A stretch of 61,471 bases of DNA, counting the filler. It is 11 parts of 11 records of this genome, joined end to end, with 100 filler letters (N's around TTAATTAATTAA, not from the genome) between each part and the next. Parts side by side here need not be neighbours in the genome. Positions count along the whole stretch, not along the records: positions 29,009 to 34,085 come from SRR7504441_9271; 10 more parts are not named here. One strand, 5' to 3'. The translations under genes and the position numbers were made by a program. Of the stretch, positions 1-61,471 are shown piece by piece (within the stretch, counting starts at the first letter, position 1; the number at the start of each line of letters is the position of its first letter). The notes under the pieces were generated by a model. The model was given only the letters and a program-made list of their open reading frames with translations. It did no database searches and had not been told where the DNA came from.

Positions 1-3000
1 GCCTACTGTGGTGGACTCATCAACTGGTGTCTTACTCCCCCTGAGAAACTCATACTTGCTGTGGTAGAGGGAAAGGATGATTTATGCAAATATGTTGTAA
101 GGATGTCAGAGGGACCATTCAAAGGGCGTTTGGCGCACATCGACACGCGCAGCATGCGTATTGCGGACTTTGGCTCTCGTGTACACGATTGGTTGCCTTT
201 CCAGGCTTCATCGTTGGTTCAAGCCGAGCCCAGCAGCTTCATTGATAAATTGGTTGGGTGCTGTGAAGACATGGATAAATGTTCCGGGCAGCCCATCAGC
301 AAGTCTGTCAACGGACAGTTAACAGCATTGTGTGACGCTATCGAGCAATCCAAGCAATCCAATGGCCTACTCGATATTCTGTCAAACTTCACCCCGACAT
401 CAATCAAAATGACAACAGGTGATGCACCAGGGCTTGAGGTAGAAGCACGATTCTCAATAGCTCGGGTTGACATCAAACTCTCAATCCAGATCAAATACGA
501 CATTGATTCCAAGAAACTAACCATGACTGCAAAGAATGAGAAAATGAGAGCCATCAACAAATACGTACAACTCGGGGGCTGGGTCTTGGCCCTGCAACAT
601 GATTTCAAAAGCTCTAAAAGTGAAATGAGTCTACAAGGGCAGACCAGCTTGTCATTTGGCATTAAAGGAATGAAGCCCCTCGTCGGTAAGGCCACGATCA
701 GGTTGCAAGCTGGTAAGATGTCTCTGCATGCCACGATCGAGTCAAACCAGAAATTGGAGCTGTTTGATCAGTTCAGCTTGAACGGAATTCAGGTGAGCAT
801 TACAAGCAGCTCAAAGCAGACAAGAATCACACTGCGAGCAAACGCCGCTGTCAAGTTTGCAGGCAAAGCCTTAGTGCTGTCTGTCAGAGGTGAAATCACA
901 TTCACCCAGGGGCGCACCACGCTTTCCATGTCTGGCAAGACACAGGGGATGCTGCCTGGAGTGTTTGGGCTGGATGTCGTCTCGATGGGCAAGTTCCGAC
1001 TGAATGTCGTGTTCACAGATGGGGTCGCTGACTATGCTGCACTCCTGGGCGTGCTGTGTGTGGGCGAAATTCAGCATTGCAAGGATGCACTCTCTCGTGA
1101 CAACAACTTAGTTGCAGAATTGACCTTGCTCTACCAAGCACCAGCTGGGAAGGCATGGGGTGGTGGGGATGCCAAACCTGAGGCTCTCAGTCAGAGCTCC
1201 TCATTCAGTGTAGACTCTTCGAGCAACACCCCCCCAGTCGGCGGGTGGGCCGCTTATGCCAAGGTCAGCAAGTTAAACCTCAGGAAAATCGTGCAGCTTT
1301 TTGCTGGATCAAGTGTCGCAGCCAAAGTCCCCAGCATTCTCAATCCAGGTCTGCTGCCAATTCAAGATGATTGCGACGAGACGGATGTAACCACCTGCTA
1401 CTGGATGATTGGCATGAGTGACAGGGACATGCTGCTGCCTCATCTCTCTCCAGCAATGGTGCTACATCGCGGAGTCTCGTTGCATGCGAAGATCAACTTC
1501 TTTGGAGAGCGTGGGATGGCCCAACTGTATGTTCCCGTTGGAGGCAACTCAGATAAAAAGAAATTCACATTCACTCTATCGGTGTTACCACAGGACGTCA
1601 AGTTTACTCCAGCGAAAACATTCGTCTCTGGCAGCATTCCGTCGGCAGAACCCAAGGCTGAAGAGAAGTTACCACGGATCATCAGCCTATTTGAAGACAA
1701 AGACGGCCAACTGCGTTACGAACTTGGGTGGCCTCAGATCTTTTCTTTTGCAAAGCGTGCTCTAAAGAAAGCGGCTCCCAAGCTTGCTAAAGCACTCGAT
1801 GTTCAAGGGCTTGTAGGGAAAGGAATCAATGCACTCGATTCAGTTATGTCCGAAAAGCTCAACCTGGACATGAAAGTGAAGCTCCACGGAGATCCAAAGT
1901 ACTTTTCGGTGGCAGGAGGGTACCAACTGGGAGGCAGCAAGATCAGCGCAGCTGTTCTCGTGTATCGTAAAGGCGGGACCAACTCTCTTGTGGCAGCAGT
2001 GTCATTCGATCTTGCCTTTTTTGCGCGACTGCTGGGGAAACTGATTGGTGGAAGCGTAGGGGATTTCTTGGCAAACCAGCAGCTGCTTGCAGCTATCCAT
2101 GTTGCTGTCATGATCTCAACTCATGACGTATCTTTGCCTCAGGGCTTTCAGTTGCCAGTGCCATTCCAAACCGAGCCAAGCGTGAAACGAGGGGTGTGCT
2201 TTGAAGGCAAAGTTGCCGCACCAGACGATTGTAAGGGAGACATCCTGTGCAACATCTTCAGTCCTGCCTTGCAGATCGCTCAGCCATTCTTAAAAGGGTG
2301 CTTCCATGCAGCGCTCGATGGCTCATCTGGTGCTGACTTCAAAATGGGTTTGAAGAACCTGAAATTGGGTTTTACCGATCAGTTAGTCATTGAAGAGCTT
2401 TCGTACTTCCTCAAGATGAACGCTGCTCCGCAGACTCCCCCTACGACTAAACTTGGGCTCAACCTAAGGGCAAAGCTGAAGCTTGAGGACCCGTTGATAT
2501 TCACTGGCCAGTTATATGTTGGAAAGGAAGGTGGCGCAATATTAGGGCTTAAGCTTGCAATGGCTGGTATGTTGAAGAATGCATTCGGCATTCCGAAATT
2601 TCACCTCGCCGACCTGGTTCTTGCGGGTGAGGTGATGGCTGCCCCTGGACCTCTTATTACAGTAAATCATCTTCTTGTGGGCGGCATGGTCTGCATCGGA
2701 GACTACAACGAATGCAAGCGCATGCAGTACGGCTGTAAGGGTTCGGATGACAAGGTTTCGAATGGCAAGGGTCCGAATGACGAGGATTCGGATGACGAGG
2801 ATTCGGATGACAAGTGTAATAAACAGTTGATGGACAAAACTGACGTGCGTTCTCCTGACAACAAAGAGGCTTGCAGCTCTTGTCCCGTAAAAGACAACAG
2901 ACAAGCCGAAGTAGCCAAGGACATCGCAAAAATCAACAAGAGTAAGAACCTAAAGGCCTTTGCAGCCAAAGCATATCTGGCTTTCCACAAGACAAGGGGA

Positions 3001-3390
3001 TATGCAGTGTATGCAGGGGTCACAGAATTGAGTTTGAACCAAATATCCCGAGCCTTTGCAGGGTATGATTTCCCAGACTGGATGGGCAACCCACGAATTG
3101 GGCCATATAACCAAACCAAATGCAAGGAACAGGGAGGCACTGCATGTTGGGCATACATCGCATTCGCGCCACTGGGGTTCAAGATCGAGGAACTTGGGGT
3201 CGTGATTCCAAGGGGCCAAACGATCTCTGGTCGACTCCACTTGTTTGATGTGTCGATGGGCTTCGAATGCACGGCCTTTGTTGACAAGCTACAGCTTCGG
3301 ATGGATGCCCCGCCGTTTAGCATTGGTCCTGCCGGCACACAGGTGCAAGTGTACCAAAGCAAGGATGGCAAGCTGGTCAGGGACAAAGGG
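1..3390 (+). CDS. Large uncharacterised beta-strand-rich protein with an internal duplication (partial at both ends)
   Basis: Frame open from base 1 to the contig end (>1100 aa) with no intron needed; two similar modules (GMLPGVFG..LCVGEIQHCK..AYAKVSKLNL and GMLKNAFG..VCIGDYNECK..VYAGVTELSL). Confidence 0.8.
2777..2811 (+). repeat. 15-bp coding tandem repeat (ATGACGAGGATTCGG) encoding an acidic DEDSD repeat
   Basis: Directly visible, about 2.3 copies. Confidence 0.8.
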
Positions 3391-3490
3391 NNNNNNNNNN
3401 NNNNNNNNNNNNNNNNNNNNNNNNNNNNNNNNNNTTAATTAATTAANNNNNNNNNNNNNNNNNNNNNNNNNNNNNNNNNNNNNNNNNNNN
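3391..3490. other. Artificial contig linker (N-run + TTAATTAATTAA + N-run); also at 11795-11894, 18292-18391, 24299-24398, 28909-29008, 34086-34185, 37444-37543, 41601-41700, 46923-47022, 57445-57544
   Basis: Ten near-identical 100-nt blocks carrying a six-frame stop linker; ORFs break at them. Confidence 0.98.
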
Positions 3491-3981
3491 TGGTGCGGAC
3501 ACAGATGGAGGGCGCAGTGAACGAACCAGCTCAGCCGCCGCGAAGTGTCCAGGCGCTAGATGCGCTCCTTGCCACAGCCCGGAAGCGACGTGGCGATCTT
3601 CCGTTTCGTACTCCAACCAAGCCCGACCGTGAGCAGGGGGGCGCACCGGGTAGTGATCAGACTGTTGGAGCGATGCAGGGCAATCCGCTCGTAGAAGGGA
3701 CGCCTGGCCCGACGGTGGTCGACCTGCAGCACCCAACAGTGATTGATCTGCAGCCATTGGCTGAGCAACCTTCTCCTGCTAGTAGTGATGCAAGTTCTCC
3801 TGTCCCGGAGAAGCTGCCAGAAGGCCAGATACAGGAGTTGTTACCGTGCCCGGACTGCGGAAGGACGTTCAATGCGCGGGCACTCACTGTGCATAGGAGG
3901 GCGTGCAAGAATGTCTTTGCGACCAAACGGCAACCGTTCAACTCATCGGAGCGGCGGAGTTCACCAAGTATTACGCCCTAA
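3491..3981 (+). CDS. 3' end of a C2HC zinc-finger (zf-C2HC_2-like) protein
   Basis: LLPCPDCGRTFNARALTVHRRAC followed by KRQPFNS; 5' truncated by the linker. Confidence 0.7.
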
Positions 3982-4066
3982 ATCCGGCAATCCTTTCATT
4001 ATAAGCGATTATTAGATTGCAACTATAGCAAAGGCAGCTCCAAGTGCGTATGGGTAGGGGTAGCTT

Positions 4067-4957
4067 ATGGGTACGTACAACACCGAGCCACAGTCAGGTC
4101 ATGGCCGGTTGCTCAACAACGGCACGCGCCAACGCTCGCTGATGTCGGCCGGACCAGGGGGGGGCAAGAAGCGGCGGAAGGCAACGCCGGAGGCGAGCCC
4201 GGCGCTGGCGGCCGCGGGTGACCGGCCGAGCACTCCGGACAAGATGAGCCGGGTGGCGGTGGACTGCTTGCTCCGCCCGGCCCGCGAGGATGAGGAGCTA
4301 GTACTCATACGGCTGCCGGAGCAGGTGGCTTCTGCCGGTCCGGCCCGGCCAGCGCCGGGGGCAGTTTGAGCTGTCGGCGCTCGACAAGTGCACCGTGGCG
4401 CTCCCGGAGTCGCGGGGGGCCGCCACCGTGTGGGAGGTGGGAGGGAACAAATACTCGGTGGCGATGGGCGAACCGGGCACCGAGGCCGACCAGGTGGCTC
4501 GCCCATCGGCCCGGCCGAGCTGGAGGGCAGCTTGTGGCTGTGCGACCGGCGGCCGACGGAGGCGGGGCCATCGGTGGGTGGTAAGCGCGGCTGCCGGCTC
4601 ACGGGCGGGGCAGCGGAGCCGTTCACCTGTGCGTATATGGTGATGGGCCGCGGACTGGAGGCGGGCGAGGATGCGCCGCTGACCCGCACGAGGTGGCCCG
4701 GGCTGCTTGAAAGCGCTGAGCGTCGAGGGCCAGCTTGCGAGTGGCGCAGCATGAAGGGCTGCGATGTCGGTTTCAGTTGCCGGTTCCTGGTCGGAAGTTG
4801 GCAGGGCTGAGAGCTGGGGTAGGGGGCCGAAGTGCTGAAGAAGCGAAAGCTGCCGGCCAAGAAGAAGAAGGATAAGAGCAGGAAGAGCGAGGTGAAGAGT
4901 GCCAAGAAGGAGAAGAAGGATAAAACAAAGAAAAAGAAGAAAGACAAGACCGCATAG
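4067..4957 (+). CDS. RNA polymerase I subunit RPA34.5-like protein (multi-exon; start 4067 or 4142)
   Basis: ELVLIRLP motif, spliced QHEGLRCRF motif and Lys-rich C-terminal tail typical of RPA34; several ~40-nt GT-AG introns. Confidence 0.55.
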
Positions 4958-5194
4958 ATTTGGTCACAACGTGGGTACTAGGCAGCTCGCCGATAACTGC
5001 ATTGCGCACATAAACGAGTTTGCTGCCACTACGAATGCTCACGATGGAACCCGCATATAGTATAATACGGTACTCCTATACCTCTAGTCCTCTACGGTCC
5101 TCTTCATGTGTGGCACTAAATAATGGAAAGCCAACCTATACGAGCACGCCTCTTTCCAGGCAGCTTTGATCGGCGTCAAGCTCCGCCCGGCGTC

Positions 5195-6032
5195 TCACTG
5201 GGCGTCGGGCTGCGCATCGCAGTGCGCTTCCTCGAACGCTCGAACTAGCCCCAGCCGCTCCTCGACCTGCTTGATCAGCGGGAACGCATCCATGTCCACT
5301 CCGAACCTTCGGGCGCCGTACAGCTGCGGCACCAGGCACACGTCGGCGATGCTCACCGTGTCTCCGACGCAGTACAGCCCTGCGGTCTGGCGAAGCTCCG
5401 TCTCGATCCCGTTGAGGCCCTTGGCAATCCACTGAGAGGCCCATGCGGCCTTGTCGCCGCCGAGTGCCACCACAGCCTTGAGGCTCGACAGGTTCTGCAG
5501 CGGCTGGCAGAAGCTGTTGGCAATCTCCGCGATCTGCCCCCCGGGCCGTCTCAACAAGGCGGCCGGTGCGGGCAGCCGGGTACCTGCATGGCCTTGGCTT
5601 TGAGCCAGGGGTCGGCGGGGTAGAGCGAGGGGCCTGGGGCGATGCTGTCGAGGTACTCAATGATTGCCATCGACTGTGTCAGCGTGCGGCCGTCGGGCAG
5701 CTCCAGCACGGGCACCTGCCCCCGCTGGCCCCGCGCCCCGCCCCGGCCGGCGCCTGGCCCATGACGTTGCGGGCGAGGTGCTCCGGCGCGAGCTGCTCGC
5801 CCTTGGCCAGGTGCACGCACACGTTCTCGAACGGCACCCCCTTGAAGCAGAGCGCGATCCTGCAGCGCCAGGAGGACGACGAGCGCCAGTAACCGTAAAG
5901 CGTGTAGCCCGGGGGCGACGGCTCGGCGGCCGGCTCCTCCTCGGGCTCAGCCAGGCCGTCGAGCTCGCGGCGGGACCGCTCCATCTGGGCCAGCGCGGCC
6001 TTCCAGCCGAATGCGGCGTGAGGCCGGAACAT
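5195..6032 (-). CDS. GSTZ1: Glutathione S-transferase zeta / maleylacetoacetate isomerase
   Basis: LYGYWRSSSSWRCRIAL, GQ|VPVL, QSMAIIEYL, QPLQNL, ADVCLVPQLYGARRF, AH..QPDA; introns 5716-5753 (GC-AG) and 5534-5583 (GT-AG); alternative start 6065. Confidence 0.92.
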
Positions 6033-6063
6033 GTCTCTCTGGGTCGAGTGAAACCGGCCGGAC

Positions 6064-6481
6064 ATGCGTTGGCCGCCCGGCCGGTCAGGTGCGTGCCGTT
6101 ACTCGCGTTCGCCCCGATCAGAATGGCAAGGTGTGCTGGCTCAGGCTCACCCCCCCGGGTCCATAGTGCGTGCCGGCTTTGCGCGTGGGGGCCCGGCGCC
6201 CCGCCCCTCTCCCTGTCTGCCCCAGCCGAGCCTCCTCCACTGGCCCTCTCGGTGCTGGGGCTGAGCGCTGGCGCAGGCCGACCTCGTTCGTGATCGGACT
6301 GGGGGCCACCTTCCTGGCGCTCACCTCGGCCGACTACTGGCTCAAGCCAATGCACAGCCGGAACGCTGAGAAGGTGCCCGAGCCCGAGCCCGGGCCTGGC
6401 CGAGCCCGGGCGCAGCGGGCGAAGATACTGGACACAAAGAAGGCGATGCAGGCAGCACGGAACCTCAACCGCCAGGGATAG
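6064..6481 (+). CDS. Small multi-exon protein with one hydrophobic segment; exon structure uncertain
   Basis: TSFVIGLGATFLALTSADYW segment and basic tail; several candidate short introns. Confidence 0.4.
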
Positions 6482-6650
6482 AGGGGCGGGGGGGCGGCTG
6501 CGGGAAGGCGTCATTAGGATGCAGCTCGGCCGCTGCTGCACTGGCCGGTCATGGCACACTTGTACGAGACTTAGCGAATCGTTGTTCATACTAATTGTGT
6601 ATTGCATTGCCTAATCACGTCCTTTATTGCCTATTCACGTCGTCGTCTAA

Positions 6651-7361
6651 CTAATCATCGGCAGCCACGCGGTCTCGCGCCGGCGGCGTGGCGCATTGGC
6701 CCATGCACCGGTGGTTGCCTTCACACTTGCCCCGCCGCCAAAACTCGACCACCAATACCCTCCGCTCGCCGCGAGTCACCATCGCCACCGAGTGCGCCTT
6801 GTGCGACAGAAACAGCAGGCAGTCGCCATACTCAAACGGCTGCTCGCTCAGCGCCTCACCCGAGCCGCGAGTGAGCATCTCGCCGCCTTCGAAATCAACC
6901 CCGGCACGGCTCAGCATCAGGTCGGCAGTCACGACACTGCCGGTGTCCACGTGTACCGGGCAGTCGGTCTTGGTCCGCTGGTTATACTGGTGGAACTCGA
7001 CGCACCTCGGCTCCAGCTCACCCGCCTCATGGCTGCCGATGTCCCAGTGCTCGCTGCAGGCCCGAACAGCCAGCTCTTTAATCCGGGCCACCAGCGGGGC
7101 GATAAGCTCGGGCAGCCCGCCGTGCTGCAGATACAGCTTACCCGGCTGGTCGGTGCCGTACCAGCCGGCCGCCTGGCGGTGCCGCCGCTTGTGGCAGGAC
7201 GCGGTCTCCAACACGCTCGACACGTCCGCCTCGCTGGCGAAGCCCCGGGCGCGCACCACCTGCGACCGGCCGGCGTGCTCCAGCAGCGCCTCCAGCTCGT
7301 GCCGCTGCCGCACCGCAGCCGGCACAGCCGCGGGGTCGCCCTCCTCCCTCCCCCGTTTCAT
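6651..7361 (-). CDS. 2-oxoglutarate/Fe(II)-dependent oxygenase (prolyl-4-hydroxylase-like fold), intronless
   Basis: HVD...DFEGGE...H(SVAMVTRGERR)VLVVEFW: HxD..H..R signature. Confidence 0.85.
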   Translation of the reverse strand: MKRGREEGDPAAVPAAVRQRHELEALLEHAGRSQVVRARGFASEADVSSVLETASCHKRRHRQAAGWYGTDQPGKLYLQHGGLPELIAPLVARIKELAVRACSEHWDIGSHEAGELEPRCVEFHQYNQRTKTDCPVHVDTGSVVTADLMLSRAGVDFEGGEMLTRGSGEALSEQPFEYGDCLLFLSHKAHSVAMVTRGERRVLVVEFWRRGKCEGNHRCMGQCATPPARDRVAADD

Positions 7362-7458
7362 ATGGCGACGCCGTGCGGCCGGAGTGGCTAACGGAAAGCC
7401 GTCAGCTGGCCGTCCCAGCGCAGCTTGGCAGGCTGTGCGGCACCGGTCACACGGTGAT

Positions 7459-9339
7459 ATGGATCCAGCGCAGTTCGCGTATCTGCTCAAGCTCAAGAAC
7501 GAGGGCAAGTCGCGCGAGCAGGTGGCCGAGGTGCCCGCCGGTTCTGGCCGCCGGCCAGCCGCTGGCAGGCCTGGGAGCGGCTGCAGTCCGACGGGGCGCA
7601 GGAGCCGGACCAGCTGAGCTGCTCGGAGCACGAGGCGGCGCTGGTGGGCAGGATCACCGAGCTGCACAACGACCCTTCCCTCAGCCTGGAGCAGAAGCAG
7701 CGGCTGGCCGGCCCGCTGATCAAGCAGCAGCAGCAGCTGGCCGCCCAACGCGCTCAGCCCGCCCTGCAGCCCGACCAGCTGGCCTCCAGCAAGCTCGGCC
7801 TGAGCCCGGCTGACCGACTGGCCGGGGCGGGTAAGATCAAGGAGGAGGCCAACCGGCTGTTCCGTGGCGGCGAGCTCGAGCTTGCCATGCAGCAGTATCT
7901 GCGGATGATTTGGATCCTCCAGCCCGGTGACCGCGAGTTCGACCCGGATCAAGTCCTGCTCCCCGGCCGGTGCCGCCCGAGCCCAGCCTAACTGACGGCG
8001 CGCAGGCCGCTCGGGCACGGGTTCGGAGCAGGCTGCGCTGAGGCGGCCGAGCAGTGGACAGTCGCGCTGCTGAATTGTGCGGCGGCGGCAGTGAAGCTCG
8101 GGCTGTGGGCGCGGGCCAAGCTGTGCGCTGAGGGAGTGCTCCAGACCGCCCCCGGGCAGCCGAAGGCGCTGTACCGGCGGGCACAGGCGCTGCACGGGGC
8201 CGGCGAGCTCGATCTGGCCAGAGATACGCTGCAGGAGCTTATCCGGAGCGACCCACTTAACTCTGCGGCGCGTGGGTTGCTCAAGCAGGTGCTGGCCGAG
8301 TACAAGCAGGCGCAGGCGCAGTTTGGTGGGATGTTCAGCCGGGGCGGCGAGATCTACACGGCAGAGCACCTGGCTGGGGTGCGGGAAGCGGAGAGTGCGG
8401 AGCGATTGAGTCATGAGAAGGGAGCCGCGGCGCGGCGGCGGCTCGCTCGGCACAAGATTAGGGCGGAGCACGGGCATGAGTATGACCCGGTGGAGAAGGT
8501 GACCAGCAGGCTGCCCGACGGGTTGTACGGCGTGCAGGCGTGCTGGCTGGCCGGGCGGCAGCTGACAGTGTGGGCAGATGGACGACTTGATCGGGCTAAC
8601 TGAGGACGAGAAATCCCAACGGCTCGGGCTAAAACCGGATCGGTCCAAGCCGCCCCAGCGGCCGGATTGGATGCCCGAGCGGCACTTTCATCAGTTGGCT
8701 AAGCTGCATAAGGAGGGATGCTCACCCGAGGCTCTGCGTGAGCGTTACGCGTTGATGAAACAAGATGAGAAGAACTGGGCGCGGGACAGGGTCAATGCGG
8801 AGGAAAGCCGCACGCTGCAGGAGCTAGTGGCACAGGGCCGGACGGAGGCCGAGTTGGATGCCGTGTTTGAAGACATTTATCTGGCGGTCGTGAAGAGAGA
8901 GAAGGAGACCGCAAAGCAGCAGGAAGCGGAACGAGAGCGATCAGAGGATCCTCTCGAAGCGGAACGGATGCTCACGGAGGCCAAGGCGAGGCTTGCTGAT
9001 TTGCGTAAATGGGGGCAGCCGTCCAAGGAGGCGGAGGCTGAGGTGCTCGAGCAGCATGTGAGGAGGCTGGAGACGGCGCTTGCTGTTCAGCAGCGGCCGA
9101 CAGAGATTGAAGCCGGGCTGCAGATGCTGTTGCAAACCGGGAAGAACGAGGAGCAGCTGGCCCGGCTAGTGCTCCAAGCACAGGATAGGCTAAAGTTGAA
9201 TCCGTTGCAAAGGCGACGGGTGCGGCAGTGCGCTGTGAGCGATGGCCTGGACTCAAATCAAGTGGCCATGCTTGTTGCTGTGGCACGAGAGGTGGTCGCG
9301 TCGTGGAGTCGAGCGCTAAGTGTCGACGACGCGTCTTAG
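7459..9339 (+). CDS. TPR-repeat protein with coiled-coil C-terminus (multi-exon)
   Basis: KEEANRLFRGG, LLNCAAAAVKLG, KALYRRAQA TPR motifs; exons joined by short introns. Confidence 0.75.
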
Positions 9340-9417
9340 GCTGCATCTCTCTATATATTTAAAAAGAATGCGTTTATAGCACAGTATAATGTTATATAGA
9401 GTGATACATGTCTATCC

Positions 9418-10267
9418 TCACAATGTCCTAGACATGTCCTTTAGGAAGCGCCTTGGCTTGTGGAGCAATGGAACTGCAGGAAGCTCCTGGAGCACCCGGA
9501 TCCGGTGCACGTCGCTCAACCTGTTCTCTTCAAACAAGTGAAGCTCGTGGCGGTACTTGGCCATGGTTCGCTTAGGCGACATTGCACTGCCTTGCTCCAT
9601 TAGGGTGGGTCTGCTGAATAAATTCCGATTAGCTATGTGTAGTCCATCGTTGAGCAGGCTCGAGCTTACATGGTGGCTGGCATCCCAGTCAGCTGCAACC
9701 AGCGGGTCAGCATCTGTGCAACCAGCGGCTAAAGCAATCGCACCGGTTCGGATGCATCTCTGCTGGGTTTCAGTCTGCCCTCCGAATCGGGCGAGTGGGT
9801 TCCATACCAGCTGCCCCGGCCTGGCCAGCGGGTCCACGCGCGGGCTATGTATCCGATTGTACTGCCCTTGCATCTCGGTTGTCACCCGCTGTTGGCTCGG
9901 ATCTGTGGCCATGTACCTGCCGCAGCTCGGTTGCGCCCCACAGCACGCCGCACCGTCGCCGTGGAATGTGCATGGACAGCGCTAGCGAGCCCTGCAGCGT
10001 ATTGTTGAACGGCCGGTCAGACCGGTCGAGCCGGATATCCCCGTTGCTCAGCTCGCGCGATGGAGTGTCGAAGTAGCTCCTGTAGGGGTAGCACAACTCG
10101 TGGTTGCGCCGGGAGAGCGGGAATGCGAATTGCGCGTCCCAGCCGGAGGTGAGGTCCTTCAGGTGCTCCTCCCGGGTGGTGAGCGCCAGATGACGCTCCC
10201 GCCGCGCCCGCAGGCCGTCCATCACCGCCCACCGCGGCGGCTCAGCCAGCGCCCGCGACCCCCCCAT
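9418..10267 (-). CDS. Hypothetical protein, two exons
   Basis: ORFs 9845-10267 and 9418-9912 are joined in frame by a 37-nt GT-AG intron (~9917-9953). Confidence 0.55.
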
Positions 10268-10423
10268 GCTGCCCTGCAGGGAGCCCCGTTATAGAGTCTA
10301 ACGGCTGCATCCCTAACGGCTCACGTGACCGAGCCTCTGCAGGGCACATGACGACAGTGTGGCATTGCTCCGTCGGCGACACGCCACATTGCCCCAGAGC
10401 AGCAGCAGCCAGCCCCCCTCACG

Positions 10424-11794
10424 ATGAGCGAGCCCACCCACCTGAGCATCAAGCCCGATCCGGGCGCCTTCCAGCCTACCGGCCCATCTAACGCACCGGA
10501 CACTGTCAGCACCCAACCGGCCCAGGCAGCCCGCCGGTTTCAGCCCGGGCTGACCGCTTCGCCCCAGTGTCGACTGACCGCGTGGCTGTATGAGGAGCGC
10601 AATCCACTTTACCTGCTGGCGCTGCATACTGTCAGCCTGGTGTGGCAGCCGGGGCCCCAGGCAGATCGGCGGGTCAGGCGCTCCTGATCGCTTCGATCAG
10701 TCGGCAGAGTGCAGACCCCAACATAGGCAGCTGGACTCCGGAGAATAAGTCCTGGCTGGTCCCGAGCCTGCACGTTGTGATCGTGGTCATCCTCTTCTGC
10801 GGAGTCGTCATGTACTGCTCTGCAGGATTACCACCGAGCCGGTGGGACAGACTGCTCAATTTTTGCTTCCTGTGGATCCTCAAGCTCAAGGACCCGACTG
10901 CTGCGGCCGATCCACGCCCCCCGATGAACGCACAGGTCTCGATGGCGGGTGAGAGCGTTTGCTGATCAGTGGCAGATGGGCTATGTTTACGTGTCGATGG
11001 CTGCGTTCTTGTTCAGCGCGGAGCTTTTCGACTGGGCGCCCTACATTCGGTACTATCACATCTTTCCGTTTGCAACGCTGACTGGCTGCACGCTCTATGT
11101 ACCTCTTCAGCGCCCGACGACACTGATCGACACGGCAGGTCGAGGCGGCCTTCCTGTCGGGTGACCAGCACAAGGGAAAGGACTGGGCCTTCATTCAAGG
11201 CTGTTTCCCCTTCTTCTTCCTGTGCTACTGGTGCGCGCCGGGTAGTTCAAAGGCGGTTGACACTGCGGCGCAGCGCGCGCGAGGTACACGTCATGATTGC
11301 AGGGTTCTGCTTTGCAGTGATGGAATTCGTGTACAATGCCCCGCCCACGCTCGGGCGGTCAACTACAGCAGCTGCAGCTGCGGCGAGGGTGGGTTGAAGT
11401 GCATCTAGGCTGGCCTTCTTTGCTTCACTCAGGCCATCGGTGCCACCTGAAAACCAGTGCTGAGGAGCGCATCGACTTCGGCCTACGCACGGGCAATAGC
11501 CATATCTGATTCAATCGACTGCAGCATGTCCAGACTTTGGTTGATTGCTAACCATCATGGCCCAAGCACCAGCTGGTGAATTGGCTGGCGCCTGAAGGCA
11601 AAGATCGGCCCGCGTTCGGTTGATTTCCAATTTGTCCGATTCCGCCATTTCTTTCATTTTTCTTTCGCCATCAACACTGTCTTGTGAATGGTTGCAGGAA
11701 TAGGTCATGTCAGGAACAGTACTCCCTGGTAGAAAGAGTGTGTGTGCCCTCTCCCAGGCGGCCCTCAAGGTGTTTGACAAGGACGGCAACGGCT
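10424..11794 (+). CDS. Multi-exon membrane protein, possibly with an EF-hand at the contig edge (3' part uncertain)
   Basis: Several hydrophobic exons linked by short introns; ALKVFDKDGNG at 11761-11793. Confidence 0.45.
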
Positions 11795-11894
11795 NNNNNN
11801 NNNNNNNNNNNNNNNNNNNNNNNNNNNNNNNNNNNNNNTTAATTAATTAANNNNNNNNNNNNNNNNNNNNNNNNNNNNNNNNNNNNNNNNNNNN

Positions 11895-14800
11895 GAGCTC
11901 GTTCACACTGAGCACGCCGTTGTGTGAGTGCCGGTCGGCCTTGTTCATTATCCATCGGGCCAGCTTGCTAGCCTCCGCATGCTGATTGGCCGGCGCTGCA
12001 GCCACATTCTCCTTCCCCAGAGGGGCCGCCTGTTGAGGCGCGTTCGATTTAGCAGCCTGGGCGGCCATTCTTGCCGCCGATACCGATGCCCATGGGGGCG
12101 CCGATATGGGGGTGGACAGCGATGCCTTCACAGGGCTCGGGTGTCGCGCTGGCACACTGGCAGCCACTTGTGGCGAGCTCCCAGTTTCGACGGTCTTGCG
12201 AACGTTGTACCTGTTGCAGATATCCTCGATCAGAGCCTTGCGCTCATCTTTGGACAGGGACGAAACGTCAGTAGTCTGCCAAGGCAGCAGTCAATTGCAA
12301 GGCATCAGAGCTCGGCAGCAGCACCGTAGGGTTGACGCGCGGACCAGTGGGGGTGTCAAGCAGTGCTGCGTCCTGAATCGGCTTGACATACTCCGCCCGA
12401 GCCTCCGGGGTCTGCGGTGACGGGAACACCGCTGGCTTGGGACGCGAAACAAACTTACTAGGAGTGAACTTTGCGAAAGTCCGCTCTGCCGCACTCCACC
12501 GCCTTTCAAACTCGTGATCGAGTGGGTCTCTAATGCGCTCAACAGACTCTTCGGTCGGTCCACTTGTAGGTGCCTGATCGGATTTGGCGCTGCTTGCGTC
12601 TCGATGGGACGGAGAACTGTTGGTGAACGAGAGCGAGCCAATCGGCGAGTTAGTCGGCCGCGAGTCCGCGGGCGGTTTGGAAGCTCTTACGAGATTCACT
12701 GCTACGTCAACACCGTCGGCCAGCTCCTGAGCTTGGAACTTGAGCATCCTACGCTGGAGCTCAAGATTCCGGGCCTCAAGGTCCTGGCCGCAAGCAGGAT
12801 CAGTCTGTGGACGCCCCTGGGAGCACCTTGTTCTGGACATTGCTCCTGAGCAGCTCAGACTTGAGTGCTAGCACCGCCTGGGCAGGCGGGGTCAGTGGAT
12901 TGTTTAACCGCAGCCACCTTGTGTTTCCCAATGTAAAGGTTTCGCACCATCTGCTCTATCTCCCTCTTTCCCTGCTCGATTTGGGCCAACGACTCCAGCG
13001 CGGCATCATTCGCGCAGATCTCGTCATGCAGCTTCTGCGAGTTGTTTTTGAGATCGAACTGGACCTCGGTCAGCTGCCGCTGCATCTCATGGACCAGCGG
13101 CTCGCCCCGGCCCGTCCAAACCTCCGCAACCTGCCCAGCCTCAGCTGGCACCCGCCGGTCCGCTCACTTGGTCCAGGCACGCCTTGTGCTCGTTCAGTCT
13201 CCCTTGCGCGAGTTGCTCTCGGCTCAGCTGTGATTCGCTAGAGCAGATTCGCTGTCTAATCAGTGCCTCTGTCTGGAGCAAACCCAAGTATTCCTTGAGC
13301 AGGCTGTCAAACAGCACATCGGTCTCGTCTAGACTCGTATCCTGGCCCACCACGATCACGTGCCGCCTGGCCGCCACCCACATCCAAGGTTCGGGCGATT
13401 TGCTTGCTGCTCGCCAGCCTTTCGCCCACCAAGCTCTGCAGCTGCTGATCCGCGGAGACGAGCGCCACACCGAGCTTGGCCTGCAGCTGCATCTCAACAG
13501 CCCGGGCAGCACCGCACCATGTCAGCCGCGGGCGGCCGATCCGGCTGCCGCGGCCGTGCTGGAGATGGGCTCTGCTCAAATCTGAAGGGAGATCCACTCT
13601 GGCTCAGGACAGAGCCAAGCAGCGAATTGCTGTAGGGCGAATGGACCTGCCCACTGAAGCTCAGCCCGGACCTGGTCGCGGGGGCTCGCCTGGTGTGTGT
13701 TCCGGTAGACCTGATTGGTGATACCGCGAGCTCGCGTGGCGTATCTGAGCGTGTTGCGGGTGTCAGCCATCGCTTTGGCCGCTGGGGACACATTCGCGAT
13801 CATCACCTGACAGGACCCAGGTAAGCAACCGCCAACTCCCAAACCGATGACGCCACCCAGGGCCCCACAGGTCGAGAGCACAGTGCACAGTCACCGTGCA
13901 AGTGTTCCCGCCCAGTGAATCCTTGAGCAGACGGGTCAGTTTGGAATCGCGGTACGGAATGAAAGCGTCCTGCACCCTCCTCGAGGCCGCCGCGTCCGCC
14001 AGAGCGTTGATGCAGTTCCCGAGTGCAAACAAGCTCCGATTGATTTGGACCGACTCAGCCAGCCGTTTTCCCCTGTGCTCCCCACCCGCGCCGCGCTCCG
14101 ACCCGGCCAAATCACACCTGTGCCCAGCTCACCGGCAGGAGCAAGGCAGGCGCACAGTGAGAGCTTGGAGACGGTGAAGCAGGACGGGGTCTGCTGCACC
14201 ACTGTCACCTGGGCCGGGTGAGCGGTGCGGTCCTGTCGGGTACCTGCAGCAACGCGTGCGATCTCGATGAGACCTCGTTGCTACTCGTGCTCGCCATAGT
14301 GCGGCGCTGGTTGCCAAACAGGAGCACCTCCTCAACTTGGCTCTGGGTGACGATATCCACCTGCCATCCGTTCAGCCTGGCCGGCCCCTGGAGCGGCCTC
14401 AGTCAGCTGGGGCACCACCATCCCGTAAACGGGGTCCTCCCTAAGCTCTAGCTGCTGCTTCTGCTTGCCTGGATCCAGCGCGAGCAAGTCCCGGATCTGC
14501 TCGTTGTAGATCTCCAGGAAGCTCACCCGCACCCCGAATTGCACCGCACCCTCCACCCGCCCGATCCTCTCGAACAAGTCTGCCCCCGCCGCTGGCACCC
14601 CCCGAGAGTGGGGCGCACCGTGCACTGTGAGCGAGTACAGTCCCCGCTCGCTGTCCGGGGCGAGTGTGCCGTTGGTCCTCAGCTCGCCGTGCATGGTGTA
14701 GGTCTTGCCGGCCCCGGTGGCTCCGTAGCAGAAGATGGTGGCATTGAAGCCGTCCAGAACGTGCGATAGTAACGGTGCCCCCACCGCATCGTACACATGC

Positions 14801-15036
14801 TTGTTGGGGCACCGGTGGTCAAACACGCGGTCGAAGCTGAAGCACTCCGGCCGCCGCCCGGCCCCGCCGTGCCGCTCGACTGGGTCTAGCATCAGTACGT
14901 CGTCGCCTTCTATCTCGAGCACCGTCTCCCGCCGGCCGGGAAGCTCGGCGCACCATTCGGCCTCGGCGGCGTTGAGCGGCCGGGTGCGGACCACCACCCG
15001 GAAAGCGTCCTCCAGCAGCTCGTCCGCGCACGACAT
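11895..15036 (-). CDS. Kinesin-8 family (KIF18/19-like) motor with coiled-coil tail, 3' truncated
   Basis: [85 protein letters not shown]; many short introns. Confidence 0.88.
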
Positions 15037-15175
15037 GCCCGGTCGCGCCCTGGGAAGCGCCGACAACCCTAGCCCGCTGCCCCCGGCTCTCGGAGAGAAC
15101 TGAATCAAAAGTGGCGTCGATCGATGAGTTGCCGTTGGTGCACCGGCGCCACAGGCCACGGCAGCTACACACAGG

Positions 15176-16145
15176 ATGAGCATGCTGATAGACCCCCAGT
15201 CGGGGCGGCCGTACCCGCTCGGGAGCGAGGAGCTGCTGCGCCCGCGCCGCGGCCCAGCCCCCGCCGTCCGGATCGACGCCCCGGTCGCGGTGCAGCCGGC
15301 CCGGCCGGCAAAGAGCTGGATGCCCCCCCAAATGGACATCGATCTGGAAGTGCCCACCTCCTACGTCCCGGCGGCCCCGGCGCCCCCGAGCGTGGACTGG
15401 GTCCAAAAGTACGAGGAGCTGGCCTCCTTCACTTACTTTAGTCCGGAGGAAATCCTGCAGCTGCACCGCAAGTTCGTGGAGGTCTCCAGGCTCGGGTGCG
15501 GCCCCGGGCCGGCCTCGGGGAGCCCGGGCCAGGGCGGACGACGGGCAGATCGACGAGGTCGAGTTCAAGTGCGCGTTGGTGCTCAATATGAGCAATCAGG
15601 CACCCGGCCGCCGGGGGGGTGCTAACCACCGGCTGAGCAGGCGGCGGCCTCTATCTCCAAGCAGTTGTTTAAGAGGTTTGACACCGACGGGAGCGGGCAG
15701 ATCGAGTTCAACGAGTTCGTCATGGCCCTCTCGCTGCTCAGCCCCAAGGCAATCCGTGGCCCGTGCCCCCGGCCGAGCAGAAGTCAGGCGCCTTTCGAGG
15801 AGAAAGTGACCTTGTCGTTCGAGCTGTTTGAGGAGAGCGGCAAGCTGGACAAGTTCGCGCTCAGGCGGATCATGATGCCCTCGGTGCCGGAGGCCGACGC
15901 CAGCTCTGCAGGTGCGGTCTGCGGTTGGCGGTGCGAATGGCGAGGCAGATGAGCTTCTTGCGAGTGCTGTGGAGCACGCGGTGTGGCACAACGCGGAGCA
16001 GGGCCGGGACTACCTGGACTTCAAGGACTACCGCAAGTTCTGCCGGGGCAACGGACACGTGCTCAAGTGGCTGACGTTTGAGCTCACCAAGACCAAGTGG
16101 AGCAGACACTTCAGGATTGTCAGCACGCGAGAGGGCTATAACTAG
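15176..16145 (+). CDS. Calcineurin B-like (CBL/NCS-type) EF-hand calcium sensor
   Basis: LASFTYFSPEEI, DDGQIDEVEF, LFKRFDTDGSGQIEFNEFVMALS, APFEEKVTLSFELF; 4 introns, two GC-AG (15600-15640, 15749-15787). Confidence 0.82.
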
Positions 16146-16357
16146 TGGTTTGCTGCAGTATTGCGAGGCCTAGAGATTTATATTATATTTCAATTGAGTT
16201 AAGATACAATAATGGAACTGTCTTACGAGATTGCGCGCACGTGCAAATTATTACTATCAAGTACAGTATATCTTAGTGATGTATTAATGAATGAAAGCTA
16301 AGCGGTGCGGTATTCGCCCAAACGGCTTGTGCGCCCGGATCAGACCGACGGCGGCCA

Positions 16358-17008
16358 TCAGAACCCGTCCGACTTGGCCACAAACGAGTTGCCGCAGCCG
16401 CAGGACGCGTCAGAGTTTGGGTTCTCCTGTATGCAGAACGATGCTCTCACCTGCCCCGGCTCGCGGCCTGGCCCGGCCCAGGCGCACTAGGCTGGACTCG
16501 TAGTCGACCGTGGCTCCAGCCAGGAACGACAGCGATATTTCATCGATCACCACTTCCACGTTCTCCTTTGCAAACACACTGGCCCATCGCTGAGGCCGGG
16601 CCGCCGAACGGGGGGACCTGTCCTGGTCTGTGAGCTGGTTGCTGTCCAGCTCGAAGCTATACTGGAACCCGGAGCACCCGCCTGCCCGCCCGGCTCGGCC
16701 CACGCCCATGCGACATCCGGCACCCGCGTCGACACTCACACGCAGCCGCGTGGGCTCCCCGCTCTCGCTGATCAGTTCCCGGATCCTCTGCGACCAGCCG
16801 GGCTGGCCGGGGCGTTCTGGGGTGCCGACAGGGGCACCTCGGCACAGGCGTCGGTGATCTCGATCGCGGGCCCAGCGGTGGTCAATCCGCGCGCAGGGGC
16901 CAGCCACCGGGCGGCCCCGAGCCGGCTGCCCCGGACGGTGGGCCCGAGTTCGAGCGGTGGGGCGGACCTGGCCGCTGGCTGGGAACGGGCGAACAGCGCC
17001 CGGAGCAT
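16358..17008 (-). CDS. ISCA2: Mitochondrial iron-sulfur cluster assembly protein IscA/ISCA2
   Basis: Arg-rich presequence, ITDAC, LRVSV, GGCSGFQYSF, GATVDY, spliced NPNSDASCGCGNSF. Confidence 0.88.
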
Positions 17009-17145
17009 CCCCCCCGCCCTAGCGCCACACACACTCCCGCCGCAGGGCGTGTCGTGCCCCTTGTCGCTGGCTGGATCGCTGCAAAGAAGTTTGGGCACCG
17101 CGGCCGGCGCCGACTCGTCCCTGCGGCAAGGTGGCCGGTTGCGGG

Positions 17146-18162
17146 ATGTCGGCGGATCTGGCCGCGGAGGCCGCGGTGCTGGCGCCACTGCTAAGCGGCT
17201 GGCGCCGGCTGCACGCGGAGGGTGCGCTGGCGGACTTCGACCTGGCGGGAGCTTTCATCCTGGCGTGCGCGGCGGTGCGTGCAGGCGGCCGGGGCTGGGC
17301 GCTGGCCCGGATGAAGCCTGCGCTGCTGCAGCCGGAGGACGAGGCGGCCACCGGCTCGGCAGAGCTGGCCGCGATTCCGGGGCTGGTCGAGCTGCTCGAG
17401 CCGGACCGCGTGGACCGTTGGCTGCCGGCCGGTCCGCGGCGGGTGGTGAGTGCTTTCAGCAACGTGCGGCTCCGAGGGATTAGGAAGCACTCCAACGACT
17501 TCGCCAACACCTCGATCTGCGCCTGGGCCCAGGGGCTCCGACCGTTTGTGCTGATGTTCAACATTCCATCGCCGATGCGGGTTCTCAAGATGCAGGCCGC
17601 CGGGCGGCGGGTGGTCACAATGTTCAGCGGAGCCGATGAGCTGGCCTGCTGCCACCACTCGCAGCTGCACTACATGGAGGGCGATAAGAGCCACAGCCGG
17701 GACGCGCTACACTTCCTGGTCCACGACCTGGCTCACATGGAACATCTGCAGGACCCGATTACACACCTGGAGCAGATCGGGTTCTTCCGATGCTGCCTCG
17801 GGCTGGAGCCGTCCACGCGCGAGTTCTTCAGCGGACTTGGCGGGGACCAGAAGCTGTGGCACCAGGTGGAGTATGTCATCTCGGACTTTAACGCCATGTC
17901 TAACCACTTGCTCGGGTATCTCAAGGCAAAGTGGATCTCGGCATGCCACCGGATTGCTCCAGATAACCCGCACGGCGCCGCCGTAAGCGGATGGGCCCGA
18001 CTGCTCGACGGGTTCCGGATGGAGCCGGGCAGCCCCGCGCGCGAGGCCGCGGAGGCCCTCTGTGTCCGAGAGGAGCCGCTGAGCCCGGAAGAGGTCGAGG
18101 CACTGAGAGAACACTTTAGAGGATGTGCGGGTGACTCGATTGAACTAATAGACCAGAGCTGA
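17146..18162 (+). CDS. Hypothetical protein with HDLAH motif, intronless
   Basis: 338-aa ORF; IPSPMRVLKMQAAGRRVVT, RDALHFLVHDLAHMEH, EYVISDFN. Confidence 0.7.
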   Translation: MSADLAAEAAVLAPLLSGWRRLHAEGALADFDLAGAFILACAAVRAGGRGWALARMKPALLQPEDEAATGSAELAAIPGLVELLEPDRVDRWLPAGPRRVVSAFSNVRLRGIRKHSNDFANTSICAWAQGLRPFVLMFNIPSPMRVLKMQAAGRRVVTMFSGADELACCHHSQLHYMEGDKSHSRDALHFLVHDLAHMEHLQDPITHLEQIGFFRCCLGLEPSTREFFSGLGGDQKLWHQVEYVISDFNAMSNHLLGYLKAKWISACHRIAPDNPHGAAVSGWARLLDGFRMEPGSPAREAAEALCVREEPLSPEEVEALREHFRGCAGDSIELIDQS

Positions 18163-18648
18163 CCGGTGCACGGCCTTGTGGTCATGATCATAAATGGGGT
18201 ATGAGCATTGCTGATTATAATGTACATTTTTATACTTCATGATTGTGATTACGAGTACTCGTATAGCAGATACAAGATTAGTGCATGGTTCNNNNNNNNN
18301 NNNNNNNNNNNNNNNNNNNNNNNNNNNNNNNNNNNTTAATTAATTAANNNNNNNNNNNNNNNNNNNNNNNNNNNNNNNNNNNNNNNNNNNNTGAGGCAGC
18401 AGTGACGTCGACCGACGATCGGAACTCTCATTACTTAAAGGATGCAATGCCTACAAGCTATCAGACCGATGCCAGTGTCGACATGGCGCATCTTTGGCAC
18501 TCGAATTCTTGGACAGTTGACGACCAGTTGTAATCAATGATTAAAGTGCCTCTCGATTCAAAAAAATGAATACAAGTATATTGTATTCATACAATCTTCC
18601 GCTATCCTATAATAATTATATATTAATTATATATCGGTTTATATACTA

Positions 18649-21600
18649 TCAATCGATGAAATTGCTTATAATTGTGGACGGGAGAGTCCTCCGGGGCGTG
18701 AGCCCCGTGCGTGAAGTGGACTGGCCGGGACCTCTTGGCGTCAGCCCGGTGCGAGACGTGGAATGACCAATGCGCGAGCGAGGGGTGATCACTGCGCTTC
18801 GCGGGCTGAGCACTTGGCTCATTGTCGGCTGTTGCAGTTCTCTGTTGTAGTCCTCGTTGCTCTCTTTGATCAGATCAGACGTCGCATCAAACCAGAGTGT
18901 CTCGCCAGTCTCGTACGCCCGATCCTTTTGCACTATGTGAGCAGTGTTACTCGCCACAGATACTATCATGGAAACATCGTGAAGCAGCCGCTGCAGCACG
19001 TGCATCGGCTTGCTCACCGGACACAGCGGCTTCTTTGATACTCCATCGATTCCATCGCGGGCATCGAACTGGATCTCACTCTCCTCCCAGCGCTCTAGCA
19101 ATAAATTACCTGCACAATCGCCGTAATCAGCAGCGCGGGCGAGGAGTGACGCACAGAGAGCCTTGTGCCGCTGTGCCACTTGTACTTGCATCTTCCGGAT
19201 GGTCTTAAGCAGCTCCTGGTGTGGCGCAAGTTCTCTTTCAGCCCAAGGCCGGAAGTTGTCATCTGTCATAACGAGGCTCGGGTTGGCTTCTTTGATCTCG
19301 TCAAGAGCTGTACTCAGCATGCCCTGCCATTCCAAACCAATCAAAAGCCGAGGGTCGGCTTTATTCACCAATGTCTGCTCCGCGTTGTCGATATCCTCCT
19401 CCGCCTGCCATATGTCCAGCTCGCCCACCGGCAGGAACTCATCAAACGAGTCCTCGTCTGTCTGAGTAGCAGGGCTGGACTCAAAGCCTTGAAGGCAGGC
19501 ATTCAGTTCTACCAGCTCCTTGGGGTCGAATCCTTCGAACAGCGGGTCGTCCCAAAGTACATCAAGTACTGCTTCCATAGCAGCGCTTGTGCCAATTGGG
19601 CGATCACTATCTGGTTCTGGGTTCCCATTGAAACTTAAATTCTGCAATCAGCACAATTATCGCAGAAGTGTGCAGCAAGGGTTACCTGCCCGTTTGCGTA
19701 TACATCTTTCCCCAGGAAAATATGGAGCCCTAGTTTCTCTCGTCCAGGATCCGACCGCACCATTGTCGGAAAGCCATACCTAAATGGCCCGTGAGGCATC
19801 TTATGATACTGACTCTCGCCAGGCTCGACAAAATTACACCTGACACTCTACTCATTTCTGTGCAAACCCGAGGCGGAATACCAGTTGGCGAACGCGAGCA
19901 AAGCACGTACCAGGCAGCTGAATGACCGGCTTTGCATTATCATGTCTACAGAGGAAATGATGCGCTTCATGTGCTGCAGGCTCCGCTGCACAGGTGCGAG
20001 CGTCTCAGGCATGTCGTTGACTTGCCGGAGACATTCGATCCGCTTGTCTGCCTGGGGTATTTGCATGAAATACAGCAGTGCAAACTCGACGATGTTGGGC
20101 GTGGGAAGTTCCGCGCGAATGGCAGGCTTATTCCAATCCCAGACTGTACCGAGCCTGGAGAGCTCGTTGGGATCACTAGTCCTGGGAGGGAAGAAGTAAG
20201 CCTTCAGTTCCTCGGTCTCCTGGTATACTACCTCTTTGGAGCCGACCTTAATGATGCCATCCCTCGGAATCATTTGGGACGCACATCTGATACTCACCGG
20301 GTCGGTTGTGAATGTCTTGTCCATTGCCAGGAACGAGTCACGAAGGGCTACGATGAGTGCTTCGTTGAAAACACGTTTTTTCAGATGAGAATGAGTTTCC
20401 TTCAAGCGCCTCCCAACCTCAGACCGCTGGCCGTTCTGCAGCGCCACTTCAACCGTCCTGTAGCGCTCAGGCACGCCAAGGACTGCATTAACTTTCTGCG
20501 GCTTCACCAACTCGATCTCATATGTAAAGGGAGGCCCACTTAGCCCCATGTGCGAAGACTCAATGATGAAGCGATCGATACGAAGTCTCTCCGGCTCTTC
20601 CTTGGAGACCAGAACTATCCCATCCTGCTCCTTAACATCGCCCTCGAGCTGGAAGGTTCTCCCGCTAACGCCCTCACATCGCACGACCACAGACGTGTCT
20701 TTGTTCAAAGTCTCTACGGCTACAGCAGTCTCTTGGTTAACCTGAGCACCGCCAGTTACGCCCGCGTATACTGAAAAGGACCTTGGCAGGGTCGCCAGTC
20801 AGTGCAACAGAGAGGCGGGTTGATTGATTCGCCTGATTGGTATCAAACTTGAAGTTGACAGCTCCTCGAATAATAATCGACACAATCGTGGGATTCGCCA
20901 CAGCCTGCCGTACAACTCAGGACACAAGCGGCGATATGGCCGCACCTCTTCAGCGTCGCCAATGTTGGTGTCAAGGTCTAATGTGAAGTTCCTGACAACC
21001 TTTTCGCTTCGCTGGAACTTGCAAAATAGCGCCTCGCAGTATTGCTGCAGATCGCTGCTTTCCTTTGCCAGTGACTCGGTAAACCTGGTGATGTGACGAG
21101 CTGCTAGCCGCTGTTCCTCCTCCCATGTAGCAACTGCAAGCTCGAGAGAAGCTGCTGCTGCCTGAGCTATAGGCTCTAATGCCATTTCTGCTTCTTTCTT
21201 GCATCGGAAGACAGCTTGACAACTCTTATACACGTCCTGGATATATGTGCTGTCTTCATGCTGTCCAGGATATGTGGCGTTGCTCATGGCAATTTTTGAT
21301 AACAGCGCTGCTTCATGCAAGACCATCTTGGCTGCTTGAAGCGCTTCCTGCATGACCTTTTGCTGCATGCTGCTTCGAAGACTCAGCAGGCGGGCGAGTT
21401 CATGCTCTACAGCATGTGCTTCATGGTCACTGATGCTGTCTGCCATCATGAGATCATAAAAGAGGTTCCAGAAATCTGAGTTGACATAGGTTTGCTTCGT
21501 GCCAGGAGATGAAGGCGAGGCGACCGGCGATTCGACCGGGGAAGGCAGTCCAAAGATCCCTGGAATGACACAGATTCGCATGGTATTTGCCTTGAGGTTC

Positions 21601-24298
21601 TTTGCAGCTCGCATTTGGTGATTGAGCCGTTTCTTTTGCTCTTTTTTTGCCTCATCGTGCAAATCGGCACCTGGCTCGAGGCCAATACGACTCCTCTCGT
21701 CAAGCAGCTGTTCCAGCGACGAGAGAGCTGCCTTTGCTGCTGCTTGCCGCATCCCATCCGAAGGCAGCGACTCAATGCGAGCAAGCTCGGCCTTTGTGCT
21801 GGGCAGGTCGTAGATGCTTCCAGCGGCTTTGAACTTTTTGACTGTGGAGCATTGATCCCCGCCAACGCCAGCAAACTGGTCCCAGAATTGCTTCTTGGCG
21901 GTCCCGGGCAGTTGGAGCGCCCTCTTGCCTTCCGGCCAGTGGCGCCGAATCTTGCCCTCGCCTCCTCGATTTCCTTTACCGCCCTTGCCCTTGAACCAGC
22001 CCATACTCTCTCCAGCATCCTTTGCAAGCTCATCATTCACATCTGGCCAATCTTCCATCTCGAGTGCCTTCAAGGTTTCTACTGTGGACAGCAGCAGAGA
22101 ATGGTTAACGACCTGAGCCCTGGATGTCTCTTTCAGATCTTTCCGCAGCATCTCGGGTGTCTTGAGCCATTCAATGGCCACCTTTTCAGCCCTGAATGGA
22201 TTGAAGCCTTCCTTGTGCTTGAGAGTGTTTTCTAGTGTGAGGCGGAGATCCGTCAACCCATCGCGGTTCTGCTTCCAGAGTGGAATCATCTGTCTGTCGA
22301 TTCTGCCAAACTGTAGCAGATTCAACTCGGGGTCCTGCCACGCTGCCTTCAGATTCACCCCAACCTGTTCCTGCAACCGCTTGTCTTTGAGCGCTGCTTC
22401 AACCGCATCCTTTGCCGCTTCCTGCTCTTTCTCACGCTTATACACAGCCTTGTCCATGATGAGATTCTTGATTGCCAAGTCCAAACTATCGATAGCATCA
22501 GGTCGCAAGTCATCCAAGCTGTTACCCACGACCGAATTGACCTCACCTGGGTCTTGCAGGTTGACCACCTTGGCGCCCCAGCCGCACTTGGGGCAGTGCG
22601 GAAACCTCGTATGATCCCAGAAGCGCTTGGTAGGGCAGGTGATAACACCATGCGCCATTACTGCCAGCTCCTGGAATGCCACCAGTTCGTGAAGATTGAA
22701 CGGCACACGCTCTTGCATGGGCTCGCCAAACAAGGTATCCGTGCTCTTGTGACACCCTGAATTGCGTAGGATCTCGAGAACTGCGTGCTTGCCGATAGGC
22801 ACAATGATCGCATCGTGGAATGGCTGGTCAGGGTCCTCAGAAAAGCTGTCGATTTGAGGGTCGAAACCAGGCTCGCGGTGTAGATCGGAGGTGAGCATCC
22901 CCTGGTTGTGCTGTGCCACGCGTCCAACCAGCCCACGGCCTGTCGGAAAGCTTTCACCGACTGCACCTGGCGCCTGCACTTCTTCTGCAGGTATTTTGGG
23001 ATCCCCTGTCGTGCTGTAAACAGCCAGACGGGTAATCTGGCCATCGTGTCCCAACTTGTACAGAATTGCAGTCTGCTCGACCGGGTCCAATGCTGGGTCA
23101 TTGAATGGCGTCAGGGCGCAAGCTGCCTGCATAATCCGCGGCGCTGCATTCTCAAGTGCAAGTGGCCCAGCCAAGTCTGGAGAATCTGCAGATGACGTCT
23201 GACTGAGAACAGTGGTGAATTGACCGGACTGCTCACCATCCTTGGCGCTGGATGCGTGCACCGCTTGGGGCTTTGATGCGTCGGCCATGGACCTACGGAG
23301 ATTCTGTATTTGCTCCTCAAAAACTGCCTTCTGGTGCCGAAGTTGCTGCTGCGCCAACTTTAGGGCCTGTGCCGGATCGGCTACGGACGATAAGCTCTTC
23401 ATTTGTGATTCAGATGCCTCCTGGTAACTCGTCTGTAAGCTGAGCAGCCCCTGCTCAACTTTGGCCAGTGCACCCCCATTGCCGGCCCCTTGACCGGGCC
23501 CGAAACCCGCCCCGAGACCTGGCCCTTGGCCTGCCCCCTGCCCAGGCCCGAGGCCGGCTCCTTTGCCCGGTCCCTCCCCAGGACCTTTGCCTGGACCTTG
23601 ACCAGCCCCTTTGCCTGGACCAAGGCCGGCCCCTCGCCCGGCCCCTTGACCGGGTCCGAGGCCAGCCCCTTTGCCACGCCCAAGCCCGGCTCCTTGACCA
23701 GGTCCAAGCCCACCCTCGCCTCTAGTGGCATATGCATGAAGTGTCTCGATCGTGCACTCGTACTTCGCTTTCTGGTGATCGAGTAGCTTTTGCATCTCGC
23801 GCTTTTCCTCGTCAAACTTTTCCTGCTGCCTTCTCAGCTGTACATCTGGAACCAAAATTAACACTGGCTCTTGCTGTGGCACTCACCAGCAGACGATTCC
23901 TCGTTGTAGTGCTCCAGCTCCTGTTTGAATTTCCCCAACCGCCGCAGCTCGCTCTGCAGGCCACGGATGTGATCCTCCTGCACCTGAATTTTGTCTATTC
24001 GCCGACCTGTCTCCTCGATAGATCTGCATCCCCCCTGAGCCTTCAGGCAGCCACTGAAACACTCACGCTGCATTGGCCGAGCCCAACGCGCAGGCAGCAA
24101 TGTCAATTGCTTCGATTTCCAGATTGAATTCACGGATCGGGTCGGTCCATAGGACTTCCGGTTGGTCCGCACCAGTCTGTCAGAAGGCTCAGTCAGCAAC
24201 TCGAATAATCACATGTTGGTGGCTCGTCAACTGAAGCTATCCCATCGGTAGGTGGCTCGTACACTGAAGTAGGTTCATTGCGGTTGAAAGAACAGCAA
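18649..24298 (-). CDS. Large multi-exon protein: coiled coil, Gly-rich repeats, GAF domain and divergent formin FH2-like region (5' truncated)
   Basis: GAF-like FPTGRGLVGRVA..FDPQID..IIVPI..PFNLHE; FH2-like MQIPQADKRIE..SRSFSCLVRALLAFANW..YGF; ORFs join in frame via short GT-AG introns. Confidence 0.65.
23480..23715 (-). repeat. Coding degenerate tandem repeat (G-A/P-G-x-G-P-G-K/Q)n
   Basis: About ten ~24-bp units visible in DNA and protein. Confidence 0.8.
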
Positions 24299-24534
24299 NN
24301 NNNNNNNNNNNNNNNNNNNNNNNNNNNNNNNNNNNNNNNNNNTTAATTAATTAANNNNNNNNNNNNNNNNNNNNNNNNNNNNNNNNNNNNNNNNNNNNAT
24401 ATCCATCGCGCTCTGCCCCGCCCAGCTCACCCTGGCTCGCTGGCTCACCCCCGCCACCCAGCGCGTTTCGGCGGACCTGTCATGATTTCGAGTTCGGTTG
24501 GCACAGTCCTTGGCCGGCCGCGGCAGTCGGCACC

Positions 24535-26919
24535 ATGCGAACGGTGCTCTGCACAGTGCTCTGCGCGCTGTGGTGCGCCGGCACCTTGGCGCTGCCTGTG
24601 GCGCCGTCGAGCATCCGGACTGTGCATGTGGTCCAGAGCTGCCACCTGGACTTGGGGTTTGCCGACTTCTCATCAAACATCATCAACCGGTTCTTCTGGC
24701 AGCACTTCCCGCTTGCCATCCAGACCGCCGACGCCCTCCGGCAGCGGGGCGGCCAGGAGCGCCTGGTGTTCGCCGTCCGGCCGATGCTGCTTTCGCTCTA
24801 TTTCGACTGCCCGACCCGGTTCCCGCACCTGGATCCAGCCTCCTTCCCCTCGGCAGCCCCGTTCGCCACCATGAGTAGGCCACAGCCGCTCCGCTGTCCC
24901 AATGCCACCGAGATCGCCACGGTCAGGCCTCGATAGCCCCGGCAGCGCTGGGCTGACCCACTGGGTGGGCAGGTGCGCGCCGCGGTGGCCCGGGGCGACA
25001 TTGTGTTTGACGCCTTTCCAGTCTCGGCGGAGCCTGAGCTATACTCGGCTCCAGTGTTCTCCGCCGGGCTCGAGCTAGTCGCCAACCTGGCCGACGCGCT
25101 CAACGTCTCACGGCCTACCACCATGAGCCAGCGGGACGTGCCTGGAATGAGCCGTGCAGTGGTGCCGCTGCTACAGCGAGCCGGTGTGAGAGCAATCTCA
25201 GTCGGAGCTAACGGCGGCTCAGCTGCGCCTGAGCTCCCAGGATACGGCGACTCGCGCAGCGCGCGCCTGTCCACACCGTTCGTGTGGAGAGATAGTGCGA
25301 GTGGGACTAGTGTGGTTGCGCACTGGCATCCCGGTGGATACGGGAGGCTGCACCCTGAGAGTGGCGAAGGGATCTTATCCTCTTGTGTGAGCACCGCCGC
25401 GCTGCCCGGCCAGGCGATGTGCCTGAACTTCCGAGGAGACAACGCAGGGCCGCCCGGGGTGGACGAGGTGCTCGATGATTGGAAGCTGCTCCGGTCTGCT
25501 TTCCCGAATGCCACAACAGTCAGAGCCGCCCGATTTGATGAATACTTTGGTCAGCTGGACCAGCCAACCGTTCGGTCGAGGCTTCCAGTGGTCACGTCCG
25601 AGATTGGCGACAGCTGGTTGTATGGCTGTGGCTCAGATCCACTCAAGCTGGGTGCACTGCAAGTCCTCCAGAGGCATCATGACAGGTGTGTTCTGAGCAG
25701 TAACTGCACTTTGCACGAGCCTGGCTTTGGCGAGTTCCAGAGGTTGCTGCTGCTTGTGGGGAAGCACACCTGGGGAGGGCATACGATCATTGAAGACGAT
25801 GGTAGCCCCGACACATCTCACTACACTTCGGCCGAGCTCGCACAAGTCCGTTGGAGCTCCAAGGCCTTCATCACACAGCAGATCAGCTGGGACGAGATGA
25901 GGCTGCAACTCTGGGCGGTGCGGCAAGCGCTTGGGTCAACCTCGGGCCTCGGGGGCGCAATCGATGCAGAGCTGGGCCTGCTCACTGGACCAGCAGCAGC
26001 GCAGCCTCTCGGATCCGGAGCTGGCTGGAGAGACGTGCCCAGACAAGACTGGGCCAAGCCTTTTGTGCTGGGCGAATTCACAGTTGGGTTGAATCCACAG
26101 AGTGGTGCCATTGTGTCGCTGCAGCGCCGGGGAGTGGCTCATAATTGGGCTTCCGTTGAGCAGCCGCTGGCCCGGTTCGCCTATGCTACACACGATGACA
26201 GACAGGCAGAGGCGTTCTGGACCAACTATTCGTATGGCTGCCCGCACTGCGGCTGGGCTAAAGAAGCGTTCACTAAGCCTGGCGTGACGGCCGCTATAGC
26301 GAATGCGTCAGTCACACATGGCACCATAACACAGATGCGATGGCGGGCAGCGGCCGACAACTCTGTGGGTGCCGTAAGCTACAGGCTTGAGCTACCTGAT
26401 CTGCTCATCAAGCATTATGGCGCGCCTTCCACAGTGTTTGTTGAAATTAGTACCTCCGACAAGGTGCATGAATTAGAATTACTGGTACGCTGGCTCAACA
26501 AAACGACCACGAGACTGCCTGAATCGATCTGGATGGAATTTGACCCAGCGGGTACCTCGGGGACTCCATCTTTGAGCAAGATGGGCACTAAAATCGACAT
26601 CAGCGATGGTACGGTGAATGGTTCAAGCCTTCATGCCGTGGATCAGCGTGGCGTGCTCTTTACTACGCCAGGCACAGAGACGACATTGCGGGTGCTTGGT
26701 CTTTACTCGCCCCTGGTCGCCGTGAATGAGCAAGCTGCTGAGTTGAATCTGTGGCGTTTTCCTATCACTGGTCAAAGTTCGAGGAGCCGAGGAATCGCCT
26801 TCAATTTGATGAACAACTTGTGGAACACGAATTACATTTATTGGTATCCGTGGCGAAATGCGACGGCAACCGAGGACGACGCGGCTATGACCTTTAAGTG
26901 GGTGTTATCACTAGCTTAG
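24535..26919 (+). CDS. Secreted GH38-like / DUF5054 glycoside hydrolase
   Basis: Signal peptide, VHVVQSCHLDLGF, DNAGPP, EIGDSWLYG..SDPLK, HTWG, NKTTTRLPESIW, NNLWNTNY; one intron 24922-24972. Confidence 0.8.
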
Positions 26920-27217
26920 GTAATTCAAGAAATCTCGTACTTGTATTTATTTTCGGTTGATGAGGCCTGCCACCGAGACAACGAGACAATTGACTAACAA
27001 TTGACTAGTTAATTAATGCACCGCCTGAGCGGCCACACTAGCATCAATTAGCATCACTGATGCCCCCGGCGACTTACCGGTAACTTACCGGCGACTAGCA
27101 TAATCACGCAGTATGTATGCGGGCCCCACATCCATACAACGACTGAACGTAGACTGAACGTATTACTCATGAGTGGTCATGATTACACGTCGACGTCAGT
27201 ACCGCTACTGAACGTAG

Positions 27218-28850
27218 TCAGTTGTATTGTTGTGAACTAATAAAACTACAATTGTATGGACGGATCTGTCCAGACTTGTCTCTTGCCACACCCGCCAGTG
27301 GCGGGAACACGTCAACGGCAGAGCACTCGTCGCAATAGAAGACGTTAGATCTCTTGGAGGCCCTAATTCTTGGGCATTCGGGCGTCGGTGGATCGCAGTC
27401 CGGCCCACACCCGTTGACGCAATCGACCGTGCCACACGACCAGCCCAGCTGGCTTCCTACCCGCTGCTCGTCTGCAGTCGGCCGGAAGCGGACTCGTCGG
27501 AGCTTGAGTTGGCGTATCGACCCAGGCAGCGTGGCCCAGTTGAGGCTCGAATCAGGTCTTACACTCATGTCCAAATCCTCAAACAAAAAATTGGTCATTC
27601 GGGGCGGGCCGCTCGGCTGTGCCCCAGTCCCTAGTGGAAGCGGGAGCGGGGTAGGCCACGGCGGATCCTGCCGGTGGTTGACGTGGTCCTGCCTCAGCGA
27701 GATCGCTCCAACCACATTCTGACCCGAGATGTTCCGCCAACTGATGTTACGCCACTCCCCTCCGTGATTAGCCTTCACAAACACCACCGCCGCGTGCGCA
27801 GTGCCTGCCCACCCGCCAGTCTGCGCGTGCCCTTGCGGCCCGTTTCCGTTGACAAAGATGTCTCTAAAAGATACGTTGGTCACCCCCCCCCACCCCATCG
27901 GACCCAATAGAGAGTCCGTGCCCGTCCCGTGCCTCCAGCCGCTCGACTAGCACGTTGACGGTCCCGCAGCGGGCGCCCCCCTGCCTCACCGCCGCATGGC
28001 CCTGTCCGGCGCGCACGCAGACCTGATCGTCAGATACATCCAGCAGGCTGTCACGGAGTACAATGTTCCGACTGCTACCAATGTCAATCCCGTCGCCGTT
28101 GGGCGCTTCGTACGGTGGGCGCGAGCGGTTGAGGCTGTTCGGATTGTACAGCCGCACATGCTCAATCAGCGCCGTGTCGCACATCTGCAGGTGAATCATC
28201 CAAAAGCCGGACCTGCTCAGGCTGATGTTACTGATCGTCAGGTCGCGCACTCCTACCATGTGCACCATCCGTGGCGGGCAGACCCCGGCCAGACTGTTGC
28301 TGCTGTTCCGGGCAGCGCACCAGCCCGGTGTCGGTTTGTGCGCGGCCTGTGCCGGGTCCCGGGCGCACCACCAGTACGCTCCGCCCCCGTCCAGCCGCCC
28401 GCCACCCGTGATGGTCAAGTTGGTCAGGTTGTGCCCGTACAACCAGCCTCGCTTGACTGGGCCACACCCGGCCCCGCAGGCGTAGCTGCAGTCGCTGCAC
28501 GGCATGCTCGGGTGCTCCAGCCAGGGCAGAGTGGGCCAGGGCGCCCCGGGGGCCAGGTTGGCCGCGTCGACCTCGGTGCTCTGCAGTGTCACCCCGGCCG
28601 GTACCAGCAGCCGCAGGTGCGAGACCAGCGCCCAGCTGCTCGTCCGGTACTCGCCCGGCTCCGGGAAGCAGATGGTGCACCCGCCCTGCTCAGCACAGGC
28701 CCGCGCGGCGGCAGCAAGCGCCGGGGCGCAGTCCAAGGTTTGGGTGGTGCACCCAAACTGAGCCACCGACAGCCCCGGGCACCCGGTGGCTGCTCGCAGC
28801 ACCGCCAGCCAGCCGAGTAGCTGCAGTTCTAGAAGAGCTGGCGGCCTCAT
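27218..28850 (-). CDS. Secreted GH28 polygalacturonase-like protein with an apparent +1 frameshift in a G9 run (27883-27891)
   Basis: Signal peptide, ITGGGRLDG, PNGDGID, DDQVCV, GHGLSIGS; continues GGVTNVSF in another frame. Confidence 0.82.
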
Positions 28851-29008
28851 ACTCCTGACCGGTAGGCGGAGCTGGGCACGCGTACTGCGGGCCAGTGAGC
28901 CCCCGGCGNNNNNNNNNNNNNNNNNNNNNNNNNNNNNNNNNNNNNNNNNNNNTTAATTAATTAANNNNNNNNNNNNNNNNNNNNNNNNNNNNNNNNNNNN
29001 NNNNNNNN

Positions 29009-29205
29009 GGACTTGCGCAGCAGGTCGCGCAGCTCGAGCGCGTCCAGGCAGCCATCGCCGTCCTTGTCACCAATCTTGAACAGCCTGAAGCCAGCGCGAG
29101 CAGGTCAGGGCGTGGCCAAGCAACTCCTAAGGCCCGCGGGGCGCACCTGATCATATAATCTTCCAGCTTGGCTGCGGGCACTGTAGTGAGGTCCGGCATC
29201 GCCAT
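29009..29205 (-). CDS. 5' end of an EF-hand protein
   Basis: Spliced LEDYMI-RLFKIGDKDGDGCLDALEL, a canonical EF-hand loop. Confidence 0.65.
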
Positions 29206-29592
29206 AGTGCGGGCTGGGCTGAGCCGACACAACGGCTGCTTTTGCCCGTTTTTTCGTCGGCCTGCGGGACTGACGGATGAGCTGGCCTGAACCTAATGCT
29301 CAGATCATAGGAAGCAATTAAATCAAATTAGCTTGCAAAGTAGCGAGCGGACCTTGGTGTGCAAAGAGGGAGGACCTCGCACGGGGGTGTGGTTGGCCGG
29401 CGCTGATCCGCCAAATACTGGTCCGGTTGGGCGGCCTGAGAGCAGCTGATCGCTGACTCAACTGTTGCTCAGCTTTAATCAACGGCGTGTTACGATTTCT
29501 CTTTCGCAGAAATTCTGGAGAAACAAATCGGCGCCATGTCGCTCCCGCGGTAACGCTTGTTCCGGGCGACTGTTCCGGGGTTGCGGTGCGAA

Positions 29593-30660
29593 ATGCTGCC
29601 GTTCACCGACCACTACGACACGCTCAAGCTGCCGTGCGAGGCCACCGACTCGCAGATCAAGAAGGCCTACAAGAAGTTGGCCAAGATCCACCACCCAGGT
29701 GCGGCCGATGCCTGCGCCCGACTGACGGCCCGGGGCCAGACCGCAAGGTTGGCCAGGAAGGCGAGGCCCGATACAGTGTAGCCTACGACTTCAAGCGGCT
29801 GCAAGAGGCGTACGAGGTGCTCTCTAACGAGGCCCGGCGCAAGGAGTACGACGCCGAGTACAAGCTGTACGCCGAGGAGCAGGAGAGGTACGGCCCGCTC
29901 GGCCGGCTCGTACCAGCTGGCGGGGCCGCAGAATCGCCAAGGAAGCCGCCAAACAACGGGCCAAGCGCGAGGCGGAGGAGGCCAAGGCCCGGGCCGAACT
30001 GGAGGAGAAGCGCCAGAAGGAGGAGGTGCCCCGCCAGCTCGTGAGCCGGCTGACGCGAGCCGTTACAGAGGCGCCGTCTCCGCCGCGAGAAGCGCGAGGC
30101 GGAGAAGCGTGCTCAGGAGCAGCGCGAGCTGGAGGATGCGGAGAAGCTCTCCGATGAGCTCTTCATGCAGCAGCTGTGAGTGAGGGCCACCGACCTGCAC
30201 TCAGTCCGGCGGCAGATATAACGACTTTGGCGAGGCTGGCGACGCCCCAGCGTTCCAGCTCCAGTCAATAGAACAGCCGCCAGAGCGCCGGCCGTCCGAT
30301 AAGGAGAATGAGAACCCAGGCAAGCCGGAGCCTGAACGGAAGCCCGCCCGGAGCAGCCGGGTCCCGAGGGTGTCGGACTCGAATCTCAAGACCCCATCCG
30401 AATATGTGAGCGCAGACCCGAGGCTGAGCGACATGAAGGAACCAGATCCACGGATGAGTGACACAAAAGAGGATGAAGTGGTGAGCCGAGCCCAGGGTTG
30501 GCTGCTGACGGGGGTGCAGCAGCGGTCGGAGTCACCTCGGGACAGTAACTGGGACCTCGCCGCTGAGATGGCGGCTACAAGATTCAGCGATCCCGTGATC
30601 GATTCGCCTTTCAACCTATGCAAAGCTACGACCACAGTTTGTGATCCAGACATTGAATGA
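29593..30660 (+). CDS. J-domain (DnaJ type C) protein
   Basis: DHYDTL..IKKAYKKLAKIHHP|D (HPD split by an intron), FKRLQEAYEVLS..RRKEYD. Confidence 0.85.
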
Positions 30661-30865
30661 GTGCATTGTGCACAATACTACAAGTCAATACGCCTCCGTC
30701 CTAGTACGAGTACTAGTAGTACGTCAAACATAATCACATGTAATTAACATGTAATCCTGAAACTAAAGTGACACTTTCCAAAAGCGATGGCCTCGCAATC
30801 CGACTTCGACCACCAATGAGATAACATTTATATTGTATGTATAATTGAGAGAAATCTTGTTCAAA

Positions 30866-33800
30866 TCATAAGAAACGCTGGGCTAGTCTTAGACTTTGAG
30901 CCGCCATAGGTTCGCCTTGGGTATGCGCCCGAAGCGTTGAGTTCTCAGGATCAGTCTGCTCGATTGGCTCCAATGTCAACCCGTTCTTGATGCCATCAGG
31001 GTCAACCCTAAAGCTTAGTGGCGTCAGACTGTCCCTGAATCCTTTGTACTCGAATGCGATCAAACGTAGAGCCTTCAGCTGATAACAGGTCCTCAGCACA
31101 GCTTCCATTGTTGGTTGGTGCATATCTGCGAACAGATCTGCATCGGCTCTCAAATTGAGAAGATCCAAGAATCGAACTCTTGCAGTCTCGATTCCCACCT
31201 GCCAGCTGTGGCATCACGCAGGCAGGGTGGCGCTTGTTCACCTCCGAGGACCCGGAGCGTCTCATCTCAAGCATCAGGGCCAGCAGCAGCATTCTTTGGA
31301 ACTCGCTACCCTGCTGGATTGTCTGTACAATCGTGCTGCCAAACAGGTCCTTGTTGGCACGAACAATGTCGTCAGCAGAGACAAGCCCATTCGGATCTTT
31401 AGCCTCTGCAATCTCGGAAGCTCTTCTGCAGATCTCGAGCGCACGGCGCAAGTCACCCGATACCGCCTCGACCTACATAATCAGGTTTGAAACCATTGGC
31501 CTCAGCTGCCAGCTCACCCGTTTAGCACAATAGAGGATAGCATTGGGCATGAATGCTGCTTTGATTTGAGTAACAGGTGCCAGCCTCTCTTTCACTATTT
31601 CCTGAGCGCACACAGGCAAGTGACAAGAGGCGGTATTTGAGGGGTGACCTCGATTTGCTTGTGCAAGTACGGCCGAAAGATGAGGTGCTGCAGGCCGATC
31701 CGCGAGCCTGAGCGCTGGTTGAGTCGCTCTGGCAGATCAAGCGTGTTGGCGATCCCAATCATGACTAGCCCAGGCATCATGGACCAGTTGGTCAGATTAT
31801 ACACCACTTGCTGCTGCTTGTGCAGCATCAGCCAATCCAATTCGTCCGCCAGCAGCACACACACCGGGGTATCTGGTCGGTACTGGGTTTTTAGTCTACT
31901 CAATTCCTCAAAGTGCGACTTGAGGTTCTGGAGCGCCTTAGAAGGCGCCACCTGTTCCCCACGCAGTGCCCTCCAGAGCAGACTGTAGGCATGCTGTGCA
32001 GTGGGAAGCCGCATGCTGTTCATCTCTACATATGCAAACTGGCCCAACTTGCCCTCCCGAACTTCTTGCTGCAACGTGGAGATGCATTCGTGGACTGTGG
32101 CAGTCTTGCCAGTTCCAGGGATGCCTGTAATGTACAGGCAGGGTCCGATCGATCGTTTCTGCACGGCGCTTCTAACAAATGTCATGACCATAGCCTTCTG
32201 TTCATCGCGGCACAGTAGCTTTGATGGCACTGCAGAGACCTATTCAACATCAAGGATCAGTCTTTCATATTAGCTGCAGCCTGGATACCTGGAGCTGCGC
32301 CCTGCACTGCGCATGATGGCTCATCGACGATGTGGAACCGGCCTGGGCAGGGCCATGCACAAACGGCTTTGCCAAGGCGAATGGTGCAGATGGGGTTGCT
32401 GAGTATGCTCTGTATGCTGGAAACCCTCTGCGGGTGGACTGGCGCCGATTGGACCTGCGATACTCGGCATCATTGTAGTCATGATCTCGCTCATCCGGTT
32501 CTGCACGGGGCAAAGCACAAGCTGTCTGCAGACACAGCAACAGCACATTAGTGCAAACTGGCATCAGATTTGTACGCATGACTAAAGTTGTCACCTCTCT
32601 GCGGCAAAAGAACACATCCTCACTGTCATTGGCCTGACTGCGCTTAGCCCCAAATTCCTGTACAACCAGTGCTCAGGACTAGGGCTTCTTTGTAAGCACC
32701 TTGAAGGAGAGGACCTTGACAGCTCGCTCGACAGAGTCGAGATCTACTCTATCGGTTTGTTTGGTGAGCACAAGCTCTGCGGTCTGCCCAGCTGGCCCGT
32801 CATACCTGCACAGCAGCCGTGTCACTCGCATAGACCAGCAGTCAGCTGACCATCGCACGAGCGCATACTTGGTGCCATCGCGCTCAGACAACTCTTCTAT
32901 CCTTGCGATGACAGGATAGTCCTCGTCCTCGACACGAAACGAAGCATGGTCTCCCCGTCTTATTGTCTCGTTACCTTTGACAAACCCTGAGCGCTCTGAC
33001 ACACACAATCAGCTCCTTGACTCCTGAGCGCAGATCACCTTCGTTCAGCCATCGAACTTGCCAGTACTGGAGCTCCGCAAGCTCACGTGCAAAGTGGTCA
33101 TATCCCTTCTCCTCAAACTGCCTGTCGAACTCTGCAATGAGCTCGGGTGCTTCCAACTCCTCAATCGACTTCCATTCACAGTGCTCCAGACTGAAGTTCT
33201 TGTATTGCACAAGATACATCCCATCCTCCTGCCGTCTTTGTAGGATCTGACACAAGATACATCAAGGCTGGCCAGCTAAAGGCTGTGCACCCGTTCTATC
33301 TCATACTGCTCGTCCTCCTCCTCCTCGTTCCTGCTCGCCGCCGTTGGTGCGAGCTGGGCCCCTGGTTGCATTCCCTGCGTGTCTGCAGCGGCCGGGTGCT
33401 CGTCTTGCTTGGCCTTGCGAGCGTAAAATTGAATCAGTTGGCCAATCATCTTGTCCTTGTTGGAGCTAAAGGGGATGCCTTCCTGCCTGCATAGCTCTTT
33501 GAGCTCATCGACCCTCTTATTCTGGTAGTACTGTCGGCTTGTTTTGGGAATTTGAAATGGTGCTGGTGCTTCAAGAGGCACAGGATCTGGGCAGTCTTGT
33601 GGTGCTGGTGGCACACGATTCTCGTTGTTGAACTTTATGAGAGCAATCGTGGTTGCAGTCCTGGAAGTGTTGAAGGGCTTCAGTTTCAAGTTGACGCAAA
33701 TTTGGTAGAGCTGCTGTGGGGTGTAGTTTGTCAGCTGGTGTGGTAACTCATCAGGAGGCAAGCCATACGGGTAGGTCTCCACAGTCCAAAATTGCTTGTT

Positions 33801-34085
33801 GATTTTTGGAGGTTTGCTGGATGTAGCCTTAGGCTGTGGCTTGCGGCTGCTGAACTTCTTGGATTTGACAGGTTTTGAGTCAGCAGGATGGCTTGGCTTC
33901 TTACTTTGCTTTGGTTTGGGTTGTTTGCTAGGTGCTGCACAGAAGTAATGGATCAGACAGGTGCACAAGCATTAGCTGACCTGCACTACTGACAGAGACT
34001 GAAGGCGCGTCCGGTGTTTGCTGGATCCCCTTGGACGGCCCCTCTCTGCATCGAGCCCCGCCAGCGTGGCCTGGGTAGTAGTCGA
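30866..34085 (-). CDS. ORC1: Origin recognition complex subunit 1 with SAP-like, chromo and BAH domains (5' truncated)
   Basis: CLYITGIPGTGKTATV Walker A, LLADELD Walker B, IANTLDLPERL, GDLRRALEICRRA; BAH (IARIEEL..VFFCR); chromo (YEIER|IL..YLVQYKNFS..EW). Confidence 0.88.
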
Positions 34086-34304
34086 NNNNNNNNNNNNNNN
34101 NNNNNNNNNNNNNNNNNNNNNNNNNNNNNTTAATTAATTAANNNNNNNNNNNNNNNNNNNNNNNNNNNNNNNNNNNNNNNNNNNNCCAATGTATACGAAT
34201 ACATATGGGATTTAAGGCTCGGTGCTAATTGATCGTCAGTATATTGTCAGTACATGATTGTACATGACTTATTAGTAGACTACACGTGCAACACAATGTC
34301 CATG

Positions 34305-37300
34305 CTACTCGTTCTTGGCAAATGGGTTGGGCTGATCATGATGGCAAACAGGTTGATCAGTAGCTGCGGTTGCCGCAAATGGGTTCTCTGCCGATGGGCG
34401 ATCATTGTCGCTCAGATTGGAGCTGACTCGCTCGATGTCGGCAAGAAGCAACCCCTCCATCTGCGGCCCCCAGACTCAGATGGCTTCATGCACATGCAGC
34501 AGAGATTACGGACCTTGGCATCGGGCTTTGCGTCTGCCTCATTGGTAAGCTTCTGCAAGGCCGAACTGACTCTGTCTTGGGCTGCAGCCTCAGCGTCGAG
34601 AGCAGCCTGCATTCGTGAGCGCGCCCTTCCTCCCCTATTCTCGTCCTCGATCGCCTTTGCAGCACCTGCATCGCCTGAGCAGCCATTCAATCACAGTTGC
34701 TCACCCTTGGCCGCGTCTGCACGGAATTGCTGCAGGACATCACAAATTGCGGCTGAGCGGCGGGCGCTCGTTTGATGCTGCTCGCACTGGGATCGGTGAT
34801 CAGTGAGCCAGGTGTCGGTTGCATCCTCAAGTTTGTCCTGGATCAGCTGGTGAGCAGCCCACGCAAGCATGGAAAGCCAGCACCCTGCTCTCTTCCGGTA
34901 GTGCGTAGTGCCCAAACTCGACTCTTGAGATCACCTGTAGGCAAGCTCACTCTTCACGTGTTGGAGGGTGTGACCTGACTGACTTCGAGGCAGCCATCGC
35001 CGACATCGTTGCACAGTGTCTCGAGCTGCTCCGCGAGCTGTACAGTCGCCTACACAGCTCCGTGAGACTCATCAACGGCCGAGGCACACACATCCGAGTC
35101 CTGCTCTGCCTTCTTGAGGTCCAGCTCTGCGGCGGTCCGCTCGCTGGCCCACTGGCCAAGAGTCTGGTGGCGGTTCAGGAGCTGCCAACTGTCACTCCAA
35201 CTATCCGCGAGCTGCAGCACAATCTCACTTGGCCCCCTCACCAAGACTGGGTCTGAGGGCAGTTTGCCCTGCTGCAATGCCGCAGCCTGCAACATGCAGA
35301 GGTGAGATGCGGACAGTTGGAGTGACGGTTACCTGGACTGATACCTTCTCGATCTCAATCATGCGAATGGCCATCGCTTGCTCAAGCTTGAGCATCAGCT
35401 CGCGATCAGTTACATCACTGCCCTGCTTTGGCAGCGCAGAGACAGCTGAAGCGAGCGCTGTCTGGTGCCCGATACACAAAGCTGCGATCTCATCCAGTTC
35501 AACGCCTCGCGCTTCCGCAGCAGTCTCAATTGCATGCTCCTTGGTTGAGCGCGCAGCATCGTTTCGCTCGACAAGGCCGTCTTCCTCGAGCAGGCGGTGC
35601 TTCTCAGACATCATGTTGGTCTCAGACTCGCTGAGTGTACCTTGCAACTCGAGCAAGACACCCATCTCTTTCTCGAGCTCCTCGCTTTCCTCTCCGATCT
35701 GCTGCCTGGCATTCTGTATGGTGCTCTTGGCCCGTCCTCCCAATTGCACTACCTGAGACAGCCCGGCCTGCAACTTTGCCAGGAACTCGACATCTTCACC
35801 CTCACGTGAATTGTCGTGAGGGTAAGACTCCCAGTGTTCCTGAGCTGCCTTGAGCCGCTGATCAAGCTCGGAGTCGAGACCATCCAGCTCATCGGTGTGG
35901 TGTCTGTGCTTCAGACGGCATTGGCCATTCGCTGCATACAGTTGCGCCAGCTGCTCGCAGTCGCCCTTGAGCTCTGTCGACGCCTGCTCATTACCGGTCT
36001 TGTCGGCGGCCCTCTCCTCGTCGCAAGGAGTCACCCAGTGTCGCACCGCTGAGGATTGCTGCAGCTGGAGCACCTCTCGCATGGTGCTCAGGCGTATATC
36101 CTGTGCAGAATTTCGCTGTTGCAGTTCTGAGAGTCGCGCCCGGTTCCGGTTGACCAATGCTGGCACTCCCATCTGCCGCTCTGTCAGCTGCTCGAATCTT
36201 TGGTTCTGCATGGCTAGGAGCTCTTCCATTTTTTTGTCGATTGCTTTCTGCAGCCCAGCCATCTCAGCACAGCAGCCCTATAGTCTACACGTATCTAGCA
36301 AATTTAGTCTCACCATGTGTGCAGATGCTTTTTTGATCGGCTCGGACATCTGCTTTTGCCGAAGCAGCAGCAATGCTTGCAGCTCGCGCACGATCTTGTT
36401 CTCCATAGCACGTTGCTCCATATGCTGCTTGTACTCAGCAACTTGCGCATCGAGAGCCTTTTTTATTTCTTCCACCTCGGCAGTGCATTTCACAAACATT
36501 GCGGCCTCTTCTTCCAGCCACTTGGCTTCGCTGGCGAGCCGCACATCTTCCGCTTCGAGCTCTACATCCACCACCGCGCGTCGCTGCAGTATGTCCTTTA
36601 CGAACGGGTCGCGTACAGGGTCACAGTCGTCGTGCTCCTCCTGTGAGGTGCGAGGGTTACCCTCAGCAAATCCGAGTTGGTCTTCTGCCATGCCACCCAC
36701 TGCAGGCTTGTGCTGCTCTTCCTCTTGTTGTGCGAGGCTCTGAAGCTCGGCAACCTGGCCAACCATCTCAGTTTCGAGCCTGTCGACAGTTTTACGACAC
36801 GCGTTGGGCAGTTTACGACACAGTCACCTGCTGTTGGAGGTCGCGCAGCGCCTCCCCAAGCCCAGCGTGAATGGCGCTCTCCTCTTTTGCACGAGCTGCT
36901 TCCAGGAGCTCGTGGTCTTCCCAGCAGAAGACTCGGCTGCCAGCCTTCTCACCAGCCAGCCTGGCCGCCAGCATCGCGCTCCGTGACTGCTGGGCCTCTG
37001 CAAGCGCTGCAAGCTGAGAGGCGCGCTGCTCGATGCAATCTCTCCTTATCTGGTGCTGTGAGTGCCAGAGTATCTGCTCCCTGTGGCGCATCTCGTAGCC
37101 TTGCTTGCGGTTAGCTTGCCGGATCCGGCGGGCCTCCACTGCAGTCTCACGAGCAACCATACTCTCCGTGACAATCGCCTCTTTGCTGTACCTTGCGTTG
37201 CGCTCAGCGCTGATGCACTCCTGCTCAGTCTCAAGAGCATCATCTTCTAACCGCCAGGTGCCGTGCTCGGCTTGGATAGTCTCGTCCTCCTCCATCACAT

Positions 37301-37443
37301 TCGAATCCGCCCTCTGGATTGCATCGCTGTTGAGCTCATGCCGAGCACACTCCTTGTCCAGTCTCGGCTTCTCGGTTGGGTGCTCACTCTTGACCCAGGC
37401 TCTCCTGTCGGCCAGCCTGCTTTGCTCTCAGTTCACCACAAGC
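34305..37443 (-). CDS. Long coiled-coil protein ending in two NPF motifs (5' truncated)
   Basis: Successive E/Q/A/L-rich exons joined by short introns; last exon ..AENPFAA..QPNPFAKNE*. Confidence 0.65.
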
Positions 37444-37723
37444 NNNNNNNNNNNNNNNNNNNNNNNNNNNNNNNNNNNNNNNNNNNNTTAATTAATTAAN
37501 NNNNNNNNNNNNNNNNNNNNNNNNNNNNNNNNNNNNNNNNNNNCGTAACAAAGCGTTAACACCGGTTATGTGGCCTCCGGCCTCGGCTCGACTTGACGAA
37601 TAAAATTAATGTATCTATACGTAACAAAATGTTAACGAGTGCTCTTTCGGCTTCGCTCTAGGTCAATCTTTGATTCCATCATCAATATTCGTGGCTTTAC
37701 ATGTAAAGGGACTAGAATCAATG

Positions 37724-40700
37724 TTACATACTCTTAGGGATGGGTGCTCCAACTGCATGGCAAATGATCTTGACTAGCTTTTCCGTGATGTCCTCTTTCC
37801 CAAGCATCTTGGCCAACGACAATCGGTTCACTGTGATGCCAACTGCTAACTTGTGCGCCTGCAGGCAGAACCCGAGGCTACCTCCGATCCCACGATGCCC
37901 AATCCCGACAGCCCCGCCGAAGTCAGTCAGTGCATACCCCAACCCATGCGACGAGCTCATCCCTGGCTGCGCTGATTCGGGCTGCACTGAATCGGTGGTA
38001 TGCGCCACCTTGTGCACCAGATTGACGGTCTCAGCTTGGAGAATTCGATGGCCGTCTATCTCGCCGCCTGCTGCCAGTGCCGCATAGAACTTTGCCAGTG
38101 CCCGAGCACTGCAGTGTCCGTTGGCTGCTGGAATATTCGCTCTCCTGACCGAGTTCATGTTGAAGAGCAGCGGAGAAAGCCAATTGCCGGCCTTGGCAGG
38201 CTGTTGGCTGTCCTCATCTGGTTGCTGATTAAGTATGCTGTTCTGCTGCTGTAATTGGTTGATTCTGTCAAACATTTGGGATAAGTCTGTGTTGTTCGTC
38301 TGGCTCTCCTTCCCTTGCATGAATAAACCTAGCGTTAGCTGTGCAACCTGTTCATCACGCTCAATGACTGCTTGCGGCAGCCCTGTGCACATATAGAACT
38401 CATGCTCGATTCCCAGTGGTCCAGCTATCCTGTCTGTTACGAGCTCACTCAGAGGCATTCCGGTCACCCGCTCCACGAGGCCACCCAGCAGCCAGCCATA
38501 GGAGAGGTAGTGATATCTGTACTCCTGCCCAGGCGGGCTATCGGGCTTAGATTTCTCTATTTGCGTAATCATCTTCTGCCAGTCTATCAGGTCGGCGAGC
38601 TTAACTTTTGTGTCCACTGCCTCGTGCAATCCGGCTCGGTGCGCCAGAGCATCAGCCACAGTGCAGGCGGCCTTAACTGAGCCTGTCGGCGCAAATTGCG
38701 GCCAATGCTCGACCATCCGACTGGCCAGCTTCAGCTCGCCTCGATCAAGCAGCGTGTGCACTGCACAGGCCAACACGGCTTTGGTTACTGAAAAGACATT
38801 AAAGAGTGAATCTGGCTGAACAGGCCGGGCATCGGCCTCGCCCAGGGTACCAGCACATACATGAGCGAGGGGTATCCCGTTTTGTAGAACCGAAACCTGA
38901 AGCCCAACTATATCGGCGTGCTCCGCCGCTAGGAAGCTCATCAGCCGCTGCTCGAGCGGAGAGTTGATAGACCCCCGTACAAAGGGGCCCACCGGCAGAG
39001 CGCGAGGCACTCGATTGAGCAGCACCAACTGAGCGTGGCTGGCAAGAATCTTGAGATAGGGCAGCCTGACCTGACAAACCGGTTTGAACAAGGCTGGCCA
39101 CGCTCAGGTACCTCAAGCTTGCTGCAGAGCCCGCGGAGCAGGAAGAGCACTCGCACCAGAAATACTAGCTCAGCAGGCCACGCATCTACCGGGTTGCGCA
39201 TGGGTGTGCCCGAGGTCTCCTGCTCCCGCTTGACCTTGCTTTTCAATGCTTTTTGGAATGTTTTGGTCTTGGCTCGCATCTCGTCCGACGGTGCGGTGTC
39301 TCTTAGCGTGAACCTGGTGGCCATGAGCGGCGGCAGAGCTGGCCAGATACCTTAGTGCCTCCATGTCGAGCATCGGATCCTCGCGATTCAGCTTTAGACC
39401 CATGTTTACAAATCCGTCGAGCAAGCCGCCAAAGTCCATCGCTCCAGCCGAGAAGACCATCTCCGCAAATGCCAAGCGCTTGGCTGGTTCGAGCTGCTTT
39501 GTCATCCCAAAGTCGAGCAGCACAGGAGTTGCGATGCCATGGGCGCAGCACACAAGCAGGTTCCCAGGATGTGGGTCGCAGCTGCCGGCAGATCTGGTCA
39601 AGCCCGGCCCAGCCAAGCGGCGCACTTGAAGAAGCCGTCGTTAAAGATTTGCCGGGCAAAAGAGTGGCAGAGCCGACTGAGAAGCGCATGCACATCCACC
39701 TGGTGGGCCCGCAGCGCCGCTCGGTCGTCTATCTTGAATCCAGCGCACCAATCCATCACAAGCACCCGTTCGCTCACGAGCTGCTCCACTGGGCTTGGAA
39801 CCACTACCTGTATGCAACTCGAGTCGGCGGCCTTGCATGCCCGGCGCAAGTTGGCGGCCTCATTCACAAAGCTGAGCTCCTTAGTGACTTCCGTGCTGTA
39901 CTCATCCACCACCTGACCTCGGCGCGTCAAGGCACGCCCCCAATCAGTTCACTGACCGGGCCAAAGTCCATCCTCGGATCAAGCCAGCGCAGCCAGCTCA
40001 CAATCACCGCGAGGTCCTCCAGGTCCTGGCGCACCAACCGGCCGATCTCCGGGTGCTGGACCTGCCCCGTCCGCTCCAGCCCGTCGGACTGCCGGACCGA
40101 CCTTGACCGCCACCTGCTGGCCTCCCTGTTTGAGCACCGCCCTGTGGACTTGTGCGATGCTGGCGCTCGCGACTGGCTGTGGATCGAACCAACTGAAAAG
40201 AAGCTCGATCGGCTGGCCCAGCTGCTGCTCGATGCTGGCGCGCACGTGGCCGTAGCTCGAGGTCGGCATTTGGTCCTGCAGCACTGAGAGCTCGCGAACC
40301 CACTCGGGTGGCAGCACGTCGGCCCGGCTGCTCAGATACTGGCCAATCTTCACCCAAAGACCGGCGCTGCGGCGCATCATTTGGGCAACCCGCCGACTGT
40401 GTCCGAGATGTGCCGCCTTTGTGGCCTGCTCCAGCTGGGCGTCGGACCAGCCGGCCCATTTTGCACGCAGCGAGAGCAGCCGCAGCCCCGCGACCACCCT
40501 GACCGCCATCCCATACACCGCGAGCCGGCGCCACACCATCCGTGCCCTGCAGACGCTCCAGCCCAGCAGCCCACATAGTCCTAGCGCCAACCACCCCCCG
40601 TTACTGAGCTCTAATTGCCATCCGGCCAGGAAGCCGCACAAGCAGCAGCACACAAGCAGCATCTCTGGCCGGAGCCAGTTGAGCGGCTCCTCCGGGACCG

Positions 40701-41451
40701 GCCCGGCTGCCCCAAAGTCGGTGGCGGAGTCGAGCCCAGTGCCGCACCGGATCGCCATGTCCTGCTGCTCGCGCACTCGTTCATGCACTCGCTCGGCCAG
40801 CGGGCAGACCTTCTGCTGGCTGACAGCACGAGTGGGCAGCCCGATCCAGCAACTGGCACAGACCCTCCCGAGGCCACTCCGCCGATGGGGCGAGCAGTCG
40901 CCACACACCAGCTGGCCGCACGCCCGGCAGTGGTGCCGTCGCGTGACCAACCCGAACGGGACAGCACACAGTGGGCAGCCAGTCCGCGCCTCGTCTGCTT
41001 CCCAGGCCGCCCGTGGGCACGAGCTCAGCTCCGGCTCACTCTTGGTGGGCCGCACCGCTTCAGCCGCCAGGCGCAACGGCTCGCGCAGCTGGCTGAGCAA
41101 TTGGCGCTCCCCGCGGACGGCGATGCGGCCTGTGAGGAAGGCAGCTGCCGGGCTTATCCGGCCGTACAGCAGGGCGGGCAGGTCGCCCCCCGCCGCCCCA
41201 GTGACGCAGCAGCCGGTGCGGGCCAGCTGGCTCGAAGACACACGTTGCACTCCTGTCACTCGCCCGCCTGCAGCGGCCACCGCCCACCGGCCGAGGTCGC
41301 CGCCGTCGAACCCAACGCAGCTGCCGTCCACGGCGAACCCCCCGGCCGGGTCGGACGGGCCTAGATATTCGAAGAAGGCATCCAGGCTCAGGTGAGCGGC
41401 TGGCCGCGGCGCAACCAGATCCTCGCCCGCTCCGCAGCAGATGCTCGCCAT
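37724..41451 (-). CDS. SCP2 + FYVE + TM + ABC1 (ADCK/UbiB) kinase + beta-lactamase-family fusion protein
   Basis: AFLTGRIAVRG (SCP2); WEAD..RRHHCRACG..VC..CS (FYVE); VKIGQ, ASASIAQVH, VAVK, DPHPGN, LLDFG (ABC1); FSVTK, YHY (serine hydrolase). Confidence 0.88.
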
Positions 41452-42064
41452 GGCTGATGAGCACAACCGGGAGCTTTCCCCTCAGCTTGGCGCTTTCCCC
41501 CACCTGCAGGCAACTGTACTTCAGTTGGCGCTCGTGTCTCACCTCAACAAGCTTCAGTTTTACAGCATGCGCAAGGGACTGTTTCACGATCCCCAGAGTT
41601 NNNNNNNNNNNNNNNNNNNNNNNNNNNNNNNNNNNNNNNNNNNNTTAATTAATTAANNNNNNNNNNNNNNNNNNNNNNNNNNNNNNNNNNNNNNNNNNNN
41701 AGCGGCCACGGGAGAAGTAGTTTCAATCAACGGTTGGCACCAGGCACACGCGTCTGTGCCGCTGCGTAGATGGTGCTACTCGTGCCCGTGGAATACTCGG
41801 CACCTCACAGGTGGGGCATATGCATTCAATGAATAATGATCCCTCTAGATCTATAGATGATCAAAGGGCATCATGGCATGTGCACACAGGTCCACAGGCG
41901 GCCAGGCCGCAGACTCGGGACGTCGAATCATAGCCGCCCCGGCTGTTCGGTGGACAATGCGTGATATCGGCGACGATTTTAATTAAAATGTCATACGCAC
42001 GCTTCATGACTTTGTATGCACCTCAAGTTTAGCAGGTTATCAACGTACTGTCCTACGCCATGGA

Positions 42065-43267
42065 CTACAACATCGATTGCCCACGTGCAGAGTGAGCAAT
42101 CTCCTTGATCGCCGCCACTACAGCGTCCACCTCGAGCTCGGTATTGTAATACGAAGGGCTCAACCGCAGCGCAGGCCCACCCCGCCACGAGCTCTGATCG
42201 AAGCTGTGATTCCCGGGAGTCACGGACCCGTAGATCTGCCGCTCCGCCAGCAGCGATTTCAGCCTGGCCGATGGCACCGACTCCAGCACAAACACAACAA
42301 TAGGTGCCCGCTCCCCATCCCATCGAGCTGGCGCATCTCGGAACTCCACAAGCCCGGCCAATCCAGCTCTCAATCTATCGGCTAGACTTGTAGCCCGGGC
42401 CAGGATCCGGCTGGGCCCTATGTCAAGGCAGTACTGTGCGGCCACACCCAGCCCGACCCGAGCGGCCTGTCCTCCCTCCCACATTTCGTACCGACGGGCT
42501 CCTGTGTGCACCGTGTAGCTCTCGGGGCCAGTCCACTCAACCGCGTGATGATCGATCAGGCTGGGCTCGCCCACAAGCCCGGCCGCTCCGCTGCGGGCGT
42601 ACAAGAAACCACTCCCTCGGGGGCCTCGGAGCCATTTGCGGCCCGTCCCGCACGCAAAGCTGCACTGGATCCTCTGGACGTCCAGCGGCACCAGCCCGGC
42701 CGACTGGCACGCGTCGAGCAAGTACACCGCCCTGTGCCGCCGGCACACCTGCCCGACTTGTTCCGCCGGCTGTAGTGTCGACTTGTCTGTTTGCAGGTGG
42801 CAAAGCGCCACCACGCTCCTGGCTGCCCCCGCGAGCACAGCGTCCAGCTGCTGCAGGTCCACCATCCCGTCCGGGCGCATCGGGAGCACCTTCAGCTCGG
42901 CCCCAGACCGGCGGGCGGCCTGGATCATCCCGACCGCATTCCCGGCGTACTCGCACTCCCAGCAGACGATCCGATCACCCGGGCCGAGCGCCAGCGACCC
43001 GAGTGCCCGGGCCCAGCCCACCTGTGCGCTCTCCACCAGCGCTATTTCGCCCGGCCCGCTGGCGTTGAGCAGCGCTGCCAGCGCCGCCCGGGGGTCCGGC
43101 TGCTCGGCGGCCGCAGCGTACCCGCCGACCTGCCGCTCGCGCTCGAGAACCCTGAGCACGGCCGCGTGGGTGGGTGCGGCCGTCGGGCTGGCCCCCGCCG
43201 CGTTCATGTGCACGGCCGGCCCTATCCCCTCCCGCCAGCGCGCCAGCTCCTCGGGGCTCACTGCCAT
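42065..43267 (-). CDS. Class-V PLP-dependent aminotransferase / cysteine desulfurase-like enzyme, intronless
   Basis: HMNAAGAS, LDACQSAG, GTGRKWLRGPRGSGFLY (PLP lysine), LRLSPSYYNT. Confidence 0.88.
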   Translation of the reverse strand: MAVSPEELARWREGIGPAVHMNAAGASPTAAPTHAAVLRVLERERQVGGYAAAAEQPDPRAALAALLNASGPGEIALVESAQVGWARALGSLALGPGDRIVCWECEYAGNAVGMIQAARRSGAELKVLPMRPDGMVDLQQLDAVLAGAARSVVALCHLQTDKSTLQPAEQVGQVCRRHRAVYLLDACQSAGLVPLDVQRIQCSFACGTGRKWLRGPRGSGFLYARSGAAGLVGEPSLIDHHAVEWTGPESYTVHTGARRYEMWEGGQAARVGLGVAAQYCLDIGPSRILARATSLADRLRAGLAGLVEFRDAPARWDGERAPIVVFVLESVPSARLKSLLAERQIYGSVTPGNHSFDQSSWRGGPALRLSPSYYNTELEVDAVVAAIKEIAHSARGQSML

Positions 43268-43370
43268 TCGAGCACTGGCAAGTGGTCGTTGAAGTGCCGA
43301 ATCGCTATTTTTATCAGTCTCGGGCATCGGGCATCCAGTCGCAGAGCACAGCGGGAGGCAGGGCACAGCG

Positions 43371-44605
43371 ATGTCTTTCCGTCGAGGCCGTAAGAAGCGG
43401 GAGCAAGAGGTGGTGGAGGAAGCCCCGGTGATCGAGGTGCGCCCCCGCCCGACCGCCGACCGCCGACCGGGCCGGGCTGTGCAGGAGATACCAGACTACA
43501 GTAAGCCCAAGGACCAACTGGACCTGACCGAGGACGAGAAGGACGCAGACGTGGAGCGATGCCTGTCGGCTGCCAACCCGAACGCCCCGCTGAACCGGGC
43601 CGAGTTCAGCTACAAGGAGCGCTGCTTCAAGGTGAGCGAAGTGATCCAGCACACCATGTTCCACTTCAAATACGACGGGTGCCCCAGCAGCCGGCCGGGG
43701 GCGAGCCGGCGGGCAGCTGGCTGCTCGAGAAGAAGTCAGAGGCGGGTAAGACGCAGATCGAGCTGATGAAGAGCCGGGAGGCCGCCAAGGAAGCCGCAGA
43801 GCAGGCGGCGTTCGAGAAGAAAACCCTGGCCGGGGCCAAAGGAGAGGAGGTGGCCGAGTTTGACGAGTGCGACTTTCAGCTGGACAAACGGATCAGGAAC
43901 CAGTTCGACTTCGCTGAGCGCGCTTCCCAGACTTTCAACCTGACACTGCGTGAGCGAGTGATGACAACCGAGCCGCCGCCCAGCTCGACAGTGCAAGGCG
44001 TACAACAGTCAGTACTTGGAGACGTACCACGACCACCACATGTCAATCTATTCAGTCAAGTGGAACCCATTTGTGGAGCACGTTTTCATCTCTGCCTCAG
44101 CTGACTGGACTGTCAAGATCTGGGACCACCGCTGCCCCACCGCCATGATGAGCTTTGACCTGAACAACGCTGTGGGCGATGTGGCGTGGGCACCGTTCTC
44201 GTCAACTGTGTTTGTCGCTGTCACAGCAGATGGCAAGGTGATGGATCGCTGCTTCGGCCAAATGCTGAATTGGACCAGGTGAACGTGTTTGACCTGAACG
44301 AGAACAAACACGAGCCGCTCTGCGACCAGAAGGCGGTCAAGAAGTCCAAACTGACCCACGTGGTCTTCAACCGGCACGAGCCGATCATTGTTGTGGGCGA
44401 CGACAAGGGGTGCTTGCTCATGGCACGCCTGCGGGTTCTGACTGGCGGTTGCAGCTGGGTTAATTGTCTCAAGCTTTCGCCCAACTTGAGAAAGATTTCT
44501 CCCCCGGATAAGGAGAACCCTAAGAGCCACAAGGAAATGGAGATCGAAAAGCTTACAAGGATCTTGGTGTCTGCCGGCAAGGCGCAGGCCGAGGGCGCAC
44601 AGTGA
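43371..44605 (+). pseudogene. DNAI1: Axonemal outer-arm dynein intermediate chain 1 lacking its central region (pseudogene or misassembly)
   Basis: KPKDQLDLTE, NPNAP, RNQFDFAERASQT, TEPPP then an abrupt out-of-frame jump to [34 protein letters not shown]. Confidence 0.8.
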
Positions 44606-45056
44606 TGTGCAAAGATTCTCGAGACAACTATCTGAGGCGATTAACAAATCCATGCAACTGGCGTGGGCATTGTAAAATTCCACAACATAATATTAATGAC
44701 ACGTATTGCTTAAAATGAATTGTCATTGTACAATGTCATGATTGTAAGCGCTAGTATAATTACGACGTGTAATAGAATGCGACTTAGACGTTGGATGACG
44801 GCCCGCTGGTAAGCACGAGCATTACATGCTTCGTTACAAGCATGCCTAGAGTTAGAGCTTTTAATTTCGAATTGCTAGTATTCAACCGATGGCTTACAAG
44901 CAAGTACTTGGTTCACGAGGTACACCTTGCCAATGAGCTTGATCGGCAGTTTGGTCTTCCGCGTTTGTATAAACCTCATACATGTAGAGATATTTTGATG
45001 TAGGTCCGGCTAGCGCAGAGTAGGAATGTTATCCGGATGTTGCCGGGTTATTCACA

Positions 45057-46922
45057 TCACCAGGGCAGCTCACTGCCATCGTAGTTCAGGAACATCCCAT
45101 TCTGAATTGGCTGCAGTTCCTCCACAACACGCAAGCAGCCTTGAACAGAGACTGCTATCCCCATTGAAGTCTGCCGGACCAGAGTTGTATCGCCCGATTC
45201 AACGCTATCAGTGGCCCAAATGGAGCCAGTGCACCCTGGAGAAAGGGCCACCACAGAGAACCCCGAAGGCCCAAGCTCACTAGCGAGCACCCGACTAGCC
45301 ATGTTGAGCGCTGCACGGCAGATTCTCAAGCTCGGGCTCACATTGACTGACAGATCACTCACAGGTGCGGCCTGCCCGTAGTGTCAAATTGATTAGCCGG
45401 GCGGGGTTACCTCCGATATTGAGCCGACACGCGAGTTCAAGATTGCAATCTTCTTGATTGTCGACTTGTGGAGCAATGGAAGCAGGCTCTGCATCCCAAG
45501 GCGTCAAGTAGCAGCCAAGCTTTAATCACCTGGACAAGCTGGACGGTGCACACAGTAGTGGCTTCAAAGCAGCGAGTCATATTCTCCATGCCTCTTGGGG
45601 CTAGCAGGCTGTGCTCGTCCAGCTCGCTCCTCGATTCGGAGTTATTGTTAAGCAGCAGCACATCGATGCGCTCGATCCCATGCTGCGTAGCCAGCGTCTC
45701 CGCCGCACCAGCGACTGATGCAGCGTCAGTGACATCCATTGTCAGGCACACTGGAGCTGGAGCCTCAATCTCAGATGCGAGCTGGCTCAGCCGCCCCTGC
45801 AAGTCCTCCAACTCGCTGGCCCGTCGGCAAGTGGCTATCAAGCGCGCCCCAAACTGCACAACTTGCCCAGCTAGTGACCAGCCAATGCCATCGCCGCAGT
45901 TGGTCACTACAACCACCGCGCCAAGCCAACCGCTACCCTCTGCGTCGCCCCCAGCCGTTGCCGGGGCAACCCTCAGATGGCTAGCATTCGCATTCGACGA
46001 GCGGCGCAATATAGCAGCCTTGAGACTAGTCCAAGACGGGCCAAACACCAATGCCTGCTGGGTGGACAGCGGCTGCTCCTCGTGCGGGATGAACACGGCA
46101 TGGAGCTGCTTCACGAGCGGAACCTGCCACAGCCCATCGGATGTGCACTGGGCAAGAGGGCACACCACGTCGCTGTCGCTCACGACTATCGAGAGGTTGT
46201 GATCTTCAGAGCTCTGGGACAGCATTTCGATTGCGCTGCCCGAGAGGAATCTAAAGCCTTTCGATAGGCTGTGCAGGATCTTCCGGAGCCTCCTTCCAAC
46301 CACGGAGACAGAAGAGACCTGCGATAGCTGTCAGGTGCATCCAGCCTGTGCTGTCACCTCGTGCTTGACGGTGAGCTGCCCCATCGACTCGAGGGTGGTG
46401 ACCAGCTCTTTGAAGCCCTGCGACTCGACCCCTCCGGGCACATAGTCTAGCGTCACCTGGACGGCCAGCTGTTAGCGCGCGAGCGCCGCTCGAGTCACCG
46501 TGACAGAGGCCTGTGAGGTGGCTATCAAGTCGACGGAGATGCCACGCTCCTGATCAGTTGCTCAGCCACCAGCGAGGCAGGCTTGCGGGCACCTTGAACT
46601 TGTCGAAGAATCGGGCGAGGAATCCAGTTTCCTGCCACATCTTGAGGCTGGACAGCGTGAGCAGTGTCATCTTGGGCCTATGCACCACTGTGCAATCGAT
46701 CAGCCGGCCCCGGAGCGTGCTCGCACCCGCCAGAACCACCGCCTCCTTGAGTCCATTAGCCTGATCGTCCGGGCATATAGTTGTGCCCTCCACGTCGGGG
46801 TCGCTTGTCATTCTTATGCGGACCGGTACTCGCGCCCACTCGGCTGGCCACAGGCACTTGGGATGAAGCACCTACCCGAATTCGCCCGCCCGGCCGGTCC
46901 GCAACTACCTTGGCCCCTAGCG
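45057..46922 (-). CDS. Aspartate kinase (two ACT domains) fused to a C-terminal CsgA-like SDR domain (5' truncated)
   Basis: VLHPKC, MWQETGFLARFF, GISVDLIATS, VSVVGRR, NLSIVV, VFGPSW; then VVVTNCGDGIG, MDVTD, AALNM, NGMFLNYDGSELPW. Confidence 0.85.
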
Positions 46923-47022
46923 NNNNNNNNNNNNNNNNNNNNNNNNNNNNNNNNNNNNNNNNNNNNTTAATTAATTAANNNNNNNNNNNNNNNNNNNNNN
47001 NNNNNNNNNNNNNNNNNNNNNN

Positions 47023-47430
47023 CCATCGGTGCTCTCCTCCCAGACGTCCTCCGACTTGTGAGCGGCTGAGGCGTCTTCGGCGACCGCCGCGGCGCAATAC
47101 GAGGCCAGAAACAGCACGGCCAACCCTGTCAGAGCCAGTCGGGGCATGCTTCAGATGGCTTGGGTGCCCCAAGCAATGAAAAGTGGACATCTTACACTGT
47201 CCCGGCATCTTTACGCGGTTTTCTCTCGGGTGCCGTTGCCGTTACAACCATCGTACAGTAGTCGCCCAGGTACCGGAGCTTGCAATGCATGGCGTAGCAA
47301 TGGCGCACCCGGAGGCCTATCTGCCGGACTGCTAGCAGTATTCGTGCATAAGGTAGATGTAACTCGGCTTGAGAAGCAATCGATTGATACGAGTACATGC
47401 ACGGATACGATGTACGCACAAATTCCGTGA
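47023..47430 (+). CDS. Probable 3' end of an unidentified gene
   Basis: Open frame ending convergently with the DUF402 gene; no recognisable motif. Confidence 0.3.
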
Positions 47431-47485
47431 TTTACACACGTTACATGTATATATGCAGAATCATGCATGCTAAAAGCCCCAACTG

Positions 47486-48067
47486 TTAGACAGCAACGCC
47501 AGCCTTGTCGTCTCGTCGTCGGCGGATTGCTTCCTCCACCGCCTCGTCCACTGCCCCAGTCAGCTGACCAGCATCTCTCAGCAACGCCTCCTGCGCGGCC
47601 TCCACCTCAGCCAGCTGCGGCCCAGAGAGCAGTCCGGCCTCCGCGGCCGCCATCATCTCCTCCCGGTCCTCCCAGTCCAGCTCCCCGCCGGGTGAGACCC
47701 AGCAGTCGAGCAGCAGGTCTTCAAACAGCAGCTCGTGCGGCCTCCCCTCCGAGCCCGGCCGCAGTTTCACCGCCCCGAGCACGTCGAATCGGTAGCGCTG
47801 GAGCACGCCGTCCGGCGCGTGCAGCCGGTAGGCCCCGAGCCCGAGTGGGCCGAACGCCCCCCGGCCCCACACCCCCCAGCTGAAGCTGCCCGCCGGTGCG
47901 CCGAACAGGTTGTCCGGCTCAGCCACCCAGCGGCCGACCACCAGCTCCTGTGCCGGGTCCCAGCGCCAGCACTCGATGTCGAACGAGCTGACCGCCCCGC
48001 TGAGCTTTTGCTTGGTCTCCCGCAGCCGCCGCAGCGGGCGTGCCAGGCACTGGAGCTCGCTGATCAT
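47486..48067 (-). CDS. DUF402 (FomD-like) domain protein, intronless
   Basis: YRFDV..FEDLLLDCWVSPGG..EDREE..A..GLLS pattern. Confidence 0.7.
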   Translation of the reverse strand: MISELQCLARPLRRLRETKQKLSGAVSSFDIECWRWDPAQELVVGRWVAEPDNLFGAPAGSFSWGVWGRGAFGPLGLGAYRLHAPDGVLQRYRFDVLGAVKLRPGSEGRPHELLFEDLLLDCWVSPGGELDWEDREEMMAAAEAGLLSGPQLAEVEAAQEALLRDAGQLTGAVDEAVEEAIRRRRDDKAGVAV

Positions 48068-48092
48068 CCCATTTTTCTAACGGATCTATCCA

Positions 48093-50555
48093 ATGGCTCG
48101 AATCCCGAGCCGCTGCTGCAACCTGGCCTCGCGCACCGGGCCAGTGCTGGGCCGGCTGAGCCGGCTGGTGCTCGGGTCCGCGATGCTCCTGAGCGTCGCA
48201 AACGGGCTGTCCGCCACCTTTCCGTGCGGCGACGGGTGCACTGCCCGCGTGGAGCCCTGGTGCGCCGATTCGCTGCGCGTCCGCATGTACCGCGGCTCAA
48301 ACCCGCTGGACGCCGCAGGAGCCTTGCAGCCGACACCCGAGTGCGCCTCCACCGCGGGCACGAGTGTGCAAGTCTCCAGCCTGACGCATGGCGCCATCCG
48401 GGCCAGCTGGGCCGACGGGGCGCTCACGTTCGGCCGCTCGGACGGGGCTGTGCTGCTCCGTTCGGAGGGGCCGATCGAACGGGCATTCGAGCTCGGTCCA
48501 GCTGCGACACCGCCGCCTCCGCCGCCGCCCGGGCCTCCTCCGTTTGCGTGCCAGGATTCCTGCAGCCTGGGCACCACCGGCATCAAGCAAGGCGCGGACG
48601 CGCTGGATTGCGCTCCTGCGGGCAAGGTGCTCAACGTCTCTCGAGCCCAGTGCTGCGCGGCCTGTGGCGACACAAGCCGCTGCGTGGCGTGGGCCTGGGG
48701 GAACGACGCGGCAGATCAGGAGCACAAGCACAACTGCTACTTGTGCTCCGCGCTCTCCGGCACCAAACCGCGGCGTGACCGCGACTTTGGCTGCGTCGAG
48801 CGGGCAGAGGGCCGCGCTGTGCCACACCGGACCAACTTCACGTACCACCGCACGGCGGCCGCGTTCGGAAGCACTCCGGACGAAGTGATTGTGGGACTTG
48901 GGCAGCGCTCGTTTGTGGCGCCGGAGCACTGCTCCAGTGGCGACGGGTGCGGCCAGTGGAGGCTGAATCAGAAGGGGTTCGAATGGCCGTTGGGCATGAC
49001 CAAATACCAGATATCGGTACCGTTCTACGTCTCGAGCCGCCGGTACGGCTTCCTTTGGAACGCGCCGGGCACTGGAACAGTCACAGTCCAGAATCGGAGC
49101 ACACTGTGGAATTCGACGACGCAGCGCCAAATCGACTTCTGGATCACCGCGCCCTCGGGCAGGACAGACCCATTTGCGGCAATCATGGCGCGTTATGCCG
49201 ACGCGACCGGGCATGCTCCTCTGCTGCCTGCGCATGTGATGGGGTTTTGGCAATCTAAGATGCGTTACAGGACCTCTGACGAGCTGGCTGACGTGGCACA
49301 AGGGTTTGCTCAGCGCAAGATCCCACTGGACGTTCTAGTCATCGACTTTTACTCTTGGAGCAAGTTTGGCGACTTCCACTTTGACTATGCCTGCTGGCCC
49401 AACGCCAGCCAACTCGTACGACTGGTCAACGCTCTCGGGAACGGGACTCACATCCTGCACAGCACCTACCCTTGGGTCGACTCGAGCTCTGTTAACTACC
49501 AAGAGTTTGTATCAAAGCGGCTGCTTGCACTAGATGCCAAGACTGGGGAGCTAGCCAGAGTCTCGCCAGCGCCCGGTGGCGGTCTGCTGGACCCGTTCCT
49601 GCCCGCAGCCCGCTCTGCCGTGTGGGAGAAGGTGCGGGCGGGCTACTTCGACGCAGGTATACAGATGTTCTGGCTTGACGACACCGAGCCAAACGTCAAG
49701 ACCGCCGGCCTCGAGTTTGGGTGCGGGCTGGCAGAGCACTGCGGGGCGCTTTGGCCAAACCGTTGGGTGGAGACCTTCACGGAGGGTCTGCGCCGGAGTG
49801 GAGTGCAGTCGCCTGTGATCCTCTCACGCGCCGGCTGGGTAGGCTTTCAGGCGACTGGGGCCGTGCTGTGGAGCTCAGATATCCCGTCCTCTTTCGAGTC
49901 GCTCCGCATACAGGTGAGGGCCGGGCTGAGTGCAGCCATGAGTGGGATTCCGTGGTGGACGACCGACGTTGGCGGCTTTTTCGGTGCAGACATCACGTCG
50001 TCTAGTTTCAGAGAGCTGGTCGTGCGATGGTATCAGTACGGCGCACTGTGCCCGATCTTCCGCACCCATGGCAACAGGGCCAATACGATGGAGCCACTGC
50101 CCGCCTCCGGGCCGCGTTGGCACGAGGACGGGCAGTACTGCAGCAGCCCAGGGGGACACGCCTCAGGAGGCCATAACGAGCCATGGGCATTCGGAGAACA
50201 AGTCTACCCGCTGCTGCAAGCCATGATCGAGCTGCGGGAGTCGCTTCGGCCCTACATACAAAAGCTGGCAGTGAACGTCAGCCAGAGTGGTGCTCCGCCA
50301 ATGCGGCCGCTGTTTTTCGATTTTCCGGACGATGCTGCTGCTTGGAAGGTGGATGATCAATTCATGTTTGGCTCGGCCTTGCTGGTGGCCCCAGTTCTTG
50401 AAGAAGGAGCTCGCAACCGGACTGTGTACTTTCCCGCAGGCTGCGAGTGGGTGCATCACTTCACTGGCCAGAAGCATCAGGGCGGCACAGTGGCAACGGT
50501 CGATGCCCCGCTCGCTCACTTCCCCTTGTTTATGCGTGCTGGTGAGCGTTTGTAA
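48093..50555 (+). CDS. GH31 alpha-xylosidase-like glycosidase with an inserted PAN/Apple-like module, intronless
   Basis: YADATGHAP, GFWQSKMRY, WLDDTEP nucleophile, WSSDI acid/base, WTTDVGGF, RTHG, PPMRPLFFDF. Confidence 0.92.
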   Translation: MARIPSRCCNLASRTGPVLGRLSRLVLGSAMLLSVANGLSATFPCGDGCTARVEPWCADSLRVRMYRGSNPLDAAGALQPTPECASTAGTSVQVSSLTHGAIRASWADGALTFGRSDGAVLLRSEGPIERAFELGPAATPPPPPPPGPPPFACQDSCSLGTTGIKQGADALDCAPAGKVLNVSRAQCCAACGDTSRCVAWAWGNDAADQEHKHNCYLCSALSGTKPRRDRDFGCVERAEGRAVPHRTNFTYHRTAAAFGSTPDEVIVGLGQRSFVAPEHCSSGDGCGQWRLNQKGFEWPLGMTKYQISVPFYVSSRRYGFLWNAPGTGTVTVQNRSTLWNSTTQRQIDFWITAPSGRTDPFAAIMARYADATGHAPLLPAHVMGFWQSKMRYRTSDELADVAQGFAQRKIPLDVLVIDFYSWSKFGDFHFDYACWPNASQLVRLVNALGNGTHILHSTYPWVDSSSVNYQEFVSKRLLALDAKTGELARVSPAPGGGLLDPFLPAARSAVWEKVRAGYFDAGIQMFWLDDTEPNVKTAGLEFGCGLAEHCGALWPNRWVETFTEGLRRSGVQSPVILSRAGWVGFQATGAVLWSSDIPSSFESLRIQVRAGLSAAMSGIPWWTTDVGGFFGADITSSSFRELVVRWYQYGALCPIFRTHGNRANTMEPLPASGPRWHEDGQYCSSPGGHASGGHNEPWAFGEQVYPLLQAMIELRESLRPYIQKLAVNVSQSGAPPMRPLFFDFPDDAAAWKVDDQFMFGSALLVAPVLEEGARNRTVYFPAGCEWVHHFTGQKHQGGTVATVDAPLAHFPLFMRAGERL

Positions 50556-50711
50556 TTTAATAGGCAACAGTCTTGAAACAGCACGATGTTAAGTACATGT
50601 ACGATATCGATTGCACTCGTTATGCACTCGTATAAATTTCAATTGATTATTATTTTAGACCATGGAATCGGCTATCTTTTTTCTCAAAAGGCGCATGGCC
50701 GTTATACGGCT

Positions 50712-52600
50712 CTACTCGTACAAATCTAGCGCAGCGAGCACGGCCGTCGTCACTTGTTCAGGCTGCATCTCAGCCGTCACTTGCACCGCAAACGTGGAGC
50801 GCTCGTCCGCCCCCACCGGGTCGGACGGCTTGCTCGGGAGCTCCGTGTGGAATCTTAGCATCTCCTCAAAGCTCTCTCCTTGCCCGGGAATCCCGGGGTG
50901 CTGCTGCTTGAAATTGAGCATAAATTGCTCAACACTCATCCCCTGCTCTGCGGCCACCGCCTGCAGCCGCGCGTACTTGCGGTCTACCAGCAGCTGTTTG
51001 TCGGCCTGAAGCACCACCACTTCCATCTCTGGGCCTAGCCACGTCCTGGCGGATTCTCGCATTGCCCGAGTAACAGCCGCGTGGCTTACAACAAAGTGCT
51101 TGCCCACGCACTCGCCCCGTCGGTGGGCCGCCTCGCCCAACGCTTGCTCGTAGAACCGCTCCCACGAGCCAGGCTCCACGGGCAACCCTTGAAGCCACGG
51201 CAAAAACAGCCCCTGGGCAAGCTCTTCGAACAGGCGTTTCCTGCCCGGATCCACGCGCAGCTGCTCTTGTTCGTTCGGGAGCCGGCCGCTGTCAGCTATT
51301 GGGTCCAGCGAGCTCTGCCAGGCGTCCACGCAGAAGTGGACCCAGCCTCGGGCCTTGAGCTGGTCCGCCACAGTCGTCTTACCCACCCCAGCCGTACCCA
51401 CAAGAAATACAAACCGGCCCCGCCCATGTACTGCCTCATGGACCAGCCGACTGTACGCTCGCGCCTCGGCGGCCAAGCTATGCTTCTGCTCGAACAACAC
51501 ACGGGCCGCGCTCACGAGTCGATCCCTCAGCGCTTTCGAGTCCAGCAGCCTCCCGGCTTGGGCTGCCATCTCCTCTGGTGTGTCAAACAGGAGCGCCGTG
51601 ATGTTGTGCTCCAGAATGGCCGTATTGCCCGGTATGCGGCGAGCGAGCAAAGGGACCCCGATCTGCATCGCCTCGAGCAGCGCATTCGAGGCGCCCTCGC
51701 TCACCGAGCTGTTGAGCATAATATCCGCCTGGCGCATTACACCAACCAGCTCCGCCTGCGGCACCGGCGGCATATAGTGCACAGCGCCACCCGATCGGCT
51801 GACTGCTGCCATGAACTGATCCGAGTACCCGTCGTCACTCCGAGTCGGTCCCAGCACCACCAACACACTCCCCGGGTGCGTCCGCCGCAGCGCCTTCATC
51901 GCCGCCACCGCGCACATGGGATCCTTAACTCTGCGGACTCCCGCCACGAGCAACAGCACCGACGCCCCGCCCGCCAGCCCCAGAGCCGCCCGCAGCCCAA
52001 CCCCCTGCCACCCGCGCTCGCCTCGCCTTCTACACAAGGCCGGTCACCTCCACCGCTTCCGGCAGCTCGACCGACGGCGGCACGATCCTCACCCTCCCGG
52101 CCATCTCCGGCCATTTCTGCCCGGCACTCGCACCGGCCAGCGCGTCCGGCACACCGCCTTGGCCTTGTCGGCCAGCTCGCTGTTGAACGCCACTGTGACA
52201 GTTGCCCGCCCGACCGACCGTCGCATCAGCCGCTCCTCCTCGGGGCTCCAAGCCTCGTTGGCGTCGGTGCCTGCCCTCCGCTCCGCCGGGGCCCCGGCCA
52301 CACCGCACCGCCCAGGACCAGGATGGCGGGCGTGCCGTCCGCCGGCAGGTGCACTCCGGAGCGCAGCGCGTGGAAGGCCAGCACCAGCTCGGCCGGCGGC
52401 GGCCCGGACGGCGGGAGCGCGCACGGGTCGACCAGCTGCACCCGCCAGCCGCTCCGCTCCAGATGCCGGGCTATCCGCTGGGCGGTCACTTGGTTGCCCC
52501 AGCCCCGGGCCAGCGGCGAGAGCACCAGCGCTCGGCCGGGCGGCCGGGAGGACTCCAGCCGGTCCAGACGGCAGTGGAGCGCCCGGATGCAGGGGTCCAT
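50712..52600 (-). CDS. GLT1D1-like GT4 glycosyltransferase fused to a C-terminal P-loop kinase-like domain
   Basis: GNQVTAQRI, HALRSG, GG|TDANE, RRVKDP, NSSVSEG..ALLEAM, RRIPGN; then FLVGTAGVGKTT in the same ORF. Confidence 0.82.
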
Positions 52601-52710
52601 GAGGCGACCGGACTGCGGATGTCTGGCCTCCTTCCGTTGAGTATAATAACCGAACCCAACCGCCAAAGCGAGCTCACGGGAGGAGGAGCCCGGCGAGGGG
52701 AAAGGCCGGG

Positions 52711-55700
52711 ATGGCAGATCCGCCGACCGGGGACCCGCACACGGCGGTGGCCCTGGCGCTTTCGACCCTCCAAGTTGCGTGCCCGCACTCGGACGGCCTG
52801 CCCGAAGCCTGCGCCAAAGCCTTGTCCAGCGTGCAGGCCCGGCGGGTCAACGAGGGGGCGGTGCTCCGAGCCCCTTTCGAGCGAACGCTCGCGCTGGCCG
52901 CGGCGGCTGGGCAGGAGATCTCAGCGAGCGCGGCGGTCAAGGAGGCGTTGGAGTGCCTGGCCGGACTAGTGCGGGGCGGGGGGCTCGGGCTGCTGGTGGG
53001 GGGCGATATCCGATTGGCCCGCGCGCTAATCGCCCGGGCCTGCGGCTGCTTCGAGCCCGAGGAGGAGCCGGCCACCGGGCAGGCCTTGATCGAGCTTGCC
53101 ACCGCGGTCGAGCTCAGCTGGCCGGAGGTCATCTCGGGGGAGGCGGTCCCTGCAGCCATCCGGATGCTCTGCCTAGTCCACGCGAGGAGCTCCGACTTGT
53201 CCACCTGTGCCGCCGCCTGGGGCCTGGCGGTTAGCGCGGTCAAGCGGTTCTATCGGACGCAGGCCCGCCCCTCGCTGGACGCTACGGTGCTCGCCCTCTG
53301 CCAGATCGGGGCTGCGCCGACCCCGACCTGTGCCCTTCACGGATCCGCGAGCGTCCAGCGGGCGGCTGTGGCCATCCAGCTCCTCCGGCACATCTTCACC
53401 GGACCGGCCAGTAACGAGCCGGTTTACTCGGCCGATCGCCCGCTGCCGCGGCCGCTCTGTGAAGGGGTGGGGGCGGTGGTGCTGCAGCATTGTGTGTCAG
53501 TTGTGCCAGACTTGCAGGAAATCACGCTCGGTCTCGTGGAGGCGCTGTGCATCCACTGCGCGGCCGAGCTGAGCGGGCCGCTGGCGGGGGTGCTGATGGT
53601 GGCGTACCCCGAGTTGCTCCGGCACTCGATGGTGCCAACTGAGAACAACGACGTGATGCCTAACAAGACTCAGATCCTTGACGCCTTATCGCGGGTGTTC
53701 CGGCGGCCCCGGGTGCTGAGCAGCCTGTACGCCGCGCTGGGCGATGAGATGATTGACGCACTGTTCGGCACTGTGGCTGCGCTTGCCAGCACGGGCAGCG
53801 ACCCAACCATTCAGCTGATAGCTCTCGCTGTGGCTGAAGCGGGGCTGACCGGCTGCCTTACGGTGCGCCCAGTCCCCGGGGGCGAGCTGAGGCGGGACAG
53901 GTGCATCGGCAGGACGCGATCCCGACTCCGCACGAGCACCTGGACATGGACGTCTACCTCTCGATTGTGGCCCGAGCCGAGGGGGGGGGGGCTCCCGTCG
54001 CCACTCACTCCGATCCCGGCTTCGATCCTGGGCAAGGAAAGCAGCGACTACTGGTTTTGCTTTGCGCCCAAAGTGGCCCCGTTTGAGCCGACGCATCTGG
54101 CCGCTTTCGGGCAGAAGTCGCTGTATGACATCTCGCAGAAAGCCAACCAGTTTGCAGGGCAGTTCAGGACTAGGGCAGTTCAGACGACAGGCAAGACGGG
54201 GCTGGAGGGCAAGGGGCGGGTGGACCGGGACGGGTTTAGGTCGTCGGCAGGGTTTGACATGGCTGTGTTTGAGAAATATGATAAGGATAAGGACGGGACG
54301 CTTGACAGTGACGAGCTTGAGGCGATGGCGGCGGCAAAGCACTCAGAGGAGCTGATGATGTGTGCGATGCGAACTCTCACGGGGCACGTGGTGGCTGTGC
54401 TGAAGCCAGTGCTGCCCCGGGTGGTGATCCGCAGCCTCAAGCTTTACGCTTCAGCAATCAACGCGTCAGGGTTCTGCCGGAACGCTGAACTAATGCAATC
54501 GATCCGAGACCAGCTCACGAGTGCGGCGCCTCTCAACTTCCCCAACCCTCACGCCGAGGAGTTGTACAACTTTCTGCTCGATCGCTCCTCACTGCACGCC
54601 CGGAAGATTGTTCTGCAGCATAAGATGCGCTCCACTGCGCTGTTCATGGCAAGCCAGCACTGCTCGACTGGGTATGTTATCAAGGCCGCACAAGCCAGTT
54701 CGACAGTCTGGCTGCATGCAGCGTATGGCCGGCTGTTGATTCGGCTGGAGGCCGAGTCCAAGCACCTGCCGCGTGAGATGGACTCGCTCCGTGACCGGAT
54801 GCACGACTTGGAGCAGGAGGAGCATTACGCAGCGGTCCAGAGGATCGTGGACGGACTTCAGGCTCTGCAGACGCTCCAGGTGCAGGACTTGAATGCGCTG
54901 CTGGCCAGCACATCGAAAGCGGTGACCGGCTGCGATGGGCGGGCTGACGGGGTGCAGATTGTGTCGTTACTCAACATGGTGCTGCGAATCTTGCCAGACT
55001 TCACGCCGACGACGCTACCACCCACCCGCTCCGCGAGAGCAGCGCTTGCTGCTCCACTGCTCCAAGCACTCAAACATTACGAGCTCCCAGCCACAGTCAA
55101 GTCGCCTGCCCGCTCGTCGCCACTCCCACCTCGGACCAAGAAAAGCCCAGCCTCAGTGGCAAGCTCCGAGAGGCCGGCAGTAGTCGAGCGGTCACGAGTC
55201 GGCCGGTGGTCGGCAAAAGACTCCATCGCGAAGCTCAAGAGGTGCCCGGCCCGGGTAAGCTGGCTGAGAGCAGTGCTTGTGCAGTCCTGGGCCCCAGAAC
55301 GGTACAGCAAGCAGCCCTTCCCTCCAGGGTGGGTTCTTCAGCTCCAGCAGTGCCAGTGTCAGAGTGGAGAAGGAGTCCAACGCGCCCAAGGAACCCAAGA
55401 GCTCACCAGCTCGCTGGTCGGCCAAAGATTCAATTGCCAAAATGTCCGGGTGCGCAGCCCGCTTGGCAGGCCGCTGAATAGCTGACAGGAAATCGACCCC
55501 AGCAAAAGCCTCGCCCCGACGAGCTAGCCCCTCATCAGACCAGCCTGGCTTCTTCCAATCTGGAGCCGCGCACGCAGAGGGCAAGAGCACTCCACGAGTT
55601 GGGTCGCCTGGTAGAGAGAAAGTCACACTTGGGCGCAAGGAGGAACAAGCGCTGGATAAGCACCGAGCGTCCAGAAGCCCTCGCCCGGCCTCTCCCGCCA

Positions 55701-56214
55701 CCCCGAGCCGGGCTCCTCCTCCCAAGACCGTTCCAGACGGGCCGGAGCCGGCAGCCAAGCCTCTCACATTGGAGCAAATCCGAGACACGCTCGACTCGGG
55801 CACCAGGTCGCCTCGGTCGAAGTCGCCAGTGAGCCCGAGCACCGTGGCCGCAGCCGAGGTCGTGTGCGACTGGGTGTCAGCCGTTCACGACTATAGTGCC
55901 ACTGCCCCCAAAGTGCCCGGATTCTGGCAGCTCTTGTGTGCGGTAGGTTCCCTTTTGGCGGCCGGCTCACGTGCGGGCAGGTGCGAGAGCAGGGGAGAAT
56001 CAAGAAGCGCGTGCAGCAGTGCATCCAACGCAAGATGCTGTTGGATCGAGTTGTGCCGCCGATCAAGCAACGGTTCGAGCGGGGCAGATCGGAGCATGGG
56101 CTGGAGGAGCTCGAGTATTTCAGGGAACTTCACTTGGATCATATGCGCCCAGCCACCGCCCCCAGGAGGGAGGCGCTCAAGGCATTGCAAACTCTGCGCC
56201 ACGCGTATAATTAG
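52711..56214 (+). CDS. Large helical protein, possibly Sec7/MON2 N-terminal-like, with an EF-hand and Ser/Pro-rich tail
   Basis: Long ORF plus exons; FEKYDKDKDGTLDSDEL EF-hand; duplicated RWSAKDSIAK; family assignment weak. Confidence 0.55.
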
Positions 56215-56421
56215 CGCTAGAGTTTGGAGTCGGCCACATGATCCAAATGACGTTTTTTCAAGTATTCGATTGTTGCTCTCGCATTAAAATAAATCAAGAA
56301 TAAGATGTAAAAGTACTATGCCGTAAAAATACGTACATGTACGTACGTACACGCGTGTATACTGCATTTTACGGATCTGCACTCACCTACGAAATCGTCG
56401 CCTGAAGAGACCGTCGCGTCG

Positions 56422-57011
56422 ATGGCCGTTGGAGTCTGCATCATGTGGGCACGATCGATTGTGAGGGTCTGCTGCTCTGCCGGCCGCGTGCCGCCGTTGC
56501 GCGTGGTTTCTGCGGCCACACGGCCGGCGCTCACTGCTCCGGCCGCACGCCGGTGGCTCCACGCTTCGCGCCCGCGCTTGAACGAGGCCTGGTTGGCCGA
56601 GAAGGCGGCCGAAGAGGGAACGGTGACACTGGAGAGCGGTCTCATGTACAAGGTGCCGTCTGACCCGGCCGTTGTAATGGCAGGGAGCCGTGCGTTGAAC
56701 TGGCTCTCCAGGTGCTCAAGGCGGGCAACGGAAGCTCCCCGCAACTCAACTCGCCATGCGTCTGCCACTACACCGGCAGACTGACCGACGGCACCGTGTT
56801 CGACTCGTCTGTGGAGCGCGGCGAACCGGCGACGTTTGCCCCGAATCAAGTGATTGCAGGCTGGACCGAGGCACTCCAGATGATGAAGGAGGGAGACAAG
56901 TTGGAGCTTTATATCCCGAGCCAGCTGGCTTATGGCTCGAGAGGGGCTGGCGGAGTGATCCCGCCCGACGCGGCGCTATGCTTCGAGATCGAGCTTATCC
57001 AAGTCAAGTGA
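56422..57011 (+). CDS. FKBP-type peptidyl-prolyl isomerase (Mip/FkpA-like) with probable mitochondrial presequence
   Basis: LESGLMYK|VLKAG, HYTGRLTDGTVFDSS, VIAGWTEALQMM, LAYG; intron 56653-56711; start 56422 or 56443. Confidence 0.92.
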
Positions 57012-57157
57012 CGCAGGCTGCTCTTTAGTACTAAACTATGGCTAGTATGAATTCGTACGGAGTAAATTCACACACTTGACGAAATTAACTACGTAGCTCT
57101 AGATTTTAAATATTTGATCAAAAGCTCACGTTGGGAGGTTTAATTAATTACAAGTAT

Positions 57158-57444
57158 TTACTTCACAAATATCGACTCGATTGAATCATTGGCGTCATCC
57201 TCGATGTTTATGGAACTAGGGCCGTCCTCAGGCTCGCCTCGGGATTCTCGCGTGGTGACAAAGTGCTGCATCTGCTTCCGGAGCTGATTTCTCTCATCTG
57301 CAGTCTTCTCGAGTTGACGTGTCATGAACACTTCTTGAGCACTCATTTCCTTTATCTTTAACTCCAGCTCCTCAATCGACTTTCCACCAGTATTCACCAG
57401 TGAAGTCTTTGCTCCATTCAATTGCTGCGCGAGCAGAGCTACAT
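57158..57444 (-). CDS. 3' end of a coiled-coil protein
   Basis: Frame open from the contig edge with heptad-like composition. Confidence 0.45.
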
Positions 57445-57544
57445 NNNNNNNNNNNNNNNNNNNNNNNNNNNNNNNNNNNNNNNNNNNNTTAATTAATTAA
57501 NNNNNNNNNNNNNNNNNNNNNNNNNNNNNNNNNNNNNNNNNNNN

Positions 57545-59396
57545 GCTCTTCCGGACTCACCCAGCGCACCAACCCAAACAGCGGCCCGCTGAGCCGGCCG
57601 GCTGGTGCTGCGCCGGTCCGTTGCTGCAGGACCCGTCCAGCGGGGCGCTCCCGCTGCCTCGATTCCGGGGGGAGGCCGCCCCGCCGGTGGTGCCTAGCAG
57701 GCCCGGGCTGCTGCTGTGGCTGCTGCTGCTGTGGGATGTGGTTGTGGATTTAGTCGGCGCGAGCGTGATGCTGGCCGCCCCGCCGGACGGGGAGGCGTAC
57801 TCGTGCGCGTTCTGCGCCAATGCGTTGAACCAGCTGCTGTATTTTGTGCTGTTCCCGGCCACTGTCTGGCACACAATGTACCTAGACACGGAGTACTGGC
57901 GCCAGATTACGGACGCTTTGCTGTCTTCCAAAGCGGCTCAGGCCAGAGTCCCGCACGACCTCGCGTCGCTCCACGACTGCCTCGTCTCGAGGGAACAGTT
58001 CTGCATCACCGACGAGGTGCCGGCCGCAGCACCCAGAGCTCACTGGGGCAGGTGGTCGGGGCCGGGGCGGAGACCGGCCCGATATATAGCGCTACTTGGG
58101 GCAGCGCCATGCACCCCTGTGTGGTCAAAACCTGGACAACCGACGATCTGGACGCCGATGCCGACGACTCGCGGGTGCCGGGGCCCTGTGCGCTCGGTTG
58201 GTGATGGCTCGTGTGTGGCAGGAGCGGTCGTCCCAATGGGAGAAGGCCGTTAGTGAGGCGGCGATGCTGTTGCTTGCGCAAGGCCCGAATGTTGTCAAGA
58301 TGCACGGGCTGTGCGTGGACCCTCCGAGCCTGGTCTTGCTGATGGAGCGCGCCCGGTGTGACTTGCATCAACTGATCTTGGACCCTACACGGTATCTGCC
58401 GGAGCTGAGTGACGAGCAGCTGCCTCTGATCGCGCGGATTGCGATTTTAATACAAGTGGCTCAGGGGATGCAGGCACTATCGGGGGTCGGAGGCCGGCTG
58501 ATGGGGTGCAGCGTCTGCATGAGCTCGGGCTGCTCCATCGCGATCTCAAGGCCCAGAATATCCTGATGAGCTACGACTTGGTGAGTACAGTACAGTACAG
58601 TACAGTACACAGTACAGTATATAGTATAGCATAGTATAGTATAGTCTAGTATAGCATAGTGTATAGTATAGCCTGATGAGCTACGACTTGGTGATCTCGC
58701 TCTGCTAGCTCTGTCCAACCTGCTGTCAGGTCCCGCTGATCGGAGACTTCGGAATGGCTCGAATGGTCCCGAGCTCGGCAGCAGAATTCGAGAGTGAGAC
58801 CTTGGTATCTTCTGGCGGCTCAGCAGGCACCTGCAGGTGGTCGGCTGACAATGGGTGTGGGGACCGGGTACATTCGAGCGCCTGAGGTTCTCTCCCTCAC
58901 GATCCTGCATCACATTGTCTCTGTGCAGGTCGATTCCGGGGTGTACGGAAAGTCGGCTGACGTGTTTGCGTTCGGGTTTTTGGTCTGGATGAGTGTGGCC
59001 TCAGCAGACTTGCCGATGCCAGGGACCAGCCCTGTGGGCAGTTTCGACGATTTTAATCGACTCGAGCCAAAGAGGTTCCTCCCAACTGGGCACGAATCCC
59101 CCAAAACGCCCCAGCCCACTTGCATGATTCCAAGCGAGGTGAATCACGCAATGCGGTGTGGCGGCGGTCGAAACTAAGCACTTTTGCAGGTGATTAGCGA
59201 AGGCTGCCCCGAGCGGGTGGTCTCGATTATGTGCTCCTGCTGGAATGACGCACCGAACCGCCCGACATTTGAGTGCATCTCAACTGAGCTTCCGTTGGCG
59301 ACGCCTCAAATCCCGGTTTTGCCACACGAGTTGGGGTTGATCAAGTGTGTGGCTCCGAATTTAATTCGACGTATTCCGAGTTATCATCAACCGTGA
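57545..59396 (+). CDS. Membrane-anchored tyrosine-kinase-like kinase (GPCR-TKL-like), 5' truncated
   Basis: Two TM helices ending YLDTEYWR; PNVVKMHGLCVDPPSLVLLME, HRDLKAQNIL, GDFG, APE, ADVFAFG, CW..RPTF. Confidence 0.8.
58562..58694 (+). repeat. 23-bp direct repeats flanking an 87-bp (CAGTA)n/(TATAG)n microsatellite
   Basis: CCTGATGAGCTACGACTTGGTGA at 58562-58584 and 58672-58694. Confidence 0.92.
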
Positions 59397-59540
59397 TAGC
59401 TGAGTCGGCGGGAGTGTCCGACTCGATTAATTAAAGGAATTACGCACCTACGTGTGATTTCTATTAATCCATTGGTACAATAGAATGGCTATTGGCACTA
59501 GATTGAGTAGAATATTAATGGCGCTAGGATTGTATTAATG

Positions 59541-61403
59541 TCAGCATGCTTGACCACAAGCCCCCTCGCAACACTCAAAGCTATCGAGGAACATGTTTGT
59601 AAGTCTGCATGCTCTAACTGCCTCGCTTGTGTCGCGGCCGAGCTCACTAGCGATAGCTTCAGCCACAACTGCGAAGCGTTGACGAAACTTGTAGACAAAG
59701 CAAAAGGAGAGCTCACCGTGGCGCACGGCGGGGCCCACAAGGAAGAGCCCAGGGGTCTTTGTGCTCTCGTCGTGCTCGTCAAGCAGGGGAGATCCTTCGG
59801 CACACCCATCGGCATCCTTCTCCTCCTTTCCCTCCTTGCCATTTGTAATCTCGTCAATCGCTCCACTCTCCTTGGCTTCCAGGGCAAGGCGCGCCTCGTC
59901 GTCCTCATGATCATGACCGTGGTTGTGGGTGTGCTCGTGCTTGCCCCACTCAAAGAGCTCGCTCACTGGACCTGAGGCAATGCTCCCCTTGAAGCCAGTG
60001 CAAAGCAACGGCTTCTGAGGCGTCCGCAGCTCGACCTCGCTACCCTCCGCGCAATCGCTCGCCGTCTCAGTCTGCACCGGCGTCCGGAACTCCCCTCGCT
60101 CGTGCTCGACAGGCGCCCCCCATCGGGCGCGCACAATGTACCCACCGCCCTCCTTGTCGCTGACTTCCTCGACAGCAAACACTCGGAGTGGAGCAAGCAG
60201 CTGCGGTGGTGTGGCCGAGGCACACGCCACTCGCACCCTCTCTGCTGTGTACGGCGCGAGCTCTGTGGACGGGTCCGGAGTGGTCACGTCCCAGAATGCA
60301 GTTGAGGAGACCACAGTACACCGCTTGCCGCAGGTAGACAGGTTGAATGCCGCGTCCATGCCACTCTCGTATCCTCCGATCACTACAAAGTCGTCTCCTG
60401 GCAGCTCACGCCAGCTTCTGATGGTCGAATTGTGGCGGCAGTGCTCCGAGCCTGGAAATAGGTGTTCGCCTGTTCGAGGATACTGAAACTCTCCACCGGC
60501 CCAGACCACGTAGCGGCTGCGCAGCACTGCTGGGGTACCCCCATCCACGCTGACCTCTACCTCAAAGCCTTTGCCATCAGTCACGTCGATTACGCCATCA
60601 CTCGATGGATGTACGGCCGTCACCTCTGTATTCGGTTGAATGTTGAGCTGGGAGTACTCGGCGAGGGTGACGAGATAATTGGCATACTGCTCACCGGTTG
60701 GGTGCTCCGAATGAAGCGTGAACGCAGGCGAGGTCCCGTAGGCCACCGAGTTCAGGTCAAACGATTTAGTCCAGCCCTGCTGATTAAACGACGGGCTAAT
60801 GAACCGCATCTCCTTGGGCCAGCGTCGGAAGGTCTCGCCTACCCCCGAGCCCCGCTCAAGCAGCAGCACCCGGTGCGGCTCCAGCCCGAAGGTCCGCGTA
60901 AGCTGCAGTCCAACCCCGATACCGGCTGCCCCAGCACCGACAACGATGACGTCCAGCGCTTCAGGGTGGCTGGGCGGCTGGGGCGGTTTCTCGGGGGCAG
61001 GCGCCTGTTCCGGCTGTAGCATTTTGCGGAGCTGCAGCAGCTGCTGGATCTCATTTTGCGCCTCTCGATTCTGAGGATTGAGGCGAAGCGCCAGTTGGAA
61101 CTTCTTCATGACCTCAGAGAATACCTCAGAGAACCCGGAGAAGCCATTGGGTTGCTTGTCGTCTGAAATCTGACCCGGCGGCTGAGCACCAGCCCAGCGG
61201 GTAAGCATCGGGGCCAGCACAGCCCTAGAAAGCGCCCGGCCCGCAGCCAGCGCAGTGCGCGAGAGCGCGTCAAGGTCGACGGCATTCAGCGCCGCAGATG
61301 TTGCCTCCATTGCCCCTTGAAAGTCCTGGGACAGCAAGCATTCCTCTGCTCGAGCAAGCAGTCCTTGCTCCATCACTTCGTGCGCGAGTTTTAGTCGGCT
61401 CAT
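59541..61403 (-). CDS. FAD/NAD(P)-dependent oxidoreductase (Pyr_redox_3-like) with TPR-like N-terminus and Cys-rich C-terminus, intronless
   Basis: IVVGAGAAG, MRFISPSF, HPTGEQYA, VIGGYESG, PGLFLVGP, FCFVYKFRQRF, ECCEGACGQAC. Confidence 0.85.
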   Translation of the reverse strand: MSRLKLAHEVMEQGLLARAEECLLSQDFQGAMEATSAALNAVDLDALSRTALAAGRALSRAVLAPMLTRWAGAQPPGQISDDKQPNGFSGFSEVFSEVMKKFQLALRLNPQNREAQNEIQQLLQLRKMLQPEQAPAPEKPPQPPSHPEALDVIVVGAGAAGIGVGLQLTRTFGLEPHRVLLLERGSGVGETFRRWPKEMRFISPSFNQQGWTKSFDLNSVAYGTSPAFTLHSEHPTGEQYANYLVTLAEYSQLNIQPNTEVTAVHPSSDGVIDVTDGKGFEVEVSVDGGTPAVLRSRYVVWAGGEFQYPRTGEHLFPGSEHCRHNSTIRSWRELPGDDFVVIGGYESGMDAAFNLSTCGKRCTVVSSTAFWDVTTPDPSTELAPYTAERVRVACASATPPQLLAPLRVFAVEEVSDKEGGGYIVRARWGAPVEHERGEFRTPVQTETASDCAEGSEVELRTPQKPLLCTGFKGSIASGPVSELFEWGKHEHTHNHGHDHEDDEARLALEAKESGAIDEITNGKEGKEEKDADGCAEGSPLLDEHDESTKTPGLFLVGPAVRHGELSFCFVYKFRQRFAVVAEAIASELGRDTSEAVRACRLTNMFLDSFECCEGACGQAC

Positions 61404-61471
61404 CAGTAGACTACCAAGTACCGGTACCGGTATTAGTACAAGTACGGGTACTCTTAGCCGGCCCCGGGGCC

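Follow-up and report, generated by a model that had tools for sequence, protein, structure and literature searches.

In a window of 61,471 nt, the whole stretch of DNA that was analysed, an ORC1 gene of a microbial eukaryote, possibly marine, was found whose predicted product carries additional modules ahead of its BAH domain and ATPase. On balance, we consider it probable that this ORC1, to which an HP1-like chromodomain and SAP-type modules (one or two) are fused, anchors ORC on methylated nucleosomes and nearby DNA. The chromodomain and SAP extension of ORC1 is apparently conserved and unreported.

The window consists of 11 contigs (3-10 kb) joined by N44-TTAATTAATTAA-N44 linkers, so that gene neighbourhood across the linkers is meaningless. 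The ORC1 locus occupies the minus-strand end of the piece 29009-34085. Its model comprises 11 exons separated by 10 GT-AG introns, which measure 42-49 nt in nine cases and 69 nt in the tenth, with splicing predicted from the open frame. The resulting frame of 914 codons (2745 nt, from 34083 to 30866) contains a single stop, the terminal one at 30866. Since the frame stays open as far as 34085, where the contig ends, and contains no in-frame Met ahead of residue 198, the N-terminus of the protein is missing. Pfam analysis of single-frame stretches gave the predicted order weak SAP-like segment, SAP, chromodomain, BAH, AAA+ and winged helix. All segments named in a preliminary description of this DNA were located where it had placed them, on the minus strand and in contiguous exons of one spliced frame; of the extent it gave, 30866-33930, the 3' limit was retained, but the gene runs beyond 33930 to the contig end. 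The features are as follows.

30866-34085, minus strand: ORC1 gene, its 5' part cut off where the contig ends; predicted splicing, stop-free frame
34083-33981, 33934-33291, 33246-33039 and 32995-32851, minus strand: ORC1 exons 1-4, predicted splicing
32805-32700, 32657-32595, 32525-32289 and 32239-31649, minus strand: ORC1 exons 5-8, predicted splicing
31601-31518, 31472-31242 and 31198-30866, minus strand: ORC1 exons 9-11, predicted splicing
33786-34085, minus strand: basic Pro/Ser/Lys-rich low-complexity N-terminal stretch, incomplete and likely disordered
33618-33740, minus strand: first SAP-like segment, weak (Rho_N E 0.02, Pfam)
33408-33536, minus strand: second SAP/HeH-type helix-loop-helix, net basic (SAP_new25 E 1e-4, SAP E 0.007)
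33309-33326, minus strand: acidic tract directly before the chromodomain, from sequence
33103-33308, minus strand: chromodomain, split by a 44-nt intron at 33290-33247 (Chromo E 9e-8)
32595-33057, minus strand: BAH domain over four exons (BAH E 6e-7, Pfam)
31344-32239, minus strand: ORC1-type AAA+ ATPase (AAA E 1e-7, Pfam; ORC1 chains 127-130 bits)
30971-31331, minus strand: C-terminal winged-helix region (Cdc6_C E 0.13, weak)

Tail to tail with ORC1, a J-domain gene (DnaJ, E 3e-9) was noted on the plus strand at 29554-30660. Elsewhere in the window, the lower-GC pieces 1-3390 and 18392-24298 contain long uninterrupted ORFs (1130 aa; 1027, 316 and 332 aa) with no Pfam match; they are unlike the mini-intron genes and are possibly viral or mobile DNA. 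On the minus strand, a FYVE finger, an ABC1 kinase-like domain and a beta-lactamase-fold domain follow one another at 37727-41481, probably in one gene; 50715-52043 encodes a group-1 glycosyltransferase domain and, after it in one frame, a P-loop/AAA-like domain, and at 45440-46330 an ACT domain shares its frame with a short-chain dehydrogenase domain.

The strongest support for the predicted chromo/SAP-ORC1 fusion being a single gene comes from P0002, a JGI predicted protein of 1297 aa that contains all the domains in one chain. P0002 aligns colinearly with the ORC1 model (36% identity over 821 columns, E 7e-129), is 55% identical to the window ATPase exon, and shows the Pfam order SAP (E 0.025), Chromo (E 1.5e-4), BAH, AAA and Cdc6_C (E 9e-7). 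Regions of the window gene and P0002 were compared with 1000 shuffles each in 21 comparisons. For chromodomain against chromodomain and for BAH against BAH, 0/1000 shuffles reached the score, the chromodomain pair scoring 77 against a shuffled mean of 24.

The N-terminal end of the model is basic, as evident from 18 basic versus 4 acidic residues among residues 1-85, of which 51% are P/S/K; a similar basic tract is also present in P0002. The first SAP-like segment had been called weak, and this was borne out by the Rho_N match, by a p value of 0.008 against the first SAP of P0002 as 1 of 21 comparisons (p=0.26 against its second; 1000 shuffles) and by a structure model of two helices with a pLDDT of about 40-50. 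Its assignment as SAP is doubtful. Both Pfam matches of the second SAP lie under the Pfam cut-off, and 0/1000 shuffles reached its score against either P0002 SAP. Modelling from the single sequence gave a confident two-helix fold with a pLDDT above 90, which superposes on the Tho1 SAP with an rmsd of 1.0 A over 41 columns. Besides SAP structures, those of LEM and Rho-N also superposed, none of the matches reaching E<=0.001 because the domain is small; its atlas neighbours, SAP/HeH clusters with scores of 0.82-0.85, are a lead only.

The window chromodomain reached 32.3 bits in Pfam against a cut-off of 25.1, and an independent chromodomain profile scored it at 31 bits. Its best PDB matches were HP1-alpha/CBX5 (E 1e-5), and those of the P0002 chromodomain, modelled as three strands plus a helix with a pLDDT of about 65-84, were also HP1-alpha. 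The acidic tract ahead of the domain is longer in P0002 than in the window gene. The preliminary description had the aromatic residues kept, which holds for the window gene, where all three cage positions (Y245, Y264 and F267 in model numbering) are aromatic, but not throughout for P0002, where the cage reads Val/Tyr/Tyr, with Val at the first position, and the core Trp is replaced by Phe. In both proteins the second cage residue is Tyr in place of the usual Trp. The polar finger positions, Glu19/Asp58 in CBX5, are Gln244/Glu281 in the window and Glu/Ala in P0002, so that the upper finger in the window is Gln, not Glu, and the lower finger in P0002 is Ala. The window chromodomain is net negative (14 acidic versus 7 basic residues), and that of P0002 is also net acidic. 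Polar fingers and acidity have been tied to a preference for H3K9me3 (PMC3013012), and the predicted cage, fingers and net charge of the window chromodomain match the HP1 class as defined there. The cage and finger changes in P0002 imply that methyl-lysine reading may not be conserved. No Chromo_shadow match was found by Pfam in the window stretches, where the gene is 5'-incomplete, or in P0002, which argues against an HP1-type dimer.

A different use of these modules is conceivable but unlikely: the fusion would be real, with the chromodomain binding a non-histone partner, RNA or the basic tail of ORC1 itself, and the SAP serving as a plain RNA/DNA tether. The three aromatic cage positions and the HP1-like charge of the window chromodomain speak against such a ligand, while the cage changes in P0002 and the Trp-to-Tyr exchange in both chromodomains speak for it. 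Structural matches to the second SAP include RNA- or protein-binding folds (Rho-N, 3'hExo, LEM), the RNA-binding SAP-like folds among them pointing the same way, and human ORC1 binds RNA (PMC10366126). In HP1a, a hexa-glutamate motif before the chromodomain binds basic motifs of fly Orc1 (bioRxiv 10.64898/2026.07.17.738698); here, the acidic and basic parts share one chain.

The BAH match is just under the Pfam cut-off, the domain being split by introns. A model of the chromo-BAH part of P0002 matched BAH structures with E 1e-9; its linker has a pLDDT under 50, and hence no claim on domain packing is made. Of the positions aligned to the pocket of the rodent ORC1 BAH (Y64, W88, E94 and Y115, the aromatic ones reportedly from Kuo 2012), the Trp alone is shared by the window gene and P0002 in a distant and rough alignment. 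The pocket glutamate of ORC1 BAH is E93 in mouse (PMC8093215). The methyl-lysine pocket thus looks degenerate in the two aligned sequences. A degenerate pocket is also seen in the alignment of P0031, an ORC1 without chromodomain, and the BAH pockets of fly and yeast ORC1, likewise without a chromodomain, are degenerate (PMC12719912); pocket loss therefore does not prove a hand-over to the chromodomain.

Two introns of the BAH region were noted separately. The 45-nt intron at 32850-32806 is in frame and stop-free; its removal drops the pocket-glutamate loop, and its retention restores the length, not the sequence. At the BAH end (32594-32501), the 69-nt intron (32594-32526) is longer than the other nine and is followed by a second acceptor-like stretch. 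This splice is uncertain, and in frame either way. At this site the model is without the conserved Tyr after the last strand and without about 20 residues present in P0002, and in P0190 the reading frame seems to continue across an in-frame intron near this position. Two-intron and GC-donor readings of 32594-32501 were tried by hand; none was open and restored the ~20 residues of P0002.

Alignment of the AAA+ region revealed Walker A, Walker B, sensor 1, the arginine finger and sensor 2 to be all intact. The window ATPase exon scored 127-130 bits against fly/human ORC1, 95 against yeast Orc1 and 72 against human CDC6; P0002 is likewise nearer to ORC1 than to CDC6 (218 versus 115). Lid domains were also matched by Pfam between AAA and Cdc6_C in the ORC1 model, and the winged-helix region, whose own match is weak, aligns to the P0002 region matched by Cdc6_C. 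As judged by these comparisons, the window gene is a true ORC1, with BAH ahead of the ATPase.

The intact ATPase motifs and the grouping of the protein with ORC1s weigh against a mainly non-replicative role of the added modules, by which ORC1, perhaps as a specialised paralogue, would be a heterochromatin/silencing protein in the manner of Sir3 or Arabidopsis ORC1a; nor did a second ORC1 of this organism turn up in the sequences covered. ORC1 does function in silencing in yeast, plants and animals (bioRxiv 10.64898/2026.07.17.738698; PMC9992703), and an HP1-type reader suggests heterochromatin. We rate this role as more unlikely still than a non-histone ligand; it is not exclusive with anchoring of ORC on methylated nucleosomes.

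Contigs of 4/5 listed RNA runs, present as short pieces only, contained none that spans a splice joint, and each run contains <=12% of the words. Weak hints of splicing or expression, short of proof, were obtained from the RNA piece X1 (239 nt, zero differences), whose match lies in the exon of the first SAP-like segment, and from two RNA pieces of two studies, which start at 31197 and 31200, at the 5' edge of the last exon. Indirect support for the predicted ORC1 splicing came from P0216, P0217 and P0236 (58-71% identical), single-exon ORFs, each ending at the exon-8 donor and two also starting at its acceptor. If the SAP and chromo exons belonged to another gene, the preliminary description would fall. 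This is contradicted by P0002 as a single protein and by the reading frames: without splicing, the chromodomain frame runs into a stop at 32973, within the first BAH exon; this BAH exon lacks a Met, which leaves no room for two genes. That two adjacent genes, or a chimeric metagenome contig, were taken as one is very improbable: the contig is short and cut 5', and the RNA contigs of 4 runs hold no spliced read, but a second gene would lack both room and start codon, mini-introns are uniform and third-position GC is similar (0.53-0.63) throughout, and the independent JGI protein with identical order already largely refutes an artefact.

The position of the gene was analysed with FastTree on an ATPase-region alignment of 54 sequences (the model plus 53 of 293 fetched proteins, picked for spread) and 288 columns, the tree being rooted at the midpoint and with no CDC6 outgroup. 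The window gene, P0216, P0217, P0236, P0002, P0001 and P0190 formed one clade with a support of 0.986, separate from PHD-bearing green algae, animals and fungi. Its deepest split places the window gene on one side and P0002 on the other, implying that the chromo/SAP modules were retained for long and that the fusion is probably older than the clade. The chromodomains are specifically alike and share the Tyr at the second cage position, which makes a single fusion likely. The five further members are fragments without N-terminus, so the whole layout is seen in two sequences only.

Within a set of 279 ORC1-like sequences (222 with >=300 residues before the ATPase; animal/fungus-heavy, near-duplicates included), a profile built from 28 unrelated chromodomains detected a chromodomain in two, the window model and P0002, and Pfam scans of 43 proteins of the set agreed with this count. 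Among the best 80 of 205 confirmed stretches of a metagenome scan, neither a chromodomain nor a close relative was found, the best full-length identity being 44%. The chromo-BAH part of P0002, used as query against 1.84 billion representatives, returned 11 proteins, namely a 124-aa fragment (92%) and ten unrelated proteins with a chromodomain alone or a BAH alone; the window model itself reached only 34.5 bits (E 0.0014) against this query, so that an equally distant relative would have been narrowly missed and this blank tells little about rarity. In the survey of ORC1 in 132 eukaryotes by Ocana-Pallares et al. 2020, the figure legend gives AAA, AT_hook, BAH, Cdc6_C and PHD, plus some sporadic domains, and neither Chromo nor SAP (PMC7058166). 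That the architecture might already be widespread is contradicted by this legend and by the count of 2/279. A chromo/SAP-ORC1 was not described in the literature titles and abstract openings covered; subscription journals, InterPro and bioRxiv supplements lie outside this scope, and a prior mention is possible. The available sections of PMC6602975 and PMC9967165 contain nothing on a chromo-SAP-BAH-ORC1 layout, and a Tetrahymena Orc1 carrying a chromodomain, considered as a candidate, found no support in those of PMC9967165.

Under the preferred reading, in which ORC is anchored on methylated nucleosomes and nearby DNA, the basic tail and the SAP modules would bind DNA independently of sequence, the job of the Orc1 disordered region in animals. 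The acidic chromodomain would bind a methylated lysine of the H3 tail, most likely H3K9me2/3 because of the HP1-like polar fingers (Q244, E281). The BAH domain, with most of its H4K20me2 pocket gone, would act as a nucleosome contact only, and the AAA+/winged-helix core, to judge from its family, would join ORC2-5 and CDC6 and load MCM as usual. The fusion would replace the HP1/ORCA adaptors that take animal ORC to repressive chromatin. The fuller proposition, that ORC1 of this clade is an HP1-like reader docking ORC on H3K9-methylated nucleosomes, with the SAP pair clamping DNA, the BAH pocket dead and licensing by a repressive mark adaptor-free, is possible but in our view doubtful.

The elements of such a mechanism have precedents. 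ORC is steered by the methyl-lysine readers BAH-H4K20me2, ORCA and HP1 (PMC12719912), binding between ORC and HP1 has been conserved among fly, frog and human (bioRxiv 10.64898/2026.07.17.738698), and the N-terminal disordered region of fly Orc1 tethers ORC to DNA (PMC11077064). With methyl-lysine readers and an N-terminal DNA tether known, the initial suggestion of a possibly undescribed mode of origin licensing goes too far. In the available part of the 2025 licensing review, ORC is linked to chromatin by BAH, the disordered region, ORCA and HP1, and an ORC1 chromodomain does not appear (PMC12719912). What appears to be new here, on the predicted protein, is that the methyl-reading and DNA-tethering jobs are hard-wired in ORC1 as chromo and SAP domains.

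Compared with animal ORC1 (BAH-IDR-AAA+-WH), the window protein has the same ATPase core. As in animal ORC, an N-terminal DNA tether and recruitment to methylated repressive chromatin would be combined (bioRxiv 10.64898/2026.07.17.738698, PMC11077064, PMC12719912). Animals use separate H3K9me3 readers (HP1, ORCA/LRWD1) and a BAH that reads H4K20me2, whereas in the window protein an HP1-like domain lies in the chain and the BAH pocket looks degenerate. The window chromodomain resembles that of HP1/CBX5 in being preceded by an acidic tract, in its three aromatic cage positions and in its predicted polar fingers; it differs in the Tyr for Trp at the second cage position and in that no chromoshadow was found. 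The chromomethylases CMT3/ZMET2 are DNA methyltransferases that likewise have BAH and chromodomain in one protein, the chromodomain lying inside the catalytic domain, after BAH; unlike the ORC1 core, theirs is an unrelated DNA methyltransferase. The ZMET2-H3K9me2 structure was among the structural matches of the P0002 chromo-BAH model. Fission-yeast Orc4 bears N-terminal AT hooks. AT-hook ORC subunits resemble the window protein in having a small DNA-binding module fused N-terminally, but theirs are AT hooks without a histone reader and that of the window protein is SAP-type; one ORC1 with AT hooks is given in the survey figure (PMC7058166).

A parallel in evolutionary terms is the BAH-PHD of green-plant ORC1 (Arabidopsis ORC1a/b; 5hh7), likewise a histone-tail reader that ORC1 gained through a lineage-specific domain rearrangement (PMC7058166). 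The plant PHD reads unmodified H3 (PDB 5hh7) or H3K4me3 (PMC7058166) and lies inside BAH (PMC9992703), unlike the window reader, which is a chromodomain ahead of BAH and is accompanied by SAP modules. Pfam detected no PHD in the window ORC1 or P0002, and both fall outside the Chloroplastida PHD-ORC1 clade in the FastTree analysis. The N-terminus of ORC1 would have gained a histone reader at least twice, as PHD in green plants and as chromodomain in this clade.

How origins and sites of ORC loading are chosen in eukaryotes without sequence-defined origins is an open question, and the animal ORC-HP1 link is weak, disordered and hard to dissect. A lineage with a folded reader and DNA-binding modules on ORC1 would be a compact test system in which the modules are separable, and the chromo/SAP-ORC1 layout may serve to mark a protist clade that has hardly been sampled. 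If the fuller proposition is true, the protein would represent a naturally occurring fusion of ORC1 with HP1 and an independent third solution to chromatin reading by ORC1, after mammalian BAH-H4K20me2 and plant BAH-PHD.

Follow-up and report, generated by a model that had tools for sequence, protein, structure and literature searches.

An aspartokinase gene ending in a catalytically dead SDR domain

Positions 45057-46922 on the minus strand of the window (the whole 61,471-nt stretch of DNA analyzed here) hold a conserved, multi-exon eukaryotic gene, incomplete in the window, whose product runs from the end of an aspartokinase (AK) domain through two ACT domains and a LysAC-type linker into a sniffer/CsgA-like SDR domain. 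The AK-SDR fusion is real and conserved, being found in three lineages with one exon across the junction; the SDR domain has the classical fold, has lost its catalytic residues, and is unevenly constrained along its length. We hold with moderate confidence that the protein is a LysAC-type AK whose decarboxylase has been replaced by a dead SDR, kept as a dimer contact or scaffold for a working kinase.

Gene structure and RNA evidence

The window is made of short metagenome contigs chained by N/TTAATTAATTAA linkers (10 counted), and its habitat label is marine/seawater metagenome; the host is an uncultured marine eukaryote or protist, and the gene is nuclear. Position 46922 is a contig end and not the gene end, with linker from 46923 onward, so that only the final few kinase-domain residues (LGAK VLHPKCLWPAEW.., VLHPK...) fall inside the window. 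The gene has seven GT..AG introns of 37-43 nt and probably an eighth, as laid out below.

46909-46922, minus strand: last 14 nt of the upstream exon (..LGAK, kinase domain), aligning to ..TLGAK of P0153; the contig end cuts the exon
46872-46908, minus strand: intron, 37 nt, GT..AG; an in-frame stop, TAG, lies immediately before 46871
46593-46871, minus strand: exon, kinase-domain end and ACT1, VLHPK..MWQETGFLARFFDKFK; probably holds an extra in-frame intron
46688-46726, minus strand: probable intron, in frame, 39 nt, GT..AG; splicing it out restores a P0153-like sequence
46550-46592, minus strand: intron flanking the ACT1-core exon
46499-46549, minus strand: exon ERGISVDLIATSQASVT, ACT1 core
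46457-46498, minus strand: intron flanking the ACT1-core exon
46358-46456, minus strand: exon VTLDYVPGG..KHE, followed by intron 46319-46357
46166-46318, minus strand: exon, ACT2, 90% identity to P0002
46124-46165, minus strand: intron, 42 nt, in frame and stop-free; splice seen in an RNA contig, 14 residues missing from P0002
46013-46123, minus strand: start of the junction exon, ACT2 end and LysAC-type post-ACT stretch VFGPSWTSLKAA
45923-46012, minus strand: linker ILRRSSNANASHLRVAPATAGGDAEGSGWL, part of the junction exon, 13/28 identical to P0153
45530-45922, minus strand: SDR N-terminal (cofactor-binding) half, junction exon, 34/123 identical to P0153
45489-45529, minus strand: intron flanking the betaE exon
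45411-45488, minus strand: exon SLLPLLHKSTIKKIAILNSRVGSISE, strand betaE, where the Ser is retained
45372-45410, minus strand: intron flanking the betaE exon
45057-45371, minus strand: last exon, helix alphaF and SDR C-terminal part, ending ..FLNYDGSELPW, 57/82 identical to P0153
45057-45059, minus strand: stop codon

Removal of 46688-46726, a site with no RNA cover, gives ..AVVLAVVHRPKM, which matches ..PVVLAVVHRPKM of P0153. An initial annotation of this DNA had placed the second ACT domain and the start of the SDR in one ORF, and they are indeed found there (45437-46303, minus strand, 288 amino acids; PF22468 and then PF00106). As a coding unit, however, this ORF stands only in part: intron 46124-46165, in frame and without a stop, is read through within it, and its last 93 nt (45437-45529) consist of readthrough of intron 45489-45529 and out-of-frame exon sequence.

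A spliced contig from an oligo-dT library (run X10) covers 46293-46004 and joins 46121 to 46164 (a cut shifted by +2 fits equally), with CT..AC ends on the plus strand; intron 46124-46165 is removed. Three further RNA libraries, from three studies, gave contigs that map to the SDR and to the 3' end beyond the stop. X9 has a contig at 45633-45918, with a 1-nt deletion at 45678 at low depth, X14 has one at 45682-45891, and X8 has two, at 45003-45153 and 45207-45335. Contig cover leaves out 45919-46003, 45374-45632, and everything above 46293, and the share of sampled words was 0.10-0.16 in every RNA library holding the sequence. Because none of the RNA contigs over the SDR crosses an intron, they place SDR sequence in RNA libraries but fall short of proof that it is transcribed in this organism. 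The suggestion that transcripts might end before the SDR was not borne out, as the SDR is present in polyA/oligo-dT libraries, yet no RNA contig bridges AK to SDR (46004 to 45918) in this organism. One X8 record (record 4) has segments on both strands (45352-45373 plus, 45207-45335 minus) and was treated as a contig artefact.

The kinase part is of the LysAC type

The AK catalytic domain is seen in the orthologue P0153 alone (PF00696, 1.7e-34, profile positions 75-233 of 234), where it includes GRGGSDTSAA and IWTDVHG; the first ~74 profile positions are off the contig, and the kinase N terminus is absent from every copy seen. PF22468 matched the window exon with 27.6 bits (residues 4-51 of the ORF) and two stretches in each of P0002 and P0153, so two C-terminal ACT domains are present; ACT_9 in P0153 scored 3.8e-14. 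The best solved relative of the AK part is PDB 2j0w, the E. coli lysine-sensitive aspartokinase III (P0153 residues 4-372, E 2.1e-50), which, like other monofunctional AKs, stops where the linker and SDR begin here. Judged from these sequences, the kinase is probably active and, with the ACT domains, would be the working, strongly constrained part of the protein.

The reading of the kinase as LysAC-type proved sound. The motifs KMWQETGFLA and VFGPSW are present in the window gene, and the best of 21 NCBIfam matches was NF006515 (AK/diaminopimelate decarboxylase; 136.5 bits, profile positions 293-484 of 861), which extends through the post-ACT linker, the kinase end, both ACT domains, and post-ACT FGPSW..LKAA all matching it best. 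Unlike that family, the gene has an SDR and no decarboxylase after the linker, and the score falls far short of the equivalog cutoff, 802. The AK part is 47% identical to that of the AK-decarboxylase P0005 (186/397, BLASTP), with the alignment stopping at FGPSW..LKAAI; P0005 carries both decarboxylase domains. Neither PF02784 nor PF00278 matched P0002 or the window exons (E up to 1) or P0153 (E up to 0.001). When 51 of 150 listed matches were scanned, 46 matched through the AK part, 23 of these with a decarboxylase domain and none with adh_short or homoserine dehydrogenase.

The AK-homoserine dehydrogenases (ThrA/MetL, NF006959) likewise place a Rossmann-fold domain after the ACT domains of an AK, but NF006959 matched weakly and over the AK part only (39.8 bits), and the C-terminal domain here is a dead SDR. 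NCBIfam, as searched, holds AK-fusion models only with homoserine dehydrogenase and diaminopimelate decarboxylase, and no paper on an aspartokinase-SDR fusion was among the listings of full-text literature searches. Oomycete AKs are reported to group with bacterial bifunctional AK/decarboxylase enzymes (PMC2705460).

The fusion is conserved in three lineages

The stop-free junction exon, 46123-45530, encodes ACT2 and the linker and continues midway into the SDR. P0153 is a 679-amino-acid single open frame on a 2098-nt contig (RNA- or DNA-derived) that passes from the AK catalytic domain through ACT to the SDR (adh_short, 24.7 bits); aligned over 517 columns, it shares 58.2% identity with the spliced window model. 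P0154, a third lineage, spans ACT2, the linker, and the SDR start. Two adjacent genes, or a chimeric contig, taken for one gene would be an artefact to which the makeup of the window (short chained metagenome contigs, an incomplete gene) and the lack of an RNA contig across the junction lend some color. The junction nevertheless lies inside one exon of one contig, at least 800 nt from the contig end, and the same junction with a homologous linker (..LKAAI..SHLR.A..) recurs in P0153 and P0154, which come from other sources; this explanation is largely refuted, and we regard it as hardly credible.

The fusion is rare, turning up in three lineages, each uncultured or unnamed, when 5.8 and 1.8 billion proteins were searched. 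Word-indexed protein searches returned only P0002 at "longer" lengths and P0002 again with region 215-482; at "shorter" lengths they returned P0011, P0034, and an ordinary SDR, P0158. Scans of metagenome_contigs with P0002 and window 45530-46123 as queries gave peptide-pattern matches, none of which was confirmed by tblastn.

The SDR domain has lost its catalytic residues

Residues 135-227 of the window ORF match adh_short (PF00106) with 33.8 bits against a Pfam cutoff of 26.6; P0002 (25.5 bits) and P0153 (24.7 bits) fall just under it. The classical SDR tetrad is Asn, Ser, Tyr, and Lys (the last two in YxxxK), and the classical cofactor motifs are TGxxx[AG]xG and NNAG. The degenerate motifs reported for the window are all present, TNCGDGIG at 45881-45904, NNNS at 45638-45649, and LRICR at 45315-45329, and in alignment A1 they lie opposite TGxxRGLG, NNAG, and YRxS[KR] of active relatives. 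The N-S-Y-K of active relatives becomes T-S-L-R in the window and A-S-S-Q in P0002 and P0153, and SYRCSK or SYRISR becomes SLRICR in the window and CSRIGQ in P0002. The catalytic Tyr and Lys are thus gone in both full copies (Leu and Arg in the window, Ser and Gln in P0153), as had been claimed for an SDR standing where the decarboxylase would be. The tetrad Asn position is Thr in the window and Ala in P0002 and P0153, and the Ser is kept, within LNSRVGS and MTSRLAS in the two full copies.

The cofactor motifs differ by lineage. The Gly-rich motif is TNCGDGIG in the window, TGCGTPLA in P0002 and P0153, and TGCGKALG in P0154, the only one of the three to fit the classical form; the NNAG position reads NNNS in the window and AHNG in P0002 and P0153, and after betaB there is an Arg in the window (CRR) and none in P0002 and P0153 (CAHGS). 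Loss of three tetrad residues (Tyr, Lys, and Asn) and of most cofactor motifs makes the SDR domain a pseudo-enzyme. Its nearest active sequence relatives, P0067, P0105, P0134, P0146, and P0158, are 27-29% identical to P0002, and phmmer matched no solved SDR with E of 0.001 or less. The window SDR exon was misaligned (12-13% identity) in alignments A3 and A4, which combined AK with SDR relatives, and these alignments were not used.

The SDR fold is retained and a homodimer is predicted

In an AlphaFold2 model of P0002, the SDR blocks (residues 230-470) have pLDDT mostly 66-95, and the order of strands and helices is classical, betaA-alphaB..betaF-alphaG. Foldseek returned at least 500 matches with E no higher than 0.001; the 34 listed were all SDR-fold proteins, mostly reductases or dehydrogenases, and the best were carbonyl reductases including Sniffer (3wxb_B, 7ypd_A, 7xwi, 1sny, 1yo6), with TM 0.71-0.82 by target length for the top matches. 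Sniffer/CsgA-like carbonyl reductases (3wxb, 1sny, 1yo6, 7xwi; NF049951, PRK06953, PRK08177) share the fold and length of the domain and a C-terminal end of the ..Y/FxxYDGxxLPW type; unlike them, the dead SDR has lost Tyr, Lys, Asn, NNAG, and the Gly motif and is fused behind an AK.

The SDR domain is predicted to form a homodimer: two copies of P0002 225-482 scored 0.85, against 0.00 for the best of three controls. The mark set for this tool is reached by 21/30 proteins solved as one-chain pairs and 0/23 solved as single chains; for eukaryotes the counts are 17/29 pairs and 0/30 single chains, with just 1/7 among those without an older solved relative. SDR dimers are common among solved structures, so the pass may reflect likeness and not binding. 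Agreement between runs covers 98% or more of the contacts, with a partner pLDDT of 83, and the predicted interface comprises residues 331-359, 378-416, 469-470, and 481-482 of P0002, that is, alphaE, alphaF, and the tail. Interface positions are more often identical between orthologues than the rest of the SDR domain (29/45 versus 79/206; permutation p 0.0012); for the C-terminal half taken alone, the interface shows no significant excess of identity (29/45 versus 54/107 for the remaining positions; Fisher p 0.15).

Constraint on the SDR domain and alternative explanations

Over 261 codons the SDR frame of the window contains 0 stops, whereas the other five frames contain 3-15, and in P0153 the SDR frame is open across the whole domain. 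Between the window and P0153, the AK part is 177/226 identical (78%), SDR residues 232-330 (P0002 numbering; the cofactor half) 25/99, and residues 331-482 83/152; no part of the protein evolves faster than the cofactor-binding half. Among active relatives, ten pairs have similar identity in the two halves (N-half 0.38-0.56, C-half 0.33-0.60). The stop-free frame, with the stop position and the protein end shared by three sequences, points to an SDR still under selection, and the neutral decay in relatives that had been considered was not found, the frame being intact there.

We considered it quite improbable that the SDR is a decaying, functionless remnant carried by an essential kinase. The N-terminal half does look the part, with 25-28% identity between orthologues, compared with 78% for their AK parts; the end branches of the dead copies in the SDR tree are long (0.67-1.3, versus 0.37-0.58 for four active eukaryotic-type relatives), and GC3 is lower in the SDR (0.59-0.66) than in the AK part (0.76). 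Truncation is the expected fate of a useless tail, however, and here the frame is open, the stop position and the ..FLNYDGSELPW end are identical in three sequences, and identity over the C-terminal 82 positions is 70%. Marginally less probable still is continued oxidoreductase activity with noncanonical residues: the tetrad Ser is kept, and three active-looking relatives have Arg for Lys (YRISR, YRMSR), but Tyr has become Leu or Ser with no conserved Tyr nearby, Lys has become Arg or Gln and Asn Thr or Ala, and the NNAG and Gly motifs are degenerate in ways that differ between lineages.

The initial annotation had offered two roles for the domain, an oligomerization module and a dinucleotide sensor; the former gains from the predicted homodimer and the conserved C-terminal half, while the latter sits poorly with a fast-evolving cofactor half, and we find a structural or dimerization module more likely than a sensor. 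That the dead SDR binds NADP(H) and relays redox state to the AK, in the manner of the atypical SDR regulators NmrA and HSCARG, is unlikely, though clearly less so than the preceding alternatives. The window copy keeps G-x-G-I-G, the Arg of CRR, the Asp of MDVTD, and NNN, so that this copy may still bind cofactor; P0154 has its classical Gly motif, and a Rossmann fold is modeled at high confidence. Conservation of the pocket is what one would expect of a sensor, yet, unlike in active relatives, the cofactor half is the least conserved, and P0002 and P0153 have TGCGTPLA, no Arg after betaB, and AHNG. SDR folds do serve noncatalytic roles in NmrA, HSCARG/NMRAL1, and HSD17B10 (mitochondrial RNase P). 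These are stand-alone proteins of other SDR subfamilies; NmrA-like regulators keep the dinucleotide site, which is the least conserved part of the dead SDR, and the NmrA family had no match among the window exons and P0002 with E up to 1. We give slightly less credence again to a pseudo-SDR that binds NADP(H) in some lineages as a built-in redox sensor gating the aspartate-family pathway (Lys, Thr, Met). Were a sensor present, it would be a new kind of allosteric input to aspartokinase, tied to reducing power.

A proposed structural role for the dead SDR

In the mechanism that we favor, with the dead SDR as a dimer contact, the C-terminal diaminopimelate decarboxylase of a LysAC-type AK would have been replaced by a sniffer/CsgA-like SDR, which would have kept its fold and lost catalysis. 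The dead SDR would have been retained because its C-terminal half (alphaE/alphaF and the tail) forms a two-fold dimer contact; this contact would give the kinase a second oligomerization or scaffold point and may take the role otherwise played by the dimeric decarboxylase domain. We infer that dimerization is the selected function of the dead SDR.

Aspartokinase is the control point at which carbon enters lysine, threonine, and methionine synthesis, and its otherwise known regulation is by end-product amino acids acting through the ACT domains. The SDR is a third AK fusion partner, the other two, homoserine dehydrogenase and diaminopimelate decarboxylase, being enzymes of the same pathway. Since this partner is catalytically dead, channeling or coexpression of two activities cannot explain the fusion. 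Some LysAC-type kinases of other eukaryotes have a decarboxylase-derived tail that has lost the PLP-lysine motif; together with the dead SDR, such tails suggest that the C-terminal domain of a LysAC-type kinase has a structural role that outlives its chemistry. Being rare, the fusion matters more for domain recruitment and pseudo-enzymes than for general metabolism.

Genes neighboring the fusion include a WD40-repeat gene, which is the one hint at a lineage, and an aminotransferase whose Atlas matches are bacterial clusters only. Taxid 87120, given with P0020, belongs to a basidiomycete; this conflicts with the marine transcriptome label of P0020, and the taxid was set aside. P0156 and P0003 are the closest AK relatives; P0156, an AK fragment, has a homologous linker (..LKAAI..KHLRTAAS) and stops ~50 residues past it. 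Its tail gave no significant BLASTP match to the decarboxylase part of P0004; by eye, the tail (..WWQ..LLALL) resembles the start of the P0004 decarboxylase.

Gene structure of the aspartokinase-SDR fusion

The reading frame that joins an aspartokinase (AK) to an SDR domain runs on the minus strand from 46922 down to the stop codon at 45057-45059, across seven GT..AG introns of, in order, 37, 43, 42, 39, 42, 41, and 39 nt; this structure shows that the host is a eukaryote. The intron at 46124-46165 (-) keeps the frame and contains no stop, which explains why the initial annotation described a single ORF at 45437-46303. An oligo-dT RNA library contains a 249-nt contig in which 46121 is joined to 46164, so the intron is spliced out, and the 14 residues that it could encode are missing from the homologue P0002. 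A further in-frame GT..AG stretch of 39 nt, 46688-46726 (-), has no RNA cover; its excision converts an insertion relative to the homologue P0153 into ..AVVLAVVHRPKM, which suggests that it is probably an eighth intron. The introns are very short (37 to 43 nt), and these two are stop-free multiples of three and so are read through as coding sequence; an ORF-based reading of the source genome would add spurious segments of 13 to 14 residues.

The contig end at 46922 cuts into the upstream exon, of which 14 nt (..LGAK) are present, and the kinase catalytic domain therefore lies outside the window. Splicing out the seven introns yields a model of 526 residues, and taking out the probable eighth as well leaves 513 (509 from VLHPK, plus LGAK). 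The model covers the last part of the kinase domain, followed by ACT1, ACT2, a linker, and the SDR domain. A single exon, 46123-45530, encodes the last part of ACT2, then VFGPSWTSLKAA, the linker, and the first 131 SDR residues.

Translation of one exon carries Pfam matches to both ACT_9 (27.6 bits) and adh_short (33.8 bits; cutoff, 26.6), and the SDR frame has no stop in 261 codons, against 3 to 15 stops in each of the other five frames. P0002 (482 aa) is 47% identical across the entire junction exon. P0153 (679 aa), which belongs to the same cluster, is encoded in one open frame of a 2,098-nt contig. It contains AA_kinase (1.7e-34, including GRGGSDTSAA and IWTDVHG), ACT in two stretches, and adh_short at 24.7 bits, just under the cutoff. 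P0154 (205 aa), which has a different origin, spans ACT2, the linker, and the beginning of the SDR domain. Between ..LQG and VVFGPSW it contains 57 in-frame residues that P0153 does not have; we interpret them as an unspliced intron in a contig of genomic DNA. The C-terminal fragments P0011 and P0155 both end in ..FLNYDGSELPW, as does the gene in the window. The one-exon junction, the presence of both Pfam domains, and the recurrence in P0002/P0153 and P0154 bear out the proposed fusion, which is very likely real and conserved; that it is an artefact is hardly credible.

A search with P0002 of 1.84 billion representatives gave 1,452 matches at an E value of 0.001 or better. When 152 proteins (the 150 listed matches plus P0001 and P0002) were rescanned locally, the SDR part was matched by 9; matches to both parts came only from the window, P0002, and P0034, a fragment. 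In total, three lineages with this rare architecture were found.

The kinase belongs to the LysAC type

The best NCBIfam model for the AK part is NF006515, the bifunctional aspartate kinase/diaminopimelate decarboxylase LysAC (136.5 bits; profile positions 293 to 484 of 861), and the match does not stop with the ACT domains but continues in the linker; the second-best model is lysine-sensitive AK III. P0153 and the AK-decarboxylase P0005, which has both decarboxylase domains, are identical at 186 of 397 positions (47%), and their alignment stops at FGPSWTSLKAAIME against FGPTWELLQGATVD. In a domain scan of 51 of the 150 listed matches, chosen as top-ranked or long, 46 aligned through the AK part; the PLP domain of the decarboxylase is present in 23 of these 46, and an SDR or homoserine dehydrogenase domain in none. 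These results support the earlier assignment to the LysAC type, and the SDR domain does sit, as had been proposed, at the very point at which relatives have the start of the decarboxylase. The closest solved structure to the AK part is E. coli AK III (2j0w; E value, 2.1e-50). A published study reports that oomycete AKs group with bacterial LysAC (PMC2705460).

Fusions of AK with decarboxylase and with homoserine dehydrogenase are already known from NCBIfam models, whereas the partner here is an SDR; full-text literature searches listed no report of an AK-SDR fusion. Both the architecture and the dead partner are unexpected, though the fusion is rare.

The SDR domain lacks catalytic residues

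The nearest active SDR relatives retain all classical motifs. They include P0067, from a dinoflagellate transcriptome (EukProt label), with a pterin-4a-carbinolamine dehydratase domain in front of the SDR; P0105 and P0134, which share an N-terminal extension of 125 to 200 residues without a Pfam match at 1e-6; and the plain SDRs P0146 and P0158. In three of the nearest active relatives, Arg replaces the catalytic Lys (YRISR/YRMSR). The SDR motifs are defined as in textbooks; the residues were read from the alignment.

SDR motifs in active relatives and fused copies
Active relatives; window; P0002; P0154
TGxxRGLG; TNCGDGIG; TGCGTPLA; TGCGKALG
NNAG; NNNS; AHNG; outside span
Asn of TNVxG; Thr; Ala; outside span
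Ser; kept; kept; outside span
SYRxS[KR]; SLRICR; CSRIGQ; outside span

The motifs first noted as degenerate, TNCGDGIG, NNNS, and LRICR, thus stand opposite intact ones. In the alignment, both full copies lack the catalytic Tyr and Lys, with different substitutes for Tyr, and canonical catalysis has very probably been lost. P0149, a stand-alone SDR-like protein of 249 aa from a transcriptome source, likewise has no NNAG and neither the catalytic Tyr nor the catalytic Lys (..SRRISNAALNM), and in an eight-sequence tree it clusters with the two fused copies (support, 96/97). The catalytic loss may therefore be older than the fusion; alternatively, P0149 may be a partial transcript.

Constraint and predicted dimerization of the SDR domain

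Between the window and P0153, identity is 177/226 (78%) in the AK part, 13/28 in the linker, 34/123 (28%) in the N-terminal half of the SDR domain, 18/44 in its middle, and 57/82 (70%) over its final 82 positions. In P0002 numbering, 25 of 99 residues are identical at 232 to 330 and 83 of 152 at 331 to 482. Among active relatives, ten pairs show similar conservation of the two halves (0.38 to 0.56 for the N-terminal half and 0.33 to 0.60 for the C-terminal half). The closer pair P0154/P0155 follows the same order against P0153 (ACT2, 67/70; SDR start, 22/31; SDR C-terminal part, 64/83). The cofactor-binding half is thus much relaxed, while helix αF, strand βF, and the tail are still constrained, a pattern that fits a conserved surface, not a conserved dinucleotide pocket.

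An AlphaFold2 model of P0002, built on a 12-row alignment, was poor in the ACT part and confident for residues 230 to 470 (blocks of pLDDT 66 to 95), which show the classical SDR order of strands and helices. Foldseek identified NADPH-dependent carbonyl reductases, including Sniffer (3wxb_B, 7ypd_A, 7xwi, 1sny, and 1yo6), as neighbours, with TM scores of 0.71 to 0.82 by target length and 18 to 22% identity; a sequence search of solved structures found no SDR at an E value of 0.001. Homodimer prediction with two copies of P0002 225-482 scored 0.85 in three of three runs (best of three controls, 0.00), with at least 98% of contacts agreeing and a partner pLDDT of 83. The mark used is reached by 21/30 proteins solved as one-chain pairs and 0/23 solved as single chains (for eukaryotes, 17/29 and 0/30), but by only 1/7 without an older solved relative. 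The predicted interface consists of residues 331 to 359 (αE), 378 to 416 (a loop and αF), 469 to 470, and the last two residues. We take this αE/αF interface to be the usual SDR two-fold contact, so the score may reflect likeness to solved SDR dimers. Residues are identical at 29/45 interface positions and at 79/206 of the other positions of the domain (permutation P = 0.0012); when the comparison is limited to the C-terminal half (54/107 outside the interface), the difference is not significant (Fisher P = 0.15).

Proposed role of the SDR domain

Eukaryotic proteins of 750 to 840 aa with C-terminal tails of 240 to 325 residues are among the closest AK relatives. The tails of P0007, P0013, P0017, P0020, P0028, P0037, and P0039 matched no Pfam family above noise, and that of P0032 gave only a weak decarboxylase match (E value, 0.14). 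A profile of four such proteins and two cluster mates (P0007, P0013, P0020, and P0028 plus P0161 and P0162) aligns to the LysAC profile through the AK part and then for about 70 columns into the decarboxylase, where YPLSWS lies opposite the PLP-lysine motif YAMKAN. These tails look like dead, shortened decarboxylase domains; P0032 and P0039, the latter labelled as a hypothetical protein of Batrachochytrium salamandrivorans, form a second group. Several eukaryotic lineages seem to keep a non-catalytic domain behind a LysAC-type kinase, which makes a catalysis-independent role for this C-terminal position more plausible.

The protein would be a working, feedback-regulated aspartokinase, given the strong conservation of its kinase and ACT parts and the intact kinase motifs of P0153. 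Its decarboxylase domain would have been swapped for a catalytically dead SDR domain, kept for its αE/αF/tail surface and, on the simplest view, acting as a module for dimerization or scaffolding that determines the kinase's quaternary state. We lean slightly towards this reading as a whole; a structural role for the dead domain, judged by itself, is an even call. The domain might instead sense a dinucleotide, but relaxation of the cofactor-binding half is unlike a conserved pocket and makes such a sensor unlikely. That the SDR domain is a decaying remnant is improbable, as is, to a marginally greater degree, retention of some non-canonical catalysis. The remaining probability falls to some other protein-binding role.

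Expression and genomic context

RNA contigs matching the gene came from four public libraries of four studies (X8, X9, X10, and X14), three of them polyA or oligo-dT selected:
46293-46004, X10, spliced contig, real mRNA
45633-45918, X9
45682-45891, X14
45207-45335, X8
45003-45153, X8, passing the stop codon into the 3' flank

The SDR part is likely to be transcribed in the host as well, although none of these contigs spans 46004-45918 or extends over an SDR intron. In the N-terminal half of the SDR domain, the X9 contig (depth, 3.4) differs from the window by four letters, including C>A at 45677, and it lacks one nucleotide at 45678; these differences may be error, variant, or assembly artefact. 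The same may hold for an X8 contig that changes strand between 45335 and 45352 (region 45335-45373).

The word TTAATTAATTAA occurs 10 times in the window between N runs, with none expected by chance; the window therefore consists of about 11 short contigs strung together artificially and is not a single molecule. The piece bearing the AK-SDR gene extends from about 41657 to 46922. GC content varies strongly among pieces (0.49 to 0.71 in 2-kb bins), so adjacency across linkers is uninformative, and the pieces may derive from more than one organism.

Linkers, neighbours, and long open frames
3435, 11839, 18336, 24343, 28953, 34130, 37488, 41645, 46967, 57489: TTAATTAATTAA linkers (six-frame stop word with N runs around)
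42065-43366 (-): class V aminotransferase ORF, 433 aa, same contig as the AK-SDR gene
43371-44700 (+): split WD40-repeat gene, same contig, converging on the 3' end of the AK gene
1-3438 (+), 20799-23882 (-), 52711-55485 (+), 6651-8648 (-): long open frames of 665 to 1,145 aa, other contigs

The four long open frames gave no Pfam family at an E value of 1e-5 or better. The closest Atlas clusters of the aminotransferase ORF are all bacterial or archaeal. Public runs containing 10 to 16% of the sampled words of the stretch are all labelled as marine, seawater, or aquatic metagenomes or metatranscriptomes.
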